A stretch of 63,968 nt of DNA, the filler included, from Nanobdellota archaeon (GTDB lineage: Archaea; Nanobdellota; Nanobdellia; B33-G15), in NCBI GenBank assembly GCA_003660925.1. It is 7 parts of 7 records of this genome, joined end to end, with 100 filler letters (N's around TTAATTAATTAA, not from the genome) between each part and the next. Parts side by side here need not be neighbours in the genome. Positions count along the whole stretch, not along the records: positions 10,363 to 20,198 come from QMVD01000022.1; 6 more parts are not named here. One strand, 5' to 3'. Below the pieces are notes generated by a model. It was not told the DNA's origin. It did no database searches and was given only the letters and a program-made list of their open reading frames with translations. Positions within the stretch are counted from its first letter, which is position 1; each line of letters opens with the position of its first letter. The position numbers and the translations under genes are program-made. Shown in pieces: positions 1 to 63,968 of this stretch.

Positions 1-183
1 ATCTTAGACAGATACAACATGAGATTCACCTCCATGGAGAGGATGCATGGTGAGGTCTTCAGGATCGGGACCATGTGGGGAGAGATAAAAGTCTTACTCA
101 CCTATCATCCTGCCGCTGCCCTAAGGAATCCCAATTTGAGGGACGTGATAAAAGAAGATTTGAAGAAACTCGTTAATCTTTAA
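1..183 (+). CDS. Family 4 uracil-DNA glycosylase, C-terminal fragment (5' end outside window)
   Basis: Frame 1 translates to ...MERMHGEVF...LLTYHPAAALRNPNLRDVIKEDLKKLVNL*. YHPAAAL is the UDG family 4 motif. Confidence 0.85.
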   Translation: MLDRYNMRFTSMERMHGEVFRIGTMWGEIKVLLTYHPAAALRNPNLRDVIKEDLKKLVNL

Positions 184-209
184 AAGTCACAAGGGAGTTT
201 TCTCTAAGG

Positions 210-650
210 ATGAAACTCTCGGAGAAAAAGAGGATAATGCTCACGACAGCTATCTTAGCGAGTTTCGTGCTGATAATCTCCTTGACCTCCTTATACGTGG
301 CAATGAGCATACAAAGTGGGAACGTGTGCGGTTGCGTGATACCTATTTACTTATTCGTCCCCCTCTCCGCCTCCTTTGGGCTGTTAGTTGGCTCGAGCAT
401 CTATTACCTAATCCTGAGCACGAAAGAAGCGAAGGAGAAGGACTGGAATATAATAGCAAAGCTCTTGGACGAGGAAGAGAGGAAGGTCTTAGAAGAGATC
501 GTTAAGAAGGGGGAGATTACCCAGGCGAGGATAGTTAGGAACACGGGGTTATCCAGGGTGAAGGTTCACAGGATCCTCAAGAAGTTCGAGAGGAATGGAT
601 TGATAGAGAAAGTGAAGGAGAGGAAGGTAAATATAATAAAGCTGAAGTGA
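210..650 (+). CDS. Membrane-anchored winged-helix DNA-binding protein (2 TM helices, C-terminal HTH)
   Basis: Two hydrophobic segments, then LDEEERKVLEEI...GEITQARIVRNTGLSRVKVHRILKKFERNGLI. Confidence 0.75.
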   Translation: MKLSEKKRIMLTTAILASFVLIISLTSLYVAMSIQSGNVCGCVIPIYLFVPLSASFGLLVGSSIYYLILSTKEAKEKDWNIIAKLLDEEERKVLEEIVKKGEITQARIVRNTGLSRVKVHRILKKFERNGLIEKVKERKVNIIKLK

Positions 651-663
651 TTTCTTTCAGCCC

Positions 664-936
664 ATGAGGAAAAAAGTGCTGATACAAATCATAACCTCAC
701 CGACCTGTCCGTACTGTCCACTCGCGGTCGAGATGGCTGAGAGGGTGTCGAAGGCGTTGGACGTGGATTTTGAGGAAGTCTCTGTGGCAACTCAGAAGGG
801 ATTAGAGCTCGCCAGGAAGCACGGGATAATGGGGGTGCCAGCCATCTTGATAAATGGAAAGCTCGCCTTTGAGGGAGTTCCCCCCTCTGATTTGTACCTC
901 GCGAGGGCTGTAAAAAAGGAGATGGAAAATGTATGA
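664..936 (+). CDS. Thioredoxin/glutaredoxin-like protein
   Basis: CPYC active site and GVPAILING cis-Pro motif; lies upstream of thioredoxin reductase. Confidence 0.9.
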   Translation: MRKKVLIQIITSPTCPYCPLAVEMAERVSKALDVDFEEVSVATQKGLELARKHGIMGVPAILINGKLAFEGVPPSDLYLARAVKKEMENV

Positions 937-1855
937 CCTAATAATTGTGGGGGCTGGTGCAGCTGGGTTAAGTGCAGGCCTTTATGGGGTCAGGTACAAG
1001 TTGAGGACTTTGGTGATAGGAGAGGTCATAGGAGGAAAGGGGATGGAGGCCCATTTAGTGGAGAACTATCCGGGCTTTCTTTCCATAAGTGGCTCCGAGC
1101 TCATGAGGAAGTTCAGGGAACAAGCGGAGGAGTTTGGGGCAAAGATCTTGAGGGGAAAGGTCGTGGAGGTTAGGAAAGAGAAGGGGAACTTCACAGTGAG
1201 GACCCTGGATGATGAGAGCTTCGAGTCCAAGGCCATCATCTTGGCGATGGGCTCTGAGAGGAGGAGACTCAACATCCCAGGAGAAGACAAGCTCCTCGGA
1301 AAAGGCGTCAGCTATTGTGCCACCTGTGATGGCCCCTTATTCAAAGGGAAGAAAGTAGCAGTGATAGGCGGGTCTGATGCTGCGGTGAAATCCGCCCTCA
1401 TACTCTCCGAGCACGCGAAGGAGGTTCATATCATTTACAGGAGGGAAAAGCTCAGGGCAGAGCCCTTACTCACTGAAAAAGTCCTCTCCATTCCAAAAGT
1501 AAAGGTCGTGTACAATAGGGTGCCTGTTAGAGTGGAAGGGAAAGAAAAAGTGGAAGCCCTTGTGCTGAAACCTTTCAAGGGAGAAGGGAAGGAAGAAGAA
1601 TTCCCGGTGGATGGGGTCTTCATCGAGATAGGTGACGTCCCCTCCACCAGCATCGCCAAGGAGCTTGGAGTGAAGTTGGATGAGGAGGGGTATGTAGAGG
1701 TGAATCCTAAGACCATGGAGACCAACGTGAAAGGGGTCTACGCGGCTGGTGACATCACCAACGTCACCAAATTCAAACAATTCATAACAGCTGCCTCTCA
1801 AGGTGCCCTTGCTGCCTATTCTGCCTACCTCTTCTTGAAAGGTGGGAAAAAATGA
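929..1855 (+). CDS. trxB: Thioredoxin reductase
   Basis: GAGAAG FAD motif, VSYCATCDG active site, VIGG NADPH motif, GVYAAGD. Confidence 0.95.
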
Positions 1856-3063
1856 GTTTTTTAGACGATGTCTTGGAGAATTTGGAAGGGGCTATCTCGA
1901 GATTGAGGATCAAGGAAGAAGTCGCTGAGAGGCTCAAGACCCCTGAAAGGATCCTGGAGGTGAGCATACCTGTTAGGATGGACGATGGTGGAAGGAAGGT
2001 CTTTAAGGGATTTAGGGTCCAACACAACTCTGCAAGAGGCCCCACCAAAGGCGGCATAAGATTCCACCCTTCTGTGAACTTAGACGAGATAAAAGCCCTA
2101 GCCTCTTTGATGACTTGGAAGTGTGCCCTTCTGGACCTGCCATTCGGAGGAGCCAAGGGTGGTGTGATAGTGAATCCCAAAGAATTAAGCGAAAGGGAGT
2201 TGGAGAGATTGAGCAGGGGATACATTAGGAAGATAGCCCCCTTCATCGGTGTGGATAGAGATATACCTGCGCCAGATGTGGGGACCAACTCAAAAGTAAT
2301 GGCTTGGATGTTAGACGAGTACGAGAAGATAGTGGGAAAACACGAGCCTGGGGCGATAACGGGAAAACCTCTCTCTTTGGGAGGCTCCCAGGGAAGGGAA
2401 GAAGCGACCGCTCAAGGGGCGGTCTACGTGCTTCAGGAAGCCGTGAAGACGTTTGACATCAGAGGGAAGGAGGTAGCGATCCAAGGGTTTGGAAACGCGG
2501 GCATGAATCTGGCGAGGAAATTGGGTGAGTTGGGGTATAAAGTAGTAGCAGTGAGTGATTCCAAAGGAGCTATTTACGAGGAAAAGGGGTTGGACGTGAA
2601 GGAAGTAATAGAGAGGAAGAGAAAGGAAGGAAAAGTCGGGAAAGATATGAGTAATGAAGAATTGTTGGAACTGGACGTGGATGTTCTGATACCCGCGGCG
2701 GTAGAGGGGCAGATAACCGAGAAAAATGCGGACAGGATAAGGGCGAAGTTGATTCTAGAAGTGGCAAACGGCCCCACGACTTCAAGGGCTGATGAGATCC
2801 TCAAGGAAAAAGGCATAGTAGTGGTCCCAGACATCCTGACCAATGCAGGTGGGGTCACGGTGAGCTACTTCGAGTGGGTTCAAAACAGGACTGGCCTTTA
2901 CTGGAACAAGGAAGAGGTCTTCGAAAGGCTCAAGGAAAGGATGAGGAACTCCCTCAGGGATGTCACGAAGGTGATGAAAAACCAAGGGGTGAGCATGAGG
3001 ACAGCCGCTTACATCATAGCTGTGAACAGGGTTGTTCGAGCCATCACAGATAGAGCTTGTTGA
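1852..3063 (+). CDS. gdhA: Glutamate dehydrogenase (Glu/Leu/Phe/Val dehydrogenase family)
   Basis: [33 protein letters not shown] and [12 protein letters not shown] motifs. Confidence 0.93.
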
Positions 3064-3520
3064 GATATCTCTTGAGCCTCTTCGGACCCTTAGGGAAGAG
3101 CATCTTCAGGAACTCTGGTATTAACTTCCTGAGAAAACCCTTGGACTTCACGGTGAAGAGTTCCACTTTTGGAGTGTCTCTCTTGCGAATGCATCTCCGT
3201 ATCTCTCGAAGCACCCTCGGTCCATGGTAGTCATTGGTGACAAAGACCACTTCTGCCTCTAAAGGTGAGAGAACATCCAAAGAGTTCCACACGTTCTCTG
3301 TAGTGTTTCGGGACGACCCCTCCCAGAGCACTTTCTCCACCCCATACTTTTTGAATATTTGAGTAGCCAGCTTGTCCAAGTAACTCGGCGCTCCGCTCAT
3401 CATGATGAGATCAACGCGTCCTTTCTTGTAGAGGTAGAGAGCTCCCTTTAACCTCCTCACGAAATCTTCCCTAGGCCCTGTGGGAACTACCGCCACTTTG
3501 ATTTTCTCCTCAAGAGTCAT
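3044..3520 (-). CDS. YdcF/DUF218 family protein
   Basis: [13 protein letters not shown] and VTNDYHGPR match the DUF218 motifs. Confidence 0.85.
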
Positions 3521-3531
3521 AACAGAAGAGA

Positions 3532-3936
3532 TTAACTTTTCTTTTTAAACTTCACGCCAGTCACGTGCAACCTCCTCACGAGCTTTGCGTAACCCGTCTT
3601 CTCAGCTTCCTTCTTTATCCTCTCTTCCAAGCGCCCCATCCCTTTGAGGTTAAGCACATAATCCACTCTCTTCACTTTTTCCTTCAACCCATACACTACC
3701 GCGATGGAGTTTTCTACGCACTCCTTGAGATTTTCCGAAGAACCCTCCCACATTATCTTTTCCCTCGGCAATTTCTCTCTCTTCCTCACCTCCTCCCAGA
3801 TCTCCTCTTTATGGGGACCACTCATGATGAGTAGGTCATAAGAACCATTCTCTAACATATCAAGTGCTAACTCTAGTCTGTCCCTCAAACCTTCCTCGGG
3901 AAGGGCGAGCACTACTCCAATCCACCACTTCCTCAT
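3532..3936 (-). CDS. Degenerate YdcF/DUF218-like paralogue
   Basis: RLELALDML, LLIMSG and WEGSSENLKECVENS align with the neighbouring gene; the YH..R motif is lost. Confidence 0.6.
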   Translation of the reverse strand: MRKWWIGVVLALPEEGLRDRLELALDMLENGSYDLLIMSGPHKEEIWEEVRKREKLPREKIMWEGSSENLKECVENSIAVVYGLKEKVKRVDYVLNLKGMGRLEERIKKEAEKTGYAKLVRRLHVTGVKFKKKS

Positions 3937-4379
3937 GCGTATGCCCCTTCTTTTCTCTTACTCCTACTCCAAAGCGAGGTGTAAGATATGCTGGTCTCCA
4001 AGCTCTGGAACTCCGTATCTGGTTTGTAGCCAATTTTTCTCGCAATCTTTTTGAACATGGCCTCCGCATCCCTCAGGTGTTCGTGATTCACTATGTAGTA
4101 AACCCTTCCAACTCTATCCCTCATCGTGTAAAGCAGGTGGAGCGTGTTCTTTATGCTTTCCTTGATCCCGTTAGAATCCTTCTCCCAAATGACTTGGCTC
4201 AAAGGAATCCTCCAGTTCTTGAAGAACTTCTCGGCCACACCCACACCCTTCCTCCCGCTCACCAGGATCCTGTTCACGAGGTTCAGGTTGTACATGCAGA
4301 ATGCCACGTACAATCGCTGGTCTAACTTTTCCGCTGAAGTCTCAATAATGGCGATGTTCAATTTTTCTTCTAGGGACAT
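3933..4379 (-). CDS. Degenerate YdcF/DUF218-like paralogue
   Basis: N-terminus MSLEEKLNIAII resembles [12 protein letters not shown] of 3044-3520; also ILVSG, WEKDSNGIKESIKN and IVNHEH. Confidence 0.6.
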   Translation of the reverse strand: MSLEEKLNIAIIETSAEKLDQRLYVAFCMYNLNLVNRILVSGRKGVGVAEKFFKNWRIPLSQVIWEKDSNGIKESIKNTLHLLYTMRDRVGRVYYIVNHEHLRDAEAMFKKIARKIGYKPDTEFQSLETSISYTSLWSRSKRKEGAYA

Positions 4380-4403
4380 GATTGAAAAAGACCACAAGCT
4401 ATT

Positions 4404-4729
4404 TTAACCTTTCCTTTCCGTGATGACCTCTGATTTGAAAAACCTCTCTTGAGTATTTTTTTACCTTCAGGAACCAGAACTAACTTGTTTTCATTATCAT
4501 CTAACCTGCGGATCACCGCGATACATTCCCCGACGAATTCTTCTAAGGGTTCGAATACACCCAAAACATAGGCATCCAATTCCTCTCCGTCTGGTGCTCT
4601 CACCCCAGGAACGAAGCCGTAATTGACGAGATAAATGAAACCTCATTTTGGATGTCTCGAGCCCATGGGCCGATCTATCTTCACTTTAACTTCTTTTCCA
4701 AGGAAAGACCCGGCTTCCCTGATCTCCAT
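4404..4729 (-). pseudogene. Small inorganic pyrophosphatase pseudogene
   Basis: ATG at 4729 reads KVKIDRPMGSRHPK*GFIYLVNYG..DGEELDAYVLG with an in-frame TGA at 4643-4645. The family-like C-terminus QERFFKSEVI is in another frame, ending at 4404. Confidence 0.8.
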
Positions 4730-4807
4730 GAGAAACTTTGAATGAGTTCATTTTTAAACCTTTTAGGCCCCAGAAACCTTAATAAATGAACGTGACTTCT
4801 TTACTGC

Positions 4808-5428
4808 ATGGGTAAGAAGCTCCTCTTCTCCATCATCTCTTCCATCATACTCCTCGCGAGCGGTGGATACATGGGAGACAGGATGCTGAGGGAGAACTTC
4901 AACATGACTCTCTTCGAGGTCATGAACCTCTTGGTTCAAACCACTTCTCCTCCGAAGTTTGGAGATGTGGAGGAAGTGAACATCAGTGAGGAGAACATGA
5001 GCGCATTGATGAAGGAAAAGGAGGACATAGAATCCATCTTGATGGAGGTGAACGTAAGTCAAGTGAATGAGAACGAGAACATAACCTCCCTGTTGAGAAC
5101 CTTATTCGGAGAGAATTACACCATACACTTCTACACGTTCTTCGAATACGAGGGGAAGGCGTATAAGCTCGTGAAATGGGAGATCTGGGTGGAAAACGGT
5201 ACCATAACTTACTTCGGGCCAGGGGAGCCAGAGAACCCCGATTTGAACGTGGGGGTGTCCTATGACATCCTGAGGAAACTGGACGAGGTTGATCAAGAGA
5301 TCATCATGAGTTGGTTGGAGGAGGGAAAGGTGAAGATATACCCCCTCTCCGAGCTGCTAAGATTTATGGACCTCCTTCCCCAACTTTCTGAGCTCATTGG
5401 AGAGAACAAAGAAGTCCTGGTCGGATAA
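4808..5428 (+). CDS. Membrane-anchored/secreted protein, possible SCP2-like C-terminal domain
   Basis: N-terminal hydrophobic helix and many N-X-S/T sequons. GEPENPDLNVGV...EGKVKI resembles the SCP2 pattern. Confidence 0.55.
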   Translation: MGKKLLFSIISSIILLASGGYMGDRMLRENFNMTLFEVMNLLVQTTSPPKFGDVEEVNISEENMSALMKEKEDIESILMEVNVSQVNENENITSLLRTLFGENYTIHFYTFFEYEGKAYKLVKWEIWVENGTITYFGPGEPENPDLNVGVSYDILRKLDEVDQEIIMSWLEEGKVKIYPLSELLRFMDLLPQLSELIGENKEVLVG

Positions 5429-6112
5429 GTTTATCACCCTCTTTTCTTTCGTCTCATCCAACCCCAACTTTTCCACCAAGAATCTAGCCTCCCTCCTAGT
5501 CAACCCAAAAGAGCATAAAGCCTCCCTTAAGGCGTTTTTGAGCTTTTTATCGTACTGTAATAACACTTTGGAGAAAAGTGTGTTGACTTTCTTCCTCTTC
5601 AACTTTACCGCCACGGCCTTCGCCTCGAGCTTTGGGCGAAAGGCTTGTTTTGGCACTTCCATTAGTCCTTCCACTTCGAAGAACTCCCCAGTCAAGAGCC
5701 CAATTTTCCCTTTCCCAGACATTTCTCGGTGGAGGTCCTCTAACACTACGAGTACAGCGAACTCAAAATCGTGCCTAGTCATCCTAAACAAGAGAGGTTC
5801 GTTAATTAAGGAAGGAGAGCTAGAGAGGAGGACTTGGAATTGGGGCCACTTCACCTTCAACGCATTTCCTGTGATCACTTGTGCTCCTACCCCACCCAAT
5901 TTCCCTCCGAATTCCTTGTCCTCCTCTATCACGTAAACTCTCTCTGCTTTCTCCACTAATTTCCTAGTCAGGAGAGCATCTCCTCCTATTTCTAACACCA
6001 CTTTCCCCTTTCCAAAATTCGAAAGAAATTCCAAGAGGTCCTCGTCCGCTATGAAGTGCCGGTTCAAATTCGTGTTTAACTCGGACTTCTTCCTACATCC
6101 CTCGGGGTTCAT
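5357..6112 (-). CDS. KsgA/Dim1-like rRNA adenine dimethyltransferase homologue with degenerate motifs
   Basis: HFIAD, VVLEIG, GNALK, VPKQAFRPK and KKLKNAL are KsgA-like. The GxGxG and NLPY motifs are replaced by GGDAL and SSPS. Confidence 0.75.
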   Translation of the reverse strand: MNPEGCRKKSELNTNLNRHFIADEDLLEFLSNFGKGKVVLEIGGDALLTRKLVEKAERVYVIEEDKEFGGKLGGVGAQVITGNALKVKWPQFQVLLSSSPSLINEPLLFRMTRHDFEFAVLVVLEDLHREMSGKGKIGLLTGEFFEVEGLMEVPKQAFRPKLEAKAVAVKLKRKKVNTLFSKVLLQYDKKLKNALREALCSFGLTRREARFLVEKLGLDETKEKRVINLSDQDFFVLSNELRKLGKEVHKS

Positions 6113-6726
6113 ATGTTCAGTCTCTTCTTGATCTGTTCTTCTACGTAGCTCAAGAGGACGTTTCTTAGGGTGGCTCTGACGTCTTCTCCATAGTTTTCTT
6201 TGCCTTCAAATTCTGCGAATCTCTTGCTGAGCTCTTCCTCGCCTATGAAGGAGAGCCACTTAGAAAAATCCCCTTGACTCAAGTGGTGCTTTATGGAATT
6301 CAATGGCACCTTATCTAGAGCATCGTAGAACTCTCCCAAGTTTGTGACTACGTTCTCACAGTACCAAAACCTGAACGGATACTTGGTGCTCATCAACTCG
6401 CTCACTTGTCCTTCATTCAACAAGGCGTGAATTTCCACGTCTCCCATGGATATTTTGCCCTTCTTTCCAAGGATGGACTCCTCTATCTTAGGTTCTGCGA
6501 TCTCCGCCAACCTCATGAACTCCTCGCTGGGCAGCCTTATCACCTTCTTCTGGTAGTTCACGCTGATCACTGAGTTTATCCCCTTCTCCTTCAAGTAGGC
6601 CAGGGTCTCCTCTACGCGCTCTATGTTCTCCTTCAACTCCTTAGCAGCATTCATATGTTCTTCAATGGGGCTTATCTGAGAGATGTCGAAGTCCTCCACC
6701 ACCATGTCCCTCAACCTTTCCATCAT
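6109..6726 (-). CDS. Protein with C-terminal DUF5752-like domain
   Basis: PFRFW...NLGEFYDALDKVPLNSIKHHLSQGDFSKWL...ELSKRF. Confidence 0.7.
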   Translation of the reverse strand: MMERLRDMVVEDFDISQISPIEEHMNAAKELKENIERVEETLAYLKEKGINSVISVNYQKKVIRLPSEEFMRLAEIAEPKIEESILGKKGKISMGDVEIHALLNEGQVSELMSTKYPFRFWYCENVVTNLGEFYDALDKVPLNSIKHHLSQGDFSKWLSFIGEEELSKRFAEFEGKENYGEDVRATLRNVLLSYVEEQIKKRLNI

Positions 6727-7478
6727 AAGCCTAACCTCCTTTTAAGCATTTGAAAGAGGGAGGGGTATTGGAAACCCTCGCCGACGAGCTCGCCTGCTAT
6801 TTTCTTCATGGCCAAAGAAACCTTGGCATCTGGGTACAGGTGTACCACGGGTATGCTGTACTTTATCCCCTCTTCCACCCTTCTATCTTCAGGGATCTCT
6901 CCTATCAATGGGAGCCCGAGCAAGGCCATGACTTGTTCCCTCGAAAGAGGCGCTTTCTTTCTCTGCCTGTTTAAAATGACCCCCAAGAGTTTGATGCCAT
7001 AGGTGTTTATCAGTTTCGCCATTTTCAGGGCCTCTATCACTGATGGCAGGTCTGGATTCGTCACGATTATCGCCTCGTTCACTGCATTCAAGACCCAGAG
7101 GGTTTCTTCTCCAAGGCTTGGAGCGGTATCCACGAGCACTATCTCAAACCTCTTGGCGAGCTCTCCTATGACGTCAGGTATTTTGCTATAGTCCACGAAA
7201 TAGTCCCTAAGTTTTATGGAAGCTGGGAGCACCCACATCCCAGAGCCGTGCTCACTCAAGGCATCGAAAGGGTTAGCTTCCCCTCTGAGCACGTTGTTCA
7301 AGTTGAGGGGGTTGAAATGCATGCCAAGGTGCACTCCCAAAGAAGAACCAGAGGTATTGGCATCCACCGCTACCACTCTTCTCCCAAAATCATGTGCTAA
7401 CGCTGCACCTATGTTGGCGACGAATGTGGTTTTTCCCACCCCTCCCTTCCCAGAGAAAACGCCGATAATTCTGGCCAT
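6723..7478 (-). CDS. minD: MinD/ParA family ATPase
   Basis: Deviant Walker A SGKGGVGKTT, VDTAP, GVILNR and IPED. Confidence 0.85.
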   Translation of the reverse strand: MARIIGVFSGKGGVGKTTFVANIGAALAHDFGRRVVAVDANTSGSSLGVHLGMHFNPLNLNNVLRGEANPFDALSEHGSGMWVLPASIKLRDYFVDYSKIPDVIGELAKRFEIVLVDTAPSLGEETLWVLNAVNEAIIVTNPDLPSVIEALKMAKLINTYGIKLLGVILNRQRKKAPLSREQVMALLGLPLIGEIPEDRRVEEGIKYSIPVVHLYPDAKVSLAMKKIAGELVGEGFQYPSLFQMLKRRLGL

Positions 7479-7654
7479 GTTTAAAAAGGGTGTATTTTTA
7501 ATTCATAAAGTTTACCTTTACGTGAATATCTTTCAACCGATCTCTAAGAAACCGCCTCCAGAATGAAAACACCAGGAGCAACGACTTTTAGAGGAGAGCT
7601 CCCGGAAAGGAACAGATAGTAAAAGAGATAAAATGAGCCTTGCCTTATAACCAC

Positions 7655-8575
7655 ATGTTCTTCAGGAAGGAAAAGAAGGTGTTCCCTTTAATGATCAAGG
7701 AGCTCTCGGGAGGCCCGAGGGGCATCATAAAGAACATGACATTTAAAGTGAGGAAGAGGGATATCTTCGGAATAGTTGGGTTGAGTGGTTCTGGGAAAAC
7801 CACCTTGTTGAAACTCATCTTGGGATTGGTGAAGAAGAGAAGTGGAAAGGTGAGCTTTTATGGGAGGCCCCTCTGGAGGAGTAAGAAGCTCATAGGGTTC
7901 TGTCCCCAAGGCCACTCCTTCTTTGAGGAGTTAACGGTCAGGGAGAACATTCTCCTGTTCGGCTCTCTTTACGGGGCGAAGAGCCCGCTGGAGGTCGGGA
8001 GAAGGATGTTGAAAGAATTAGAGATGGAAGAGAAACTAGACGAACCAGCGAGCAACCTATCTGGAGGCCAAAAGACGAGGTTAAACGTGATCTTATCCTT
8101 GCTTCATGAACCTAAGCTGATCTTCATGGACGAGCCTTTCACGGGCCTTGACTATTACAATCGAAACCTCCTTTGGAATTTCATAAAGAAGTTGAGGAGA
8201 AGGGGCTGCACAGTGATCCTGACCACTCATTTATTGGATGAAGCTCAGAAAAATTGCACGAAACTCCTCGTCCTGAAGGAAGGGAAGAAGTTCGTTTATG
8301 GAAATGTGGAGGACATCAAGGAGAAAGTGGGATTGGATTATGTGTATGAGGTGAAGTTCAAATCGTTGTCCAAGAGGGCTCTGAAGGAAATAATCGCATC
8401 CTGCAAGGAAGAAGGGATAGATGTACTGAACGTACAGATAGATACTCTCCTCTTTGGGGTGAGAGAGGAGAAGAAGAGAGCCTTCCAGAGGTTGTTAAGG
8501 TGCTACGAACATGAGATCATCTCCTCCAGGAAACCGAATATAAACGACCTCTTCTTGAAGGTGGTGAGCGCGTGA
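7655..8575 (+). CDS. ABC transporter ATP-binding protein (ABC-2/DrrA-like)
   Basis: GLSGSGKT, LSGGQ, IFMDEP and TTH motifs. Confidence 0.92.
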   Translation: MFFRKEKKVFPLMIKELSGGPRGIIKNMTFKVRKRDIFGIVGLSGSGKTTLLKLILGLVKKRSGKVSFYGRPLWRSKKLIGFCPQGHSFFEELTVRENILLFGSLYGAKSPLEVGRRMLKELEMEEKLDEPASNLSGGQKTRLNVILSLLHEPKLIFMDEPFTGLDYYNRNLLWNFIKKLRRRGCTVILTTHLLDEAQKNCTKLLVLKEGKKFVYGNVEDIKEKVGLDYVYEVKFKSLSKRALKEIIASCKEEGIDVLNVQIDTLLFGVREEKKRAFQRLLRCYEHEIISSRKPNINDLFLKVVSA

Positions 8576-9804
8576 AGCTCTGGAGCTTGTTAAGGAAGGA
8601 ATATTTATTGACCATGAGGAGGAAGAAGTTCATCTTCATGATCCTCCTCCTTCCCCTCTTGATAGGGGTAGTTTATCAGTTATCCACTAACCTCCAGCCG
8701 GGGGTGGAGATAAAGGTGGCTTTATGTAATTTGGATGAAGAGTCCGTGGATCTGGTGGAGGCTTTGAAGGAGAGATTCTCTGTGGTGGAAGTGGCAGGAG
8801 AATGCGAAGCCCAAATCAAGGAGATGATCAGGGAGAAGGAAGCATTCTTAGGTATTATCATACCTAGGGATTTCACGAGGAAGTTGGAAGACCTAAACAA
8901 GTCGGAGATCTATTTGTTTTACGACAACTCGAATCCTGTGTTAGCGAGTTACTTAGAGTTCTTTTTCCAGCTGAGCCTTAGGAATTACGAGAACGCCCTT
9001 CTGTCCAAGGCTGGGGAAGGGATAAGAGAAGAAGTAACTAAGATAGAGGGTTTGTTGGAGGCTGCTAAGTTGCTAGTGGGTTTGGTCGGCTACGGAACTG
9101 AGCTTATGGATAACCTGAATCAAATCCAGGAGATGTTAAGTAAGATAAAGCGTATGGACGTGACCTTCATAACCGAACCCGTGGTCCCTGTGAAGGAGGG
9201 GGCGTTCGAGCTCAAGAACGAGAAGGGGATCGGGGCAGCCATAACCTTTTCCATCCTCACGCTCTTCACAGCCCTGTTGTTGGTGTCCAGCAGCGTGATA
9301 TGGGACAGGGAGAGGAAGTTCTTGCTGAGGTTAAGGACCTCGGGCACCCCAAATCTGACTTATATTCTTTCTAAGACCCTTTTCTTTGACTTAGTCCTCA
9401 CCGTCCAATTCCTCGTCATCTTTCCCCTATTTTCCTCCTTCTCCTGGTTGGAACTAAATCTCGTTTCTCTCCTGGTCTCCATCCTCGTGGTCACCAGCAT
9501 AAACACCCTATTGGGTATGTTGATAGGAATCTTCAGCGAGAATCAAGGGATAGCGATACTGTTGTCCTTGCTCCTCACCCTCCCTTTCCTCTTCATTTCT
9601 GGCATCTTCTACCCAAGCGAGCTCTTTCCCCAACCCCTGAGGTTCATCTCTGACGTTTTTCCGCTGAGCAATGAGATGAACCTTTTGAAGGAAAGCATGG
9701 CTTTCGGCTATAGCCTGCAAGAGCTTAAGAACTTAAACGTGAACCTCACTTACCTCCTCCTCTTCTTCCTCCTTTCCTGGTTAGGTTTGAGGTTCAGGCA
9801 TTAA
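8572..9804 (+). CDS. ABC-2 type permease
   Basis: One TM, a large extracellular region, then five TM helices; FISGIFYP motif; 4-nt overlap with the ATPase gene. Confidence 0.88.
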   Translation: MKLWSLLRKEYLLTMRRKKFIFMILLLPLLIGVVYQLSTNLQPGVEIKVALCNLDEESVDLVEALKERFSVVEVAGECEAQIKEMIREKEAFLGIIIPRDFTRKLEDLNKSEIYLFYDNSNPVLASYLEFFFQLSLRNYENALLSKAGEGIREEVTKIEGLLEAAKLLVGLVGYGTELMDNLNQIQEMLSKIKRMDVTFITEPVVPVKEGAFELKNEKGIGAAITFSILTLFTALLLVSSSVIWDRERKFLLRLRTSGTPNLTYILSKTLFFDLVLTVQFLVIFPLFSSFSWLELNLVSLLVSILVVTSINTLLGMLIGIFSENQGIAILLSLLLTLPFLFISGIFYPSELFPQPLRFISDVFPLSNEMNLLKESMAFGYSLQELKNLNVNLTYLLLFFLLSWLGLRFRH

Positions 9805-9836
9805 GTTTATATTCTTCCTGAGTTCTCTTTTTTTGG

Positions 9837-10262
9837 ATGAAGAATTACGCGAGGAAGTACGGCGATGCTCTTCTCTCCGTACTTGTCTTGGATGGAGAGG
9901 AGAAAGCAATCCTGAACGACTTGAAGTTCAGGGAACTCAAGGGAGGGCTTCCCCTTTCCTTCGTCTATGAGCAATTTCATTTGAAGAATGAGAAGTTCGT
10001 CTCCAAATTATTGAAAGCCAAAGTTCTTTACGATAAGGGCTTCATGGACATGTTGAAGAAGTCCATGAAGTTGGTGGAGCAGGTGAGGGAGAGGTTTGAT
10101 AAGTACATCTTATGTGTGGTGCTCTTCGGTTCTTGGTCGAGGGGGGAGGCGAAGGAGGACAGCGATTACGATCTGGCGGTGGTGGTGGACGACACGGATT
10201 TGAAGGAGATGACGAGGGTGGAGGCGAAACAGAAACTATTTGGGATCATAAATTCCGTGGCC
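9837..10262 (+). CDS. Nucleotidyltransferase (MNT/Pol-beta superfamily) domain protein, truncated by contig end
   Basis: VLFGSWSRGEAKEDSDYDLAVVVDD (GS...DxD motif). Confidence 0.85.
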
Positions 10263-10362
10263 NNNNNNNNNNNNNNNNNNNNNNNNNNNNNNNNNNNNNN
10301 NNNNNNTTAATTAATTAANNNNNNNNNNNNNNNNNNNNNNNNNNNNNNNNNNNNNNNNNNNN
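10263..10362. other. Artificial contig linker
   Basis: N-run + TTAATTAATTAA (stops in all frames) + N-run, 100 nt. Confidence 0.99.
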
Positions 10363-10948
10363 TCCTTATGTTCTCCTTTGCAACTACATCCAACCCTATG
10401 GTGGGCTCGTCTAGGAAGAGGACCTTTGGGTCGTGGAGCAAGGCTGTTATGAACTCACACTTCATCCTCTCCCCTAGGGAGAGGTTCCTGACGGGTATCT
10501 TCTGGACGTCCTTCACTTTGAGGAGTTTCACTAATCTTTCCAACCTCTCCTCGAACTCCTTCTTATCTATCTCGTATATCTCCTTCAGGAGGTGGAAAGT
10601 GTCCAAGGGAGGTAGGTCCCACCAAAGTTGGCTCTTCTGACCGAAGATGACCCCTATGTGCTTTACGTATTTCTCCCTCTGCTTCCAAGGGACAAAACCT
10701 AGGACCTTTGCCTCTCCTGATGTGGGGGTGAGGATGCCAGTCAACATCTTTATGGTGGTGCTCTTCCCCGCCCCATTTGGGCCTATGAAGCCTAAGAACT
10801 CTCCCTTCTTGACGTCGAAACTTATGTCATCCACAGCTACTTTTATCTTGTACCTTCTCCTCACCAATGATTTTAGGGACCCGATTATCCCCGGCTCCTT
10901 CTTGTAAGTCTTGAACTCCTTCCTTAATTCCCTCACCCTTATTATCAT
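10363..10948 (-). CDS. ABC transporter ATP-binding protein, 3'-truncated
   Basis: GPNGAGKST, LSLGERM and LFLDEPT. Confidence 0.92.
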
Positions 10949-10968
10949 GTGCCCCAGAAGTAGTCAGC

Positions 10969-10982
10969 AACTTTTAAAAGTT
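10969..10982. promoter_or_regulatory. Palindromic, probably bidirectional TATA element
   Basis: Perfect palindrome AACTTTTAAAAGTT centred ~27-28 nt from both divergent start codons (10948 and 11004). Confidence 0.6.
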
Positions 10983-11003
10983 AGGAGAGTCCTTGTAAAT
11001 ACG

Positions 11004-11150
11004 GTGATCGTCTGCAGTAATTGTGGGAGCAAGAATGTAAAATACATAGGTTCTGTGGTCGTCCCAACACCTCTCGTGAGAGAACTTGAGGTGGAAGTGG
11101 TGGAGATATATAAGTGTGAGGATTGTGGGGTTGAGTTCAGGGTTCCGTAA
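11004..11150 (+). CDS. Small zinc-ribbon protein (48 aa)
   Basis: GTG start; CSNC...YKCEDCG. Confidence 0.7.
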   Translation: MIVCSNCGSKNVKYIGSVVVPTPLVRELEVEVVEIYKCEDCGVEFRVP

Positions 11151-11181
11151 ACTTTTTAATCCCCTTCTCTATTTAACACGT

Positions 11182-12651
11182 ATTGAAGTCTCAGAAATCG
11201 AGAGGAAGAGAAGGAAAATACTAGAAGAGATAAGGAAGTTAGGGATAGACCCTTATCCGCATTCTTTCAAGATAAACGCTTCCATCCAAGATGTCATCAG
11301 AGAGAAGAACATGAGGAAGACCTACGTGACCGCTGGGAGGATAATGCAGCTTAGGGACATGGGGAAGATAACCTTCATAAACATAGAGAACGCGGAGGCG
11401 AGCCTTCAGTGCTTCCTGAGCGTGGAGAACCTCAAGGAGGATTACGCCTTCTTCAGAAAGTACGTGGGGAGGGGGGACATCATAGGGGTGAAGGGGAGGT
11501 TGTTCTATACCAAGAAGGGAGAACTCACCCTGAACGTGAAGGAGTTCAAGTTATTGACCAAGGCCCTTTTACCTCCCCCTCAGAAGTGGAAGGGGATAGT
11601 GGACGAGGAGATAAGGTACAGGAAGAGATATTTGGACCTAATCATGAACCAACGGACCAGGGAGATCTTCAAAAAGAGGGCCTTGATCATAAGAGAGATA
11701 AGAAACTTCCTGAACGAGAAGGGTTTCTTGGAGTTCGAGACACCCATCCTCCAACCAGTTTACGGTGGGGCTGCAGCAAAGCCCTTCATAACCCACGTGA
11801 ACTACTTGGACGAGGATTGGTACCTCCAGATATCTCCTGAGTTGTACCTGAAGAGACTGGTCATAGGGGGGTTCGAGAGGGTATATACGGTGGCGAGGAA
11901 TTTCAGGAACGAAAGTGTGGATGTGAGGCACAATCCGGAGTTCACCATGTTGGAGGTCTACCAGGCCTATGCTGATTATAATGATGTGATGAAATTAATA
12001 GAGGACTTGTTCTTATATGTTCACAAGAAGGTGTTCGGAACCCCAATCCTGAAACTGAAGGATGGGAGTAAGTTCGACTTGAGGAGGAGGTGGAGGAGGC
12101 TCACCATGCTTGACGCCTTGAAGGAGTACGCGGACCTAGATGTGGAGGGGATGAGCGATAAGGAGCTCAAGAGGTTGCTGAAGGAGAATGGGATAGAGCT
12201 CCCCTTCTACAATCGAGGGCTAGCCATAGCCGAACTCTTCGAGAAGTTATGCGAGCACGAGCTCATCCAGCCCACCCACATCATAGATCACCCTAGGGAG
12301 ACCACGCCTCTGTGCAAACTACATAGGAAGAACGAGAGCTTGATAGAGAGGGTGGAGAGTTACATAAACGGGGTTGAGCACACGAACGGCTACACAGAGT
12401 TGAACGACCCCATCCTCCAGGAGAAGTTCTTCCTGAAAGAGATGGAGCTCAGGAAGAAAGGGTATGAGGAAGCTCATCCCTTAGATATGGATTTCGTGGA
12501 GGCATTGAAGTATGGGATGCCTCCGACAGGGGGGGTGGGGATCGGGGTGGATAGGATGATCATGACTTTCCTGGGAGTGGACAGCATAAAAGAAGTGATA
12601 CCCTTCCCAATGGTAGCGAGAGGCTTCGATTTAGATCAGTCCCATACCTGA
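11182..12651 (+). CDS. lysS: Class II lysyl-tRNA synthetase (start codon uncertain)
   Basis: GIDPYP, OB-fold AGRIM, RYRKRYLDL, YGGAAAKPF, FRNE, HNPEFTMLE and GMPPTGGVGIGVDR. Confidence 0.96.
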   Translation: MEVSEIERKRRKILEEIRKLGIDPYPHSFKINASIQDVIREKNMRKTYVTAGRIMQLRDMGKITFINIENAEASLQCFLSVENLKEDYAFFRKYVGRGDIIGVKGRLFYTKKGELTLNVKEFKLLTKALLPPPQKWKGIVDEEIRYRKRYLDLIMNQRTREIFKKRALIIREIRNFLNEKGFLEFETPILQPVYGGAAAKPFITHVNYLDEDWYLQISPELYLKRLVIGGFERVYTVARNFRNESVDVRHNPEFTMLEVYQAYADYNDVMKLIEDLFLYVHKKVFGTPILKLKDGSKFDLRRRWRRLTMLDALKEYADLDVEGMSDKELKRLLKENGIELPFYNRGLAIAELFEKLCEHELIQPTHIIDHPRETTPLCKLHRKNESLIERVESYINGVEHTNGYTELNDPILQEKFFLKEMELRKKGYEEAHPLDMDFVEALKYGMPPTGGVGIGVDRMIMTFLGVDSIKEVIPFPMVARGFDLDQSHT

Positions 12652-12897
12652 AAGGACGTCCTCGTTGAGTTCCTCGAACTTCTTCAGGATCCTCTCCTTC
12701 TCCTTCCCAGTTATTTCCAAAGCCTTCCTCAGCGCTTCACATTTCTCAAAAAACTCTTCCTCCGCCTTTATGAAGAAGAAGTAACCTTCCCTGTCCTCTC
12801 CTAAGGACTTAGCAGAGACATACTCAAAGCCCTTCCTCTTCAACTCCTCATCCTCTTCTAGAGTTTCCTTCTTCTCCACGAAGAACACTTTCATCAT
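12631..12897 (-). CDS. Hypothetical protein
   Basis: Lys/Glu-rich ORF with the genome's typical codon pattern, downstream of the HAD gene. Confidence 0.7.
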   Translation of the reverse strand: MMKVFFVEKKETLEEDEELKRKGFEYVSAKSLGEDREGYFFFIKAEEEFFEKCEALRKALEITGKEKERILKKFEELNEDVLSGMGLI

Positions 12898-12914
12898 GCC
12901 CTGAGAAGGAAAAT

Positions 12915-13502
12915 TCACTTTTTAACTTTTATGAAATCCAAGACCTCTCTCCACTCCCTCACGTCCCTGCCGAACCTCAGGAACTTCAACCCCAATTTCT
13001 TGGCCGGGACTTCATCGTTCTCCGTGTCACCTATTACTAAGATATCCCTGCCAAACTCCTCGATCACCTTCTCGTAGGGCTCCGTGTCGGGCTTCCCCTC
13101 TTCCACGTCATCCGAGGTCACCACCAGGTCAAACTTCCACCCGAACTTCTTCAACACCAACTCGACGAACTCTCGGCTGCTCGAGGTCACCAAGGCCACC
13201 TTTCCCCTCTTCTTTAGTTCATTCAGGACCTCTGTTGCTCCCTTCATCTCCTCGATTTCGTCGAAATGCTTTAAGGTGTCCTCCCACTTTTCCTTCCAGA
13301 TCTCTTCTATCTCCTCCTCGCTTAACGAGGAGAACAATTCTTTTATGATGTCCTTCACTGGCCTGCCCATGAGCTCCTTTAATTTCTTCCTCAATCTCTC
13401 CTCGTCATCCAAACCCTTTCTCTTAAACACCCTTATAAAAGAGTCTATGTGGACCGGAATGCTGTTTATGAGGGTTCCGTCCAAATCTACTATGAAGTTC
13501 AT
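12915..13502 (-). CDS. HAD-family phosphatase (subfamily IA)
   Basis: DLDGT, VTSS, KP and IGDTEND motifs. Confidence 0.92.
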   Translation of the reverse strand: MNFIVDLDGTLINSIPVHIDSFIRVFKRKGLDDEERLRKKLKELMGRPVKDIIKELFSSLSEEEIEEIWKEKWEDTLKHFDEIEEMKGATEVLNELKKRGKVALVTSSSREFVELVLKKFGWKFDLVVTSDDVEEGKPDTEPYEKVIEEFGRDILVIGDTENDEVPAKKLGLKFLRFGRDVREWREVLDFIKVKK

Positions 13503-13544
13503 CAAATCAGCAACGTTTTTATTTATTTAAATCTTAACCCTTCC

Positions 13545-13718
13545 ATGGAGCTTCCCCTCTGGTTCGTGCTCTCCGTGACCTTGATCTTTTCCTTCACGTG
13601 GTTCTATCTCGCCTCTCACACCCTTTCCTTCATAGGCCCGTTCGCTTGGTCCCTTTTGACCTTGATCTTCTTCTTCCCTTGTCTAGTCTTGTGGCTCATT
13701 TATCTCAAAATATTGTGA
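13545..13718 (+). CDS. Small two-TM membrane protein
   Basis: 57-aa hydrophobic ORF after an AT-rich promoter-like segment. Confidence 0.6.
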   Translation: MELPLWFVLSVTLIFSFTWFYLASHTLSFIGPFAWSLLTLIFFFPCLVLWLIYLKIL

Positions 13719-13773
13719 CTAATCATAAATTTCCTTAAATATCCCACAAAAAGCTTAAATTTTAGGGCTTCTT

Positions 13774-14073
13774 ATGGATAAAGAGCGAAGGGGGGAGGGT
13801 AGAGTTATGACTAATAACAATTTAAGGAACTTGGTTCTAGAGGTCATTTCTTCCAAGTGGCCTTGCAACGTCACGGAGATCGCTAAGGAATTAGGCCTCC
13901 TCTCCGGGGACGAGAGAAAGGACAGGGTAAAGATAAACCTAATACTTTATCACCTGCGGAGGTTGGGACACGAGAACAAAGTGGTGATGAAGCGGATAGG
14001 GAGGAATTTGGTGGTCTGGCCCACTGAAGTGGAGAAGCTCAGGACGTTGAAGGAGTTGATGGAGGGGATATAA
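13774..14073 (+). CDS. Winged-helix transcription regulator (ArsR-like)
   Basis: VLEVISSKWPCNVTEIAKELG...ILYHLRRL...KRIGRNLVVWP. Confidence 0.75.
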   Translation: MDKERRGEGRVMTNNNLRNLVLEVISSKWPCNVTEIAKELGLLSGDERKDRVKINLILYHLRRLGHENKVVMKRIGRNLVVWPTEVEKLRTLKELMEGI

Positions 14074-14606
14074 TGGCCATACCTTCTCTATTCAAGAAGC
14101 TCCTCTTCTCTAAACAGTTCAAGTACGAGAAGGGGAGGTTCTACTTGATGACAGAAGTCCCTGGGGTGATCCTCCCCTTGGACGTGTGGGTGAAACTTCA
14201 GAAATCCCTTATGGATGTGGATAAGGATGAAGCGATCAAGATCATCTCCAAGATAGCTTTTGAACAGGGAGAGAATGCGGGGAAGAGGTATAAGATGAGG
14301 GTGACCAGTTCTTTCAAGGGGCTCCTGAAGTTCTCTAAGGAACTCTCCGAGGTCCTCGGCATGGGAGTCATAACTTACCTGAAGGGAAGCGGTTCCGAAG
14401 TTATCTTTAACATCTCCCCTTCTCCCTTCGCCGAGAGGTTCGTTGAACTCTACGGAAGGACCAAGGAACCGGTTTGTTACTACCTCTCCAACATCGCGGC
14501 TGGTGCCTTCAGCGGCTTCACTGGCAAGCGTTGGGTGGCAGAAGAGGTTAAGTGCGTAGCGAAGGGAGACCTCTACTGCCAAGTTATGTTGAGGGTGAAA
14601 AGATGA
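14073..14606 (+). CDS. V4R (4-vinyl reductase) domain protein
   Basis: GMG, PVCYYLSNIAAGAFS and EEVKCVAKGDLYC are V4R signatures. Confidence 0.88.
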   Translation: MAIPSLFKKLLFSKQFKYEKGRFYLMTEVPGVILPLDVWVKLQKSLMDVDKDEAIKIISKIAFEQGENAGKRYKMRVTSSFKGLLKFSKELSEVLGMGVITYLKGSGSEVIFNISPSPFAERFVELYGRTKEPVCYYLSNIAAGAFSGFTGKRWVAEEVKCVAKGDLYCQVMLRVKR

Positions 14607-15928
14607 AGTCGAGGAAGGAGCTGGAAAGGACGATTGATAAGAGGATAAGGTGGGTGGTGGAGTACGCTTATAAGCATTCTCCTTACTATCACAAGTTGTT
14701 CAAGGAAAGGGGTCTCACCCCTTCTGACATAAAAGGGAGAGAAGACCTGAAGAAGATACCTATCACCACGAAGAAGGAGCTCATAGAAGGCCAACCACCG
14801 AAGGGAGATTTCTCCTTCTTCTCCAGAGACCCGAAGAACAGGAAGATATTTCGCTTTTACACTTCAGGGACCAAGGGTTTGCCGAAGATACTCGCCCTTT
14901 CGGAGCAGGAGTTGGACTTGGTCATAGAAATATCTAAGAGAGCGTTCGAGATGGCAGGGATCAGGAGGGGGGATGTGGTGCTCAACTGCTACCCCATCGG
15001 GATAAACGCTTCTGGGATGCTCACGGTCTTGACTTTCGCCAGCATGGGAGTGGAACAAATTTCGGCTGGGGTGTCCCCCTTTCCCCCTAAACTGAGCCTC
15101 ATCAAGACCCACAAGCCGAGGGCCATGACCGCCCTCACTTCTTATGCGGACAGATTGGCAAGGGAAATATCCCTTCAGGGGGTAGACCCATCGACGTTAG
15201 GTATAGAGGTCATCGTGGTGGCCGGGGAGGCCTCCACGAGGAAGAAGAGGGAGAGGATAGCGGAGGAATTCAACGCAGAGGTTTACAACCTGTACGGAAC
15301 CACGGAGGGCAGGATGCCCCTAGCCATGGAGTGTTCGGAGCATAACTTACACGTGATGGAAGACGGAAACTACTTGATGCTCTACGACCCCAAAACAGGG
15401 GATTTCATAGAGAATGAAGGGGAGAAAGGAGTGGACGTCATGACCACGTTGAATTATGTTGGGAAGGGGCTTGGGACACCCTTGATAAACTACAGTCATG
15501 GAGATACGTTCGAGTTCATATCAGACAAGTGTGGATGCGGGAGCATCTTCAGAGTGATATCGGATGTGTGGAGGGCGGATGATGCGATAGTGATAAGCGG
15601 GGCCAAGATAGATCCAGCGGAGATAGAAGCGGTCCTTCACGAGCCCGGGAATTTTAAGAAATTGACTGGAGAGTGGGAGATGTTAGTGGATTTCGACGAG
15701 GAGGAGAGGGTATATGACTTATTACTTAGGATTGAGGCGAGGGGAAAGCCAGAGGAGGAATTAGGGGAGAAGGTCAAGAGAGAGTTGATGGAGCTGAACT
15801 ACCCGCTTGCGAATGAGACATCCATGGGAAGGATCCGTTTTAGGGTGGAGGTGGTCGGCAGGGGAGGGCTAGAACTTTACAAAGTGCCTGGAAAGCCTAA
15901 GAGGATATCCGACAAGAGGAAGTCATAA
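14603..15928 (+). CDS. Phenylacetate-CoA ligase (PaaK)-like adenylate-forming enzyme
   Basis: SPYYHKLF, YTSGTKGLPK, AGEA, YGTTEG, PLINYSHGD, CGCG and GKPKR. Confidence 0.88.
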   Translation: MKSRKELERTIDKRIRWVVEYAYKHSPYYHKLFKERGLTPSDIKGREDLKKIPITTKKELIEGQPPKGDFSFFSRDPKNRKIFRFYTSGTKGLPKILALSEQELDLVIEISKRAFEMAGIRRGDVVLNCYPIGINASGMLTVLTFASMGVEQISAGVSPFPPKLSLIKTHKPRAMTALTSYADRLAREISLQGVDPSTLGIEVIVVAGEASTRKKRERIAEEFNAEVYNLYGTTEGRMPLAMECSEHNLHVMEDGNYLMLYDPKTGDFIENEGEKGVDVMTTLNYVGKGLGTPLINYSHGDTFEFISDKCGCGSIFRVISDVWRADDAIVISGAKIDPAEIEAVLHEPGNFKKLTGEWEMLVDFDEEERVYDLLLRIEARGKPEEELGEKVKRELMELNYPLANETSMGRIRFRVEVVGRGGLELYKVPGKPKRISDKRKS

Positions 15929-16921
15929 CTTCCTGTAGACGTTGCTGAATCCATCTAGGTGTATGTCCAAATCTCTCCTCGGCCTTATCCTCTTAGCGAA
16001 GTCATTTTCTAATTGAGTCCACAGGACGTCATCCCCGAATCTAGTTATCCTTAACCTTCCTTCCTCTCCATATGGGACCAATTCTCCATCCTCGTCAACG
16101 ACGTCCACCTTGACCAGGGGGTTGGGATAATAGTTTAAGTTGTTGCTCCCATCATCGAAATGGAAGCAGGGACCCAGCAAGAAGTGGCCATACCAGCCCA
16201 CGACCTTCAATCCGAACTCTCTTTTCAGGCCAGCTAATACTTCGGGAGACATCTCCATCCCACCAAAGGCCATGACTCTTAGATCCATCTTCTCAAATAA
16301 TCCCCTTTCCTGAAGGAGGGGGATGATGAAGGGGACCACGACCATTCCACCTATCTTCTCCTCGGAAACGATCTCCTCCACTCGCTCCAACATGGGGTCA
16401 AAGTGTCTCATGACCTCTTCCCTCTTCCCTTCCATCAACTTCCTCTTCAACCCTCTTGTCTCCACGGGGATGAAAAAGGCCTTACCTCCCCTCTCCTCCA
16501 CCACTCTTTCCAGGTGTACCCTGTACAGCCCTTCTGGTCCAGGGATGATCCAATTGATGTCTCTCGGAACGCCTGAGAGGTCCAGACATTCGTCGTAATA
16601 TCTCACGATGATCTCGTTCGACTTCTTGGACCAAAAGACGACTTTTTGGGGCCCAGTAGTTCCAGAAGAGGTTGAAGGAAAGACCTCCTTAAGGCTCTTG
16701 GGTTTGAACAACTTGGGGTCCACGGTGAACTTCCCACCCACTATCCGGGGCAACTTCTCCTCGGGCTGTGGACCCACGTGGCATATGAAGTCCTCATAAC
16801 TTTCTATGTCCCTGGGTGAGATCTTGTGCTTTTTTGCGTACTTCACCCAATAAGGGGTCTCCTTGAAGTGGAGGCGAACCGCTTCGCTTATGGCGAGGTC
16901 GAGTTCTCTCTTGCTCAACAT
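15923..16921 (-). CDS. EhpF-like truncated adenylate-forming enzyme
   Basis: RLHF..TPYW, SSGTTGPQK, GGKAFFI..ETRGLKR, FGGMEM, WYG and VPYGEEGRL; 332 aa, lacking the ANL C-terminal lid. Confidence 0.72.
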   Translation of the reverse strand: MLSKRELDLAISEAVRLHFKETPYWVKYAKKHKISPRDIESYEDFICHVGPQPEEKLPRIVGGKFTVDPKLFKPKSLKEVFPSTSSGTTGPQKVVFWSKKSNEIIVRYYDECLDLSGVPRDINWIIPGPEGLYRVHLERVVEERGGKAFFIPVETRGLKRKLMEGKREEVMRHFDPMLERVEEIVSEEKIGGMVVVPFIIPLLQERGLFEKMDLRVMAFGGMEMSPEVLAGLKREFGLKVVGWYGHFLLGPCFHFDDGSNNLNYYPNPLVKVDVVDEDGELVPYGEEGRLRITRFGDDVLWTQLENDFAKRIRPRRDLDIHLDGFSNVYRKL

Positions 16922-16954
16922 AACGTATTAAAACTGGGTTTGAATTATAAAAAT

Positions 16955-17548
16955 ATGTTCCCATGCCCTGAAGCCTTTAAGAAGTTCTGCGAGCCCACGA
17001 GGTACGCGGAATCCGACGACCCTCGGATCATAAAGCTTGCGAGGAAGATAACCAAAAAGGATAAGACCCCAAAGCAGGCTGCGAGGAGCATCTTCAGGTG
17101 GGTGAGGGACAATTACCTTTGGGACATAAAACCCATTGTAGGGGCCAGGAGATTGTTGGAGAGGAGGGAAAAGAGGGCACTGTGCACGGATAAAACCAAC
17201 CTCTTCATCGCCCTCTGCAGGGCAGTTGGTATCCCTGCTAGGTACGTCCTGGCGGATTGTTGGTTGAAGATAAGGGATAAAGAGCTCCCGAGGAAGTCAA
17301 GGCATATATACGCCGAAGTCTGGACTGGGGAGGAATGGGAAGTCGCGGATCCTTCCTTTGGGAAGGGAAGCGAGAAGCTCTTTCAGATATGCGTCTTCGG
17401 CAAACCATCTTGGACGAGAGTTATTCATAAGAAGAGGATGAGGTCTTTATCGCCCCTGCTCGTCTTCATCGTAAACCTGATCATGAAGTACTCCTCGTTC
17501 TCCAGAGTCGTGAGGGAAGAGATGAGAAAAGTTGGTTACGGGAAGTAG
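16955..17548 (+). CDS. Transglutaminase-like (Cys-His-Asp) protein
   Basis: CTDKTNLFIALCRAVGIPARYV, HIYAEV and WEVADPS. Confidence 0.88.
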   Translation: MFPCPEAFKKFCEPTRYAESDDPRIIKLARKITKKDKTPKQAARSIFRWVRDNYLWDIKPIVGARRLLERREKRALCTDKTNLFIALCRAVGIPARYVLADCWLKIRDKELPRKSRHIYAEVWTGEEWEVADPSFGKGSEKLFQICVFGKPSWTRVIHKKRMRSLSPLLVFIVNLIMKYSSFSRVVREEMRKVGYGK

Positions 17549-18738
17549 TTCAGTGCTTCTCCGAGTTCCTGGTGTGCCTTAGCATACTTCTTTAAACTAA
17601 TCCCTTTCATCACGGCCTCTATCGCCTGTCTCATGGCTCTTGCCCCGCTCAAACTTCCTTTCGGGTGACCGTGGATCCCCCCTCCTGCCTGAATTATCAC
17701 ATCCTTTCCAAATATCTTCATCAATGAGGGGACCAACCCGGGATGTAATCCTCCACTCGCCACCGGGAAGACAGGTTTTACCACCTTCTTTTCCCTCAGC
17801 GCTTCGGCGATCTCTTTGACTTCCTCCTTCTCTCCCTCCATCTTCCCAACACCAGTCCCCACGTGAAGCTGGTCCACCCCCACTAGCCTCAAGCATTTAG
17901 CTAGGGCGAGCATGCTCATACCATGCTTCTTATTTCGGGTGAACGCGGCGTGCATCGCCCTGTGAGCGTGAATGACTAGTCCAAAGTCCATATCTCTCAC
18001 GCTCTGAAGGGCGGAAAAGCCTGAGGTGATGACGTCTATCATTACATATCTCCCTCCATGCTCTTTCACGAACTCTATCCTCCTGATCATCTCCTCGAAG
18101 GGAGCGGTGACGTTTGGCATGTAAACCTTTCTCTCTCCGGTCTCCTCTTCCGCTTTGTCCCTTGCCTCAAGAGTCCTCACTACTCTCTCCTCGAATGGGT
18201 TGAACCTCTGGTCGGTGAGGTTCTCATCGTCCTTGATTATATCACATCCTCCCAACCACGTCTCATAAGCGACTTCTGCGTGCTCCTTCGGCCCTAATCC
18301 TAACTTTGGTTTTATTATGCTCCCGAGCAGAGGCCTCCCTCTCACCTTCAATAACCTCCTCACACCACTTATCCCAAACCTCGGGCCTGGGAATGATCTC
18401 TCTAACTTTTTCGGGAAATGAACATCTTCCAACCTCAAGTTCTTGACAGCCTTCATGCCAAAGATGTTCCCCGCGATGGACGATAAGATCTGGGACATGT
18501 TTCCGGGTTCAAATAACTCTGAGGGATAAGCGATCTTTACCTTATTACCTCTTACCTCGAAGACCTTGGCTGCTAGCTTTTTCAAGTTCCTCTTGAAGGT
18601 CTTCACTTCCGTCCAAGTCCCTATGGAGCTTTCAGCGGCGACAGCCCCCGCATTTTTGCTTGGTTCGACGAGAAATTCAACGATCACGTCGTTTTTTGAA
18701 GGAGAATAATCGAGTTGGATGTAATCCTCATATCTCAT
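17536..18738 (-). CDS. rbcL: Form III RuBisCO large subunit
   Basis: AAESSIGTW, IAGNIFGMK, KPKLG, KDDENL, HAHRAMH, HVGT, GKMEG, ASGG and GGGIHGHP; catalytic residues intact. Confidence 0.95.
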   Translation of the reverse strand: MRYEDYIQLDYSPSKNDVIVEFLVEPSKNAGAVAAESSIGTWTEVKTFKRNLKKLAAKVFEVRGNKVKIAYPSELFEPGNMSQILSSIAGNIFGMKAVKNLRLEDVHFPKKLERSFPGPRFGISGVRRLLKVRGRPLLGSIIKPKLGLGPKEHAEVAYETWLGGCDIIKDDENLTDQRFNPFEERVVRTLEARDKAEEETGERKVYMPNVTAPFEEMIRRIEFVKEHGGRYVMIDVITSGFSALQSVRDMDFGLVIHAHRAMHAAFTRNKKHGMSMLALAKCLRLVGVDQLHVGTGVGKMEGEKEEVKEIAEALREKKVVKPVFPVASGGLHPGLVPSLMKIFGKDVIIQAGGGIHGHPKGSLSGARAMRQAIEAVMKGISLKKYAKAHQELGEALNYFP

Positions 18739-18768
18739 GAAAAGAAGAAAGAAAAGAGGTTTATTACA

Positions 18769-19377
18769 TTAACGCTTCTTTAAGAGACCTATGAGCAGAT
18801 AGGCATCTCCCTCTTCGGTGTTCAACTTGGAGAAGAGTGCGTTCACCGACTCTTCCTTCGCGAGAACCTTCTCACCCGTCAACTGTCTCCCGTAAAGCCC
18901 AGGTATGATGAGTTCCCTCGTGACATCTTTTCTTATCTTCTTCGCCAGTTCGAACACGCTTTCGGGCACTTCCCCTCTCGTGGTTGGGTAGAGCTCTGGC
19001 AACAGTCGCTGTAAAGCACGATAGACCCTCGGGTTCTGCGTCCTTGTGGCGACGAACCTGATGCCTTCCTCTTCGAAGACCCTTATCAACCTTTGGCAGA
19101 GATGCTTAAACAACCCTCTTCCTTGAAAGGCTCTCCTGATCACAGTTCCGCGCAAGAAACCTACTCTAATACCATCGATGTCCCTTAATTCATAAGAGGT
19201 AAAGCCCATGGGTTCATTGTCATCGTAGACCACGAAGATGCCATTCGTTTCGAGGGTGTTGTGTTTCACCTCTTCCATGGGAACTTTCTTTCCAAAACCA
19301 TCCTCTGCGACCTCATGCAACTTCCTCACCAAACCATCTCCAATTTCCCTTGGCTTCAACAGCTTCACTTCAAGCAT
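18769..19377 (-). CDS. GNAT-family N-acyltransferase
   Basis: Acetyl-CoA motif A VIRRAFQGRGL, and TRTQNPRVY. Confidence 0.8.
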   Translation of the reverse strand: MLEVKLLKPREIGDGLVRKLHEVAEDGFGKKVPMEEVKHNTLETNGIFVVYDDNEPMGFTSYELRDIDGIRVGFLRGTVIRRAFQGRGLFKHLCQRLIRVFEEEGIRFVATRTQNPRVYRALQRLLPELYPTTRGEVPESVFELAKKIRKDVTRELIIPGLYGRQLTGEKVLAKEESVNALFSKLNTEEGDAYLLIGLLKKR

Positions 19378-20170
19378 CTTTCCCCACCTCCTTCACACCT
19401 ATCAAGAGCAGGTCGGAGTGCTCCTCTCCCACCAGAATGGAATAGAAGGGTTCCCTCGCCTTGAGTAGAGTTCCTTTCCCTTTCCCGATGATTTGTCCTT
19501 TCTTCACGTAGGAGAAGTTGTGGAGGGAACATTCGAAACCACCCTCAGGCGCTCTCAGGAAGAACATCGTGCGATAGATGCGAGGATCGGACGCTTTCCC
19601 CTCTCCCTCTATCATCCCGAGGTTCACTAAGAGGTTGGATATGATCTTCCTACAGTTCTCCCTCGCGGCGTAAGACCCCTTCTTTCCCAGCTCTATCGAG
19701 ATGCCCGTCCTGCAGTGGTCTATCAGCGCCTTCCCCTTAGCGATTTCATCTCCCATCAAGACGAGCCTCTTCACCCCCGTCAATGAGGCCAACTCTAAGT
19801 GTTTCTGTCCTTCTTTCGTGCTTATGGCGAAAGGGGGAGAGAACGTGGAAGTAGAGTGTAGGTCCACCACTAAGGGACACCTCCTTACCTCTCTCACTAT
19901 CTCACGGGCCAGCCTTTCCTCATAATTCCCAAACCTGCTTCCTGGGAAGACCCTGTTTAGATCGGATTCTAAGAAGCGCTTATCGTGCTTCACTGCCAAT
20001 AGATTGGCCACTATGACCTTTACTTTCCCATCTATTCCCTCCAATCTTTCCAAGATCTTGAGCGCCGTTAATCCCTCTTTTTCATCCCCGTGCAGGCAAG
20101 TCACGATGCAGAGTTTCTTTCTCCCGCTCCCGAAGACATGTTTCTCGTACTCTGGGCCAAAAACAATCAC
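19370..20170 (-). CDS. Succinylglutamate desuccinylase/aspartoacylase (M14) family
   Basis: HGDE, DLNRVFPG, DLHS and IELG. Confidence 0.9.
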   Translation of the reverse strand: MIVFGPEYEKHVFGSGRKKLCIVTCLHGDEKEGLTALKILERLEGIDGKVKVIVANLLAVKHDKRFLESDLNRVFPGSRFGNYEERLAREIVREVRRCPLVVDLHSTSTFSPPFAISTKEGQKHLELASLTGVKRLVLMGDEIAKGKALIDHCRTGISIELGKKGSYAARENCRKIISNLLVNLGMIEGEGKASDPRIYRTMFFLRAPEGGFECSLHNFSYVKKGQIIGKGKGTLLKAREPFYSILVGEEHSDLLLIGVKEVGKDA

Positions 20171-20198
20171 CCAGTAAGAAATAGCCGAGTCTAGTCAA

Positions 20199-20298
20199 NN
20201 NNNNNNNNNNNNNNNNNNNNNNNNNNNNNNNNNNNNNNNNNNTTAATTAATTAANNNNNNNNNNNNNNNNNNNNNNNNNNNNNNNNNNNNNNNNNNNN
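20199..20298. other. Artificial contig linker
   Basis: N-run + TTAATTAATTAA + N-run. Confidence 0.99.
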
Positions 20299-21032
20299 AC
20301 TCTGTCTTCCAAGAGTTCTTTCAACCTCTCAAGGGGCTTCAAGATCTCCTTTTCCTTGATGTCCACGAACTTTTTGATCTCTTTTGCCAATTTTTTCCTC
20401 ACTTTCCTCTTCTCCTTCGCCTCTTCCTCAGCTTCCTCTGCCACTTCAGATGTTTCTTCCTCTTCCCCTTTTCCCTCTTCCTCCTTCTTACCTTTCCTCA
20501 GCTTAACTCCCCCCAATTTTCCAGCGCCAGCAGCGATGGCTGCGATGGCGAAGAAGACGAAGAAGGCGATGGCGAAGAAGTAGAGGATCCCAGCTATCTG
20601 GTGGAGACCCAAGTGGCTCAAGGCGATGGCTATCAAGAAGAAACCTAGAGAACCAAAGAAGAGTTTCCACCTTATATCTAATCCCCCAAAGCCTTCTCCC
20701 GTCCCCTTTAACAACTTAGCTATGATCCCTAAGAATATGCCACCTACCACTATCCACAGGATGTAGTTGACGTATTGTCTTGCAGTGGTTTCGGGGACTC
20801 CAACCAGGACGCCTATCAAGACCGCGACGCCCAATCCTGCTGCGATGGCATTATTTTCCGCTCCCAAGGCGGTCTTGGCGAACACCACGGTGACCACCAT
20901 GAGGGCTAAGGCCAAGGAGAAGGTGGGGTAGGCTTGGAAGAAGGATTGTAAAGAACTCATGCCAGCAGCGATTTGGGCAGAGGCAGGCAGGAGTAGAAAT
21001 AATGGACTTAATACTACTAATTTTCTCATCAC
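20299..21032 (-). CDS. Multi-pass membrane protein with charged coiled-coil tail, truncated
   Basis: About 5-6 hydrophobic helices followed by a Glu/Lys-rich segment. Confidence 0.75.
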
Positions 21033-21092
21033 TCTAAATGGGCAAATCTTTTTATTTAAAACTTTTTAAACGAACTCGTTCATCTTCTTCTC

Positions 21093-21176
21093 GCGGGGGT
21101 GGCGGAGTGGTCAAACGCGCCAGGTTCAGGGCCTGGTGGCTTAGTGCCTTCCTGGGTTCGAATCCCAGCCCCCGCA
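21093..21176 (+). tRNA. tRNA-Leu(CAG), no intron, CCA not encoded
   Basis: Acceptor stem GCGGGGG/CCCCCGC+A; anticodon arm CCAGG-TTCAGGG-CCTGG; long variable arm; T arm CTGGG-TTCGAAT-CCCAG. Confidence 0.96.
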
Positions 21177-21530
21177 TTGAGGAAGAGAAGGAAGAAACAG
21201 GAGTGGGTAAAGAAGTGGGCTCCCATGATCCTACTACTCGTCATGATATTTCCAAGCTTCATGAGCTTCACTTACAGGCAGAGGATAGCCGAGGTGACTC
21301 TGAGGTTCAGGTATTATGGTCAAGTGGGAGAGGAGAGGGTACAAACTCAGGAGAATGCCACCTTGGTGGAGATCCTCTCTAGGTACCCCCTGAGCTTCGA
21401 GAACGATACGATCTATTGTATAGGAGCTTTATGTGGTGAGTGGAAGTTCTACGCCAACGATAGGGAAGTGAACCCTTTCACCTACAGGGTAAAAAATAAA
21501 GATGTTATCCTTCTAGACTTCATCGGATGA
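21177..21530 (+). CDS. Membrane-anchored DUF4430-like (beta-grasp) protein
   Basis: TTG start, basic N-terminus plus TM helix, then NATLVEIL...WKFYAND...YRVKNKDVI. Confidence 0.65.
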   Translation: MRKRRKKQEWVKKWAPMILLLVMIFPSFMSFTYRQRIAEVTLRFRYYGQVGEERVQTQENATLVEILSRYPLSFENDTIYCIGALCGEWKFYANDREVNPFTYRVKNKDVILLDFIG

Positions 21531-21580
21531 TGAAGTGAATCCCGCCTGAGGATCACGATGAGGAGCGGGGTAGCTTCTGA
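21527..21580 (+). ncRNA. Box C/D guide sRNA
   Basis: C box ATGATGA 21527-33, guide AGTGAATCCCGC, D' CTGA 21546-49, C' ACGATGA 21555-61, guide GGAGCGGGGTAGCTT, D CTGA 21577-80. Confidence 0.85.
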
Positions 21581-22548
21581 CACTTATATATCAGGGGAAG
21601 GAGGAGAAGGGAGAGCAGGATGTATTGAGAAGGGATGGTTAAGAGGTGCAACACCAATGGGACGGAGAGCAGGGACCACTTGCTTCTCTTCACAAGGGAG
21701 AGGGACAGGAAGTAGGTGATGTAGATAGAAGAGAAGGAGAAGAGGTAGAATTCTGTCGAGGAAATGGAGATAAGTAAGGATATGAGAACGAAGAGGAAGA
21801 AGGGCTTGCTCCTGGTTATGGGCCTCGGGAGGGCGATCATTCTAGATAACTCTTGAAGAGCTTTCTCACAGGCGAAGAGGGAGGAATTCATGGAGGCGAG
21901 GACTATCGCTACGATGATGATGAAGAAGGGCAAACCCAACTCGGAGCGTAAAACCTCCTCAGAATAAGTGTGCACGAGGAAGAAATATATCACGAGGGAA
22001 AGGGCCAAAGAAGAGAGCATCACTTTCTCCTTCTTTCCCGGAAAAGCTTCTGCTACCCTTTCGAACCCCATGAACAGGACGAAGGATATGGGGAGCGCGC
22101 GGAGGAAATTGGGGTTTGGCCCCTCAAACCTCACGTGTATGGAGACGCCAGAGTACGTTAACAGAACGGAAAGAAAAAGGATGATGAAGGTGACCATAAA
22201 TCGTTCTAACTGCTTTCCCCACCCGAAGTACTGGATTACGAGCAGGGAGAGCAGTAAGAGGTTAGAGAGGAATATGGGGTTCAGGCCAAGCATCTCGTAG
22301 GCCAAGATTCCCATGTAGTGAGAGCAAGCAGCCACCCATATCACTTCCCCAGTGAAGACGAAGAAGTTGCCCCAAGGAGGAAACTCCAATCTGAGGTAAA
22401 ATATGGAAAGGAAGAGCACTAGAAAGAAGGAAAAGAACATGGCATACACGAATTGTTCACCGACCAATGAGTGGGCGTAGGGGAAGAACATGAAGAAACC
22501 TGCCCCGATGGTGGAGCCAAGTGCGTAGAGGAAAACCCTGTATTTCAT
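21553..22548 (-). CDS. APC-superfamily-like permease (divergent, short)
   Basis: GSTIGAGFF in TM1, FVLFMGFE in TM6, LASMNSSL; about 10 TM helices. Confidence 0.7.
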   Translation of the reverse strand: MKYRVFLYALGSTIGAGFFMFFPYAHSLVGEQFVYAMFFSFFLVLFLSIFYLRLEFPPWGNFFVFTGEVIWVAACSHYMGILAYEMLGLNPIFLSNLLLLSLLVIQYFGWGKQLERFMVTFIILFLSVLLTYSGVSIHVRFEGPNPNFLRALPISFVLFMGFERVAEAFPGKKEKVMLSSLALSLVIYFFLVHTYSEEVLRSELGLPFFIIIVAIVLASMNSSLFACEKALQELSRMIALPRPITRSKPFFLFVLISLLISISSTEFYLFSFSSIYITYFLSLSLVKRSKWSLLSVPLVLHLLTIPSQYILLSLLLLPLIYKCQKLPRSSS

Positions 22549-22562
22549 GTTCTTTCAATCAA

Positions 22563-23492
22563 TCACGCATTTATTAAAAATTCTAGGGCTAAGTAGAGGA
22601 CATAAGCCAAGACGAACGCGAGCCCATCCGAAAATTTTAACTCCCTCTCCGAGAGGGATATCAGTACTAACAGTGCTTCGAGGGTCAGGAGGAAGGCGAT
22701 GGAGGAAAGGTTGAGGACGCTACTCACGTGAAAAGGGGAGAACAACATGGAGACCCCGAATACGAGGGTCGCGTTGATCACTAGGGAACCAGTCAGGTCT
22801 CCCCAGAGGATGTAATCATAACCTTTCCTCTTAGCGGACATTCCCGCCATCAATTCGGGGAGGGAAGTACCAAGGGCCACAAAGGTCATGGCTATCAAGA
22901 GGTCGTCTATCTTCAAATCCATGGCCACCTGTTCCACCAAATTGGGTATTAGGAAGGAGGCCACGATGACCAGGAAAAGCATGGGAAATATGAGTAAAGA
23001 GGCCTTAACGGCTTCCCTAGCGTTCACATCTATCTCCTTCTTAAATCTCTTCTCCCTCATGACTTTAAAGAGGTAGACGAAAAAGAGGGAGAGGAGGACT
23101 AAGCCGAGGAAGAGGTGAGGGAGGTTGAAGAAAAGGAGGAAGAGAGGGATGACTGAGATAAGGATGGTGAAGATCATGTCCTTCAATAAGAGGTCGGATT
23201 TTATCTTTATGTTGCGATTGAAGATTATGATGAGCCCGAGAACGAGAGCTATGTCCAGTATGTTCGAACCTATCACTGTCCCATAGGCTATGTCTATGTG
23301 ACCGAAGTATGAAGAGGCGACGCTCACCGCGAGCTCTGGCAGGGAAGTGCCGAAGGCTATGAAGAGGAAACCTATGAAGAACTCCGGGACGTTGAAGTAA
23401 GCGGAGATGATCCTTGCAGATTCCACTAAGACTTCGCTCGACTTATATAAGATCAGGATGAGGAAGAGCAACAATCCAACTTCCAAGATCAT
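22563..23492 (-). CDS. Na+/Ca2+ antiporter (CaCA, YrbG-like)
   Basis: Two alpha repeats GTSLPEL, plus GSNILD. Confidence 0.92.
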   Translation of the reverse strand: MILEVGLLLFLILILYKSSEVLVESARIISAYFNVPEFFIGFLFIAFGTSLPELAVSVASSYFGHIDIAYGTVIGSNILDIALVLGLIIIFNRNIKIKSDLLLKDMIFTILISVIPLFLLFFNLPHLFLGLVLLSLFFVYLFKVMREKRFKKEIDVNAREAVKASLLIFPMLFLVIVASFLIPNLVEQVAMDLKIDDLLIAMTFVALGTSLPELMAGMSAKRKGYDYILWGDLTGSLVINATLVFGVSMLFSPFHVSSVLNLSSIAFLLTLEALLVLISLSERELKFSDGLAFVLAYVLYLALEFLINA

Positions 23493-23554
23493 GGAAATGG
23501 CTAGATAGTCTCTCATAAAAAACTTTATTATTCCAAAATGCTCCTTCAATAGAG

Positions 23555-24214
23555 ATGAAATATTTAGAACTCCTCAGAGAAGCTCTGATTTCCTGGAGGA
23601 AGAACCCAGAGAGCTCGATACCCTTCCTCTTGCAGAGCGTGATCATATCCATGTACCTCTTCATGTTAGGGCTTCAAGATGTGACCAACATAACTGATGA
23701 ATTCATACAGAGGGTGATGAGTTCTCTACCGTTGCTCTTCTCCTCTTTCTTCGCCGTGCTCGTCTTGTCCTCTTATTTTGAGGCTGTGGGGTTGGGGATG
23801 ATAAGGTACAAAAGGGGGATGTGGAAGTATGGGAAGAGGTTCTGGTGGAGCATTTTCCTCATTAACCTTCTTAGCCTCCTCCTCTACCTCTGCACCGCTG
23901 TTCCATTAACTTTTGTCTCCATCTCTGCGGTTCCTTTCTTGATGGCCTTAATAGCTCTCGCCCTCATGTTCTCGAAGTACATAGCAGTACATAAGAACTA
24001 TGATGCTGTGAAGAGCATGAAGAAGAGCGCGAGGCTCTTAATTAAAAAACCGAAAGTCGTCCTCTCCTCCGGCATAATTGTGTTTGCCATGGTGGCTCCC
24101 TTCACCCTCTTGAACGTCTTCTCCCCTTACCTCTTCTCCATCCTCGCGGGAGCCTTCCTCCAACCTTGGAGCGCCTACTTCCTTTTCAGCGTGTGCGAAA
24201 GGGTCGTGAGGTGA
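23555..24214 (+). CDS. Hypothetical multi-pass membrane protein
   Basis: About 6 TM helices; AVKSMKKS motif seen in DUF975-like membrane proteins. Confidence 0.7.
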   Translation: MKYLELLREALISWRKNPESSIPFLLQSVIISMYLFMLGLQDVTNITDEFIQRVMSSLPLLFSSFFAVLVLSSYFEAVGLGMIRYKRGMWKYGKRFWWSIFLINLLSLLLYLCTAVPLTFVSISAVPFLMALIALALMFSKYIAVHKNYDAVKSMKKSARLLIKKPKVVLSSGIIVFAMVAPFTLLNVFSPYLFSILAGAFLQPWSAYFLFSVCERVVR

Positions 24215-24215
24215 A

Positions 24216-24467
24216 TCAAACCTTATAGAGGTGTTTGGCCCTCCCAGGATCTATTAAGTTCAATCTGGCCAGCGCGTCCAAGAGCCCAAAGATGTAAACG
24301 TATAACTCAAAAGCTTCTAAGTACCTCTTTTTCGAGAAGAAGTAATCTGCATCCTCCTTATAAGAGTTGATGAGCTCCATCACAGAGTTCGCTTTCTCGT
24401 CCTTTATCTTCAATTCCCTTAGGGCGAGTTCCACTCTTTTCTTCTCCCTTTTCGCTAGTTCCTCCAT
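24216..24467 (-). CDS. DUF357 family protein
   Basis: SYKEDADYF...AFELYVYIFGLLDALARL. Confidence 0.8.
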   Translation of the reverse strand: MEELAKREKKRVELALRELKIKDEKANSVMELINSYKEDADYFFSKKRYLEAFELYVYIFGLLDALARLNLIDPGRAKHLYKV

Positions 24468-24514
24468 GAGAGTGGTACAGAAAAGCCCTTATAAAACGTT
24501 TACTTTATGCTCTC

Positions 24515-25114
24515 ATGGACAAGCTCACAGCATACCTCGTGAAGAAGGGTGTTTTGAAGGACGAGAGGGTGATAAGGGCCTTTGCGGAGAACCCGAGGTA
24601 TAAGTTCGTCCCTGAGAGATACAAAGACTACTGGTACGTGGATGAGCCCCTGCCCACTTTCGAGGGACAAACCATAAGCCAACCTTCAACGGTGGCCTTC
24701 ATGACCCAAGCCCTTGAGGTGGGAGAAGGGATGAAGGTATTAGAGGTAGGGGCAGGTTCTGGGTGGCAAGCAGCCATCCTCTCGAGTTTGGTGGGGAAAG
24801 GGGGAAAGGTTTACACCATAGAAAGGATCCCGAAACTCTACGAGTTCGCCAAACGAAATTTGAGGGACAAGAAGAACGTGGAAGTTATCCTAGGAGATGG
24901 GAGCAAGGGTCTCCCTAGGAAAGCCCCTTTTGACAGGATCATAGTAACTGCTGCTGCTAAGGAGGTCCCAAAGGCGTTAATAGAGCAGCTGGATGAGGAG
25001 GGGATCCTCTTGGTCCCTGTTGGGGTGGGGGTTCAAAGGATGGTGAAGGTATGGAAAAAGGGAAGGAGAGAATATTTGGGAGAATTCGTGTTCGTTCCCT
25101 TAGTGGAAGAATGA
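24515..25114 (+). CDS. pcm: Protein-L-isoaspartate O-methyltransferase
   Basis: [31 protein letters not shown] and FVFVPL. Confidence 0.95.
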
Positions 25115-26101
25115 GCCCAAGCTCGTCTGGGTCCCCTTTCCTAACTTATTAAGGGCGTTTTCCACTCTCTCCCTCGAGAAGTCGTGCTCGTCACAGAGGA
25201 TCTTCAGAACCTCTTCCCTGTTCACCTCTCTCCTCTTGATGTCATACTCGTCCGTCACTTTCGGATTCATGAACCACTCTAAGATCTTATAAGGGTCCAC
25301 CTCGAACTCAAATTGCTTTAGGGCTCCCTTCCCGTGTTTTTTAACGAGTTCTAAAGCCCTCTTAGGTCCAATCCCTTTAATTCCCCCAGGATTGTAGTCC
25401 GTCCCCACTAAAATCCCTATCACCACCAAGCCCTCCCTATCGATCCCCAACTCCTTCAAAACCCTCTCAAGCTCTATCACCTCAGGACTTATTTCTATGA
25501 AGACATCTCTCCCAGGAAGCTTCCTTTTTCCAGTTATGTTCAAGTTTCTCACGAGCCTCGGAGAGCCAAAGAGGAGGGTGTCGTAGTCTTGGCTAGCACT
25601 GGCCCACACATCCCCTTTCCCACACATATGAGCCGCTTGCGCTTCTCCCTCGCTTGGAGCCTGAACGATGGGGATCCCCATAGCCCTCAAGAGGGCCTTC
25701 GCGTCTTCTATCATCTCATCCGTCAACCTGCTCATTTGTTGGGCGTATTTCCTGGCAGCGGAGAGGTCCCCTGCTTCTAGCGCCTCCTTGTACAACTTCT
25801 CCGCCTCCTTCTTCCTCTCCTCTCTCTGTTTGGTAATTGCTTTGAATTCTGGGGGTTTCCCGTCGAAGACATAAATAGGAAAGATGCCTTTCTCCAACAA
25901 GTTCACGTTCCTGTAGAAGATACCAGACAGGTGGGAGGTTATCCTCCCCTTTGAGTCCATCAAAGGAGTTCCATTCCTTTGCCTGATGATGGATAAGAAC
26001 TGATAAATGGCGTTATAGGCGTCCACAGCAACCTTCTTTCCTGAGAGGCCCTCTAAGGTCGTCTTTTTCCCAGAAACTATCTCCCTTATGTCAACTCCCA
26101 T
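25100..26101 (-). CDS. fen: Flap endonuclease 1
   Basis: [36 protein letters not shown] and C-terminal PIP box QTSLGSFF. Confidence 0.97.
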
Positions 26102-26172
26102 GGGCTCTTGTGGAGATTTCAACTTAAAATAACTATCGAAAACCATTAATTGCTCTGAAATCCCTTTAAATC

Positions 26173-27129
26173 ATGCTCAGAAGACCAGAGGTCTTGGACC
26201 CGGATTTCATGCCGGAACACGTGTTCCACAGGGAGAGGGAGATAAACACCATAAAAGGGGCCATATCTCCTCTGCTTCAAGGCAAGAGGGGAGAAAACCT
26301 CTTCATCTACGGTCCTCCCGGGGTTGGAAAGACGCTATGCGCCAAATACGTCCTCGAGCAGTTCGATTTCAGGAAGGCCTACGTCAACTGTTGGTTTCAC
26401 AGGAGCCCCTACAATTTGATGGCGGAGATCGCTAGGCAATTGGGCATCCCAATCCCCGTTAAGGGGTGGAGTTTGGAAGAAGTCGTGAAAGAGATCGTGA
26501 AGAGGAGTCCTTTTTTAGTGGTGTTGGATGAGGTGGACAAGGCGAATGAGATCAATGAAATATATCCGATTGTCGAGGGAACCAAGTCCTGTTTTGTTCT
26601 GATAACTAATTTCAAGGATTGGTTCATGGGCCTCGACCCAAGGCTTTCTTCCAGACTACATCCCACCTTCTTAGAATTCAAGCCGTATTCCTTCGAGCAG
26701 ATGTTGGACATCGTTAAGGAAAGGGTGAAGTTGGCCTTCACCCCAGGGAGTGTTGAGAAGGATGCTTTGATAGAAATCGCTAGGAGGGCGTTCTTGAGGA
26801 GGGACGTGAGGGTGGCGTTGCACTTGTTGCAGAAGGCGTCGAAGTTCGAAAGGATAGATCTAGAGAAGGTGAACGAGATCGCTGAGGAGTTCAAGAAGAA
26901 ACCTATATTGAACGACATGGAAAAGAGGATCGTGGAGTGGATCAAGGAGAACGAGGGGAAGACCACGGGCGAGCTCTACAAGAAGTTCGAAGGAGAAATG
27001 ACGGAGAGGTCGTTCAGGAACTACATAAAGAAATTGGAGAAGATGGGGGTGATAAGGACCGAGGAAACTGGAAAGGGGTTCAGGGGGAGGAGCAGAAGAA
27101 TATATTTAAGCGAACAATATGGGATATGA
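26173..27129 (+). CDS. cdc6: Cdc6/Orc1 family AAA+ ATPase
   Basis: LDPDFMP..HRERE, GPPGVGKT, YVNC, LDEVD, FKPYS, DVR and a C-terminal wHTH with GFRGRS. Confidence 0.88.
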   Translation: MLRRPEVLDPDFMPEHVFHREREINTIKGAISPLLQGKRGENLFIYGPPGVGKTLCAKYVLEQFDFRKAYVNCWFHRSPYNLMAEIARQLGIPIPVKGWSLEEVVKEIVKRSPFLVVLDEVDKANEINEIYPIVEGTKSCFVLITNFKDWFMGLDPRLSSRLHPTFLEFKPYSFEQMLDIVKERVKLAFTPGSVEKDALIEIARRAFLRRDVRVALHLLQKASKFERIDLEKVNEIAEEFKKKPILNDMEKRIVEWIKENEGKTTGELYKKFEGEMTERSFRNYIKKLEKMGVIRTEETGKGFRGRSRRIYLSEQYGI

Positions 27130-27132
27130 ACA

Positions 27133-27927
27133 ATGGTGCTTGAGTCCCTCTTAACTCCGAAGATCCTCGAAAAGAAGCCGTGGAAGGCTTTCTTCGCCTC
27201 CTTCTTCTACTCCTTCATTGGTTTTTTTCTCGCCTACTCAGTTTTCAATCCAGATGTCTCCTTGGCCATGGTTTTCCTTACCACCATGGCCTGCGTCCCT
27301 CTGTTGGTCTCCCTCCTCAAGAAGACGGAAAGGGAGGAAATCTTGTTCGGGAGGCCATTGATAAGGACCCACACTGACGTCTTGGCCACTTTCTTCTTCA
27401 TGTTCATGGGCATGTTGTCCTTCTTCACCCTTCTGGCCACCATCCTGCCCAGCGACCTCTTCGAACAGGTTTTTGAGAAGCAGATGGAGACCATAAACTA
27501 TATTGGAAGTTTGGCGGGCTCTGCTGTGAGGCACTCTCTCTTGGAAGTGATCCTGGTGAACAATTTCAAGGTCCTTTTCTTCGTCATCATCTTCTCCTTC
27601 CTTTACGGCGCTGGGGCCATCTTCATCTTGACTTGGAACGCGAGCGTCCTGGGAACCGCCATAGGGGACGCGATAAGGTCCGAGATGAGCAAGGTTGGGT
27701 TGTTACAAGCTGTCCCTTTAGCCATAGGGAGATATATGCTTCACGGGACCTTGGAAGTGGTCGCCTATTTCTTGGGAGCCATCGCTGGAGGGATCATATC
27801 TGCAGCTGTCGTGAGACACGATTATAGATCGCCTAAGTTCAAGGAGTTGCTTCGTGACTCGGTAAACTTAATAGTGGCCGCCAGTATAGTCCTAGTAGTG
27901 GCGGGCCTCTTGGAGGTGGGGCTGTGA
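27133..27927 (+). CDS. SpoIIM (DUF95)-like membrane protein
   Basis: ILVNNFKV, WNASVLG and HGTLEV. Confidence 0.82.
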   Translation: MVLESLLTPKILEKKPWKAFFASFFYSFIGFFLAYSVFNPDVSLAMVFLTTMACVPLLVSLLKKTEREEILFGRPLIRTHTDVLATFFFMFMGMLSFFTLLATILPSDLFEQVFEKQMETINYIGSLAGSAVRHSLLEVILVNNFKVLFFVIIFSFLYGAGAIFILTWNASVLGTAIGDAIRSEMSKVGLLQAVPLAIGRYMLHGTLEVVAYFLGAIAGGIISAAVVRHDYRSPKFKELLRDSVNLIVAASIVLVVAGLLEVGL

Positions 27928-30124
27928 GGGAAGAGATAAGCCTCAAGGACGTGTTGAAGTGGGCGAGGAAAAACCCTGAAAAATCCTCCTACATAGTCCT
28001 TGGGGTCCTCGTGTTCCTGGGCGCCTTCGTGAGGGCGGCAGACCTCCCCCACCTCTTCGACCAACTCCTGGGATTAGACCCATATGTTTTCTACAGATAC
28101 TCCACTTACATCGTGGAGCGCGGTTTCTTGCCTCAGAATGACACCATGAGATATTGGCCCTTTGGGTTCGACGTCCTGAAGGAGGGAATCCTTCACTCCT
28201 ACGTCAACGCATATCTCTACCTACTGTTGAGGCCATTTGGGGTCACCCTAATGCAAGTGTTCCAGATTTATCCGGTATTGTTCGCTTCCCTGTCCTTCAT
28301 CGTTTTCTACTTCCTCGTATACGAGATCTTCGAGGACAGGAAGGTCGCCCTCTTATCGGTAGCCTTCTTAGAATTCGTTCCAGCCTTCCTGTTCAGGACT
28401 GCTGCGGGTTTCGCTGATAAGGAGAGCATAGCTATCTTCCTCATCTTCACCACCCTCCTCTTCTTTATCAAATCCCTCAAGGAAAGGGAGAGAAAGAAGA
28501 GTTATCTTTATGCTCTCATCTCCGGTCTTGCTTTGGGGTTGGGGGGACTGAGTTGGGGAGGGATAATCTTCGCCTTCGAGAGCATCGCCGCTTTCATGTT
28601 ATTGGAGGTCTTCTTTAACAAGGTGGGAAAGAGAGAGGTCTACATCTACCTCATTTGGTTTCTCACTTGGGCTCCCTTCTTCGCTTTAGTGAGTCACAGG
28701 TACGGTGGGTTAAACTTTTACAGGAATAGTATGATCGTTCCTGTCATATATTCGTTGCTCGTCTCCGGGATGCACGTATTTTTGTGGCCAAAGGTCAAGA
28801 AATTTGTCCCTGTCAAGATGCCTGAAGGAGCGAAATCCCTACTCTTCCAAACCCTACTCCTCACATTTCTCGCCTATCTAAGTGATCCCTCCTTAGTCCA
28901 GAAAACAATAGATTGGGCCATAAATAACCTCACTCACCCGATAGGACTGAGTTACTCGAGGGTAGCCCAGTCAGTCGCGGAGAACCAACCTCCCTTCTTC
29001 TATGGCGGTAGCATAAGTTGGTGGTCAAACTTCGGCTTCTTGTTATTGCTCGCCTTCACTGGCATTTTCCTCCTATCCCTCGAGATGTTCCCAAAAAGGG
29101 ATGTTAAGCTAGCCCTCCTCCTATTCCTCTTCACGACTTCCCTTGCATTGAGTAGGTTTTCTCCAGGAAGTTCCTGGAACAACGTGTTTGACTACGTGCA
29201 AAAGATCTCCCTAGTCCTCTTCCTCTTGTACTTCCTCTACAATTATCAGAGGTGGGGAGAGGAAGAGTTGAAGGAAGTGGACAGTGTGAAGCTCTTCCTC
29301 TTCGTTTATCTGTTACTCACGATCATCGCGGGGAGAGGGGCGGTTAGGAATCTCTTCTCAGCAGCTCCTCCACTGGCGATAGTTTCCGGTTTCTTCGTGG
29401 TGAAAGGTTATGAGGAAATTTTCAAAGCCACCAAGGACAGGATCTATCCCTCCATGCTTTACCTCATAGCCATCATTTTAATCGTTCACATGGCCGTGAC
29501 GAGTTATGAGAGGGCCTCAAAGTCCTTCTGGACGAGCATAGTGGACGGGTGGCTCCCAGCCTTCCAGTGGATAAGGGAAAATACGGAACCTGATGCTGTC
29601 TTCCTTCACTGGTGGGACTATGGTTACTGGGTTCAGACCCTTGGGAATAGGACCACGGTCTTGGATGGAGGAAACTACGAGAGCCCTTATAAAATAGCCA
29701 GACACTTCTTTACTTCCGACAACATGAGCGAGATAAGGGACATCCTGGAGTATTATGGGAGACCGAACTACCTCCTGATCATAGATGATGACATCCCGAA
29801 GTTCTACCAGATTCAGAGGATTGCTGAGAGGGATGTTTGGTTTACCCCTTTCTACTTCTCTCAAAGGATGAAGAATAACTTGGATAAAGAGTATGAACGA
29901 CTCATGCTTTCGAGGCCGACCACAGGGGCAACCCCCACTTTTACCGACCTAAGTGTGAACGGGATGCTTTGGTCAAAGGATGAGACATATGTAGTGGCTG
30001 TTGGGGTGCCTGAAGAAAACAACACCCCTTTCTTCAACGAGAGCTATGTCTTCCTCTACAACACGAGATTTGGGACGCAGGTGATGAAAATAAATTGTCT
30101 GTGCATCAGGGAGAAGGGATGCGG
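27924..30124 (+). CDS. aglB: Oligosaccharyltransferase AglB/STT3, truncated
   Basis: DPY, GFADKE, SVAENQP and WWDYG motifs. Confidence 0.93.
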
Positions 30125-30224
30125 NNNNNNNNNNNNNNNNNNNNNNNNNNNNNNNNNNNNNNNNNNNNTTAATTAATTAANNNNNNNNNNNNNNNNNNNN
30201 NNNNNNNNNNNNNNNNNNNNNNNN
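30125..30224. other. Artificial contig linker
   Basis: N-run + TTAATTAATTAA + N-run. Confidence 0.99.
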
Positions 30225-31216
30225 GATATGAGGACATCTTCCATCACATCCACGGGGTGCATCACATCCATCCTATAAGTTGGTACCCTCACCTTGACGA
30301 ACCTCCTCCCCTTCTTGATCACCTCATATCCCATCCTCCTCAAGTGTCTCTCCACGTCCTTTATCTCGAAACCGCTCAACCTCTCGAGTTCGAGGAGGTC
30401 TAGGGTCACCTCCTCCTGAGATAAGTCTGGGGTGATCCTCTCCCCTCCCTTATAAAGGATCCTCACGGGATGGAGTTCTTTCCCCCATTCAAGGACGGAT
30501 AAGGAGACTATCTTCAAGACGTGCTCCACCCATTTCAAGTCCGTTCCGGTGACCTCCACCAACACATTTTTAGTCTTCGTGGTTATCCTGCCCAGGTCAT
30601 TAGAATTTATGATGGGAGGGAAGGATAGGATCTTCCTCCTGTCCCTGAGTATGGGATAACTCCCCTTGATTATGTGGCCGTACTCCACACCTTTTGGGTG
30701 CTCCCTCAAGATCTCTTTAAGGGTCATCTTCCTCTCGAAGCCCAGCGGGACGAAGGAGATGTTGGGATTTCCTAACTCGTAATACAAGGGCGGCCTTAAC
30801 AAGTCGTAGTTGTACAAACCTATGCTCGTGCGTTCCCTGTTTCTCCCTACCGTTCTGTCCAGCACCTCTTGGAGGTGCATGAGGGACCTTATCGAGCTGT
30901 CACTCAACCTCACCTTCTTTACCACGGCAGCGGCTATGTAGGGCCTTATCCCCACCCTCCTGACCCTCACTTCCAGGATGGGCTCTTCCCCGAACTTGAA
31001 CCTCTTCTTCACTCCCATCAAGTCCCTCAACCCCCTAGCGATCCCTTCCAAGGAGAAGAGATCAGGCCTGTTCGTGTCCTTGAGTTCCACTTCTATCTCA
31101 TCACCTTTCCTCCCCTTAATCTCCGCCTTCAAGTAACCCAACCAATCCTCCAAATCCTTTATCCTCCTACCTACCAATCTCTCTAAGTCTCTCCTCGAGA
31201 TGGTTATGGTTGGCAT
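30225..31216 (-). CDS. pheT: Phenylalanyl-tRNA synthetase beta subunit, truncated
   Basis: MPTI, NRPDL, SFPPIINS and RMDVMHPVDVMED. Confidence 0.95.
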
Positions 31217-32670
31217 CTCAACCACTCCAAGTCATAACTGAATAACTTTCGAATATCGTCTATCTTGTACTTCATCATGAACAACCTATCTATTCCTAGG
31301 CCCCACGCGAGCACCGGGACGTCTATGCCGAAGGGTTTCGTCACCTCTGGCCTGAATATCCCTGCTCCTCCTAGCTCCACCCAGCCGAAACCCTTCTTAT
31401 AACCCACGAGCTCCACGCTGGGCTCGGTGAACGGGAAGTAACCGGTGTCGAACCTGAATCTCTTGGTCCCGGCGATCTCCTCGGCGAACAGCTTCAACAT
31501 GCCCAACAAGTGCTTGAAGCTCAGACCTTCCCCTAAGACGATCCCCTCCACTTGGTTGAATTCTGGCAAGTGGGTCCTGTCCACCACATCTGGCCTGAAC
31601 ACCCTGGCTATCGCGAAGTACTTCCCAGGAATCTCCACATCTCCCGCCAAGGTCCTGGCTGACAGGGCAGTGTTCTGACTCCTCAAGATCAGCCTCTTGC
31701 TCTCCTTCTTGGAGAACTTGTACCCCCAACCCTTGCTTCCATCCACCCCTTTCTCGTGGGCCTTCGCCACCTTTTCCAACAACTCCTCATCCACCTTTCC
31801 GTATTTCGGGCGCTTGACGTAGTATATGTCGTGGATTCCCCTGGCAGGATGATCCTGGGGCATGAAGAGGGCATCACAGTTCCAGAAGCTCAACTCCACT
31901 AAAGGACCTTGCATCTCCTTGAAACCTAAGGCTATCAACTTCTCCCGCACTTCGTTCAAGAAGGCGAGGTAGGGTTGAGGTTTGCCGAAAGGCCTTTTCG
32001 GGACTTTTGCCCTTATGTCGTAAGCCCTTATCTTCTTCCCTTTCCACAAACCCTTCCTTATCACCTCTGGGGTGATTTGCTCGATGACCTCTTCCTTCAA
32101 GCGCTTCGCTACCCTTCTGCCCAACCTCGTCAACCTCACATACCTCTTGACCACGACCTCTTTCGCTATTATCCCCCTCCTCAACAACTCTTCCATCCCT
32201 TTCCTCATCCTCTTCGGCCCTTCTTCCAATTCCTTCAGGAACTTTTCCTCGACGCTTTCCTTCCCCAAATATTTCTCCCCCTTTTCGGTTATCCTGACCC
32301 TATTTTTCTTTACTTCTATCATCCCTTTCTCCTTCAACCTCCCCATAGCCGCAGAGAACTCCCTGGCGTCCAATAAAGCATACCTCATCACGGATTTGAA
32401 ATCCAACTCCCCTTTTTGGGCCAGGACGGAAAGGAACCTTTTCTCTGGGAGTCCCTCTTCAACATATCTCTTGCCAAGCTCGGTGAGCCTCACGACTTCC
32501 TTTACCTCCCTCCTCACTCTCACCAATCCCTTGGATTCCAACCAGGAGAGAGCCCTGTTGAGCTCTATGTCCTTAATGCCCTTCTCCAACAACTCCTCAT
32601 CGCTCATCTCTCCTTTCAGAAGCCTCAACACCTTTCTCTCAAGCCCGCTCAAGGTGTCCTCAACACGCAT
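31204..32670 (-). CDS. pheS: Phenylalanyl-tRNA synthetase alpha subunit (archaeal long form)
   Basis: FMPQDHPAR, FRPD, HLPEFNQVEG, YFPFTEPS and WGLGIDR. Confidence 0.97.
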   Translation of the reverse strand: MRVEDTLSGLERKVLRLLKGEMSDEELLEKGIKDIELNRALSWLESKGLVRVRREVKEVVRLTELGKRYVEEGLPEKRFLSVLAQKGELDFKSVMRYALLDAREFSAAMGRLKEKGMIEVKKNRVRITEKGEKYLGKESVEEKFLKELEEGPKRMRKGMEELLRRGIIAKEVVVKRYVRLTRLGRRVAKRLKEEVIEQITPEVIRKGLWKGKKIRAYDIRAKVPKRPFGKPQPYLAFLNEVREKLIALGFKEMQGPLVELSFWNCDALFMPQDHPARGIHDIYYVKRPKYGKVDEELLEKVAKAHEKGVDGSKGWGYKFSKKESKRLILRSQNTALSARTLAGDVEIPGKYFAIARVFRPDVVDRTHLPEFNQVEGIVLGEGLSFKHLLGMLKLFAEEIAGTKRFRFDTGYFPFTEPSVELVGYKKGFGWVELGGAGIFRPEVTKPFGIDVPVLAWGLGIDRLFMMKYKIDDIRKLFSYDLEWLRCQP

Positions 32671-32692
32671 GAGTATGAGAAAAGGGAGGATT

Positions 32693-34084
32693 TTATAAAA
32701 ACGTTATCCTTTGGAGAAGGTATCCCTTCAACTCGTTTATCTTCACCCTCTCTTGCTTCATTGAGTCCCTTTCCCTCACAGTCACCGTATCATCCTCCAA
32801 GGTCTGATGATCTATGGTCACGCAGAAGGGAGTACCTATCTCGTCCTGCCTCCTGTATCTCCTACCTATGGAACCCTTCTCATCGTAGTAAGGGTGAAGA
32901 CAAGCAATCTCCTTCAAGACCCCCTTCGCCTTCTCTACCAATTTTCCTCTTTCCACCAAAGGGAAGACAGCCACCTTTATGGGGGCGAACTGGGGTTTCA
33001 GACCCATCACTACCCTTTCCTTCTCCTCCCTGACGGAATTCACGAGGAGAGCATACACCAACCTCTCCGAACCGAAGGCGATCTCCAGGACTTGGGGAAC
33101 CTCCCCATCCACTTCCATCCTCACGCCAGAGAACTTGGAGTGCCTGGAAAGGTCGTAGTCCGTCCTGTCGTGCACCCCACAGACCTCCACCCAGTCATCC
33201 CCTATCTTCACCTCGACATCCCACGCATCGTCGGCGTAATGGGCCCTTTCCTCTGGTTCGTGTTGCCTGAATCTATATTCCCTGAAGCCCATTTCCTTCA
33301 CGATGTCATTGGTCACGTAAAGGCACCAGGCGAAGGCAGGTTTCTTCACGTAACCCCTCTTCAAGGCCTCCTTTAAGGGGATGTTCAACACTTTCTTCTC
33401 TTTGTAGGGCATGAGGGGAAGATCGGATTCCGGGACCTCAAACTCGTACTCCTGTTCCTTCTTCAGGAACATCTGGGCCTCTATCTGGGTGAACTCCCTC
33501 ATCCTTATCACACCTTGCCTTGGGCTTATCTCATTCCTATAAGCCTTGCCCAGCTGGAACACTTTTATGGGGAGCTTCTTCCTGAAGAACTGGAATAATC
33601 TGGGGAAGAGGAGGTAAGTGGTGGTGGCGGTCTCAGGCCTCAAGTACGCCTCCTTGTCCAGGCCTATAGTCGTCTTTATCATCAAGTTATAGGGGATCAC
33701 TTCTTTCAAGAGGGAACCACACTTCGGACACTTAATCTCCTTTATCTCCTTCCTCATCTCCTCCATGCTCTTCGGTTCCTTCCCTTTTCGTTCCTTTATC
33801 AGGTGATCCGCCCTGTAAATAGAGTTACACTTCTCGCACTTGGTCATAGGGTCTACGAACCTCTCCAAGTGACCGGAGGCCTCCCAAACGATCCTCGGCA
33901 TTATGGTAGGACACTCCACCTCGTAGAAGCCGAAGTCCATGAACTTCCTCCTCAAGAAGTCCTCCACCTCGTTCTTCACCAACTTCCCCAATGGGCCGAA
34001 GTCGTAGAACCCGGCTAACCCCTTGTAGATCTCAGGAGATGGTCCCCAGATGAAACCCCTTCTCACGAGGATTTCCATGGACAC
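32693..34084 (-). CDS. glyS: Glycyl-tRNA synthetase (homodimeric type)
   Basis: YLRPETA, YRNEISPRQG, REFTQ, AHYA and GSIGRRYRRQDEIGTP. Confidence 0.97.
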   Translation of the reverse strand: MSMEILVRRGFIWGPSPEIYKGLAGFYDFGPLGKLVKNEVEDFLRRKFMDFGFYEVECPTIMPRIVWEASGHLERFVDPMTKCEKCNSIYRADHLIKERKGKEPKSMEEMRKEIKEIKCPKCGSLLKEVIPYNLMIKTTIGLDKEAYLRPETATTTYLLFPRLFQFFRKKLPIKVFQLGKAYRNEISPRQGVIRMREFTQIEAQMFLKKEQEYEFEVPESDLPLMPYKEKKVLNIPLKEALKRGYVKKPAFAWCLYVTNDIVKEMGFREYRFRQHEPEERAHYADDAWDVEVKIGDDWVEVCGVHDRTDYDLSRHSKFSGVRMEVDGEVPQVLEIAFGSERLVYALLVNSVREEKERVVMGLKPQFAPIKVAVFPLVERGKLVEKAKGVLKEIACLHPYYDEKGSIGRRYRRQDEIGTPFCVTIDHQTLEDDTVTVRERDSMKQERVKINELKGYLLQRITFL

Positions 34085-34149
34085 CTTACCTCCCTAACCA
34101 ATTAAAACTTTTCCCAAACTTTTAAATTAAAAGATGGATAAAAAATTCC

Positions 34150-35550
34150 ATGGACATAACCACCAAGAAGGCCGCTGCCATCATCGCGCGGATGATAGAT
34201 AAAAAGGTGGCAGAATTCGAGCAAAAGGTGGAAGCGCTTAGGAAAGAGTTCTCCGACAGGCTCTCAGTCATAGAGAAGGTGGTCGAGGAACTCTCCCAGA
34301 AAGGGGTTGGGGTGAAGGGAGATTTCGCGACTAGGGGAGAGCTCAAGAGCATCTCGAAGGAGATAGCTTCGAGGTATGAGGAGTTTCAGGGTTTTAAGGA
34401 CGAGATCACCAAGAGGTTCGATGGGTTGGAGAAGGAGTTTCAGGACGTCAAACAAAAAGTCTTCGACTTCTTGCAAGAGGCTAGGACCATAACGGACGAA
34501 GCCCAAAGGAACATAGAGATCCAAAAGGAGAAGAACAAGGAAGTGGATTCCTTCCTGAAAGAGTTCGTGAAGAAGACGAGGGAGACCATAGAGTTGAGCA
34601 AGAAGCTCGATAGGCAGTTAACCCTTTTCGAGGGCGAGATCAACGCGAAGGTGGAATCCCTGAGGAAGAGTGTTACCTCCTTGGAGAAGAGGGCTGCTAA
34701 GAAGAAAGACGTCAGGAAGATGCTGGGAGACCTTAAGAAGGACGTGAGCCTCCAACTCCAAAAAGCCTTCATAGAACTTGGGAAGAAAAGGGATGAAATG
34801 GAGAAAGAAATAGGTGGTTTTGAAGAGAGGCTCAACGCCTTAGAGAAGTCCATGGCTAACTACGCCCAAATCAAGGACCTGAACGAAGTGAGGAAAGAGT
34901 TAAGGTCCTTGAAGGGGGTGGAAAAGGCGAAGGAGAGCTTGGAGAAGAGGGCATCCCAACTGGAGAAGCGTATAGCGGTCTACGATTACAACGTGAGGAA
35001 CACATTAAACAATGTCAAAGCTTTTTCCAACACCATCCAATCCATGCTTTCCAGGTTGAGTAGGTTGGAAACTGACTTGTCTGGCTTGAGGTACTCCCTG
35101 GAGAGGCTCTCTTCGTTCCAAGAGGACGTGAAGAAAGACATCTTGAGCATGAGGGGGAAGCTCTCAGTTTTGGAACAGTACTTCGCAGACCCTGATAAGT
35201 GGTTGGGGGAGAAGTTCAACAAGTGGATGGAGGAAGCGAGCAGAGATATAAGGTTGAGGTTAGAGGGGTTGGAGAGGAGCTTGATGAATCAGAGGACAGA
35301 GTTGTACAACCAGATGCTCATCCTCTCCTTGACAAGAATATCCAACGCGGGAGACATGGAACACATAGTCTCGGAGACGAGGGCCTTGGAATACTTGATG
35401 AAGGGGATGAGGGAAGCTGGGACCTTGGCAGAAGAGATGAAGAACTACGTATTGGATGTACTTTCTTCTGTGAGGGACTTCTGGGAATCCAAGAATGTGA
35501 ACGTCTCGGCCTTCATAGAGAACGCCATGGAGAAACTTAAGGGGATATGA
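34150..35550 (+). CDS. Long coiled-coil protein
   Basis: Heptad-rich Glu/Lys/Leu composition over ~400 aa; no ATPase motifs. Confidence 0.8.
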   Translation: MDITTKKAAAIIARMIDKKVAEFEQKVEALRKEFSDRLSVIEKVVEELSQKGVGVKGDFATRGELKSISKEIASRYEEFQGFKDEITKRFDGLEKEFQDVKQKVFDFLQEARTITDEAQRNIEIQKEKNKEVDSFLKEFVKKTRETIELSKKLDRQLTLFEGEINAKVESLRKSVTSLEKRAAKKKDVRKMLGDLKKDVSLQLQKAFIELGKKRDEMEKEIGGFEERLNALEKSMANYAQIKDLNEVRKELRSLKGVEKAKESLEKRASQLEKRIAVYDYNVRNTLNNVKAFSNTIQSMLSRLSRLETDLSGLRYSLERLSSFQEDVKKDILSMRGKLSVLEQYFADPDKWLGEKFNKWMEEASRDIRLRLEGLERSLMNQRTELYNQMLILSLTRISNAGDMEHIVSETRALEYLMKGMREAGTLAEEMKNYVLDVLSSVRDFWESKNVNVSAFIENAMEKLKGI

Positions 35551-35900
35551 TAGAAGAACTCTTTAAGAGGATGAACTTTCTCCTCATTTCCTCCACCCTC
35601 CTTTTCTCTATTCTCCTCCTCATCGAATTGGAAAGGAATAATGAGGTGAGAGAATACGCCGAGTTCTTGGGCCTGGTCGAAGTCTTGGAGACATTGGGCT
35701 CCTTGCACAACCCTTGCGAGGTGCTTTTCGAGATGAAGAGCGAGGGAAAGTTGTACTTGTCAGAGCACGAGATCACCTTTGAGGGTAGGAGGAACATGAG
35801 TTCTCCCCTGGAAGTGGAGCTGGCCCCCGACATTTTAGACGCAGGGAAGCTCAAACTCTCATGGGATGGTGAGCGCGTGTGGATGAGCTCATATACGTGA
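35547..35900 (+). CDS. Hypothetical protein with N-terminal TM helix
   Basis: 4-nt overlap with the upstream gene; hydrophobic N-terminus. Confidence 0.7.
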   Translation: MIEELFKRMNFLLISSTLLFSILLLIELERNNEVREYAEFLGLVEVLETLGSLHNPCEVLFEMKSEGKLYLSEHEITFEGRRNMSSPLEVELAPDILDAGKLKLSWDGERVWMSSYT

Positions 35901-36040
35901 TCTTCGCCTTCATCCTCATCTCCCTGCTCCTCTCCATCTACTTTACTTCCACCCATTCCTTCTTAGAGCAACTGAGGTGGGAACACGAGTTGTACTTAGA
36001 CCTAGCTAGGAGATACAAAGGTGGTTGGGATTGGAGTTAA
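35879..36040 (+). CDS. Small single-TM protein (53 aa, not in ORF track)
   Basis: GTG start; MDELIYVIFAFILISLLLSIYF...GGWDWS*; fills the gap in the operon. Confidence 0.6.
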   Translation: MDELIYVIFAFILISLLLSIYFTSTHSFLEQLRWEHELYLDLARRYKGGWDWS

Positions 36041-36432
36041 CGATCGAGCTCCTCTTCCTCGTCATGACCCTCCTACTCCTTTCCTCCCTCCTCATCCCCT
36101 TAGAGGAGGACTTCGATTACGACAAGCCCTACTCCGATGAAGTCCTGCTTCGCTTCATGGAAGAACACGGGCACGGACTGGCGAGCTACTTGTGCGGCGG
36201 GAATTGGAACTCGGAAGAGGGGAAAGAGTTGTTGGAAAGGTTAAATAGACCCGGATATAACTACATCTTGTATGCCAGTTTGGGAGGAAGGGAAGTGAGG
36301 CTCTTCAACGAACAGGGGAGGGTCTGTCTGGAGAGAGTCTTGGTGAGCAGGTTCCACTTGAGGACCACATGCGGGGAGACTGATGTCTTGCTAGGATTCT
36401 GGAGAGGGAAGGCACCGGAGGTGTGTCCTTGA
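36025..36432 (+). CDS. Hypothetical protein with N-terminal TM helix (possibly pilin-like)
   Basis: ELTIELLFLVMTLLLL N-terminus followed by a Cys-containing extracellular part. Confidence 0.65.
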   Translation: MGLELTIELLFLVMTLLLLSSLLIPLEEDFDYDKPYSDEVLLRFMEEHGHGLASYLCGGNWNSEEGKELLERLNRPGYNYILYASLGGREVRLFNEQGRVCLERVLVSRFHLRTTCGETDVLLGFWRGKAPEVCP

Positions 36433-36563
36433 ACAAGTTAGATTACCTAGAAAAGCTCGTGAGGTCCCTCATGAAGGCCGTTGAGGCCATTGAGGTGGAG
36501 TTGGAAGAGCTCAAAGAGGAAGTGGAGAAGCTCAGGTCTAAACGAGGAAGTCCTCCACCTTGA
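36429..36563 (+). CDS. Small coiled-coil protein (44 aa, not in ORF track)
   Basis: TTG start overlapping the upstream TGA; LDYLEKLVRSLMKAVEAIEVELEELKEEVEKL. Confidence 0.55.
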   Translation: MNKLDYLEKLVRSLMKAVEAIEVELEELKEEVEKLRSKRGSPPP

Positions 36564-37584
36564 TTTTTTCCCTCCTCTTCCTGTGCTCCTTCAACATCCT
36601 TATCAAAGCCCTGCAGAGCTCCTCCTTACAATCCCCGCATACTCTCCCCCCACTCCTACACTCCTCTTCGATGAGCTTGAAATCGGAACCCACGACGAGT
36701 TGGTGGTACTTGAAGATGGGACATATTTCAGGTTTACCTCCCAACTTCCTCTGTTCCTCCAAGGTGTCCCTCCCACCCGTGAAGGCATCGTGTATCTTCT
36801 TCCTTATGGTCTCCTCATCATCCGAGAGGAAGATGGCATCCTCTTTACTGGCACTCATCTTCTCCTCTCCAGAGAGGGAAGGGAGGAACTTGCACTCTAT
36901 GCTGGCAGGCTTCCTCAAACCCAACCTCTCAGCCACATCTCTGGTCGCCCTCATGTGCGGGTCTTGATCTATGCCGATGGGAACTAAAACAGGCAGGTCC
37001 CTCTTCAGGGTCGGATATAGTATGTGGGCTGCTTGCATACAAGGGTAGAAGTGGATCCCTACGTTCTGCTCGTTCTTGAAACCGTAGATGGCTTTTATGG
37101 TGCTCATGGTAAGCTTCTTCGAGGCCTTTATGGCGAGATTGTAGACATCTTGCTTCAAATCATAACTATCTATCATGATCTCGGTCCTCTTTTTCTTGAA
37201 TCCCAAGGCCAGGATGTCCTTGGCGTTCTCGAAGGCGTATCTCCTAGCCTCCTCCAGGGAAAGATCCTTGACCAAGAACTTCTCGTCATCGCTGAAGGGT
37301 ATGAAGACATAGGAGTTGAACTTATTTTGGAACTCCTTCACCAACCTGAAGAGGAGGAGATGACCTATGTGTATCTCCTTCGATGGCCCTCTCCCACTGA
37401 CTATGGCGAAGTCCTCATCGATGATCTTGTCCAGATCCCTGTGGGCGAAGAAGAACCCTAACTCGACGAGCCTTATCCCCTTCAATTTTCTCTTCAACTT
37501 CTCATCCATCAAGGAGAGGCCGAACTCCTTGACTAACTTGAGGTAGTTCACCTCTCCCTTTACCTCGTAAGGCGTTACCTTCAT
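36538..37584 (-). CDS. trpS: Tryptophanyl-tRNA synthetase
   Basis: GRGPS..HIGH, GIDQDPH, KMSAS and AFTGG. Confidence 0.97.
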   Translation of the reverse strand: MKVTPYEVKGEVNYLKLVKEFGLSLMDEKLKRKLKGIRLVELGFFFAHRDLDKIIDEDFAIVSGRGPSKEIHIGHLLLFRLVKEFQNKFNSYVFIPFSDDEKFLVKDLSLEEARRYAFENAKDILALGFKKKRTEIMIDSYDLKQDVYNLAIKASKKLTMSTIKAIYGFKNEQNVGIHFYPCMQAAHILYPTLKRDLPVLVPIGIDQDPHMRATRDVAERLGLRKPASIECKFLPSLSGEEKMSASKEDAIFLSDDEETIRKKIHDAFTGGRDTLEEQRKLGGKPEICPIFKYHQLVVGSDFKLIEEECRSGGRVCGDCKEELCRALIRMLKEHRKRREKIKVEDFLV

Positions 37585-37595
37585 GGGGACTGAAG

Positions 37596-38729
37596 TCAAC
37601 CCAACGCTAAAAATATTGCGGACAAATGTCTTGCGAAGAAGGAGAGAGCAAATTTCAGGACCTCTCTATTGGTCATCAACCTCTTAGTCATCCCGGAATA
37701 AAAGTCCATATCTCCATATTTTTCCACGATCTCCAAGACCTCCTCTTTCTGGAACAAATCGTACAAGTTATTCAGGTCCTTCTCATCCATCCTTTCATAT
37801 AACATCCTCAGCTTGTAGGCTAGTTTGAGTTCATCGAAATACTTCTCCTTCCAGACGTCCTCGTAATGCCTCTTCAGGAAGTGCGTGGAAAAATCGTTCC
37901 TTTCATACCCCTCCCTTATAGCCTTAGCGGCGATCTTGGATACTAACAAATCCATGATTATCCCTCCCCCTGTCAGTGCCTTGACCATGCCAGCAGCGTC
38001 CCCTATGAGCAGGACCCTCTCGAAGGCCGTGTATTTAGGGAGGACCACTGGTATCCTCCCTGCCTGCCACTTCCTGACGTGTCTCACCCCTAAGAAATCC
38101 AAGAAGCGCTCTAAGGATTCCCTACTTCCTCCCATCCCAACGATGGACATATCCTTCTCGTAGGGTATGACGTATCCGAATGGATAGCCATATTCCTTCC
38201 CGAGGAACACGTGCACCGCATCGCTCTCGTACTCTCCGAATGCTTGGACCACGGATTCAATCCTGTAGGACAAACCATACTTCTTCGCCACCACCGAGTC
38301 GACTCCATCTGCCCCTATCAGGATGTCCGTCTTGAAGCTCCTCTTGCTCGTCCTGCCAATCACCTTATCCGCTACCACGAACCTCATCAACCTCTCGTTG
38401 AATAGGTAATCCGTCCCCCCTTTCTTCGCCCTCTCGTAGAGGAACTCGCTGAATCCCTCCCTATCCAAGACTATGGCCTTCCCTCTCACTTCCACTTCTC
38501 CCTTCGGGAAGTGAAGGACCAACCTGTTCACCCTGTTCTTCACGAGGGACCTCGGGAGCTCTACTAACTTCAGAATCCTCTTGCTCACGATCCCAGCGCA
38601 CGCCTTCCCCAATACATCCCTCTTCTGTTCTATGACTATGGGCTTTTCCCCCAGCTTGGTGAGCTCGTATGCTAGGGCATTTCCCGAGACGCCTGCCCCG
38701 ATTATGACGGGCCTGTAACTATCTGCCAT
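37596..38729 (-). CDS. Geranylgeranyl reductase family FAD oxidoreductase
   Basis: GAGVSG, ACAG, GADG and GDAAGMVKALTGGGI. Confidence 0.88.
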   Translation of the reverse strand: MADSYRPVIIGAGVSGNALAYELTKLGEKPIVIEQKRDVLGKACAGIVSKRILKLVELPRSLVKNRVNRLVLHFPKGEVEVRGKAIVLDREGFSEFLYERAKKGGTDYLFNERLMRFVVADKVIGRTSKRSFKTDILIGADGVDSVVAKKYGLSYRIESVVQAFGEYESDAVHVFLGKEYGYPFGYVIPYEKDMSIVGMGGSRESLERFLDFLGVRHVRKWQAGRIPVVLPKYTAFERVLLIGDAAGMVKALTGGGIIMDLLVSKIAAKAIREGYERNDFSTHFLKRHYEDVWKEKYFDELKLAYKLRMLYERMDEKDLNNLYDLFQKEEVLEIVEKYGDMDFYSGMTKRLMTNREVLKFALSFFARHLSAIFLALG

Positions 38730-39399
38730 ATCTCCTCTCCCTCCTCTTCAAGTCCTCCACTGCCTTCTCGAACATCCTAGGGGTGAAGGCCGGCCAGTAA
38801 GTTGAGGTGAAGTAGAACTCGGAATAGGCGGAATCCCAGAGGAGATAGGCGCTCAACCTCTTCTCCCTCTTCATACCAGTCCTTATGATGAGGTCCGGGG
38901 AAGGGATGTCTCTGGTATATAAGTGCTTCTTCACAACCCTCCTGTCCACTTTCTTTATCCCTTTCCTCAGGATCTCCCTGATGGCATCCACTATCTCGTC
39001 CCTCCCATCGTATGCTATGCAAAAGTTAAGGAAGAACTTCTTGTACTTCTTGGTCTTTTCCTCAGCATATTTTATAGCTTCCCTCAACTTCTTCGGGAGG
39101 CGGTAGATCCTCCCCAGGAACCTCACCCTCACCTTTCTCTTGTGGATCTCCTCGTCATCCGCTAGCTCCTTTATCTTCTTCTCCAGTAGGTTGAACAGGT
39201 GCCTCTTCTCGAGCTTAGGCCTCTTTTTCAGGTTTTCCATGGAGAAGGTATAAAAGGTCAGGTACTTTATACCCATGTCCAATGCCTTCCTCAGGATCTT
39301 TTCCATGGTCCTGACTCCATAGACATGGCCCTTCCAATCGGGCAATCCCCTCTTCCTCGCCCATCTCCTATTTCCGTCTGGTATGATGGCTATGTGCAT
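38719..39399 (-). CDS. uppS: cis-Prenyltransferase (UppS family)
   Basis: HIAIIPDGNRRWA, FSMEN, PDLIIRTG and RLS. Confidence 0.95.
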   Translation of the reverse strand: MHIAIIPDGNRRWARKRGLPDWKGHVYGVRTMEKILRKALDMGIKYLTFYTFSMENLKKRPKLEKRHLFNLLEKKIKELADDEEIHKRKVRVRFLGRIYRLPKKLREAIKYAEEKTKKYKKFFLNFCIAYDGRDEIVDAIREILRKGIKKVDRRVVKKHLYTRDIPSPDLIIRTGMKREKRLSAYLLWDSAYSEFYFTSTYWPAFTPRMFEKAVEDLKRRERRYGR

Positions 39400-39875
39400 G
39401 GCTCATCTCCTCCAACTTGTCCATCAACTCCACTGCGTTGAACACGCCCAACTTCCCTATATAACTTTCCCCGAACCTTTGAACCTCATCCTTGCCAACC
39501 CCATAAATAAGTATGGGGACAGGGTCATCAGTATGTACCTTTTCCTGACATGGGGTGGAGTGGTCCCCAGTTATGACGATGAGGACATCCCTCCTCAGGT
39601 TCCCTATCAACTCCTCATCTATCCTCTCTAAGACCTCTTTCTTCCCCTCACAATCTCCTCTGTGGCTGAAGGAATCAGGTTCTTTTATGTAGGCATAGAC
39701 GCCATCGTAGTAATCCAAGCTCTCATTTATTTTATCTGCCATGGACTTGAAGTCCCTCGGCGGTTCGATTATGTCCATCCCTATCAACCTGAAGAAGCCC
39801 ACCTCAACAGGTCTATCAGTTATGGCTGCCCAGATCCTCCCGTACTTCTCGCTCAATTTAGGGAGATCGGGGAGC
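39368..39875 (-). CDS. apgM: 2,3-BPG-independent phosphoglycerate mutase, C-terminal fragment
   Basis: KEPDSFSHRGD, TGDHSTP and HTDDPVP. Confidence 0.9.
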
Positions 39876-39975
39876 NNNNNNNNNNNNNNNNNNNNNNNNN
39901 NNNNNNNNNNNNNNNNNNNTTAATTAATTAANNNNNNNNNNNNNNNNNNNNNNNNNNNNNNNNNNNNNNNNNNNN
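39876..39975. other. Artificial contig linker
   Basis: N-run + TTAATTAATTAA + N-run. Confidence 0.99.
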
Positions 39976-40050
39976 ACCAGATTTAGAGACCACGGTTTTG
40001 TTGAGGAGCTTCCTTGAGTCCACCCTTTCCTTTTCCTCCAACTCTATCAC
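39976..40050 (-). CDS. Probable PRC-barrel protein, N-terminal fragment
   Basis: Reads ...DSRKLLNKTVVSKSG into the gap; GAGGTG SD-like element at the start region. Confidence 0.5.
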
Positions 40051-40204
40051 CTCTCTTAAATGAATGCGTGGACATTTTTATAATTAACTGTGAGAGCACG
40101 ACATCTATTTAAAACCAGAAGGAAAGAGGTTTTCGCCGGTGCGATGTATGTCATGGGACGGGGTATAGAGTTAACGCGTGTTAAAGATAAGGAGGCGCTG
40201 ACCT

Positions 40205-40930
40205 CTAGAGCTTCACCTTTGTGTATTTCTGTAGCCAGAGGAACAGGATTATCCATATGATGAGGGAGAGGGCGACCAATCCTTCAAGAGGGATCAGATC
40301 CATGAACAGGAGGAATAAGAGCTCCGTGGAGAAGAGGGCAGACCAAGGGATGACGGACCAAGAGAAGACTTTGCTCCCATCCAAGGGAGGGATGGGTAGG
40401 GTGTTGAAGAAGGCGATGGCCAAGTTCAAGTAAGCTGCCACCCCGAATATGGAATTGAAGGGTTCGAGGGATTTGAACAAGACCAGCAAGAGGAGGTTGG
40501 TGGCAGGACCGGCTAGAGCGATCTTTCCCCTCTCCTCCATGGTCAGGGAGACGAACCTAAATCCTATCCTTATCTCATAGGCGGTTGATATCACTACTGC
40601 CCCAACAGTAGCGAAGATTAAGTCCACCCCCATAGCCCAACCAAAAAGGGAAAGGAAGACTGAGGTCACGGCCCACTGGGGGAGGAAGTAATATTCTGCC
40701 TTGCAATCGTATCTCTGGGCCACTAACTTGTGGGCAATCTCGTGGAAGACGAAGGCCGGGGCCGCGATGATGGTGGATATGAGGACGTTCAGCACCCAAT
40801 TCCCAGTTCTGAGGTTTAAGTATAAATGGAGGATGAACCCTATCACCAAAGAGGACAAGAGGAGGTCCTTCACCTCCCTCCTACTGAACTTCAACTGCTC
40901 TAACATCACTAATTCTTTGAAAGCTTCCAT
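40205..40930 (-). CDS. Site-2 protease (M50)
   Basis: HEIAH, IALAGP and NTLPIPPLDG. Confidence 0.92.
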   Translation of the reverse strand: MEAFKELVMLEQLKFSRREVKDLLLSSLVIGFILHLYLNLRTGNWVLNVLISTIIAAPAFVFHEIAHKLVAQRYDCKAEYYFLPQWAVTSVFLSLFGWAMGVDLIFATVGAVVISTAYEIRIGFRFVSLTMEERGKIALAGPATNLLLLVLFKSLEPFNSIFGVAAYLNLAIAFFNTLPIPPLDGSKVFSWSVIPWSALFSTELLFLLFMDLIPLEGLVALSLIIWIILFLWLQKYTKVKL

Positions 40931-41546
40931 TTATATAGTTTAGAGTGCCCCTGATCCAAAGCACATCTCCTTCCTTTACTTCATGAGGGAGCCACCAGCT
41001 TGTTACCCTCACACTACAATTCTGCCCACAAAGGTAGAAGGAGATGTACTTTCCCCTGTAAATGTTTGAGCATACTTTTCCGGACACAAAATTTCCCCCT
41101 TCACATACCTCTTTAGGATTTAAGGGAAAAAAAGTGAAGAGGACGAAGAGGGCTGATATGAGGGAGAAAGTGATGAATTGAAGCTTTTTAGGACCTAAGG
41201 GCCTGAGCCACTCCCTTATCCTCCTTTTGTTTGCCAAGAGGAAAAGTGAGGCGAGGATCACCAAGAAGGAGGAATATTCGTGACTTCCCAATAAGAAAAG
41301 GCCGTACCTCCCGAATACTTCTACTCCTGAGAGCAAGAACAACCAAGAGAAGGAGGAGAACCAACCCAAAAAGGCAGATATGGCTTCTCTCCTCCCGGAG
41401 GTGAATTTTAAAAGAAAGAAGAGGATTAACACGAGGGGGTTTTGCACCTCAAAACCGAGCAAGGAGCCCAGGATGGTATAAGGGGCTTCCAACATCAAGA
41501 TTTCTGAGAGGGAAAAAGAGAACAGAGCCAAGGCGAGAGCCATCAT
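40881..41546 (-). CDS. Membrane protein with probable C-terminal OB-fold
   Basis: About 5 TM helices, then VSGKV...VKEGDVLWIRG. Confidence 0.6.
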   Translation of the reverse strand: MMALALALFSFSLSEILMLEAPYTILGSLLGFEVQNPLVLILFFLLKFTSGRREAISAFLGWFSSFSWLFLLSGVEVFGRYGLFLLGSHEYSSFLVILASLFLLANKRRIREWLRPLGPKKLQFITFSLISALFVLFTFFPLNPKEVCEGGNFVSGKVCSNIYRGKYISFYLCGQNCSVRVTSWWLPHEVKEGDVLWIRGTLNYINGSFQRISDVRAVEVQ

Positions 41547-42070
41547 AACAGACCACTCAGGAAATTGTATCCGTCGGTTCCAGGGAAGGGAAGCATGTTG
41601 AAGAGGAACAACCACTTATTCAGCTGCATGAGCACGAAGAAGAACAAGTACTTCTCCCCTTTGACTAATTCATATCTGCACATGAGGTAGGAGAAGAGGA
41701 ATACGAAGAGGTTCACTAAAGGACCGGTAATTGCTATCATGCTGAGCTGGAACCCAGTGACGTAGCCCCTCACGGAAACGTAGGCTGGGATGAAAAAGAT
41801 GAAGGGGAATTTCATGTACTTCATCAATACGCCAAGAAAGATGAAGGGGTGGATGTGATAAACCGCGTAGGCACCAAAGCTCATGGCCACGAACTTATGT
41901 CCCAACTCGTGAAATATCACTGATGGGATGGCTGCTAGGGTCGCCATGAAGAATTCCTTCTTCCCGGGCCTTGAGTAATAGAACTCGGTTGAGGGTTTCA
42001 CGAAAAAGTCCATGAACATGTAACCTATCGCGAAGATGGTGAGGACCATCTCCAGGATCTCTTGGAACAT
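41543..42070 (-). CDS. Site-2 protease (M50)
   Basis: HELGH, IAITGP and NMLPFPGTDG. Confidence 0.92.
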   Translation of the reverse strand: MFQEILEMVLTIFAIGYMFMDFFVKPSTEFYYSRPGKKEFFMATLAAIPSVIFHELGHKFVAMSFGAYAVYHIHPFIFLGVLMKYMKFPFIFFIPAYVSVRGYVTGFQLSMIAITGPLVNLFVFLFSYLMCRYELVKGEKYLFFFVLMQLNKWLFLFNMLPFPGTDGYNFLSGLL

Positions 42071-42094
42071 AATTCTCTTTCCTCCTTTGGATTT

Positions 42095-42535
42095 TTATTC
42101 TTTTGTCAAGACGAACTTGTTTAAGATATAAGAGGGCACTGACCACGGGATGAACCAATAGAGGGAAGAGACAAGGACAGCCACCACGTCGCCTCCCCCA
42201 ATCCTTAAGGCATAAATGTTTTGCACCCAATCTGGCCTCATGAAGGTGAACTCGAACAAGAAACCAAGAGCCAGGGACAATAAACCCATCTTTTTTGGTT
42301 CATATCTCTTCTTGATGAAGACCAGAGAACCTGCCAGGCTGAATAGGGCATAAAATATGGACACACCGACGAGCATCTCGTAGAGGAATGCCCACCATCC
42401 CTTCTGTTCTATCTCCTCCTGGTACTCGGGAATGGCTGTTGAACCGAAGATTATTTCCAGAAACAACAAGTTGACCAAGAGGGAAAGGGATAGGAAGGTG
42501 AGGTAGACCTTCAAGAAATCCGCGACTTTCATCAT
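42095..42535 (-). CDS. Hypothetical membrane protein
   Basis: Four hydrophobic helices. Confidence 0.7.
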   Translation of the reverse strand: MMKVADFLKVYLTFLSLSLLVNLLFLEIIFGSTAIPEYQEEIEQKGWWAFLYEMLVGVSIFYALFSLAGSLVFIKKRYEPKKMGLLSLALGFLFEFTFMRPDWVQNIYALRIGGGDVVAVLVSSLYWFIPWSVPSYILNKFVLTKE

Positions 42536-42612
42536 TTTTTCTTTTGCCTTTTCGCCCTTAAGAACTTTGGGGTTAGGGTAATGTTTTTGAATCGAACGCA
42601 CGAGGGATAAAC

Positions 42613-43086
42613 ATGTACGTGTTGGACGCGAGCGCCTTCATAAACCTGAGCGAGTTGTTTGAGGGGGAGTTCTTGACGACTCCAGAGGTGGTGAAAGAAT
42701 TAAAGGACCCAAAGAGCAAAGCACTGCTGGAGGCGAAAGATGTTAAGGTCGTGGGCCCGAAAAAGGAATTCATCGACGTAATTAAAGAGAAGGCTGGGAA
42801 GACTGGAGATATCTTATCGGAGGCAGACGTGAGCGTTCTCGCTTTGGCGTTGGAAAAAAGAGCAACCTTGGTAACGGATGATTACAGCATCCAGAACCTA
42901 TGTGATGAGCTTGGGATTCCATTCAAAAGAGCCTCTGAGAGAGGGATCAAGAAAAAGTTCATCAGGAGAAAATGTTGTCCTAATTGTGGGAAGTTTTTTG
43001 AGGGAGAAAAATGTCCTCTTTGTGGGGCTAAATTAGTGCCAAAGGTGGTGAGGGTTGAAGATCTACGTGGTCCTGATAGAGCCTGA
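42613..43086 (+). CDS. nob1: Nob1-like PIN endonuclease with zinc ribbon
   Basis: VLDASAFI, LSEAD, TDDYSIQN and CPNC..CPLCG. Confidence 0.9.
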   Translation: MYVLDASAFINLSELFEGEFLTTPEVVKELKDPKSKALLEAKDVKVVGPKKEFIDVIKEKAGKTGDILSEADVSVLALALEKRATLVTDDYSIQNLCDELGIPFKRASERGIKKKFIRRKCCPNCGKFFEGEKCPLCGAKLVPKVVRVEDLRGPDRA

Positions 43087-43738
43087 GGAGGACGGGAACA
43101 TCGGGGCTATAGCCCGAGTCATGAAGAACTTCGGCTTCAAGGAATTAATTCTGGTCAATCCCAAGTGCAAGATAGGTCAAGAAGCTTATGTTCGGGCCAT
43201 GCACGCGAAGGACGTGTTAAAGGGAGCCAAGATCGTGGAGGAATTTGACCCTAATGAGTATGATTTCGTGGTAGGGACCACCGCGAAAGGAGGGGGGTTC
43301 TACAACGTGAGGAGATTCTCCATCACCCCTAGGGAGTTGAAAGGCAAACTCTCTGGGAAAGTAGCCATCCTCTTCGGGAGGGAGAGCATAGGGTTGAAGA
43401 ATGAGGAGTTGGAGATGTGCGACCTCGTAGTGAGGGTTCCGACGAGCAAGAAGTACCCTACCATGAACATCTCTCACGCGTGTGCCATCCTGTTGTACGA
43501 GCTCTCGGGACTAAAGGAGGAAAGGAGGTTGGCGAAGAGGGAGGAGAGAGAGGCGGTGCTCAAGATGGCTGAGGAAGTTTTGAGGGAAATAAGGTTTAAG
43601 AAGACTTCCCAAAAGAAGACCATACTCCTAACCCTGAGGAGGGTGTTAAGCAGGGCGGGGTTGAGGAAGAGAGAAGCCTACACCTTGGCCGGCATGTTCA
43701 GGTCCATAAGGAACGCGATGAAGAATGAAGGTAATTGA
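43055..43738 (+). CDS. trmJ: TrmJ-like SPOUT tRNA methyltransferase
   Basis: GNIGAIARVMKNFG, FGRESIGL and YPTMNISHA. Confidence 0.88.
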   Translation: MKIYVVLIEPEEDGNIGAIARVMKNFGFKELILVNPKCKIGQEAYVRAMHAKDVLKGAKIVEEFDPNEYDFVVGTTAKGGGFYNVRRFSITPRELKGKLSGKVAILFGRESIGLKNEELEMCDLVVRVPTSKKYPTMNISHACAILLYELSGLKEERRLAKREEREAVLKMAEEVLREIRFKKTSQKKTILLTLRRVLSRAGLRKREAYTLAGMFRSIRNAMKNEGN

Positions 43739-44381
43739 GCTGAAGAAGGTGAGCAAGAAGTACGTTCTGGGTAGGCCCTTCTACGCCTTGAAAGATATAA
43801 ACCTGTGCGTGGAAAAAGGGGAATTCCTCTCTATTTTGGGGCCCTCTGGCTCGGGAAAGAGCACCTTGTTGCACATCATGGGCTTGTTGGACACCCCTTC
43901 CTCGGGTGAAGTCATATTCAAAGGGAGGGACGCTCTCAAAATGAGCGAGGATGAGAGAGCGGAGATAAGGAGCAAGGAGATTGGCTTCGTGTTCCAGTTC
44001 TTTTACCTCTCCCCTTTCCTGACCGCGAAGGAAAACGTCATGCTTCCCATGATGTTCGCTGGTGAGGTGAATGAAGAAAGGGCAGAGGAGTTGTTGAAGA
44101 AGGTAGGACTGGGAGACAAGATGGACAACAAACCTTATCAACTCTCAGGAGGGGAAAGGCAGAGGGTGGCGATAGCGAGGGCACTGGCCAATGAGCCTTC
44201 CCTCATCCTAGCGGATGAGCCTACTGGTAACTTGGACTCTAAAACGGGGAAGGATATCCTGAAACTCTTCAAGGAGATTTGGAGGGAAGGAAACACCATA
44301 GTGTTCGTTACCCATGACAAAGAGCTGTCGAAGGCCGCGGAGAGGAAGGTTCATTTATTGGATGGCCGAATCGTTGGATAA
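43725..44381 (+). CDS. ABC ATP-binding protein (LolD/MacB-like)
   Basis: GPSGSGKST, LSGGERQR, DEPTGNLD and VTHD. Confidence 0.95.
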   Translation: MKVIELKKVSKKYVLGRPFYALKDINLCVEKGEFLSILGPSGSGKSTLLHIMGLLDTPSSGEVIFKGRDALKMSEDERAEIRSKEIGFVFQFFYLSPFLTAKENVMLPMMFAGEVNEERAEELLKKVGLGDKMDNKPYQLSGGERQRVAIARALANEPSLILADEPTGNLDSKTGKDILKLFKEIWREGNTIVFVTHDKELSKAAERKVHLLDGRIVG

Positions 44382-44412
44382 TTTTTTAAAAAAAGGAAGG
44401 GTTAGGAAGACC

Positions 44413-45597
44413 ATGAGGAAACTCGCTTTCCTGTTTTGGATCCTCTTCTTGAGCGTAAGTAGTGCCCAGTTGAGCGCCCAAGCATCTCATTTAGAGATCC
44501 CGAAAGGAGGGGAAGGAATACTGACGCCCACCCTGACGAACTCCGGGACGAGCGCAATTTATGATGTGAAGGTGGCCTTTGTGGGGTTAGACTCTCCTCT
44601 CATCGGAGACACTTGTTCAGCATGTGATGTCTGGAGCTCAGTGTGGAACAAATGCAACGAGTACAATGAAGGTTGCTTCCTAACTCTAGGAGACCTTCCA
44701 TCGTCAGGTTCGATCTCCACTTACTACAGGATTAGCGCGCCTGTGAGCGCTCCCCCTGGGAATTACCTGGCACAATTCGTGGTCAAGTACACCACGGGCT
44801 CTCAAGAGAAAGAGTTCAACTTATTCGCGACCATTACAGTCTCTGGGACTCCTGAGGTGAGATTGGTGGAGGTATCAGTACCAGACCACGTCCTCCCCAC
44901 CCAGAGTTTTAACCTCTCTTTTTATGTGAAGAACGAAGAATCCTACGAGTTGAGGGATTTGTCAGTAGAGGCGAGTGGGGTGGGATTGCTGTTCGATAAG
45001 GATTCGATCAAACTGGACGACCTTGGGCCAGGAGAAAAGAAAAAAGTTTCTTTCCAGGTCTTTCCATCCGAGAACATAGACGAAGGCATAAACAGCTTGG
45101 AGGTGACGCTGAGTTACAGAGACCCCTCTGGAAATTCTTACACGAAGCAAGAGGAGATAGACTTCTTCGTTGGAGGGAACACATCTTTTGACGTCATCAT
45201 AGATGACATCTACCCCTTTCCACCAACCAATGGGAGCAAGTTCACGTTGAGCGTGGGCGTCTTGAACTCCGGGTTACTCTCCGCGAAGTCCGTTAAGGTG
45301 ACCCTCTACGGGGAATACGTCTCAGAACCGAGGGAGTACTTCATTGGAGACCTAGGGAGGGGAGAATATGACACGGCGAGCTTCAGCATACTGCCCGAGT
45401 CTTCCGGAGAGCTCGACTTAGTAGCTGAAGTCTCTTACATGAACGATTTTGGGGAGAGAGTCTCCTTCAATGAGAGCCTGAGCGTGAAGGTGGAGGGGAC
45501 CCTCGTGGAAGGGAAGAGCTCGCCTCTCCTGGCAGTCCTCTCGAGTTTCCTCGTCGCCTTTTTCCTCATCTACTGGTTCAAGAGGAAGAGGAGATGA
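44413..45597 (+). CDS. COG1361-like (S-layer/CARDB domain) surface protein
   Basis: Signal peptide, Ig-like repeats (LDDLGPGE, IGDLGRGE), C-terminal TM plus basic tail; sits between ABC genes. Confidence 0.8.
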   Translation: MRKLAFLFWILFLSVSSAQLSAQASHLEIPKGGEGILTPTLTNSGTSAIYDVKVAFVGLDSPLIGDTCSACDVWSSVWNKCNEYNEGCFLTLGDLPSSGSISTYYRISAPVSAPPGNYLAQFVVKYTTGSQEKEFNLFATITVSGTPEVRLVEVSVPDHVLPTQSFNLSFYVKNEESYELRDLSVEASGVGLLFDKDSIKLDDLGPGEKKKVSFQVFPSENIDEGINSLEVTLSYRDPSGNSYTKQEEIDFFVGGNTSFDVIIDDIYPFPPTNGSKFTLSVGVLNSGLLSAKSVKVTLYGEYVSEPREYFIGDLGRGEYDTASFSILPESSGELDLVAEVSYMNDFGERVSFNESLSVKVEGTLVEGKSSPLLAVLSSFLVAFFLIYWFKRKRR

Positions 45598-46856
45598 GAT
45601 TCAAACACGTGCTCTTCCTAGCTTTAAAAGACTTGAGCGAGAGAAGGCTTAGGAGTTGGCTCACCATCCTCGGCATCGTGATAGGGATAGCTGCGGTCGT
45701 GGGCCTCATCGGGGCTACTAGGGGCATAGAGAGCCAAGTGGAAAGGGAACTCATGAAATTAGAAGCGGATAGGATAACTGTGCTCCCTGGAAAACTCAGT
45801 TTCACGTTTGGAGTGGGTTCTCTTTCCATTCCTCAGGAGCTGAACTATCTGTCCACCAGGGATGTGGAAGCCCTGAGGAAACTCCCCTCTCTCTCCTCTG
45901 TGGCGGGTGTCTTGGTGGAGAACATGCCCGTGGAAAAAGGAGGGGAGGTTTTCTCTTTAAGGGTAGTTGGAATAGAACCAGAGAAGTGGGTAGAACTTTA
46001 CAACCTCGGTGTCTTGAGGGGGAGAGCTCTTAGGGAAGGCGACAGGTACTCCGCCTTGTTGGGCTATTCGGTCGCTTACGATCTCTTCCGAGAGGACTTG
46101 AGGGTGAAGGAGAGGGCGAAAATAGGTGGAAAAGACTTCACCATAGTGGGGATCGTCGAACACGCCGGAGGATTCATGAGTACTGAGGATACCACCGTGT
46201 TCATCCCCATAGAAGTCGCTAGGGAACTCATGAACGTGGAACCTGACGAGGTCTCAATGATAGTGGTAAGGGCGAAGGAGGGAGAGAACGTGGAGGAGGT
46301 GGCGGATGAGATGGAGCAGGTTCTCCTTAAGAACAGAAGGATTAATGAGCCGGATTTCACCATCATTACCCCAAGCTTCGTCCAAAATGTGGTTTCCAAC
46401 CTTATGGGCATGATGTCCACCCTTTTAGGCGCAATAGCAGCTATTTCTCTCGTGGTGGGAGGGATAGGCATAGCCAACACCATGTACATGACCGTAATGG
46501 AGAAGACGAGGGAGATAGGGATCATGAAGGCAATAGGGGCAAAGGGAAAATACATCTTGCTCCTATTCTTGTTAGAATCTGGCATTATGGGACTAATAGG
46601 GGGCGTTCTGGGAATAGTTTTTGGATGTGGCTTGGGCGAGGGATTTCTCTTCTTTAGGAGAATTATGGCGTCAAGCAGTCAGTTCAACGAGACCGCTAGG
46701 AGCATGAGTTCCCTCATGTATGTCCACATGTCCATCACTCCAGACCTGGTCTTGTTGGGTTTGGTCTTTTCGTTCCTCGTGGGCATCTTTTCCGGACTAC
46801 TCCCCGCGAGAAGGGCCTCCAAACTAGACCCAATGGTGGCTCTGAGGTACGAGTAA
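45594..46856 (+). CDS. ABC permease (MacB/FtsX family)
   Basis: RSWLTILGIVIG, GIANTM, EKTREIGIMKAIGA and PARRASKLDP. Confidence 0.95.
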   Translation: MRFKHVLFLALKDLSERRLRSWLTILGIVIGIAAVVGLIGATRGIESQVERELMKLEADRITVLPGKLSFTFGVGSLSIPQELNYLSTRDVEALRKLPSLSSVAGVLVENMPVEKGGEVFSLRVVGIEPEKWVELYNLGVLRGRALREGDRYSALLGYSVAYDLFREDLRVKERAKIGGKDFTIVGIVEHAGGFMSTEDTTVFIPIEVARELMNVEPDEVSMIVVRAKEGENVEEVADEMEQVLLKNRRINEPDFTIITPSFVQNVVSNLMGMMSTLLGAIAAISLVVGGIGIANTMYMTVMEKTREIGIMKAIGAKGKYILLLFLLESGIMGLIGGVLGIVFGCGLGEGFLFFRRIMASSSQFNETARSMSSLMYVHMSITPDLVLLGLVFSFLVGIFSGLLPARRASKLDPMVALRYE

Positions 46857-46887
46857 GTCTTTTATATCTCCCCCTCTATCTCAAATC

Positions 46888-47283
46888 ATGAGATACCTGC
46901 TCTTGTTGTTGCTTCCATTCCTCTTTCTGGGTTGCGTGGAGAAGGAGTCCGATGAGGTCCTGACCCTCGAGATCCCCAGACCCGAGGATTGCGTGCAAGT
47001 GTTCAAGAGGATCCTCTACGAGTACGAGGAGAAGCCCAAAGAAGAGGGATTGGATTGTCCCTATAACGTCTCTTACATGACTCGCTATTACTTGGAGAAC
47101 ATGAAGGGCTGGTCCACTTCCCTGGAGTTGAAGGGAGAACACCTTTCCACCTTGATCTTCTACAAAGAACTGGACGATAAATACTTAGTGGTGACTGTTA
47201 CTGTAAAGGAGATGGGGAAAGATACTAGGGTGATCCTCGCCTGGGCGAGGACTTCAAGGATCCCGGAGACTGGTTGGGTATGA
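46888..47283 (+). CDS. Putative lipoprotein
   Basis: Lipobox-like LFLGC after a hydrophobic stretch. Confidence 0.7.
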   Translation: MRYLLLLLLPFLFLGCVEKESDEVLTLEIPRPEDCVQVFKRILYEYEEKPKEEGLDCPYNVSYMTRYYLENMKGWSTSLELKGEHLSTLIFYKELDDKYLVVTVTVKEMGKDTRVILAWARTSRIPETGWV

Positions 47284-47285
47284 AA

Positions 47286-47334
47286 TCAGTTCGCCCATCA
47301 GTCATCATGGTTCAGTTCCTGCTGGACTCATCAC
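47286..47334 (-). ncRNA. Box C/D guide sRNA
   Basis: Minus strand: GTGATGA-GTCCAGCAGGAA-CTGA-ACC-ATGATGA-CTGATGGGCGAA-CTGA. All four boxes are canonical, with two 12-nt guides. Confidence 0.9.
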
Positions 47335-47387
47335 CGATAAATATGAGAAAAACAACGTTTAAAAACTCTTTCGAAGTAACTCTTCTC

Positions 47388-47663
47388 GTGAAAGTCCTTG
47401 TGAAGAATTGGGACGATTTTGCCTCCCTTGCCAAGGAAGGAGGAAAACTCTTCTACAATTATGAGGAGCTCTCAAGGGGTATGTCCTTGAGTGGGGAGAG
47501 CATAACTGTTATGATAGAGGTTCTCCTTCTCTCGGATAATGCTTACTTGTTCAGGGAGAAGAAGGACATGAATTCGAAGGAATTCGAATCGTATGTGAAG
47601 GAGTGGGACAGGAAGATAAAATCTCTTAACCTGCCAGTCTTCCGCGGAAAGGTCGAAGAGTGA
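47388..47663 (+). CDS. Hypothetical protein (true start probably GTG 47388)
   Basis: The upstream part of the long ORF overlaps the sRNA and a TTTAAAAA element at 47358-65. Confidence 0.65.
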   Translation: MKVLVKNWDDFASLAKEGGKLFYNYEELSRGMSLSGESITVMIEVLLLSDNAYLFREKKDMNSKEFESYVKEWDRKIKSLNLPVFRGKVEE

Positions 47664-48070
47664 TGCAGTGCGAGATATGCGGTAAGGAAGGAAAACTCCT
47701 CAAGGTCAGGATTGAGGGGGTTCTGCTGAGTGTTTGTGAGGATTGTGCCAAGTTCGGTGAGGTCGTCAGGGAAAAGAAGAAAAGAAAGGAAGAGAAAGTG
47801 CTCGAGATGAATCCGGAACTCCCAAAGATCTTGAGGAGGTTGAGAGGGAAGAAAAAACAAGAAGAGTTCGCGAGGGAGGTGAACATTCCCGTTTCCCTCT
47901 TGAGGAAGTGGGAATTAGGAGATTTGGTGATGGACATCAAAAATGCTAAAAAACTCGAGAAGAGATTCGGGATAAAGGCTTTGGTGGAGAAGGAGATACC
48001 TTGTGTGAAGGTAAAAGGAAAGATGAAAGAGAAGTTAACCCTTGGCGATGTCGTGGAGCTTAAGGAGTGA
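47660..48070 (+). CDS. Archaeal multiprotein bridging factor aMBF1
   Basis: CEICG...VCEDCAKFG zinc ribbon, HTH, and TLGDVV tail. Confidence 0.88.
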   Translation: MMQCEICGKEGKLLKVRIEGVLLSVCEDCAKFGEVVREKKKRKEEKVLEMNPELPKILRRLRGKKKQEEFAREVNIPVSLLRKWELGDLVMDIKNAKKLEKRFGIKALVEKEIPCVKVKGKMKEKLTLGDVVELKE

Positions 48071-48574
48071 GAGGACCTTCTGGAAGTTCTTCTCATTCAC
48101 CTCTCGCTTGTATTCCCTCAGCGCCCTCTTCATTTCTTCATTCACCTTCCCCTTGAGGAGGAAGGAGATGAATTGGCTCAGGTTTTTCGGCTTCCCTTCC
48201 TTACACCTCTCAAAATCTATCAACCTCGGCTTCCCCTTCTTAACTATGATGTGTTTTAAGGGCCTGTGAAACTCCTCCTTGTTTATCCCTAACTTGTCCA
48301 TCAGGAAGGCCTTCCTCAAGCACTTCTCCAGCAGTTCCCAAGTGAGTTTTCCTTCCCTCAAGATGTCTTCAAAATATTCCCCTTCCACGAATTCGTAGAC
48401 CACGTAGTTCTTCCCTACCTCTAAGAGCTTTGGACCTATCCCATGTTTATTTAAGATCCGAAGCCATCTAGCCTCCTTTTGGGCGACCCCTTTCAACTTC
48501 TCCACTTTTATGGCCCTCTTCCCATCCCTGAAGACCTTAGAATGTCTTCCCTCCCCTATGAGCTCGTATTCCAT
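48035..48574 (-). CDS. Small RIO/Bud32-like Ser/Thr kinase (COG2112-like)
   Basis: IGEGRHSKV, AIK, EARWL..GIGPKL and IDFE. Confidence 0.8.
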   Translation of the reverse strand: MEYELIGEGRHSKVFRDGKRAIKVEKLKGVAQKEARWLRILNKHGIGPKLLEVGKNYVVYEFVEGEYFEDILREGKLTWELLEKCLRKAFLMDKLGINKEEFHRPLKHIIVKKGKPRLIDFERCKEGKPKNLSQFISFLLKGKVNEEMKRALREYKREVNEKNFQKVLSLLKLHDIAKG

Positions 48575-48632
48575 GCCATGGAAAGGAGACCCATTTATAA
48601 AAATTTTTTAATGGGGAGGGAGTCAAGAAATT

Positions 48633-49294
48633 ATGAGGGCCATATGGAAGGGGAGCATTTCTTTCGGGCTCGTTAGCATTCCCGTAAAACTCTACACTGC
48701 CACTGAGACGAGATTGATCTCCTTGAAGGAATTATGTCCCCACTGTCACTCACCCCTCAAACATAAAAGATGGTGCCCTAAGTGCGAGAAGGAGATTGCT
48801 TGGGAAGAGGTGGTGAGGGGTTTTGAAATAGCCAAGGATCAGTACGTTCTCATATCCAAGAAAGAGTTGGATGCCATAAAGCTCAAGTCCACTAAGAGAA
48901 TCGAGATCGTGGGCTTCATAGACGAGGACATAGAACCCATCTACTTGGAGAAACACTACTACCTTTCCCCTGAGGAAGGTGGGGAAAGGGCTTTCTTCCT
49001 CCTCGTGAGGGCGATGAAGGAGCTGAACAAAATAGCTATAGGGAGGGTGGTGATGAAGAATAAGGAGTATGTGGTGGCCCTCACACCTTACAAGAATGGC
49101 CTCCTCCTCTCCACTTTACACTACGCTTACGAAATAAGAGGTATGCCGGAGATAGAGGAGGCAAAAGTGAGTCGGGAGGAATTAGAACTGGCAAAGGAGC
49201 TGATAAAGAAGATGAGCATGAAACTCGACATGAGTAGGTTCAAGGATGAATACGCTGAGGCTTTCAAGGAGATGATAAAGAAGAAGCTTAAGGG
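48633..49294 (+). CDS. ku: Prokaryotic Ku (NHEJ DNA end-binding protein), truncated
   Basis: MRAIWKGSISFGLVSIPVKLY, VRGFE, YYLSP, ELELAKELI and FKDEY. Confidence 0.95.
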
Positions 49295-49394
49295 NNNNNN
49301 NNNNNNNNNNNNNNNNNNNNNNNNNNNNNNNNNNNNNNTTAATTAATTAANNNNNNNNNNNNNNNNNNNNNNNNNNNNNNNNNNNNNNNNNNNN
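49295..49394. other. Artificial contig linker
   Basis: N-run + TTAATTAATTAA + N-run. Confidence 0.99.
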
Positions 49395-49595
49395 CCCAAC
49401 GATCCCGACTTCACTCATCCTAGTGATGGTATTTCCACCACCACCTCCTACCCCCACTACCTTTATCGCTGTTCTTTTCTTCTCCAGCAATTCCAAGAGC
49501 TCCCTATCCACGTCCTTCGTCTTGGACTCGATCCTTGGTGCCTTAACACCCTCTACAGGAGTTTCCTCAATCGCCTCTTCAATGATGCTCGCCAT
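49395..49595 (-). CDS. ftsZ: Cell division protein FtsZ, N-terminal fragment
   Basis: DRELLELL..IKVVGVGGGGGNTITR. Confidence 0.92.
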
Positions 49596-49637
49596 CTTTC
49601 AACACCGTTTAATAAAAACTCACCGCCATTTTTATAT

Positions 49638-50210
49638 TTATTTCCAAACCTGGGTGAACAAGAGCTCCTTCACGCCTAACCATCTCTTAGCATCCTCAAA
49701 TATCCTCCTCTTGACGATCTCCGGGACCTCTCCTTCGTAAAATATCTGGTTCCCTTCCACCCTCCCTTCTCTCCCCGTGTGAAACTTGAAGAGCCCTTTC
49801 AACTTTTCCCCTTTCCCCTTAACTACCTTTAGGATCCTCACTTTATAGTGTAACTTCTTTCCAGCTAACGGGTGATTGAAGTCCACTACCACCCTCCCTC
49901 CAACACTCACTATCTTTCCTACGAGATTATCCACGTTCACGGTCATGCCAGGAACGGGGTTAACTCCTTCCCTCTTAAAGACGCCTCTGGGGATTATCCT
50001 CACTAACTTCTCGCTCCTCTCTCCAAACCCATCTTTCGGTTCTATGTCCACCTCAAATTCTTCCCCAACTTTTTTCCCGATCAAGGCCTTCTCCAAACCT
50101 CTTATCACGTGCCCCGCACCCACTATTATCATGACCTCATTCTCATCGAACTTCTTTCCATCAGCGAACCCCTCGTACTTTATCCTCACGAAATCCCCTT
50201 CCTTTATCAT
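49638..50210 (-). CDS. FKBP-type peptidyl-prolyl isomerase (SlyD-like)
   Basis: VGAGHVIRGLE, GFGER and VDFNHPLAGK. Confidence 0.93.
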   Translation of the reverse strand: MIKEGDFVRIKYEGFADGKKFDENEVMIIVGAGHVIRGLEKALIGKKVGEEFEVDIEPKDGFGERSEKLVRIIPRGVFKREGVNPVPGMTVNVDNLVGKIVSVGGRVVVDFNHPLAGKKLHYKVRILKVVKGKGEKLKGLFKFHTGREGRVEGNQIFYEGEVPEIVKRRIFEDAKRWLGVKELLFTQVWK

Positions 50211-50236
50211 CGAACCACCTCAAAAAATAAGAAAGA

Positions 50237-50503
50237 TCACTTAGAGAGCTCGATGTTTATCGTTGACACGTTTCCTGGCTTCTCTCCCTTGATCTCTTCC
50301 GTCCCTATTTCCACTTTGGTAACCTTGGCTTCTGGCATGAACTTGTTCCTCACGATCTCTGCCACATCTACTGCCCTAGAAATGGCCCTTCCCCTGGCTT
50401 TTATGGACACAGTCTTGGCCCCGTTGTGGAACTGGGTCACAACCGCGAGCACGTAGTTCATCGAGGGTTTGTTTCCCACATAGACCACATTTTCTTCTGC
50501 CAT
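50237..50503 (-). CDS. albA: Chromatin protein Alba
   Basis: [38 protein letters not shown] upstream. Confidence 0.97.
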
Positions 50504-50552
50504 TCTTGCTCACCTCCTCTGTTTCCCTAAGGAAGGTGGATTTAAAAACTTT

Positions 50553-52250
50553 TCAAGTAGGGGAGATGTGCAGGGGTTTACAGTAACAAGTACAATCTCC
50601 TCCGAGACACTCGTAATCGAGGAGCATTTTTCCCCTGTCAGCACAGTAGTCCACACAATAATTCCTACAGCAAGTATCATAGCAAGAGGAAGTTCTCGTA
50701 ACAGTGTACTTACACTGACCCGAACTGCAGTAGTAATCCTTGTATTCCGCTTCTGCTTCATTCCCAGTGCAGTACCAACCATCCTTCAAGTCACAATCAA
50801 AGGAGGACGTCACGTCATAGTCGCATCCTCCCTCTCCGTCACAGTAGTAGTCCCTGTATTCCCTCACGTTCCCGCTGGCACAGTAGTAACCATCATATTG
50901 GTCGCAGTCCACGGTCGTGTAGACACACTTATGCTCGGAGTTACAGCTATCCACGGTGCAAGGATCCCCATCATCACAATCCGAGTCGCTGTAGCAGTAC
51001 ACACCAGACGCTCCATACTTGCAACTCTCACTCAACTCACAACTGGAGTAACACTTTCCTGTGAGTAAACAGAGGGACCAATCATACCCGTACTCGCAGT
51101 ATGGGGTTTGGAAGTTGTCGGGAGAGAAGCATCCCTCTGGACTCGTGCAAGGCGGGCAGGGCCACCCCTCATCTCCACAGGTGTTAGATGTGCAGTAATA
51201 ACCAGTCTTACAATCTGTCCCCTCCTCATTACATCCGTAGAGGCACTCAGTCCAAGTGTCATAAACACAAGTTCCTGACTGACACGTTCCTGACAACAAC
51301 TCACCATCAGTGCACACGCTACAACTGGTGTCACTCAATGGGCGATACGTACACTTGTAGTTCTCGCACCTGTCTTGGGTGCATGGATTATTATCGTCAC
51401 AATCGGCATCACTCACACAAGTCCCGCACACACCATTTATGCAGAACTCGCCAGGAGCACAAGCGTTTCCACAGGAGCCACAATTATTCTCGTCCTCAAG
51501 TACATTCACCTCACACCCGTCTGAGAGGTCGTTGTTACAATCAGCCCACCCGTCTTCACAGGTGCAGTCCGCGTTGAGGTGATTGCTCAAATCTACCTCA
51601 CACCCATTGGACCAGTCCCCGTCACAATTACCCCAGCCCACCTCACATTCGAAGGAACACTGACCATTCACGCACTGAGATATGGTGTGAGGTCTTGTAC
51701 AATCATTGCCACAGGAACCACAGTTATAGACGTCACTCATCAAGTCTACTTCACATCCGTTGCTCCAATCTCCATCGCAATTAGCCCACCCCTCGTCACA
51801 TGAATATCGACACTCTCCGTTCACGCATGCTTGGGTCCCATGGAGGTTCGTGAGGTCATAGCAAGCGGAACCACAAGCCCCACAGTTGTTGATATCGTTC
51901 AGTAAGTCAGTCTCGCATCCGTTGCTCCCTTCTTGAGCTAAGTTCAGGTCACAGTCTCCCCAACCTTCCTGACAATAGCACATCCCTCCATGGGTGGTGT
52001 TGCTCGTCCAGAATGGAGAACTATCATCGTAAACAGAATGTCCGCTCACGAGGTCGCTCCCACACCCATTCATCCAGTCACCATCACAATTCCCCCACCC
52101 ACTCTCACAAGAGAAGCCACAAGTATTGTTCACTAAGCAGACGGGCAAGGTATGTACCTGATTTTCGATGACCCTACATATGCAGTCCTCTGGAGCGGTC
52201 AGACAGCCTTCCCCCACCAGGGGTTGACATATTCCATCTCCCCTGAAGGA
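50553..52250 (-). repeat. Cys-rich protein repeat array
   Basis: 5x C-x-x-GW-x-(N/D)C...(N/D)GC-x-x-(D/N), 3x NCG(A/S)CG, 2x DCDD-x-x-PCT-x-D-x-C and 2x DG(Y/W)YC...EY(R/K)DYYC. Confidence 0.85.
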
Positions 52251-55200
52251 GAGCATCAGGGCATTGTATTTCTCCTCGAACTTGGACGGCACGTATTGAT
52301 ATGTCTGTGGGCTCACCACGATGTCGAAGCTCACGTTCCAAGATAGTGGGTGAATGTATGGCTTGAAATAATACATGGCCACATCCGAACCCTCATAGGT
52401 CCAGTTGTTGTAATAGAACATGCAAACGACCACATAACCCCTTGTCGTGTTGTGTTCCTTACCTACCAACAATTCGTTCCCCCACTCGTCCCTATCGATG
52501 AGACAGTCGCTTATTTTCCCGTTCTCCACATCGCAAAGGACTGGCTCCACCTCTCTCGCGCTCTCTCCTATCTCGTTGAGGAAGAAGACATCTGGGTCCT
52601 GGCCATCTACCTGGCCCTCTTCTATCGTGTTGAACTTCACCTCGTGGATGCCAACCCTCATGATCCCGAAGAAGAAACTTGTTGGGGCGTAACCGCATGT
52701 GGTTCCAAATACCCTATCTTCGCCCAAATCCGTCAGGTCATCACAGTTCCTTGAAGTTCCTGAGTCTATCCACCTCCTAGCGTAATAATTCAGGGAACCA
52801 TCGCTGACGAAGGTCCCCCCATACTCGGAGTTGAAGTCCTTGGCGCTGGACTTTAAGGTGTCAAAATCTAAGTTCTCATAGTTTTCCAATATCAAAGAAC
52901 TGTCAGGGTAAGAGATCTTCTCATTAGAGGTCCCATAGATTTGGGAGATGTATAAGTCTGAGACGAACGCATCCGTCCTCACAGTTCCAGGGTCGAATTC
53001 GTAAACGTACTCCTTCCTTCCGAGGTCGTCAGCTATGGTCAAGTACTTCGAGTTCCCGAAGATCTCGTAATCACTTTCCTTTGAGGAACGCAGGTAGGTA
53101 GTGGAGCTTATCCAAGAACCAAGCCATAACCTACTCGCTAAGTTATGATTCATGTCATTCGCGAAGGGCATGGTGAGGTTTTCCACCTCGACCCTCTCGA
53201 AGACTCCTGGGACGCCTCTGTAAATGCAAGAAGTCCTGTTAACATCTCCGTAGGAAAAGGTCAGACACTTCTTCACAGGACCATCATAATAGCCGACCTC
53301 CGGGGTACTCTCTATTTCGTTCCTGTCCCAGAACATGCCTCCCGAGACCCAATCTTCCTGGTCTAGGTCGCACGATTTAGAGTAAATTAGGGAGTCTGGG
53401 TCACACGTCATCTCATATTGCCCAAAACCAACTATGCAGGGCCCTGTCTTTTTGTTACAATCCAAGCTGTAACTCACGTTCATGACGTCCCCAAACAAGA
53501 CCAGGTCTTGATCGTCCACTCTTCCCCACTCTTTATCGTATTCCAAAATGGGGGCCAAGTCTCCGTAGTAAAACAACACCGACCTATCTTGACTTCTGTC
53601 CAACACGAACTCGAACTCACACTTCCCTCCGATCCTGCTGACCTCATAAGGCACTTCCCTCACGTATGGCTCTCCTTCAAGTTTCTCAAGGAGGAGGAAC
53701 TTCTCGCAATCCGTCTCGCTTATCAAGCTCACATTCACCGGGACATTTCCAACCCCCTGGGATTTGAACTTGATTTCCTTGAACTCAGAGTAACCATTTA
53801 GGTAGGTGGCGTTCACGGACCACATGAGATTCGGCGTTACGAACTTATGAGCACCGCTCACGTTCAGGGTAGCGGTGAGATTTTCCTCTAATTCCTTTAC
53901 TTCTATCACTACCCATATGGGCCTCCCGAACACCTGGAAGCCCACTACATCTTGAAATGTGGCCTTCCCTTGGGAGTCCGTGACTTCTGACTCGATCTCA
54001 TAGCCATCGCTCGCGTTGTAGAATGTGATGGTGTACCCCCCTGCTGGCTCTCCACCTATCCTTAACTCCACCTCTATCTCATCATCTCCATCCCCATTCC
54101 CATCATCGGTGAGCTCTAACCTGTAGTTGTCCTTGAGTTTGACCCCTGCCAAGAAGTCGTGCTCTTGGTCCAAGAGCACCACCAAGGTATGTGGTAAACG
54201 CTTCTCGCTGTAGGCGATGGTTACTTCCCCCTCACTTCCAGTAACCCCCTTAAGGATTTTTTCCTGGTTGATGAAGTAGACCTCATACCCAGCCAACGGG
54301 ATCTGAACTGGAGCCTCCTGAATCCACACGCAGGCCTGCGAATCCCTGACCATTTCAAAGGTAAAGTTATTGGTCAGGAAGGGATTCACATCCGAGGTGA
54401 GGTTGGCTACGTATTGGTCTATGTCCATGGGAGGATGGGACTCATTCACGACGGACGGGAGCCTTCCGAACAGGAGATTCCCCTCCGCGTCGTATAAACT
54501 CACATTGAACCTCTGGCCAGAAGAGAACATTCCAAAGCAGAAGGTGTCATTTTCATTCAGTTTTCCTTCTGTTATTAAACTCCCATCTAACGCATATATC
54601 CTCACCACGAAACCTTCATAGCTCTCTTGGGAAGTGGCTCCCGCTAACGCCCTGAAGGTGAAGGGAGTAGCACCAAGGAGATATAGCGAATAGTTGTACA
54701 GCTCACTCCTCCCCTCCCTGACCATTTCTATAGGGGAAGGACTGTTGAAGTAGTCGTAAAACTTCTTCGCCTCTTGCTCGTCATTCGCTAGGTAAGCCGC
54801 CACCTTAAAGCTTTGGGTCGCGTTTATCTCCGTCTCCACCTTTGGGTACTTCTCGGTTAGGTCCACGCTCATCCCCATCAGATAGGCCCTTGGGATGAAG
54901 AAGGCTCCGGCGAACCTGTTCACCCTCTTGACGTCATTCGCGAAATCCCACGTCGCATTTTTCTTTCCATTGCCCATCCAGAAGTAGAAGAAGGAATCGG
55001 AATCCAAGGTGCTGGCAACGCATCCGAGACAATCTTGACAGGTTATCCCGTTATCTAGCCCTATGTCTCCTTGTACTCTCAGCGAGTTGTCTTGGGCGTA
55101 TGCCATGAAGTTCTGGAGCTTCGAATCAAGGAAGGAGTAGAGGAGGTCCAAACTCGTTTTTTTCAGGGTGAGATTCGCCAAGTAATCGTTCACGTCCAAT

Positions 55201-57188
55201 GTGGAGAGGTCCTTGGCGTGCCTCAGCTTCGCCTCTTCATCGTAGAATAGGATCTTCACGCTCTTCTGGTTCCTAGTTAGTCTCGCTGGCAAGGAGAGGA
55301 CGAAGATCGCTTCCTCCCCGACTTCTATCTTCCCATCCCATTCCTTACTCTCATATACCCACTCCACGTTGCTCGTCCTCACATCGCTCAACCAAAATCC
55401 CCAGTACTTCCCTCCGAGGAAGGAACCCATGCTCGTGTCTTGAACCACGTTCCCATCCGGCTCAAACAAACGAACCATGACTATCTCTCCATCATCGTCG
55501 AACTTCAGGTCGTATACCCCTTGTTTTTCGAGCAAGTTGTTCAACAACGAGTTGTCCCTGGCATCCACGAAACCAGCATCCGCCTTGGCGAAGATCAGGA
55601 TGGGCTTGGTTATGTTGTTGCTCCCCACATTCCTCACTCTTATGGCGAAGGAGATGTAATCGTCAGAGGCGAATAGCAGGGGTTTCTTAGTGGGGTCTTT
55701 CCTCACGGTCCAAGTGTCTCTGTTGACCTTTGGGAGCAAGGTATAGCGATGGAACTCTCCCAGCTCGTTGAACACGTAAAAGTCCACGAGCTCGACCTCA
55801 GTGTAATTTCCTATCCAACCATCCCTAGAACATTCTACATCGTTCACGAACCTCCCCTGGTCCTTCTCCACACAGACACCATATCTCCCACAATCTTTGG
55901 TGTAATCGCCCGACTGGGAAGCGTCGCAGACGCACAACTCCTTCCCCCCTTTCTTCACGACGTCGGTGAATAGTGGAGGGTAGTAAACACCGTTCTCTAC
56001 CCTCTCATCGTAGAAACAGAGGCTCTTCACCCTCAGGTCCAGCTCACCCTGGCACTCGTCTGAGGCGAGCTCCCCTTCGAGGCAGGGGCATGTCTCAGCA
56101 TTGATCAAGTCACAATCGGAAAAACCCGTGTCCGTGAGCCTTATGAGGTCGTAATACTTGAGGAAAACGCTTTCCCCACCGTAGCTGTTCACCTCGTATC
56201 CACTGCATCTGTCCTTCCCTATTGGGCAGACTTTGAATGCTCCCACAGCATAACTCTCCTCCAAGGATTGTTCTTGAGAAGTGAAGGGACCGGTCTTGCT
56301 CCACCACCTACAACCAGGGATGAAGAGAGGTATGGGTACTTCTGAGATGCCAGCGCCACAACTCACCTCTAACATGGCATACCTGCTCCTATCATATCTC
56401 AGTCCCCTGTCGTACATCTCCACCGGTTCCGTTCTGTAGAATGTGTAACCATCAGCGGTGTAACTCACCTCTTCATGAGCTATCGTCTTCTTTTCTCCCT
56501 CCTCCCTTGGGTCCACTATCCAACCAGAATAGAAGGGCTCGTAGTAGAGGATCACCTCGTAACCAATGTCCTCCATTTTTTGCCTCCACATCGAGCCACA
56601 GATGGGATTTGAGATGACGTCATAACCCTGATACCTTCCGAAGAAGGTGTCGTCTTGAATGGAAATTTGGGTGATGGAGGAGATGTCGTTCAATTCCGTT
56701 CTCTGGGCAAAATACAAGTTACTGGTAGAACTCCCACATTTGTAGTAATACCTTCCCAAGTACCAGTTCTCCGCTTTGTAACAACTATAACAAGTCCCGC
56801 CTTGAATTATGTCAGAGGTGCAGAGGAACACGGAAGTTACCACCTCACTGTTCTCGCAAGGCTCGCATGCTGTGAAGCTCGTGTTCCACGTACACCTCGC
56901 GTCAACACGGGTAGTGCAACCTTCCTGCCAGCAAACATCACTGCAGGTCTCATTACACACCTCGTAGTTGCAAGCCCATCCAGTGCCTGCCCCACAATCT
57001 TCTTTGTAGATGAAGTGACCGAGAACATTTTCTGAGATACACTCTTGGAAGTCATCCATACAAGGTTGCCAAAAGGCGCAAGAGCCCCTGCTCACATCCC
57101 TCCAGTAAGTGGTCCCTTGCGGACAATCCCCAAAGGAGGTGGAAAGGAGTAGGAAGAACGTGCAGATGAGGAGAAGATTCCTTTTCAT
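50553..57188 (-). CDS. Giant secreted cysteine-rich repeat protein (~2,210 aa)
   Basis: Signal peptide MKRNLLLICTFFLLLSTSFG; acidic; Cys-rich N- and C-terminal regions; Ig-like middle (TDSQGKATF). Confidence 0.85.
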   Translation of the reverse strand: MKRNLLLICTFFLLLSTSFGDCPQGTTYWRDVSRGSCAFWQPCMDDFQECISENVLGHFIYKEDCGAGTGWACNYEVCNETCSDVCWQEGCTTRVDARCTWNTSFTACEPCENSEVVTSVFLCTSDIIQGGTCYSCYKAENWYLGRYYYKCGSSTSNLYFAQRTELNDISSITQISIQDDTFFGRYQGYDVISNPICGSMWRQKMEDIGYEVILYYEPFYSGWIVDPREEGEKKTIAHEEVSYTADGYTFYRTEPVEMYDRGLRYDRSRYAMLEVSCGAGISEVPIPLFIPGCRWWSKTGPFTSQEQSLEESYAVGAFKVCPIGKDRCSGYEVNSYGGESVFLKYYDLIRLTDTGFSDCDLINAETCPCLEGELASDECQGELDLRVKSLCFYDERVENGVYYPPLFTDVVKKGGKELCVCDASQSGDYTKDCGRYGVCVEKDQGRFVNDVECSRDGWIGNYTEVELVDFYVFNELGEFHRYTLLPKVNRDTWTVRKDPTKKPLLFASDDYISFAIRVRNVGSNNITKPILIFAKADAGFVDARDNSLLNNLLEKQGVYDLKFDDDGEIVMVRLFEPDGNVVQDTSMGSFLGGKYWGFWLSDVRTSNVEWVYESKEWDGKIEVGEEAIFVLSLPARLTRNQKSVKILFYDEEAKLRHAKDLSTLDVNDYLANLTLKKTSLDLLYSFLDSKLQNFMAYAQDNSLRVQGDIGLDNGITCQDCLGCVASTLDSDSFFYFWMGNGKKNATWDFANDVKRVNRFAGAFFIPRAYLMGMSVDLTEKYPKVETEINATQSFKVAAYLANDEQEAKKFYDYFNSPSPIEMVREGRSELYNYSLYLLGATPFTFRALAGATSQESYEGFVVRIYALDGSLITEGKLNENDTFCFGMFSSGQRFNVSLYDAEGNLLFGRLPSVVNESHPPMDIDQYVANLTSDVNPFLTNNFTFEMVRDSQACVWIQEAPVQIPLAGYEVYFINQEKILKGVTGSEGEVTIAYSEKRLPHTLVVLLDQEHDFLAGVKLKDNYRLELTDDGNGDGDDEIEVELRIGGEPAGGYTITFYNASDGYEIESEVTDSQGKATFQDVVGFQVFGRPIWVVIEVKELEENLTATLNVSGAHKFVTPNLMWSVNATYLNGYSEFKEIKFKSQGVGNVPVNVSLISETDCEKFLLLEKLEGEPYVREVPYEVSRIGGKCEFEFVLDRSQDRSVLFYYGDLAPILEYDKEWGRVDDQDLVLFGDVMNVSYSLDCNKKTGPCIVGFGQYEMTCDPDSLIYSKSCDLDQEDWVSGGMFWDRNEIESTPEVGYYDGPVKKCLTFSYGDVNRTSCIYRGVPGVFERVEVENLTMPFANDMNHNLASRLWLGSWISSTTYLRSSKESDYEIFGNSKYLTIADDLGRKEYVYEFDPGTVRTDAFVSDLYISQIYGTSNEKISYPDSSLILENYENLDFDTLKSSAKDFNSEYGGTFVSDGSLNYYARRWIDSGTSRNCDDLTDLGEDRVFGTTCGYAPTSFFFGIMRVGIHEVKFNTIEEGQVDGQDPDVFFLNEIGESAREVEPVLCDVENGKISDCLIDRDEWGNELLVGKEHNTTRGYVVVCMFYYNNWTYEGSDVAMYYFKPYIHPLSWNVSFDIVVSPQTYQYVPSKFEEKYNALMLSFRGDGICQPLVGEGCLTAPEDCICRVIENQVHTLPVCLVNNTCGFSCESGWGNCDGDWMNGCGSDLVSGHSVYDDSSPFWTSNTTHGGMCYCQEGWGDCDLNLAQEGSNGCETDLLNDINNCGACGSACYDLTNLHGTQACVNGECRYSCDEGWANCDGDWSNGCEVDLMSDVYNCGSCGNDCTRPHTISQCVNGQCSFECEVGWGNCDGDWSNGCEVDLSNHLNADCTCEDGWADCNNDLSDGCEVNVLEDENNCGSCGNACAPGEFCINGVCGTCVSDADCDDNNPCTQDRCENYKCTYRPLSDTSCSVCTDGELLSGTCQSGTCVYDTWTECLYGCNEEGTDCKTGYYCTSNTCGDEGWPCPPCTSPEGCFSPDNFQTPYCEYGYDWSLCLLTGKCYSSCELSESCKYGASGVYCYSDSDCDDGDPCTVDSCNSEHKCVYTTVDCDQYDGYYCASGNVREYRDYYCDGEGGCDYDVTSSFDCDLKDGWYCTGNEAEAEYKDYYCSSGQCKYTVTRTSSCYDTCCRNYCVDYCADRGKMLLDYECLGGDCTCYCKPLHISPT

Positions 57189-58390
57189 ATCATCCCACCC
57201 CAATAGGAGACACAACTTTTCTCCTTGGTGATAGTGACTGTTCCCCCTTCGGTTTCACACTCGTACTCCCTGATTATGGAGTTGGTGTCAGGGAGACACA
57301 CCGAACTCCTCACTAACTTACAACACTTATATTCGTCGACGACATCTTCGTAATCATTAGGGCAACAATAACCCTGAGCTGTACATGTCAGGGTGCTTCG
57401 GCAGTCACCTGTGTCCATGCAAGGGTCTTCTACCTCCCCGGTTGAGAGAGAGATCAGACACAAGGATGGGTCTGCTGAGATGCTCGAGTAGTTTTCCTCA
57501 CCGAACAAGAACTGCATGGGAATCCCTATGGTCAGGTTGTATCCAGTGGGATAGAAATCGTTATCAGCCGTGTAGGTCACGCGCATCTCCTCATCGTTAC
57601 ACAAGTTCTTCACCCTCACATCCATGCTCCTGACCGCTATGCTCCAAGGATACCCCGTCAACGCCTTTAACCTTTCTGGCGCCTTCTGTTCAAATATCCT
57701 CAGGAACTCCGCCAAGATGCTCTCCTCGGCAATAGGGGTGCAATCATTCCCCTTGTAATCACATTCACACACTTCAGTCGACTGGCCATCAAGGACCAAG
57801 TCATGACAATAAGTGCTGTCTATCTCATCCCATCTCCCCTCCCAACTCGTCCCCACCAACCCTAAATGCCAGATGAGACTCATCTTCCAGTCCTGCTTCG
57901 GGATGACATTTCCATCTTGAATTATCTTCAAGGTCTTCATCTCTACCACATCTAACAACAAGTCTAGGTTCCTCTTGATCTCCTCCTCCATGAAGTTATC
58001 CTCGACGAAGGACTTCCCGTAGGAGTATATGTCTGCGAACCCACCAGAATAGGTAACCCTGCTTAAGAGGCTTATACAGTTGGTTATGTTATATCTCCTC
58101 GAGGTGAAATCCAAGCACAGCTTGTCCCCTTCCGATGGGACGAAGTCGTAAACTATCACCCCTTTCTCCAAGCTTACCTCGCCTATGCTCTTACCTACTT
58201 TCTCCCATTGGACCCTGTCCGGGATGTAGTACAACATCTCCTTCTGAATGATGAAGGTCATGGGGTCCTCCTCCTCGAAGGAGACAAAATATCCGGTCAG
58301 GTTATCCACCAAGAAGACCTTGTAGACTTTCCCGTTGAAGTCCACCAAGTCACCATTCCTCAACTCCACCCAGTTCCCTGATGGATTACA
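57185..58390 (-). CDS. Large acidic Cys-containing protein, C-terminal fragment
   Basis: Open from the contig end; Cys-rich C-terminus; ATGA overlap with the giant gene. Confidence 0.75.
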   Translation of the reverse strand, partial: CNPSGNWVELRNGDLVDFNGKVYKVFLVDNLTGYFVSFEEEDPMTFIIQKEMLYYIPDRVQWEKVGKSIGEVSLEKGVIVYDFVPSEGDKLCLDFTSRRYNITNCISLLSRVTYSGGFADIYSYGKSFVEDNFMEEEIKRNLDLLLDVVEMKTLKIIQDGNVIPKQDWKMSLIWHLGLVGTSWEGRWDEIDSTYCHDLVLDGQSTEVCECDYKGNDCTPIAEESILAEFLRIFEQKAPERLKALTGYPWSIAVRSMDVRVKNLCNDEEMRVTYTADNDFYPTGYNLTIGIPMQFLFGEENYSSISADPSLCLISLSTGEVEDPCMDTGDCRSTLTCTAQGYCCPNDYEDVVDEYKCCKLVRSSVCLPDTNSIIREYECETEGGTVTITKEKSCVSYWGGMI

Positions 58391-58490
58391 NNNNNNNNNN
58401 NNNNNNNNNNNNNNNNNNNNNNNNNNNNNNNNNNTTAATTAATTAANNNNNNNNNNNNNNNNNNNNNNNNNNNNNNNNNNNNNNNNNNNN
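58391..58490. other. Artificial contig linker
   Basis: N-run + TTAATTAATTAA + N-run. Confidence 0.99.
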
Positions 58491-59673
58491 GAGGGTGCAG
58501 GTCGACGGGGAGGTGGAGATAGACTCCTCTCGGGTCGGGATAGTCTTCTGGAGGTCCTTGAGCGGGAAGTTGAAGGTGAGGAACTCTGAGATCGGCTTGA
58601 TGCACATTTGGTTTGGGGGAGGTCCGAGCAGGATAGAGATAAAGGGTTTAAAGTCAGGTAGTCGCCAAGATTTGAACCTCACCACCCCCGAAGGGGGTTC
58701 TCTCTCCTTGCAGGACACCACGGTGGCCATGTACTCTCTTTCCCTGTGGGGGATATACGACGAAGCGTGCCGGAAAGAATTAGTGGTGGAGGACTCGGAA
58801 CTCGCGGAGATATTCGCCGTGTTTCCCGTGGGCTCGGACGTGGAATTGGAGGATATGAGACCCCAATTTTACGATGACTGGAACATATACGATAACCCGA
58901 AGGTGGAGAACTTAACTTGGAACCTAACTCTCAAGAACGTCAAGCTTGAAAAGTGGAAGATAGACATCCAAGGAAAAGCGGCGATAAGGGATTCCTATTT
59001 CCACCTGGACACGTGGGGCTCGGAGAACGAGCCGGAAGTCGAGGTGGAGAACTCCACCATCATAACGATGCACACGAGGGGGAGCGGATACTTAAGATTT
59101 AAGGATGTAGTGTTCTCGAAGCCGGAGAAAGTCCCGATAAGGTTCTTGTACAATTTGGAAGATAAGCAAACGACGAAACCATTGGTGATTGAGTTCGAGC
59201 ACTGCACGATAGGTCCTAACGCCCTAATAGAGGTGGGAAGGGCACACGAGAACGAGAGCAGGATCATCCTTAAGGGGAACCTATCGTTCCGCATTCCCGA
59301 AAAGGAAATCTACTGGTTCGAGGGGAGGATAGATAGGGAGTACAGCGTCTTGGTTACCCACGAGAACGGAACCCCAATAGCCAACTCCAATTTCATCCTC
59401 TTGGATAACAGGGGGAATGAGGTGCTGAGGGGAACCACGAATGAGGACGGCGTGGTATCCTTCTTCGTGAATTTCACTAAGGAAAACTGGAACGAGAGCT
59501 GGACGCTTTATTTTCCTCCTTACAACCTAACTAAAGAGATAGGATTCCTGACCGATACCCCCATCCTCATAACTCCTAGCGGTGGGGTTGTTCTCAGCTC
59601 TCTCCTCGTCCCCCTCTTTTTGATGATTACCGTCATCTTACTTCTCCACCTGCTCAAACACAAGTTCCTCTGA
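58491..59673 (+). CDS. Surface protein fragment (beta-rich, Ig-like domain, C-terminal TM)
   Basis: ENGTPI...GTTNEDG motif, sequons and a C-terminal hydrophobic anchor. Confidence 0.7.
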
Positions 59674-59707
59674 CAAATTTTATTAAGGGATAGTTCCCTT
59701 TCTTCTC

Positions 59708-60376
59708 ATGATCGTCGTGAAGAAGAGGTTGAGAAACCCCACTGTTCTCTTGGGCTTCCACTCTCCTGGATTGGTTGGCACTCTGGTCGTCCAGTACATA
59801 GGTAAGATGTTGAAAGCTGAAAGGATAGGGCACTTAGAGGCAGACATTCCTCCAGTCGCCATCATATCCAAGGGAAAGGTAGAGCACCCCATGAGGATAG
59901 AACACGTGAGGAAAGAGAACATAGTCCTCCTATCTTCTGAGATACCTCTTCCAAAGAGAGTGGACAAGCAAGTCGGAGAGGAGATAGTCGGCTGGATTAA
60001 GAAGTGTAAGGGGAGGATGATATCGATAGAGGGCGTGTTGGGCCCAAGGAAGGATGTCTACAAAATAGAAGGGGGTGTGAGGTTGAAGGGGGAGATGAAA
60101 GAAATGGGAGAAGGATTGGTGTTAGGCATAACAGGCTCCCTCCTACTGAACGCCAAGGAGAAAGGGGTGCCCTTCGGGTGCATCATAGCAGAGACCCAGA
60201 CGCTTCTTCCTGATGGAAGGGCCTCTGCCAAGGTAATCGAGATCCTGAACGAGACCCTTGAAATAGGGGTGGATATTAAACCTCTCTTAAAGGAGACAGA
60301 AGCCTTCGAGAAGAAGGTAAAGGAGCTAATGGAGAAAAAACCGATCACAGACACCATAAGCAGGATTTACGGATGA
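59708..60376 (+). CDS. PAC2 family proteasome assembly chaperone-like protein
   Basis: GFHSPGLVG, GITGSLL, PDGRAS and a C-terminal IYG (HbYX-like). Confidence 0.88.
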   Translation: MIVVKKRLRNPTVLLGFHSPGLVGTLVVQYIGKMLKAERIGHLEADIPPVAIISKGKVEHPMRIEHVRKENIVLLSSEIPLPKRVDKQVGEEIVGWIKKCKGRMISIEGVLGPRKDVYKIEGGVRLKGEMKEMGEGLVLGITGSLLLNAKEKGVPFGCIIAETQTLLPDGRASAKVIEILNETLEIGVDIKPLLKETEAFEKKVKELMEKKPITDTISRIYG

Positions 60377-60966
60377 GGCTCGCATCTCTCTTCTCCGGTG
60401 GGAAGGATTCCACCTTTTCCACTTTTCTTATGGCTCAGAACGGTTTTGAGATCGCGGTCTTAGTTTCCGCGAAGGTCACTGGTGAGGATTCTTGGATGTT
60501 CCACATCCCAAGGGAAGGAAGGAGAGAACTTGCGGGGAAGATGGGGGTCCCTTTATTTGAGTTCGAGACTAAGGGAAAGAAAGAGGAGGAGCTAGAGGAC
60601 CTGAGAAGGGCGTTGAAAATGGTGAAGGAAAAGTATGAAATAGAAGGGGTAGTTTCCGGAGCGATAGAAAGCGGGTATCAAAAGGAGAAAGTGGAGAGGA
60701 TTTGTTACGAATTAGGATTGAAGCATTTTGCTCCCTTGTGGAGAAAAGACCCCGAGAGGATCATGAGGGAGATGTTAGATGCTGGGTTCAAGGTAAAGGT
60801 GGTCTCCGTGTCTGCGTTAGGATTAGATGAGTCTTGGGTGGGAAGGGAAATCGACGAAAAAGTTATTGAGGAACTCGTCCGCCTACGCGAGAAATATGGC
60901 ATCCACATCTCAGGAGAGGGAGGGGAGTATGAAACCTTAGTCATCGATGGACCATTTCCCCTGTGA
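60373..60966 (+). CDS. Diphthine-ammonia ligase (Dph6)
   Basis: SGGKDS PP-loop, SWMFH, PLW and GEGGEYET. Confidence 0.9.
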   Translation: MRLASLFSGGKDSTFSTFLMAQNGFEIAVLVSAKVTGEDSWMFHIPREGRRELAGKMGVPLFEFETKGKKEEELEDLRRALKMVKEKYEIEGVVSGAIESGYQKEKVERICYELGLKHFAPLWRKDPERIMREMLDAGFKVKVVSVSALGLDESWVGREIDEKVIEELVRLREKYGIHISGEGGEYETLVIDGPFPL

Positions 60967-62197
60967 CCTTCTCCACTTCTCTCAAGGTCTCCCCCACATC
61001 GAATGTGAGTATCTTCCCGTCTCTCACTACTAATCTACCATCTACGATGACATCGCTCACCCTCGGTTTGGAGTAAACGAGATTAGAAATCGGATCGTAT
61101 AATGGTTGAAACCCTACCGACTTCTCGTCCAGCAAAACTATGTCCGCGAGCTTCCCCTCTGCGATTTCCCCAGCATTTAATCTCAATGCTTTTGCTCCTT
61201 TGACAGTGGCCATCTCGAAGACCTCCCTTGCATTCACTAAAGTGGGATCCCACCTGTACACCTTGTGAATTAAAGCACAGAACTTCATCTCCTGGAACAG
61301 GTCAAGAGAATTATTGCTCGCTGCTCCGTCCGTCCCCAACCCTACGTTTACTCCAAGTTTCAACATTTCAGGGACAGGAGCAACTCCAGAGGCCAGCTTC
61401 GCGTTGCTTACAGGGCAGTGGGCTACGCTCACGCCTCTTTTCGAGAGGATCTTCATCTCGTTCATGGTCACCCATCCGACGTGGGCGGCTATCACATCAT
61501 CATCCAGGAAATCAAAAGAGTCCAAGTACTCCACCGGCCTTTTCCCCTTCTTCAAGAAGTCATAGACCTCTTTCCTCGTCTCGGAGAGGTGAATATGTAT
61601 CAACAACCCTTTCTCCCTCGCGAAGTCCCTCGCCCACTCTAAGAGTTCTTTGGAACACGTATATATTGCGTGAGGAGTCATGGTGGGCACAACTCTTTCA
61701 TATCTCTTCGCTCTTTTCACAAAACTCCGTGTCTCTTTGATCTCTTTTTCTCTTTTCTCTTTATCGAACAAATCTATCATACCATAGCCCAAAAAACCCC
61801 TTATCCCGCTCTCCTCAACAGCTTCCGCTACACCATCCATGAAGAAGTACATGTCGTTGAAGGTGGTTATTCCATTCAGCAACATCTCAGCTATCGCTAA
61901 TTTGCTCCCCCAATACACCAATTTCTTCGTCAGTTTCTTTTCCAAGGGCCATATCTTTTCCTCCAACCACTCGTGCAATTCCATGTCGTCTCCATATCCC
62001 CTGAACAAAGTCATGGGGGAGTGAGTGTGAAGATTCACCAAACCCGGGATTGCTAGTTTATCCTTCCCATTTATCACCACATCGGCCTCGTTCGCCTTGA
62101 ATTCCGAGATCAGGTTCTCTTCTATGTAGATGTTTCCCTTCTTCGCCCCATCCTTCGTCAGATATCTCACGTCTCTTATCAAGATGCTCACTCGCAC
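60941..62197 (-). CDS. MtaD/5'-deoxyadenosine deaminase-like amidohydrolase
   Basis: NLHTH, PHAIY, HIHLSET, HCPVSN and GTDGAASNN. Confidence 0.88.
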   Translation of the reverse strand: MRVSILIRDVRYLTKDGAKKGNIYIEENLISEFKANEADVVINGKDKLAIPGLVNLHTHSPMTLFRGYGDDMELHEWLEEKIWPLEKKLTKKLVYWGSKLAIAEMLLNGITTFNDMYFFMDGVAEAVEESGIRGFLGYGMIDLFDKEKREKEIKETRSFVKRAKRYERVVPTMTPHAIYTCSKELLEWARDFAREKGLLIHIHLSETRKEVYDFLKKGKRPVEYLDSFDFLDDDVIAAHVGWVTMNEMKILSKRGVSVAHCPVSNAKLASGVAPVPEMLKLGVNVGLGTDGAASNNSLDLFQEMKFCALIHKVYRWDPTLVNAREVFEMATVKGAKALRLNAGEIAEGKLADIVLLDEKSVGFQPLYDPISNLVYSKPRVSDVIVDGRLVVRDGKILTFDVGETLREVEKVTGEMVHR

Positions 62198-62538
62198 GTC
62201 ACCTCAACGGAAGTCCCGTTCAAGAGGGAGACATAGCATGGAAATATAGAAGTACAGTTCTCCTCACAATAATCACTCTCGCGGAAGTCCCTCAGCCCCC
62301 CGGTCGCTCTCGATTGTAGCTCAAAACAATACCTCCTACAGGTTTCCTCCATGGAGTTCAGGATGGTGATGCACCCGGAGCTCTTCAAGCCGAAACAACA
62401 CACCTCATTCCCAAAGTCGCAACAGAGCTTATCACTTATGAAACCACACTTGAAGATGGAGAGGAGAAGGAACAAGATGCCCGGGGTCGAAAGGAGGATG
62501 AAAAGCGTCCCAAAGAAGAGGGGTTTGAGCCTCATCAA
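62188..62538 (-). CDS. Small Cys-rich membrane-anchored protein
   Basis: N-terminal TM followed by many cysteines. Confidence 0.65.
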   Translation of the reverse strand: MMRLKPLFFGTLFILLSTPGILFLLLSIFKCGFISDKLCCDFGNEVCCFGLKSSGCITILNSMEETCRRYCFELQSRATGGLRDFRESDYCEENCTSIFPCYVSLLNGTSVEVTCE

Positions 62539-62601
62539 AAGAAGAGACCTTCATTTTTTAAAAACATTAAGTTTAAAAATCGTTGAGGGGGAGTGTTTAT
62601 C

Positions 62602-62719
<118 letters not shown>

Positions 62720-62723
62720 ACTT

Positions 62724-63152
62724 TTATCTTCTCAGGACCTCTTCCAACTTCTTACCTGTGAGGCAGGCTTCCGTCATCGACCTCAACTCTCGTTCCAATC
62801 TATCAGTTAGTTCGATGAATTTACCCTCAAAGGGGCTTCCTTTCCACCCCCTATGTTTGAGTTGCGTCTCATGATCCACGTGAGCGGATATGTGAATGAC
62901 TTTTTCCTCGCTCAGGATTTTCACGTGATACGCGCAGTTTAAGGAGCCCCTTCCCGCATATGTCTCTACGGGAACCTGAAACTTCTTCACGTACTCGCTC
63001 TTTCGACCTACTATCCTCTTCTTCCTATATCCCCGTAGATGGAGCATTTTCACGAAGCTACCCAAGCAGCCCCTCGGTAGGGTAATGCGTATGGAATCCT
63101 CTCTCTCCCTCCTCACGTAGTCGTCCAGGGTCTTGTAGATGACTTCGCTCAC
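62724..63152 (-). CDS. Hypothetical protein
   Basis: 142-aa ORF filling the space between 5S and rnp4. Confidence 0.65.
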   Translation of the reverse strand: MSEVIYKTLDDYVRREREDSIRITLPRGCLGSFVKMLHLRGYRKKRIVGRKSEYVKKFQVPVETYAGRGSLNCAYHVKILSEEKVIHISAHVDHETQLKHRGWKGSPFEGKFIELTDRLERELRSMTEACLTGKKLEEVLRR

Positions 63153-63187
63153 AGAAAAGTATTTCTTCCCCTCTAATATAAATCTTC

Positions 63188-63472
63188 TTGGTGAAAAGAG
63201 AAGCCCTTCAGGAAATTAAGAGGCTCTTTTCCCTAGCGGAGAAAGTGTTCGATGAAAACCCGGAAAGGGCACACAGATATGTTTACATCGCCAGGAGGAT
63301 TGGGATGAAGGCTAACGTGAGCATTCCCAGGGAGTTGAGGAGGAAATTTTGTAGGAAATGCCTCCATTTCCTGAAACCGGGAAAGAATTGCCAGGTGAGG
63401 ATACACAAGCACAGGGTCATTTATAAGTGCCTGGATTGTGGGAACGTGATGAGGTTCGTGGTGAGAAGATGA
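63188..63472 (+). CDS. rnp4: RNase P protein component 4 (Rpp21)
   Basis: RYVYIARRI, FCRKC...CLDCGNVMRF. Confidence 0.92.
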   Translation: MVKREALQEIKRLFSLAEKVFDENPERAHRYVYIARRIGMKANVSIPRELRRKFCRKCLHFLKPGKNCQVRIHKHRVIYKCLDCGNVMRFVVRR

Positions 63473-63545
63473 AAGCCATGTGGATGATAATCAAGTGTTG
63501 GACTAGCCCCAAAATTTAAAAAGAGCCCGGAGTTGAACCATAACT

Positions 63546-63968
63546 ATGACCACTGTTTACGACGTCCCAGCGAACCCTTTGATAGAGCTGGTGGCGGAGA
63601 AGTTAAAAGGGATGATAAAGCCACCAGAATGGGCCAAGTTCGTGAAGACCGGTGCTCATAAGCAGAGGCCCCCTGAAAGGGATGATTGGTGGTACGTGAG
63701 GGCAGCCGCCATCCTGAGGACCATATACGTGAATGGTCCAGTTGGGGTAGAAAGACTAAGGACGAAATATGGGGGGAGGAAGGACATGGGACACAGGCCG
63801 GAGAGGTTCGTGAAGGGGAGTGGGAACATAATAAGGAAGTGCCTCCAACAGTTGGAGGAATTGGGTTTCGTGAAGAAGGAGAAGAAGGGAAGGGTGATAA
63901 CTCCAAAAGGGAGGAAGTTTTTGGACGATCTCGCTCACGAGTTGGTGAAAAAATGGCAAGAAACAAGC
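63546..63968 (+). CDS. rps19e: 30S ribosomal protein S19e (runs off window; not in ORF track)
   Basis: MTTVYDVPA...[22 protein letters not shown]...[14 protein letters not shown]. Confidence 0.96.

Follow-up and report, generated by a model that had tools for sequence, protein, structure and literature searches.

The question raised by this locus is whether a run of enzyme and sensor genes on one contig of a nanobdellotan archaeon forms a single functional unit, and what such a unit would do. Within the 63,968-nt stretch of joined contigs analyzed here (the window), contig C22 of the genome G000 (window positions 10363-20198) carries all seven open reading frames that the original prediction had combined into one module for acylation and sensing of a small molecule. 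Each of them is present in the sequence, as are the 1-nt (14073) and 4-nt (14603-14606) overlaps that couple the wHTH, V4R and PaaK-like genes, the convergent orientation of the EhpF-like gene relative to this operon, and the 8-nt overlap of the M14 and GNAT genes. The family labels hold for the V4R protein, both ligases (AMP-binding), the transglutaminase-like protein (Transglut_core), the GNAT (Acetyltransf_1) and the deacylase (AstE_AspA_cat), all of which score above the Pfam cut-offs, the exception being the wHTH, which has no Pfam match. The gene list itself was incomplete, since a complete form III RuBisCO gene (TIGR03326, 574 versus 497 bits), located between the transglutaminase-like and GNAT genes, had been omitted (Table 1).

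Table 1. Features of the cassette and of its neighbors, in window coordinates.
Feature	Position	Strand	Basis
BRE/TATA-like element; predicted wHTH-V4R-ligase operon promoter	13747..13760	+	Sequence; archaeal promoter consensus
Small, likely winged-HTH regulator, 88 aa	13807..14073	+	Phylum family accompanying V4R genes
Stand-alone V4R protein, 177 aa	14073..14606	+	PF02830 above Pfam cut-off
PaaK/F390-synthetase-like ANL ligase, 441 aa	14603..15928	+	AMP-binding Pfam, intact ANL motifs
EhpF/GriC/ThnN-like truncated ANL protein, 332 aa	15923..16921	-	AMP-binding Pfam; EhpF top PDB match
33-bp gap, predicted to serve the EhpF-like and transglutaminase-like genes as a common divergent promoter	16922..16954	.	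Two opposed TATA-like boxes
Short stand-alone transglutaminase-like protein, 197 aa	16955..17548	+	PF01841
Form III RuBisCO, outside the cassette	17536..18738	-	TIGR03326 above cut-off
GNAT acetyltransferase, outside the cassette	18769..19377	-	PF00583
M14 AstE/AspA-like deacylase, outside the cassette	19370..20170	-	PF24827 (AstE_AspA_cat)

Two gene starts differ from alternatives that the sequence also offers. The wHTH gene, previously placed at 13774, most likely begins at 13807, because G001, a genome of the same genus, carries a 1-nt deletion after the ATG at 13774, while a start at 16826 for the transglutaminase-like gene is ruled out by the orthologues, which place it at 16955. The A/T core of the BRE/TATA-like element is conserved in G001 and in locus L089, and its role as a promoter is presumed here from the archaeal consensus. 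In the divergent gap the TATA-like boxes lie approximately 29 and 31 nt 5' of the respective start codons, positions from which they may drive transcription of the two genes. A scan for sigma-70 promoters gave scores no better than chance. Recent horizontal acquisition of the region is not supported by its composition (codon score z 0.0 to 0.5; GC3 0.65-0.70 versus a genome mean of 0.64).

The unit that is conserved consists of five genes (13807-17548), encoding the wHTH, V4R, PaaK-like, EhpF-like and short Cys-His-Asp proteins. G002, a genome of the same family, retains this block, including the C-terminal part of the wHTH and the identical 1-nt overlap with V4R, and has its RuBisCO gene on a different contig. 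Among the four genomes of the family, the GNAT gene is found only in G000 and G001, as is the M14 orthologue (G002 and G003 have only a 28% identical paralogue), and GNAT, M14 and RuBisCO occur at none of the five cassette loci outside the genus. This distribution largely refutes the proposal that, within a seven-gene module, the GNAT transfers and the M14 enzyme removes the ligase-activated acyl group, which we now consider very improbable, even though all of the genes are intact on a single contig (the M14 residues H27, E30, H105 and E160 are present) and RuBisCO, GNAT and M14 are found together in G001. RuBisCO interrupts the set, and the GNAT/M14 pair has an HTH-like ORF of its own upstream: the contig end at 20198 falls inside another ORF, the G001 counterpart of which is an HTH-like gene 5' of the M14 gene. 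RuBisCO, GNAT and M14 thus appear to be unrelated neighbors of the cassette.

The pair of PaaK-like and EhpF-like ligase genes recurs at seven loci that span four lineages and show two gene orders (the window, G001, G002, G363, G407 and the metagenome loci L090 and L091), although the carriers are few and the related ones are not independent. Outside the genus, the paired ligases are 22-51% identical to those of the window. V4R is present at six of the seven loci, where it overlaps or abuts a ligase gene (upstream at five, downstream at one), and is adjoined by wHTH at three loci and by KaiC at the remaining three. The second gene order is exemplified by L090, with EhpF-like, transglutaminase-like, PaaK-like, V4R and KaiC genes in succession (27-47% identity). 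The neighborhood of wHTH or KaiC, V4R and the PaaK-like ligase, together with the EhpF-like and short transglutaminase-like genes, is therefore found in distant lineages, and the predicted acylation and sensing module survives as far as the ligases, V4R and regulator are concerned, but not in its GNAT/M14 part, which does not co-occur with them. A full-length EhpF-like match is found in 4 of 401 phylum genomes, in each case within the cassette. A contig scan with the EhpF-like protein yielded a single locus (L058), identical in DNA to L014 and therefore counted only once with it, and a word-index homologue search with the same query returned only a near-identical copy.

Sensor genes of this kind are not confined to the cassette. 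Genes resembling V4R are present in 54 of the 401 phylum genomes, mostly without enzymes; KaiC or the cassette wHTH lies within 1.5 kb at 30 of 40 V4R loci (KaiC alone at 26), and ligase or reductase matches are lacking at 34 of the 40. V4R and KaiC/wHTH therefore form a general signaling pair, which could merely control the enzymes. These data, together with locus L091, which has the ligase pair and none of V4R, wHTH or KaiC within 17 kb, are what might be expected if the ligases were an independent biosynthetic or housekeeping unit and the V4R-wHTH/KaiC genes frequent but functionally unconnected neighbors. This explanation is quite improbable in view of the overlapping or abutting V4R and ligase genes at six of seven loci, as compared with 77 other PaaK-like metagenome loci, none of which has V4R, the cassette wHTH or the short transglutaminase; among other ANL loci of the phylum, 2 of 17 have V4R. 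The same V4R family is elsewhere joined to FIST and a ligase/reductase pair (including LuxE/LuxC above the Pfam cut-offs at L242), so that the sensor parts are constant and the enzyme module is exchanged. That cassette has in common with the window the V4R family, the wHTH/KaiC partners and an operonic ANL enzyme, whereas the window variant lacks FIST, the reductase and a 153-aa accessory protein and has the EhpF-like and short transglutaminase-like proteins instead. KaiC-like ATPases have been proposed as archaeal signal-transduction hubs (Makarova, Galperin and Koonin, 2017, cited in PMC5847659; the full account may already list V4R neighbors), and KaiC adjoins V4R at three of the seven cassette loci, whereas the window cassette has no KaiC and the single KaiC match of the genome is on contig C16.

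The V4R protein itself (PF02830, 50 versus 31 bits) keeps the putative zinc ligands C135, E158, C161 and C169, and shares its fold and Cys/Glu ligands with MopR, DmpR, PoxR and MsvR; as in MsvR, V4R is associated with an HTH, here encoded alongside. Compared with MopR, DmpR and PoxR, it is a stand-alone protein with no AAA+ domain. The family profile aligns with MopR residues 29-192, and the His/Trp positions that we take to anchor phenol in MopR are replaced by S92 and I114, so that the pocket gives no support for an aromatic ligand. The wHTH family has conserved WP, YH and WP-x-E-x-x-x-LR motifs; in addition to the missing Pfam match, four weak HTH-type families each match one of nine family members, which makes ‘winged HTH’ only a likely label. 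MsvR is a fusion of HTH and V4R, whereas the HTH of the cassette is a separate gene, of a different family, and is swapped for KaiC in other carriers; assignment of the V4R-wHTH pair to MsvR is rejected on these grounds and on score (NF053755, 16.5 versus 220 bits).

In the PaaK-like ligase the P-loop, A5, A7 and A8 motifs, the C-terminal Lys 431 and the Cys/His zinc site are all intact, and T87-S88-G89, Y231/E235, D301, R324 and K431, as well as C244, H250, C310 and C312, are invariant or nearly so. Although these motifs and the zinc site are common to PaaK and the F390 synthetase FtsA, to which the protein is 30-35% identical, it qualifies neither as a true PaaK (TIGR02155, 157 versus 646 bits; NF041878, 190 versus 700 bits) nor as an FtsA (TIGR03335, 269 versus 459 bits), since it scores below the cut-offs of both families. 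In a quick tree the cassette proteins form their own clade (9 rows, SH-aLRT 97), sister to ordinary PaaK-like proteins; the ligase of G363 and G407, only 21-24% identical, is unplaced.

This placement bears on the possibility that the cassette serves inducible scavenging or detoxification, with V4R sensing an acid from the host or environment and wHTH or KaiC inducing the ligases to form an acyl-CoA for use or disposal, and no signal being made. Such a role, which we consider doubtful, would agree with phenylacetate-CoA-type ligases as the nearest solved structures, with the position beside ordinary PaaK-like proteins, with a CoaB domain in G000 and with the logic of DmpR and MopR, in which the substrate is sensed. 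However, CoaB is found in only this one of the four carriers, IorA scores above its cut-off in none of the four (G000 and G002 included), and no catabolic genes are present at any cassette locus, just as the lack of paa genes noted in the original prediction is borne out at the window locus. Scavenging would also leave the constant EhpF-like partner and the Cys-His-Asp enzyme unexplained.

The EhpF-like protein comprises only the N-terminal ANL domain, retaining the P-loop and lacking the C-terminal subdomain. Both sequence and fold comparisons with the PDB place EhpF first (model pLDDT 95.6, TM 0.80 to 3HGV), and its relatives are annotated as arylcarboxylate reductase or ThnN. EhpF/EhpG, GriC/GriD and ThnN/ThnO are two-component carboxylate reductases; in contrast to these pairs, with which it shares the EhpF fold, the 332-aa protein is partnered by a PaaK-like ligase, has no aldehyde-dehydrogenase-like partner gene at any of the seven ligase-pair loci and lacks a C-terminal G-V-Y tail. 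This tail, a motif noted in the present analysis and not a published criterion, is missing from all six PaaK-paired EhpF-like proteins examined, whereas the 30 closest full-length EhpF-like representatives include 6 that have it, and the 92 further ones include 55; both plasmid homologues keep it, one of them adjoining an aldehyde-dehydrogenase-family gene. Aldedh (PF00171), LuxC and FIST were not found in G000 (88.5% complete) or G002 (93%), and the Aldedh-family genes of G363 and G407 are unlinked to the cassette. Membership of the ligases in LuxE/LuxC was rejected, as PF04443 (LuxE) and PF05893 (LuxC) match no window protein and neither ligase has the LuxE-type C-terminal Cys.

The short transglutaminase-like protein has a Cys 77-His 117-Asp 132 triad that is invariant in all three aligned orthologues, and its fold matches 3ISR, albeit in a weak model (pLDDT 61) and at the superfamily level only. 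It is rare, just two of 301 phylum genomes having a full-length match, and occurs at only three of the seven ligase-pair loci, the G001 contig stopping before its position. At L255 it accompanies V4R-KaiC without the cassette ligase pair; the end of this locus carries an ANL-like gene. Protein amides are targets of transglutaminase folds, and a reversible protein-acylation switch, in which a protein target (V4R itself, KaiC or another) would be acylated or adenylylated by the ligases and freed of the group by the Cys-His-Asp enzyme, with no release of a free small molecule, deserves mention, although we judge it unlikely. Among NCBIfam models the ligase matches F390 synthetase best, an enzyme whose chemistry is AMP transfer; sister cassettes use LuxE-type acyl-protein synthetases; and Bet3 proteins, which have the V4R fold, are acylated. 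Set against this are the LuxE-type Cys missing from both ligases, the absence of the hydrolase from several loci and the failure to find CofD in G000 or G002. For the last reason F420 is an unlikely target, the CofD family being found, in these incomplete genomes, in one of four carriers (G363).

The reading that we favor, tentatively and from gene content, is that the five genes are an accessory cassette that would both make and sense a small molecule, the ligases forming an acyl conjugate and V4R passing its presence to wHTH or KaiC. Adenylation of a scavenged carboxylic acid is the role predicted for the PaaK-like ligase, with the tail-less EhpF-like protein as its likely second adenylating partner; transfer or removal of the acyl group would probably fall to the Cys-His-Asp enzyme. 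V4R would then bind the product and probably signal to wHTH here and to the KaiC ATPase elsewhere; every chemical step is our inference, as are the ligand, the contact between V4R and wHTH and the regulatory outcome. As product we would expect an amide or ester conjugate, possibly formed independently of CoA in the manner of ClxA/ClxC or NatL2, and not an aldehyde of the EhpF/GriC type. Closoxazole assembly involves a pair of ANL ligases from one locus, ClxA and ClxC, which form amides without a thiotemplate (PMC9400959), and the cassette likewise has two ANL enzymes per locus. Its ligase has the PaaK-like fold and sequence similarity in common with these enzymes and NatL2 (9S3L, 6SIW), whereas the cassette has no precursor synthase or amidohydrolase, its second enzyme is truncated, and a sensor and regulator are built in. 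No gene of the 3,4-AHBA/DHQ-synthase family was found in the four carriers. No description of the cassette was found in the literature covered, which does not extend to the papers on the KaiC hub and on the structure of EhpF, either of which could bear on its novelty.

A broader and rather speculative extension is that the cassette represents modular chemical signaling in DPANN archaea, in which a fixed reader of V4R with wHTH or KaiC is combined with exchangeable synthases, the PaaK-like and reductase-less EhpF-type enzymes here making a new acyl conjugate for sensing of cell density or host. DPANN archaea are generally regarded as poor producers of small molecules, and to our knowledge there is very little work on how they signal. 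With the GNAT/M14 pair set aside, experiments narrow to five genes, and a genome of 0.5-0.8 Mb in which two adenylating enzymes remain coupled to a ligand-binding protein offers a small, expressible test system for the ligands of archaeal stand-alone V4R proteins and the inputs to KaiC-type hubs. The occurrence of an EhpF/GriC-type protein in a new, reductase-less partnership also bears on how this truncated ANL family works.

The cassette lies entirely on one contig (G000:C22, window 10363-20198) of the G000 genome (0.67 Mb, 88.5% complete), and its codon use resembles that of the rest of the genome. The gene overlaps described in the original prediction are correct in the sequence; its proposal of a seven-gene module, comprising the cassette and a GNAT/M14 deacylase pair, overlooked the form III RuBisCO gene that parts this pair from the cassette's five genes. 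The N spacers between contigs (window 10263-10362 and five similar places) are crossed by ORFs at 9837-10310, 10307-10948 and 20247-21032, which are truncated or artificial.

Genes of the cassette and its flank (window positions, read 5' to 3')
Gene	Position	Strand	Basis
wHTH (likely label)	13807-14073	+	ORF
V4R	14073-14606	+	ORF
PaaK-like ligase	14603-15928	+	ORF
EhpF-like	16921-15923	-	ORF
transglutaminase-like	16955-17548	+	ORF
form III RuBisCO	18738-17536	-	574 bits, cut-off 497
GNAT	19377-18769	-	ORF
M14 deacylase	20170-19370	-	ORF

The five-gene core recurs. G002 (93% complete), from a different genus of the same family, retains the order wHTH-V4R-ligase with a convergent EhpF-like and a divergent transglutaminase-like gene (identity 49, 51, 36 and 54%); its wHTH gene is interrupted by the contig end, yet shows the same 1-nt overlap, and rRNA-like sequence borders the cassette. 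No cassette match was found in a further family member, G003 (72% complete). With a 50-row profile, full-length EhpF-like matches were obtained in 4 of 401 phylum genomes, namely G000, G002 and the distant G363 and G407, where the order is KaiC-V4R-ligase with the EhpF-like gene convergent. By the same profile, the cassette occurs in two of the five genomes of the G363/G407 genus and is thus accessory. When metagenomes were scanned with the ligase clade as query, 80 loci were returned; one is a near-identical copy (L089) and two more fall in the clade: L090, with the new order EhpF-like, transglutaminase-like, ligase, V4R, KaiC, and L091, with the convergent ligase pair alone. Further pairs of the latter type have indirect support, as the clusters of the L091-type ligase and of the EhpF-like protein agree in six contig sizes. 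In total, the cassette's ligase pair is present at 7 loci in 4 lineages, accompanied by V4R in 6, wHTH in 3, KaiC in 3 and the short transglutaminase in 3; named homologues are mostly from Aenigmatarchaeota, and the host is accordingly of DPANN type.

The GNAT/M14 pair does not share this distribution. In tblastn searches of GNAT, M14 and RuBisCO against 280 loci, the GNAT and a closely similar M14 turned up only in G000 and its congener G001, and neither orthologue was found in the 93% complete G002, leaving the seven-gene module a very remote prospect. In G002, where RuBisCO and the cassette are on different contigs, RuBisCO adjoins orthologues of genes in the window for a HAD phosphatase (12915-13505), a 95-aa protein (12631-12918) and a small membrane protein (13545-13718); this suggests that the cassette and the GNAT/M14 pair lie within an older gene neighbourhood. 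The M14 and GNAT genes overlap (window 18769-20198, minus strand), and in G001 (L030:268-1919) they come after an overlapping HTH-like ORF of 91 aa, the end of which falls at the window's contig edge; HTH, deacylase and acetyltransferase are possibly a separate genus-specific unit. The family to which this GNAT belongs has no name and bears a TRTQNP motif.

V4R, the cassette wHTH and the short transglutaminase were found at none of 77 other PaaK-like metagenome loci, 3 of which have a KaiC-like gene. Seventeen further phylum loci of the adenylating enzyme (ANL) superfamily include V4R at 2 and a FIST gene at 3; several of the remainder (7 of the 17 were read gene by gene) sit amid glycosyltransferase/radical-SAM-like genes. 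The 197-aa transglutaminase has full-length matches in 2 of 301 genomes, and all remaining matches are to a domain within a ~660-aa protein; another short orthologue, at L255, adjoins KaiC-V4R-methyltransferase and an unassigned ANL-like gene. That V4R-wHTH/KaiC and the ligases are unconnected neighbours is quite improbable.

The PaaK-like ligase retains the P-loop, A5, A7 and A8 as well as a zinc site of Cys/His residues and the C-terminal Lys431, and scores under the PaaK and F390-synthetase cut-offs. In a quick tree it forms one clade with 8 relatives (SH-aLRT 97), and the sister group of this clade is the ordinary PaaK-like proteins; the G363/G407 ligases have long branches and no placement. 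The predicted structure of the EhpF-like protein (pLDDT 95.6; top match EhpF, TM 0.80) has no C-terminal subdomain, and its family annotation is arylcarboxylate reductase or ThnN. Proteins of the EhpF/ThnN type act together with an aldehyde-dehydrogenase-like partner; such a gene neighbours an EhpF-like homologue on a Halalkalicoccus plasmid and was not found in the G000 or G002 genomes. When 122 of 150 EhpF-like hits were retained by length (the 30 closest and 92 more distant), a C-terminal G-V-Y-type tail was present in 55 of the 92 and 6 of the 30 full-length representatives; the two plasmid homologues that were checked both have it, and all six ligase-paired proteins lack it. Elsewhere, a further FtsA-like ANL gene, next to one or two membrane proteins whose ends resemble hexapeptide repeats (G000:C4:2-2541; L017, L015, L018), is conserved in all four family genomes. 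A CapK-like ANL gene lies within a radical-SAM/glycosyltransferase cluster (G000:C7:11842-18757); since L020 (G033:C56), from a genome of a different family, is almost identical in protein sequence, shared or mis-binned DNA is suggested.

The V4R zinc ligands are conserved. The protein has no His/Trp pair at the positions that hold phenol in MopR, and its pocket, as judged from sequence, does not point to a phenol ligand. V4R-like genes occur in 54 of 401 phylum genomes. Among the 40 best-scoring neighbourhoods (unpublished genomes excluded), KaiC or the cassette wHTH lies within 1.5 kb in 30, a FIST gene is present in 10, and a ligase or reductase match in 6. The enzyme-bearing neighbourhoods, together with L055, L185, L186 and L187, define a sister cassette, V4R-FIST-ligase-reductase (its loci include L238, L242, L243, L248, L249, L253 and L258), one example of which has a LuxE/LuxC pair above Pfam cut-offs. 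The pattern is of a fixed sensor-output part with swappable enzyme modules. The sister cassette also carries a conserved 153-aa protein, KaiC and at times the cassette wHTH, and several of its ligases have a Cys close to the C-terminal end, like LuxE. The L255 genes (5253-9154), with a SAM methyltransferase and the ANL-like gene, which the end of the contig truncates, are a possible third enzyme module. A second wHTH-V4R pair in G002 (L259:2733-3977) is followed by a methyltransferase-like motif gene at the contig end, and tandem double-V4R proteins (361-401 aa) adjoin KaiC genes in L250, L251 and L270.

The transglutaminase-like protein retains a Cys77-His117-Asp132 triad. Alongside the observed gene linkage and catalytic motifs, we infer each step of the chemistry and binding: the PaaK-like ligase would adenylate a scavenged acid, with the tail-less EhpF-like protein as a second adenylating partner, the Cys-His-Asp enzyme may move or strip off the acyl group, and V4R would bind the product and signal to wHTH or KaiC. 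ClxA/ClxC, two ANL ligases that form amides without a thiotemplate, are a precedent (PMC9400959). This make-and-sense scheme is the likeliest reading, albeit at somewhat less than even chances; against it stand the sensor-free L091, the optional Cys-His-Asp enzyme, 34 of the best-scoring 40 V4R loci with no enzyme match, a V4R pocket with no phenol indication, and the failure to find a precursor synthase in the four carriers. Substrate-induced acyl-CoA formation is a weaker contender, given that IorA is above cut-off in none of the four carriers and CoaB is present in just one, and reversible protein acylation is less likely again.

Each cassette protein is a member of a known family, and control of a ligase by a ligand-binding regulator is a logic already known. 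No description of the five-gene combination was found in the literature searched; the KaiC hub and EhpF structure papers might mention V4R-KaiC-ligase neighbourhoods. Smaller than the module originally envisaged, the cassette is real and rare, with an unusual enzyme pairing, and is compact enough for experiments.
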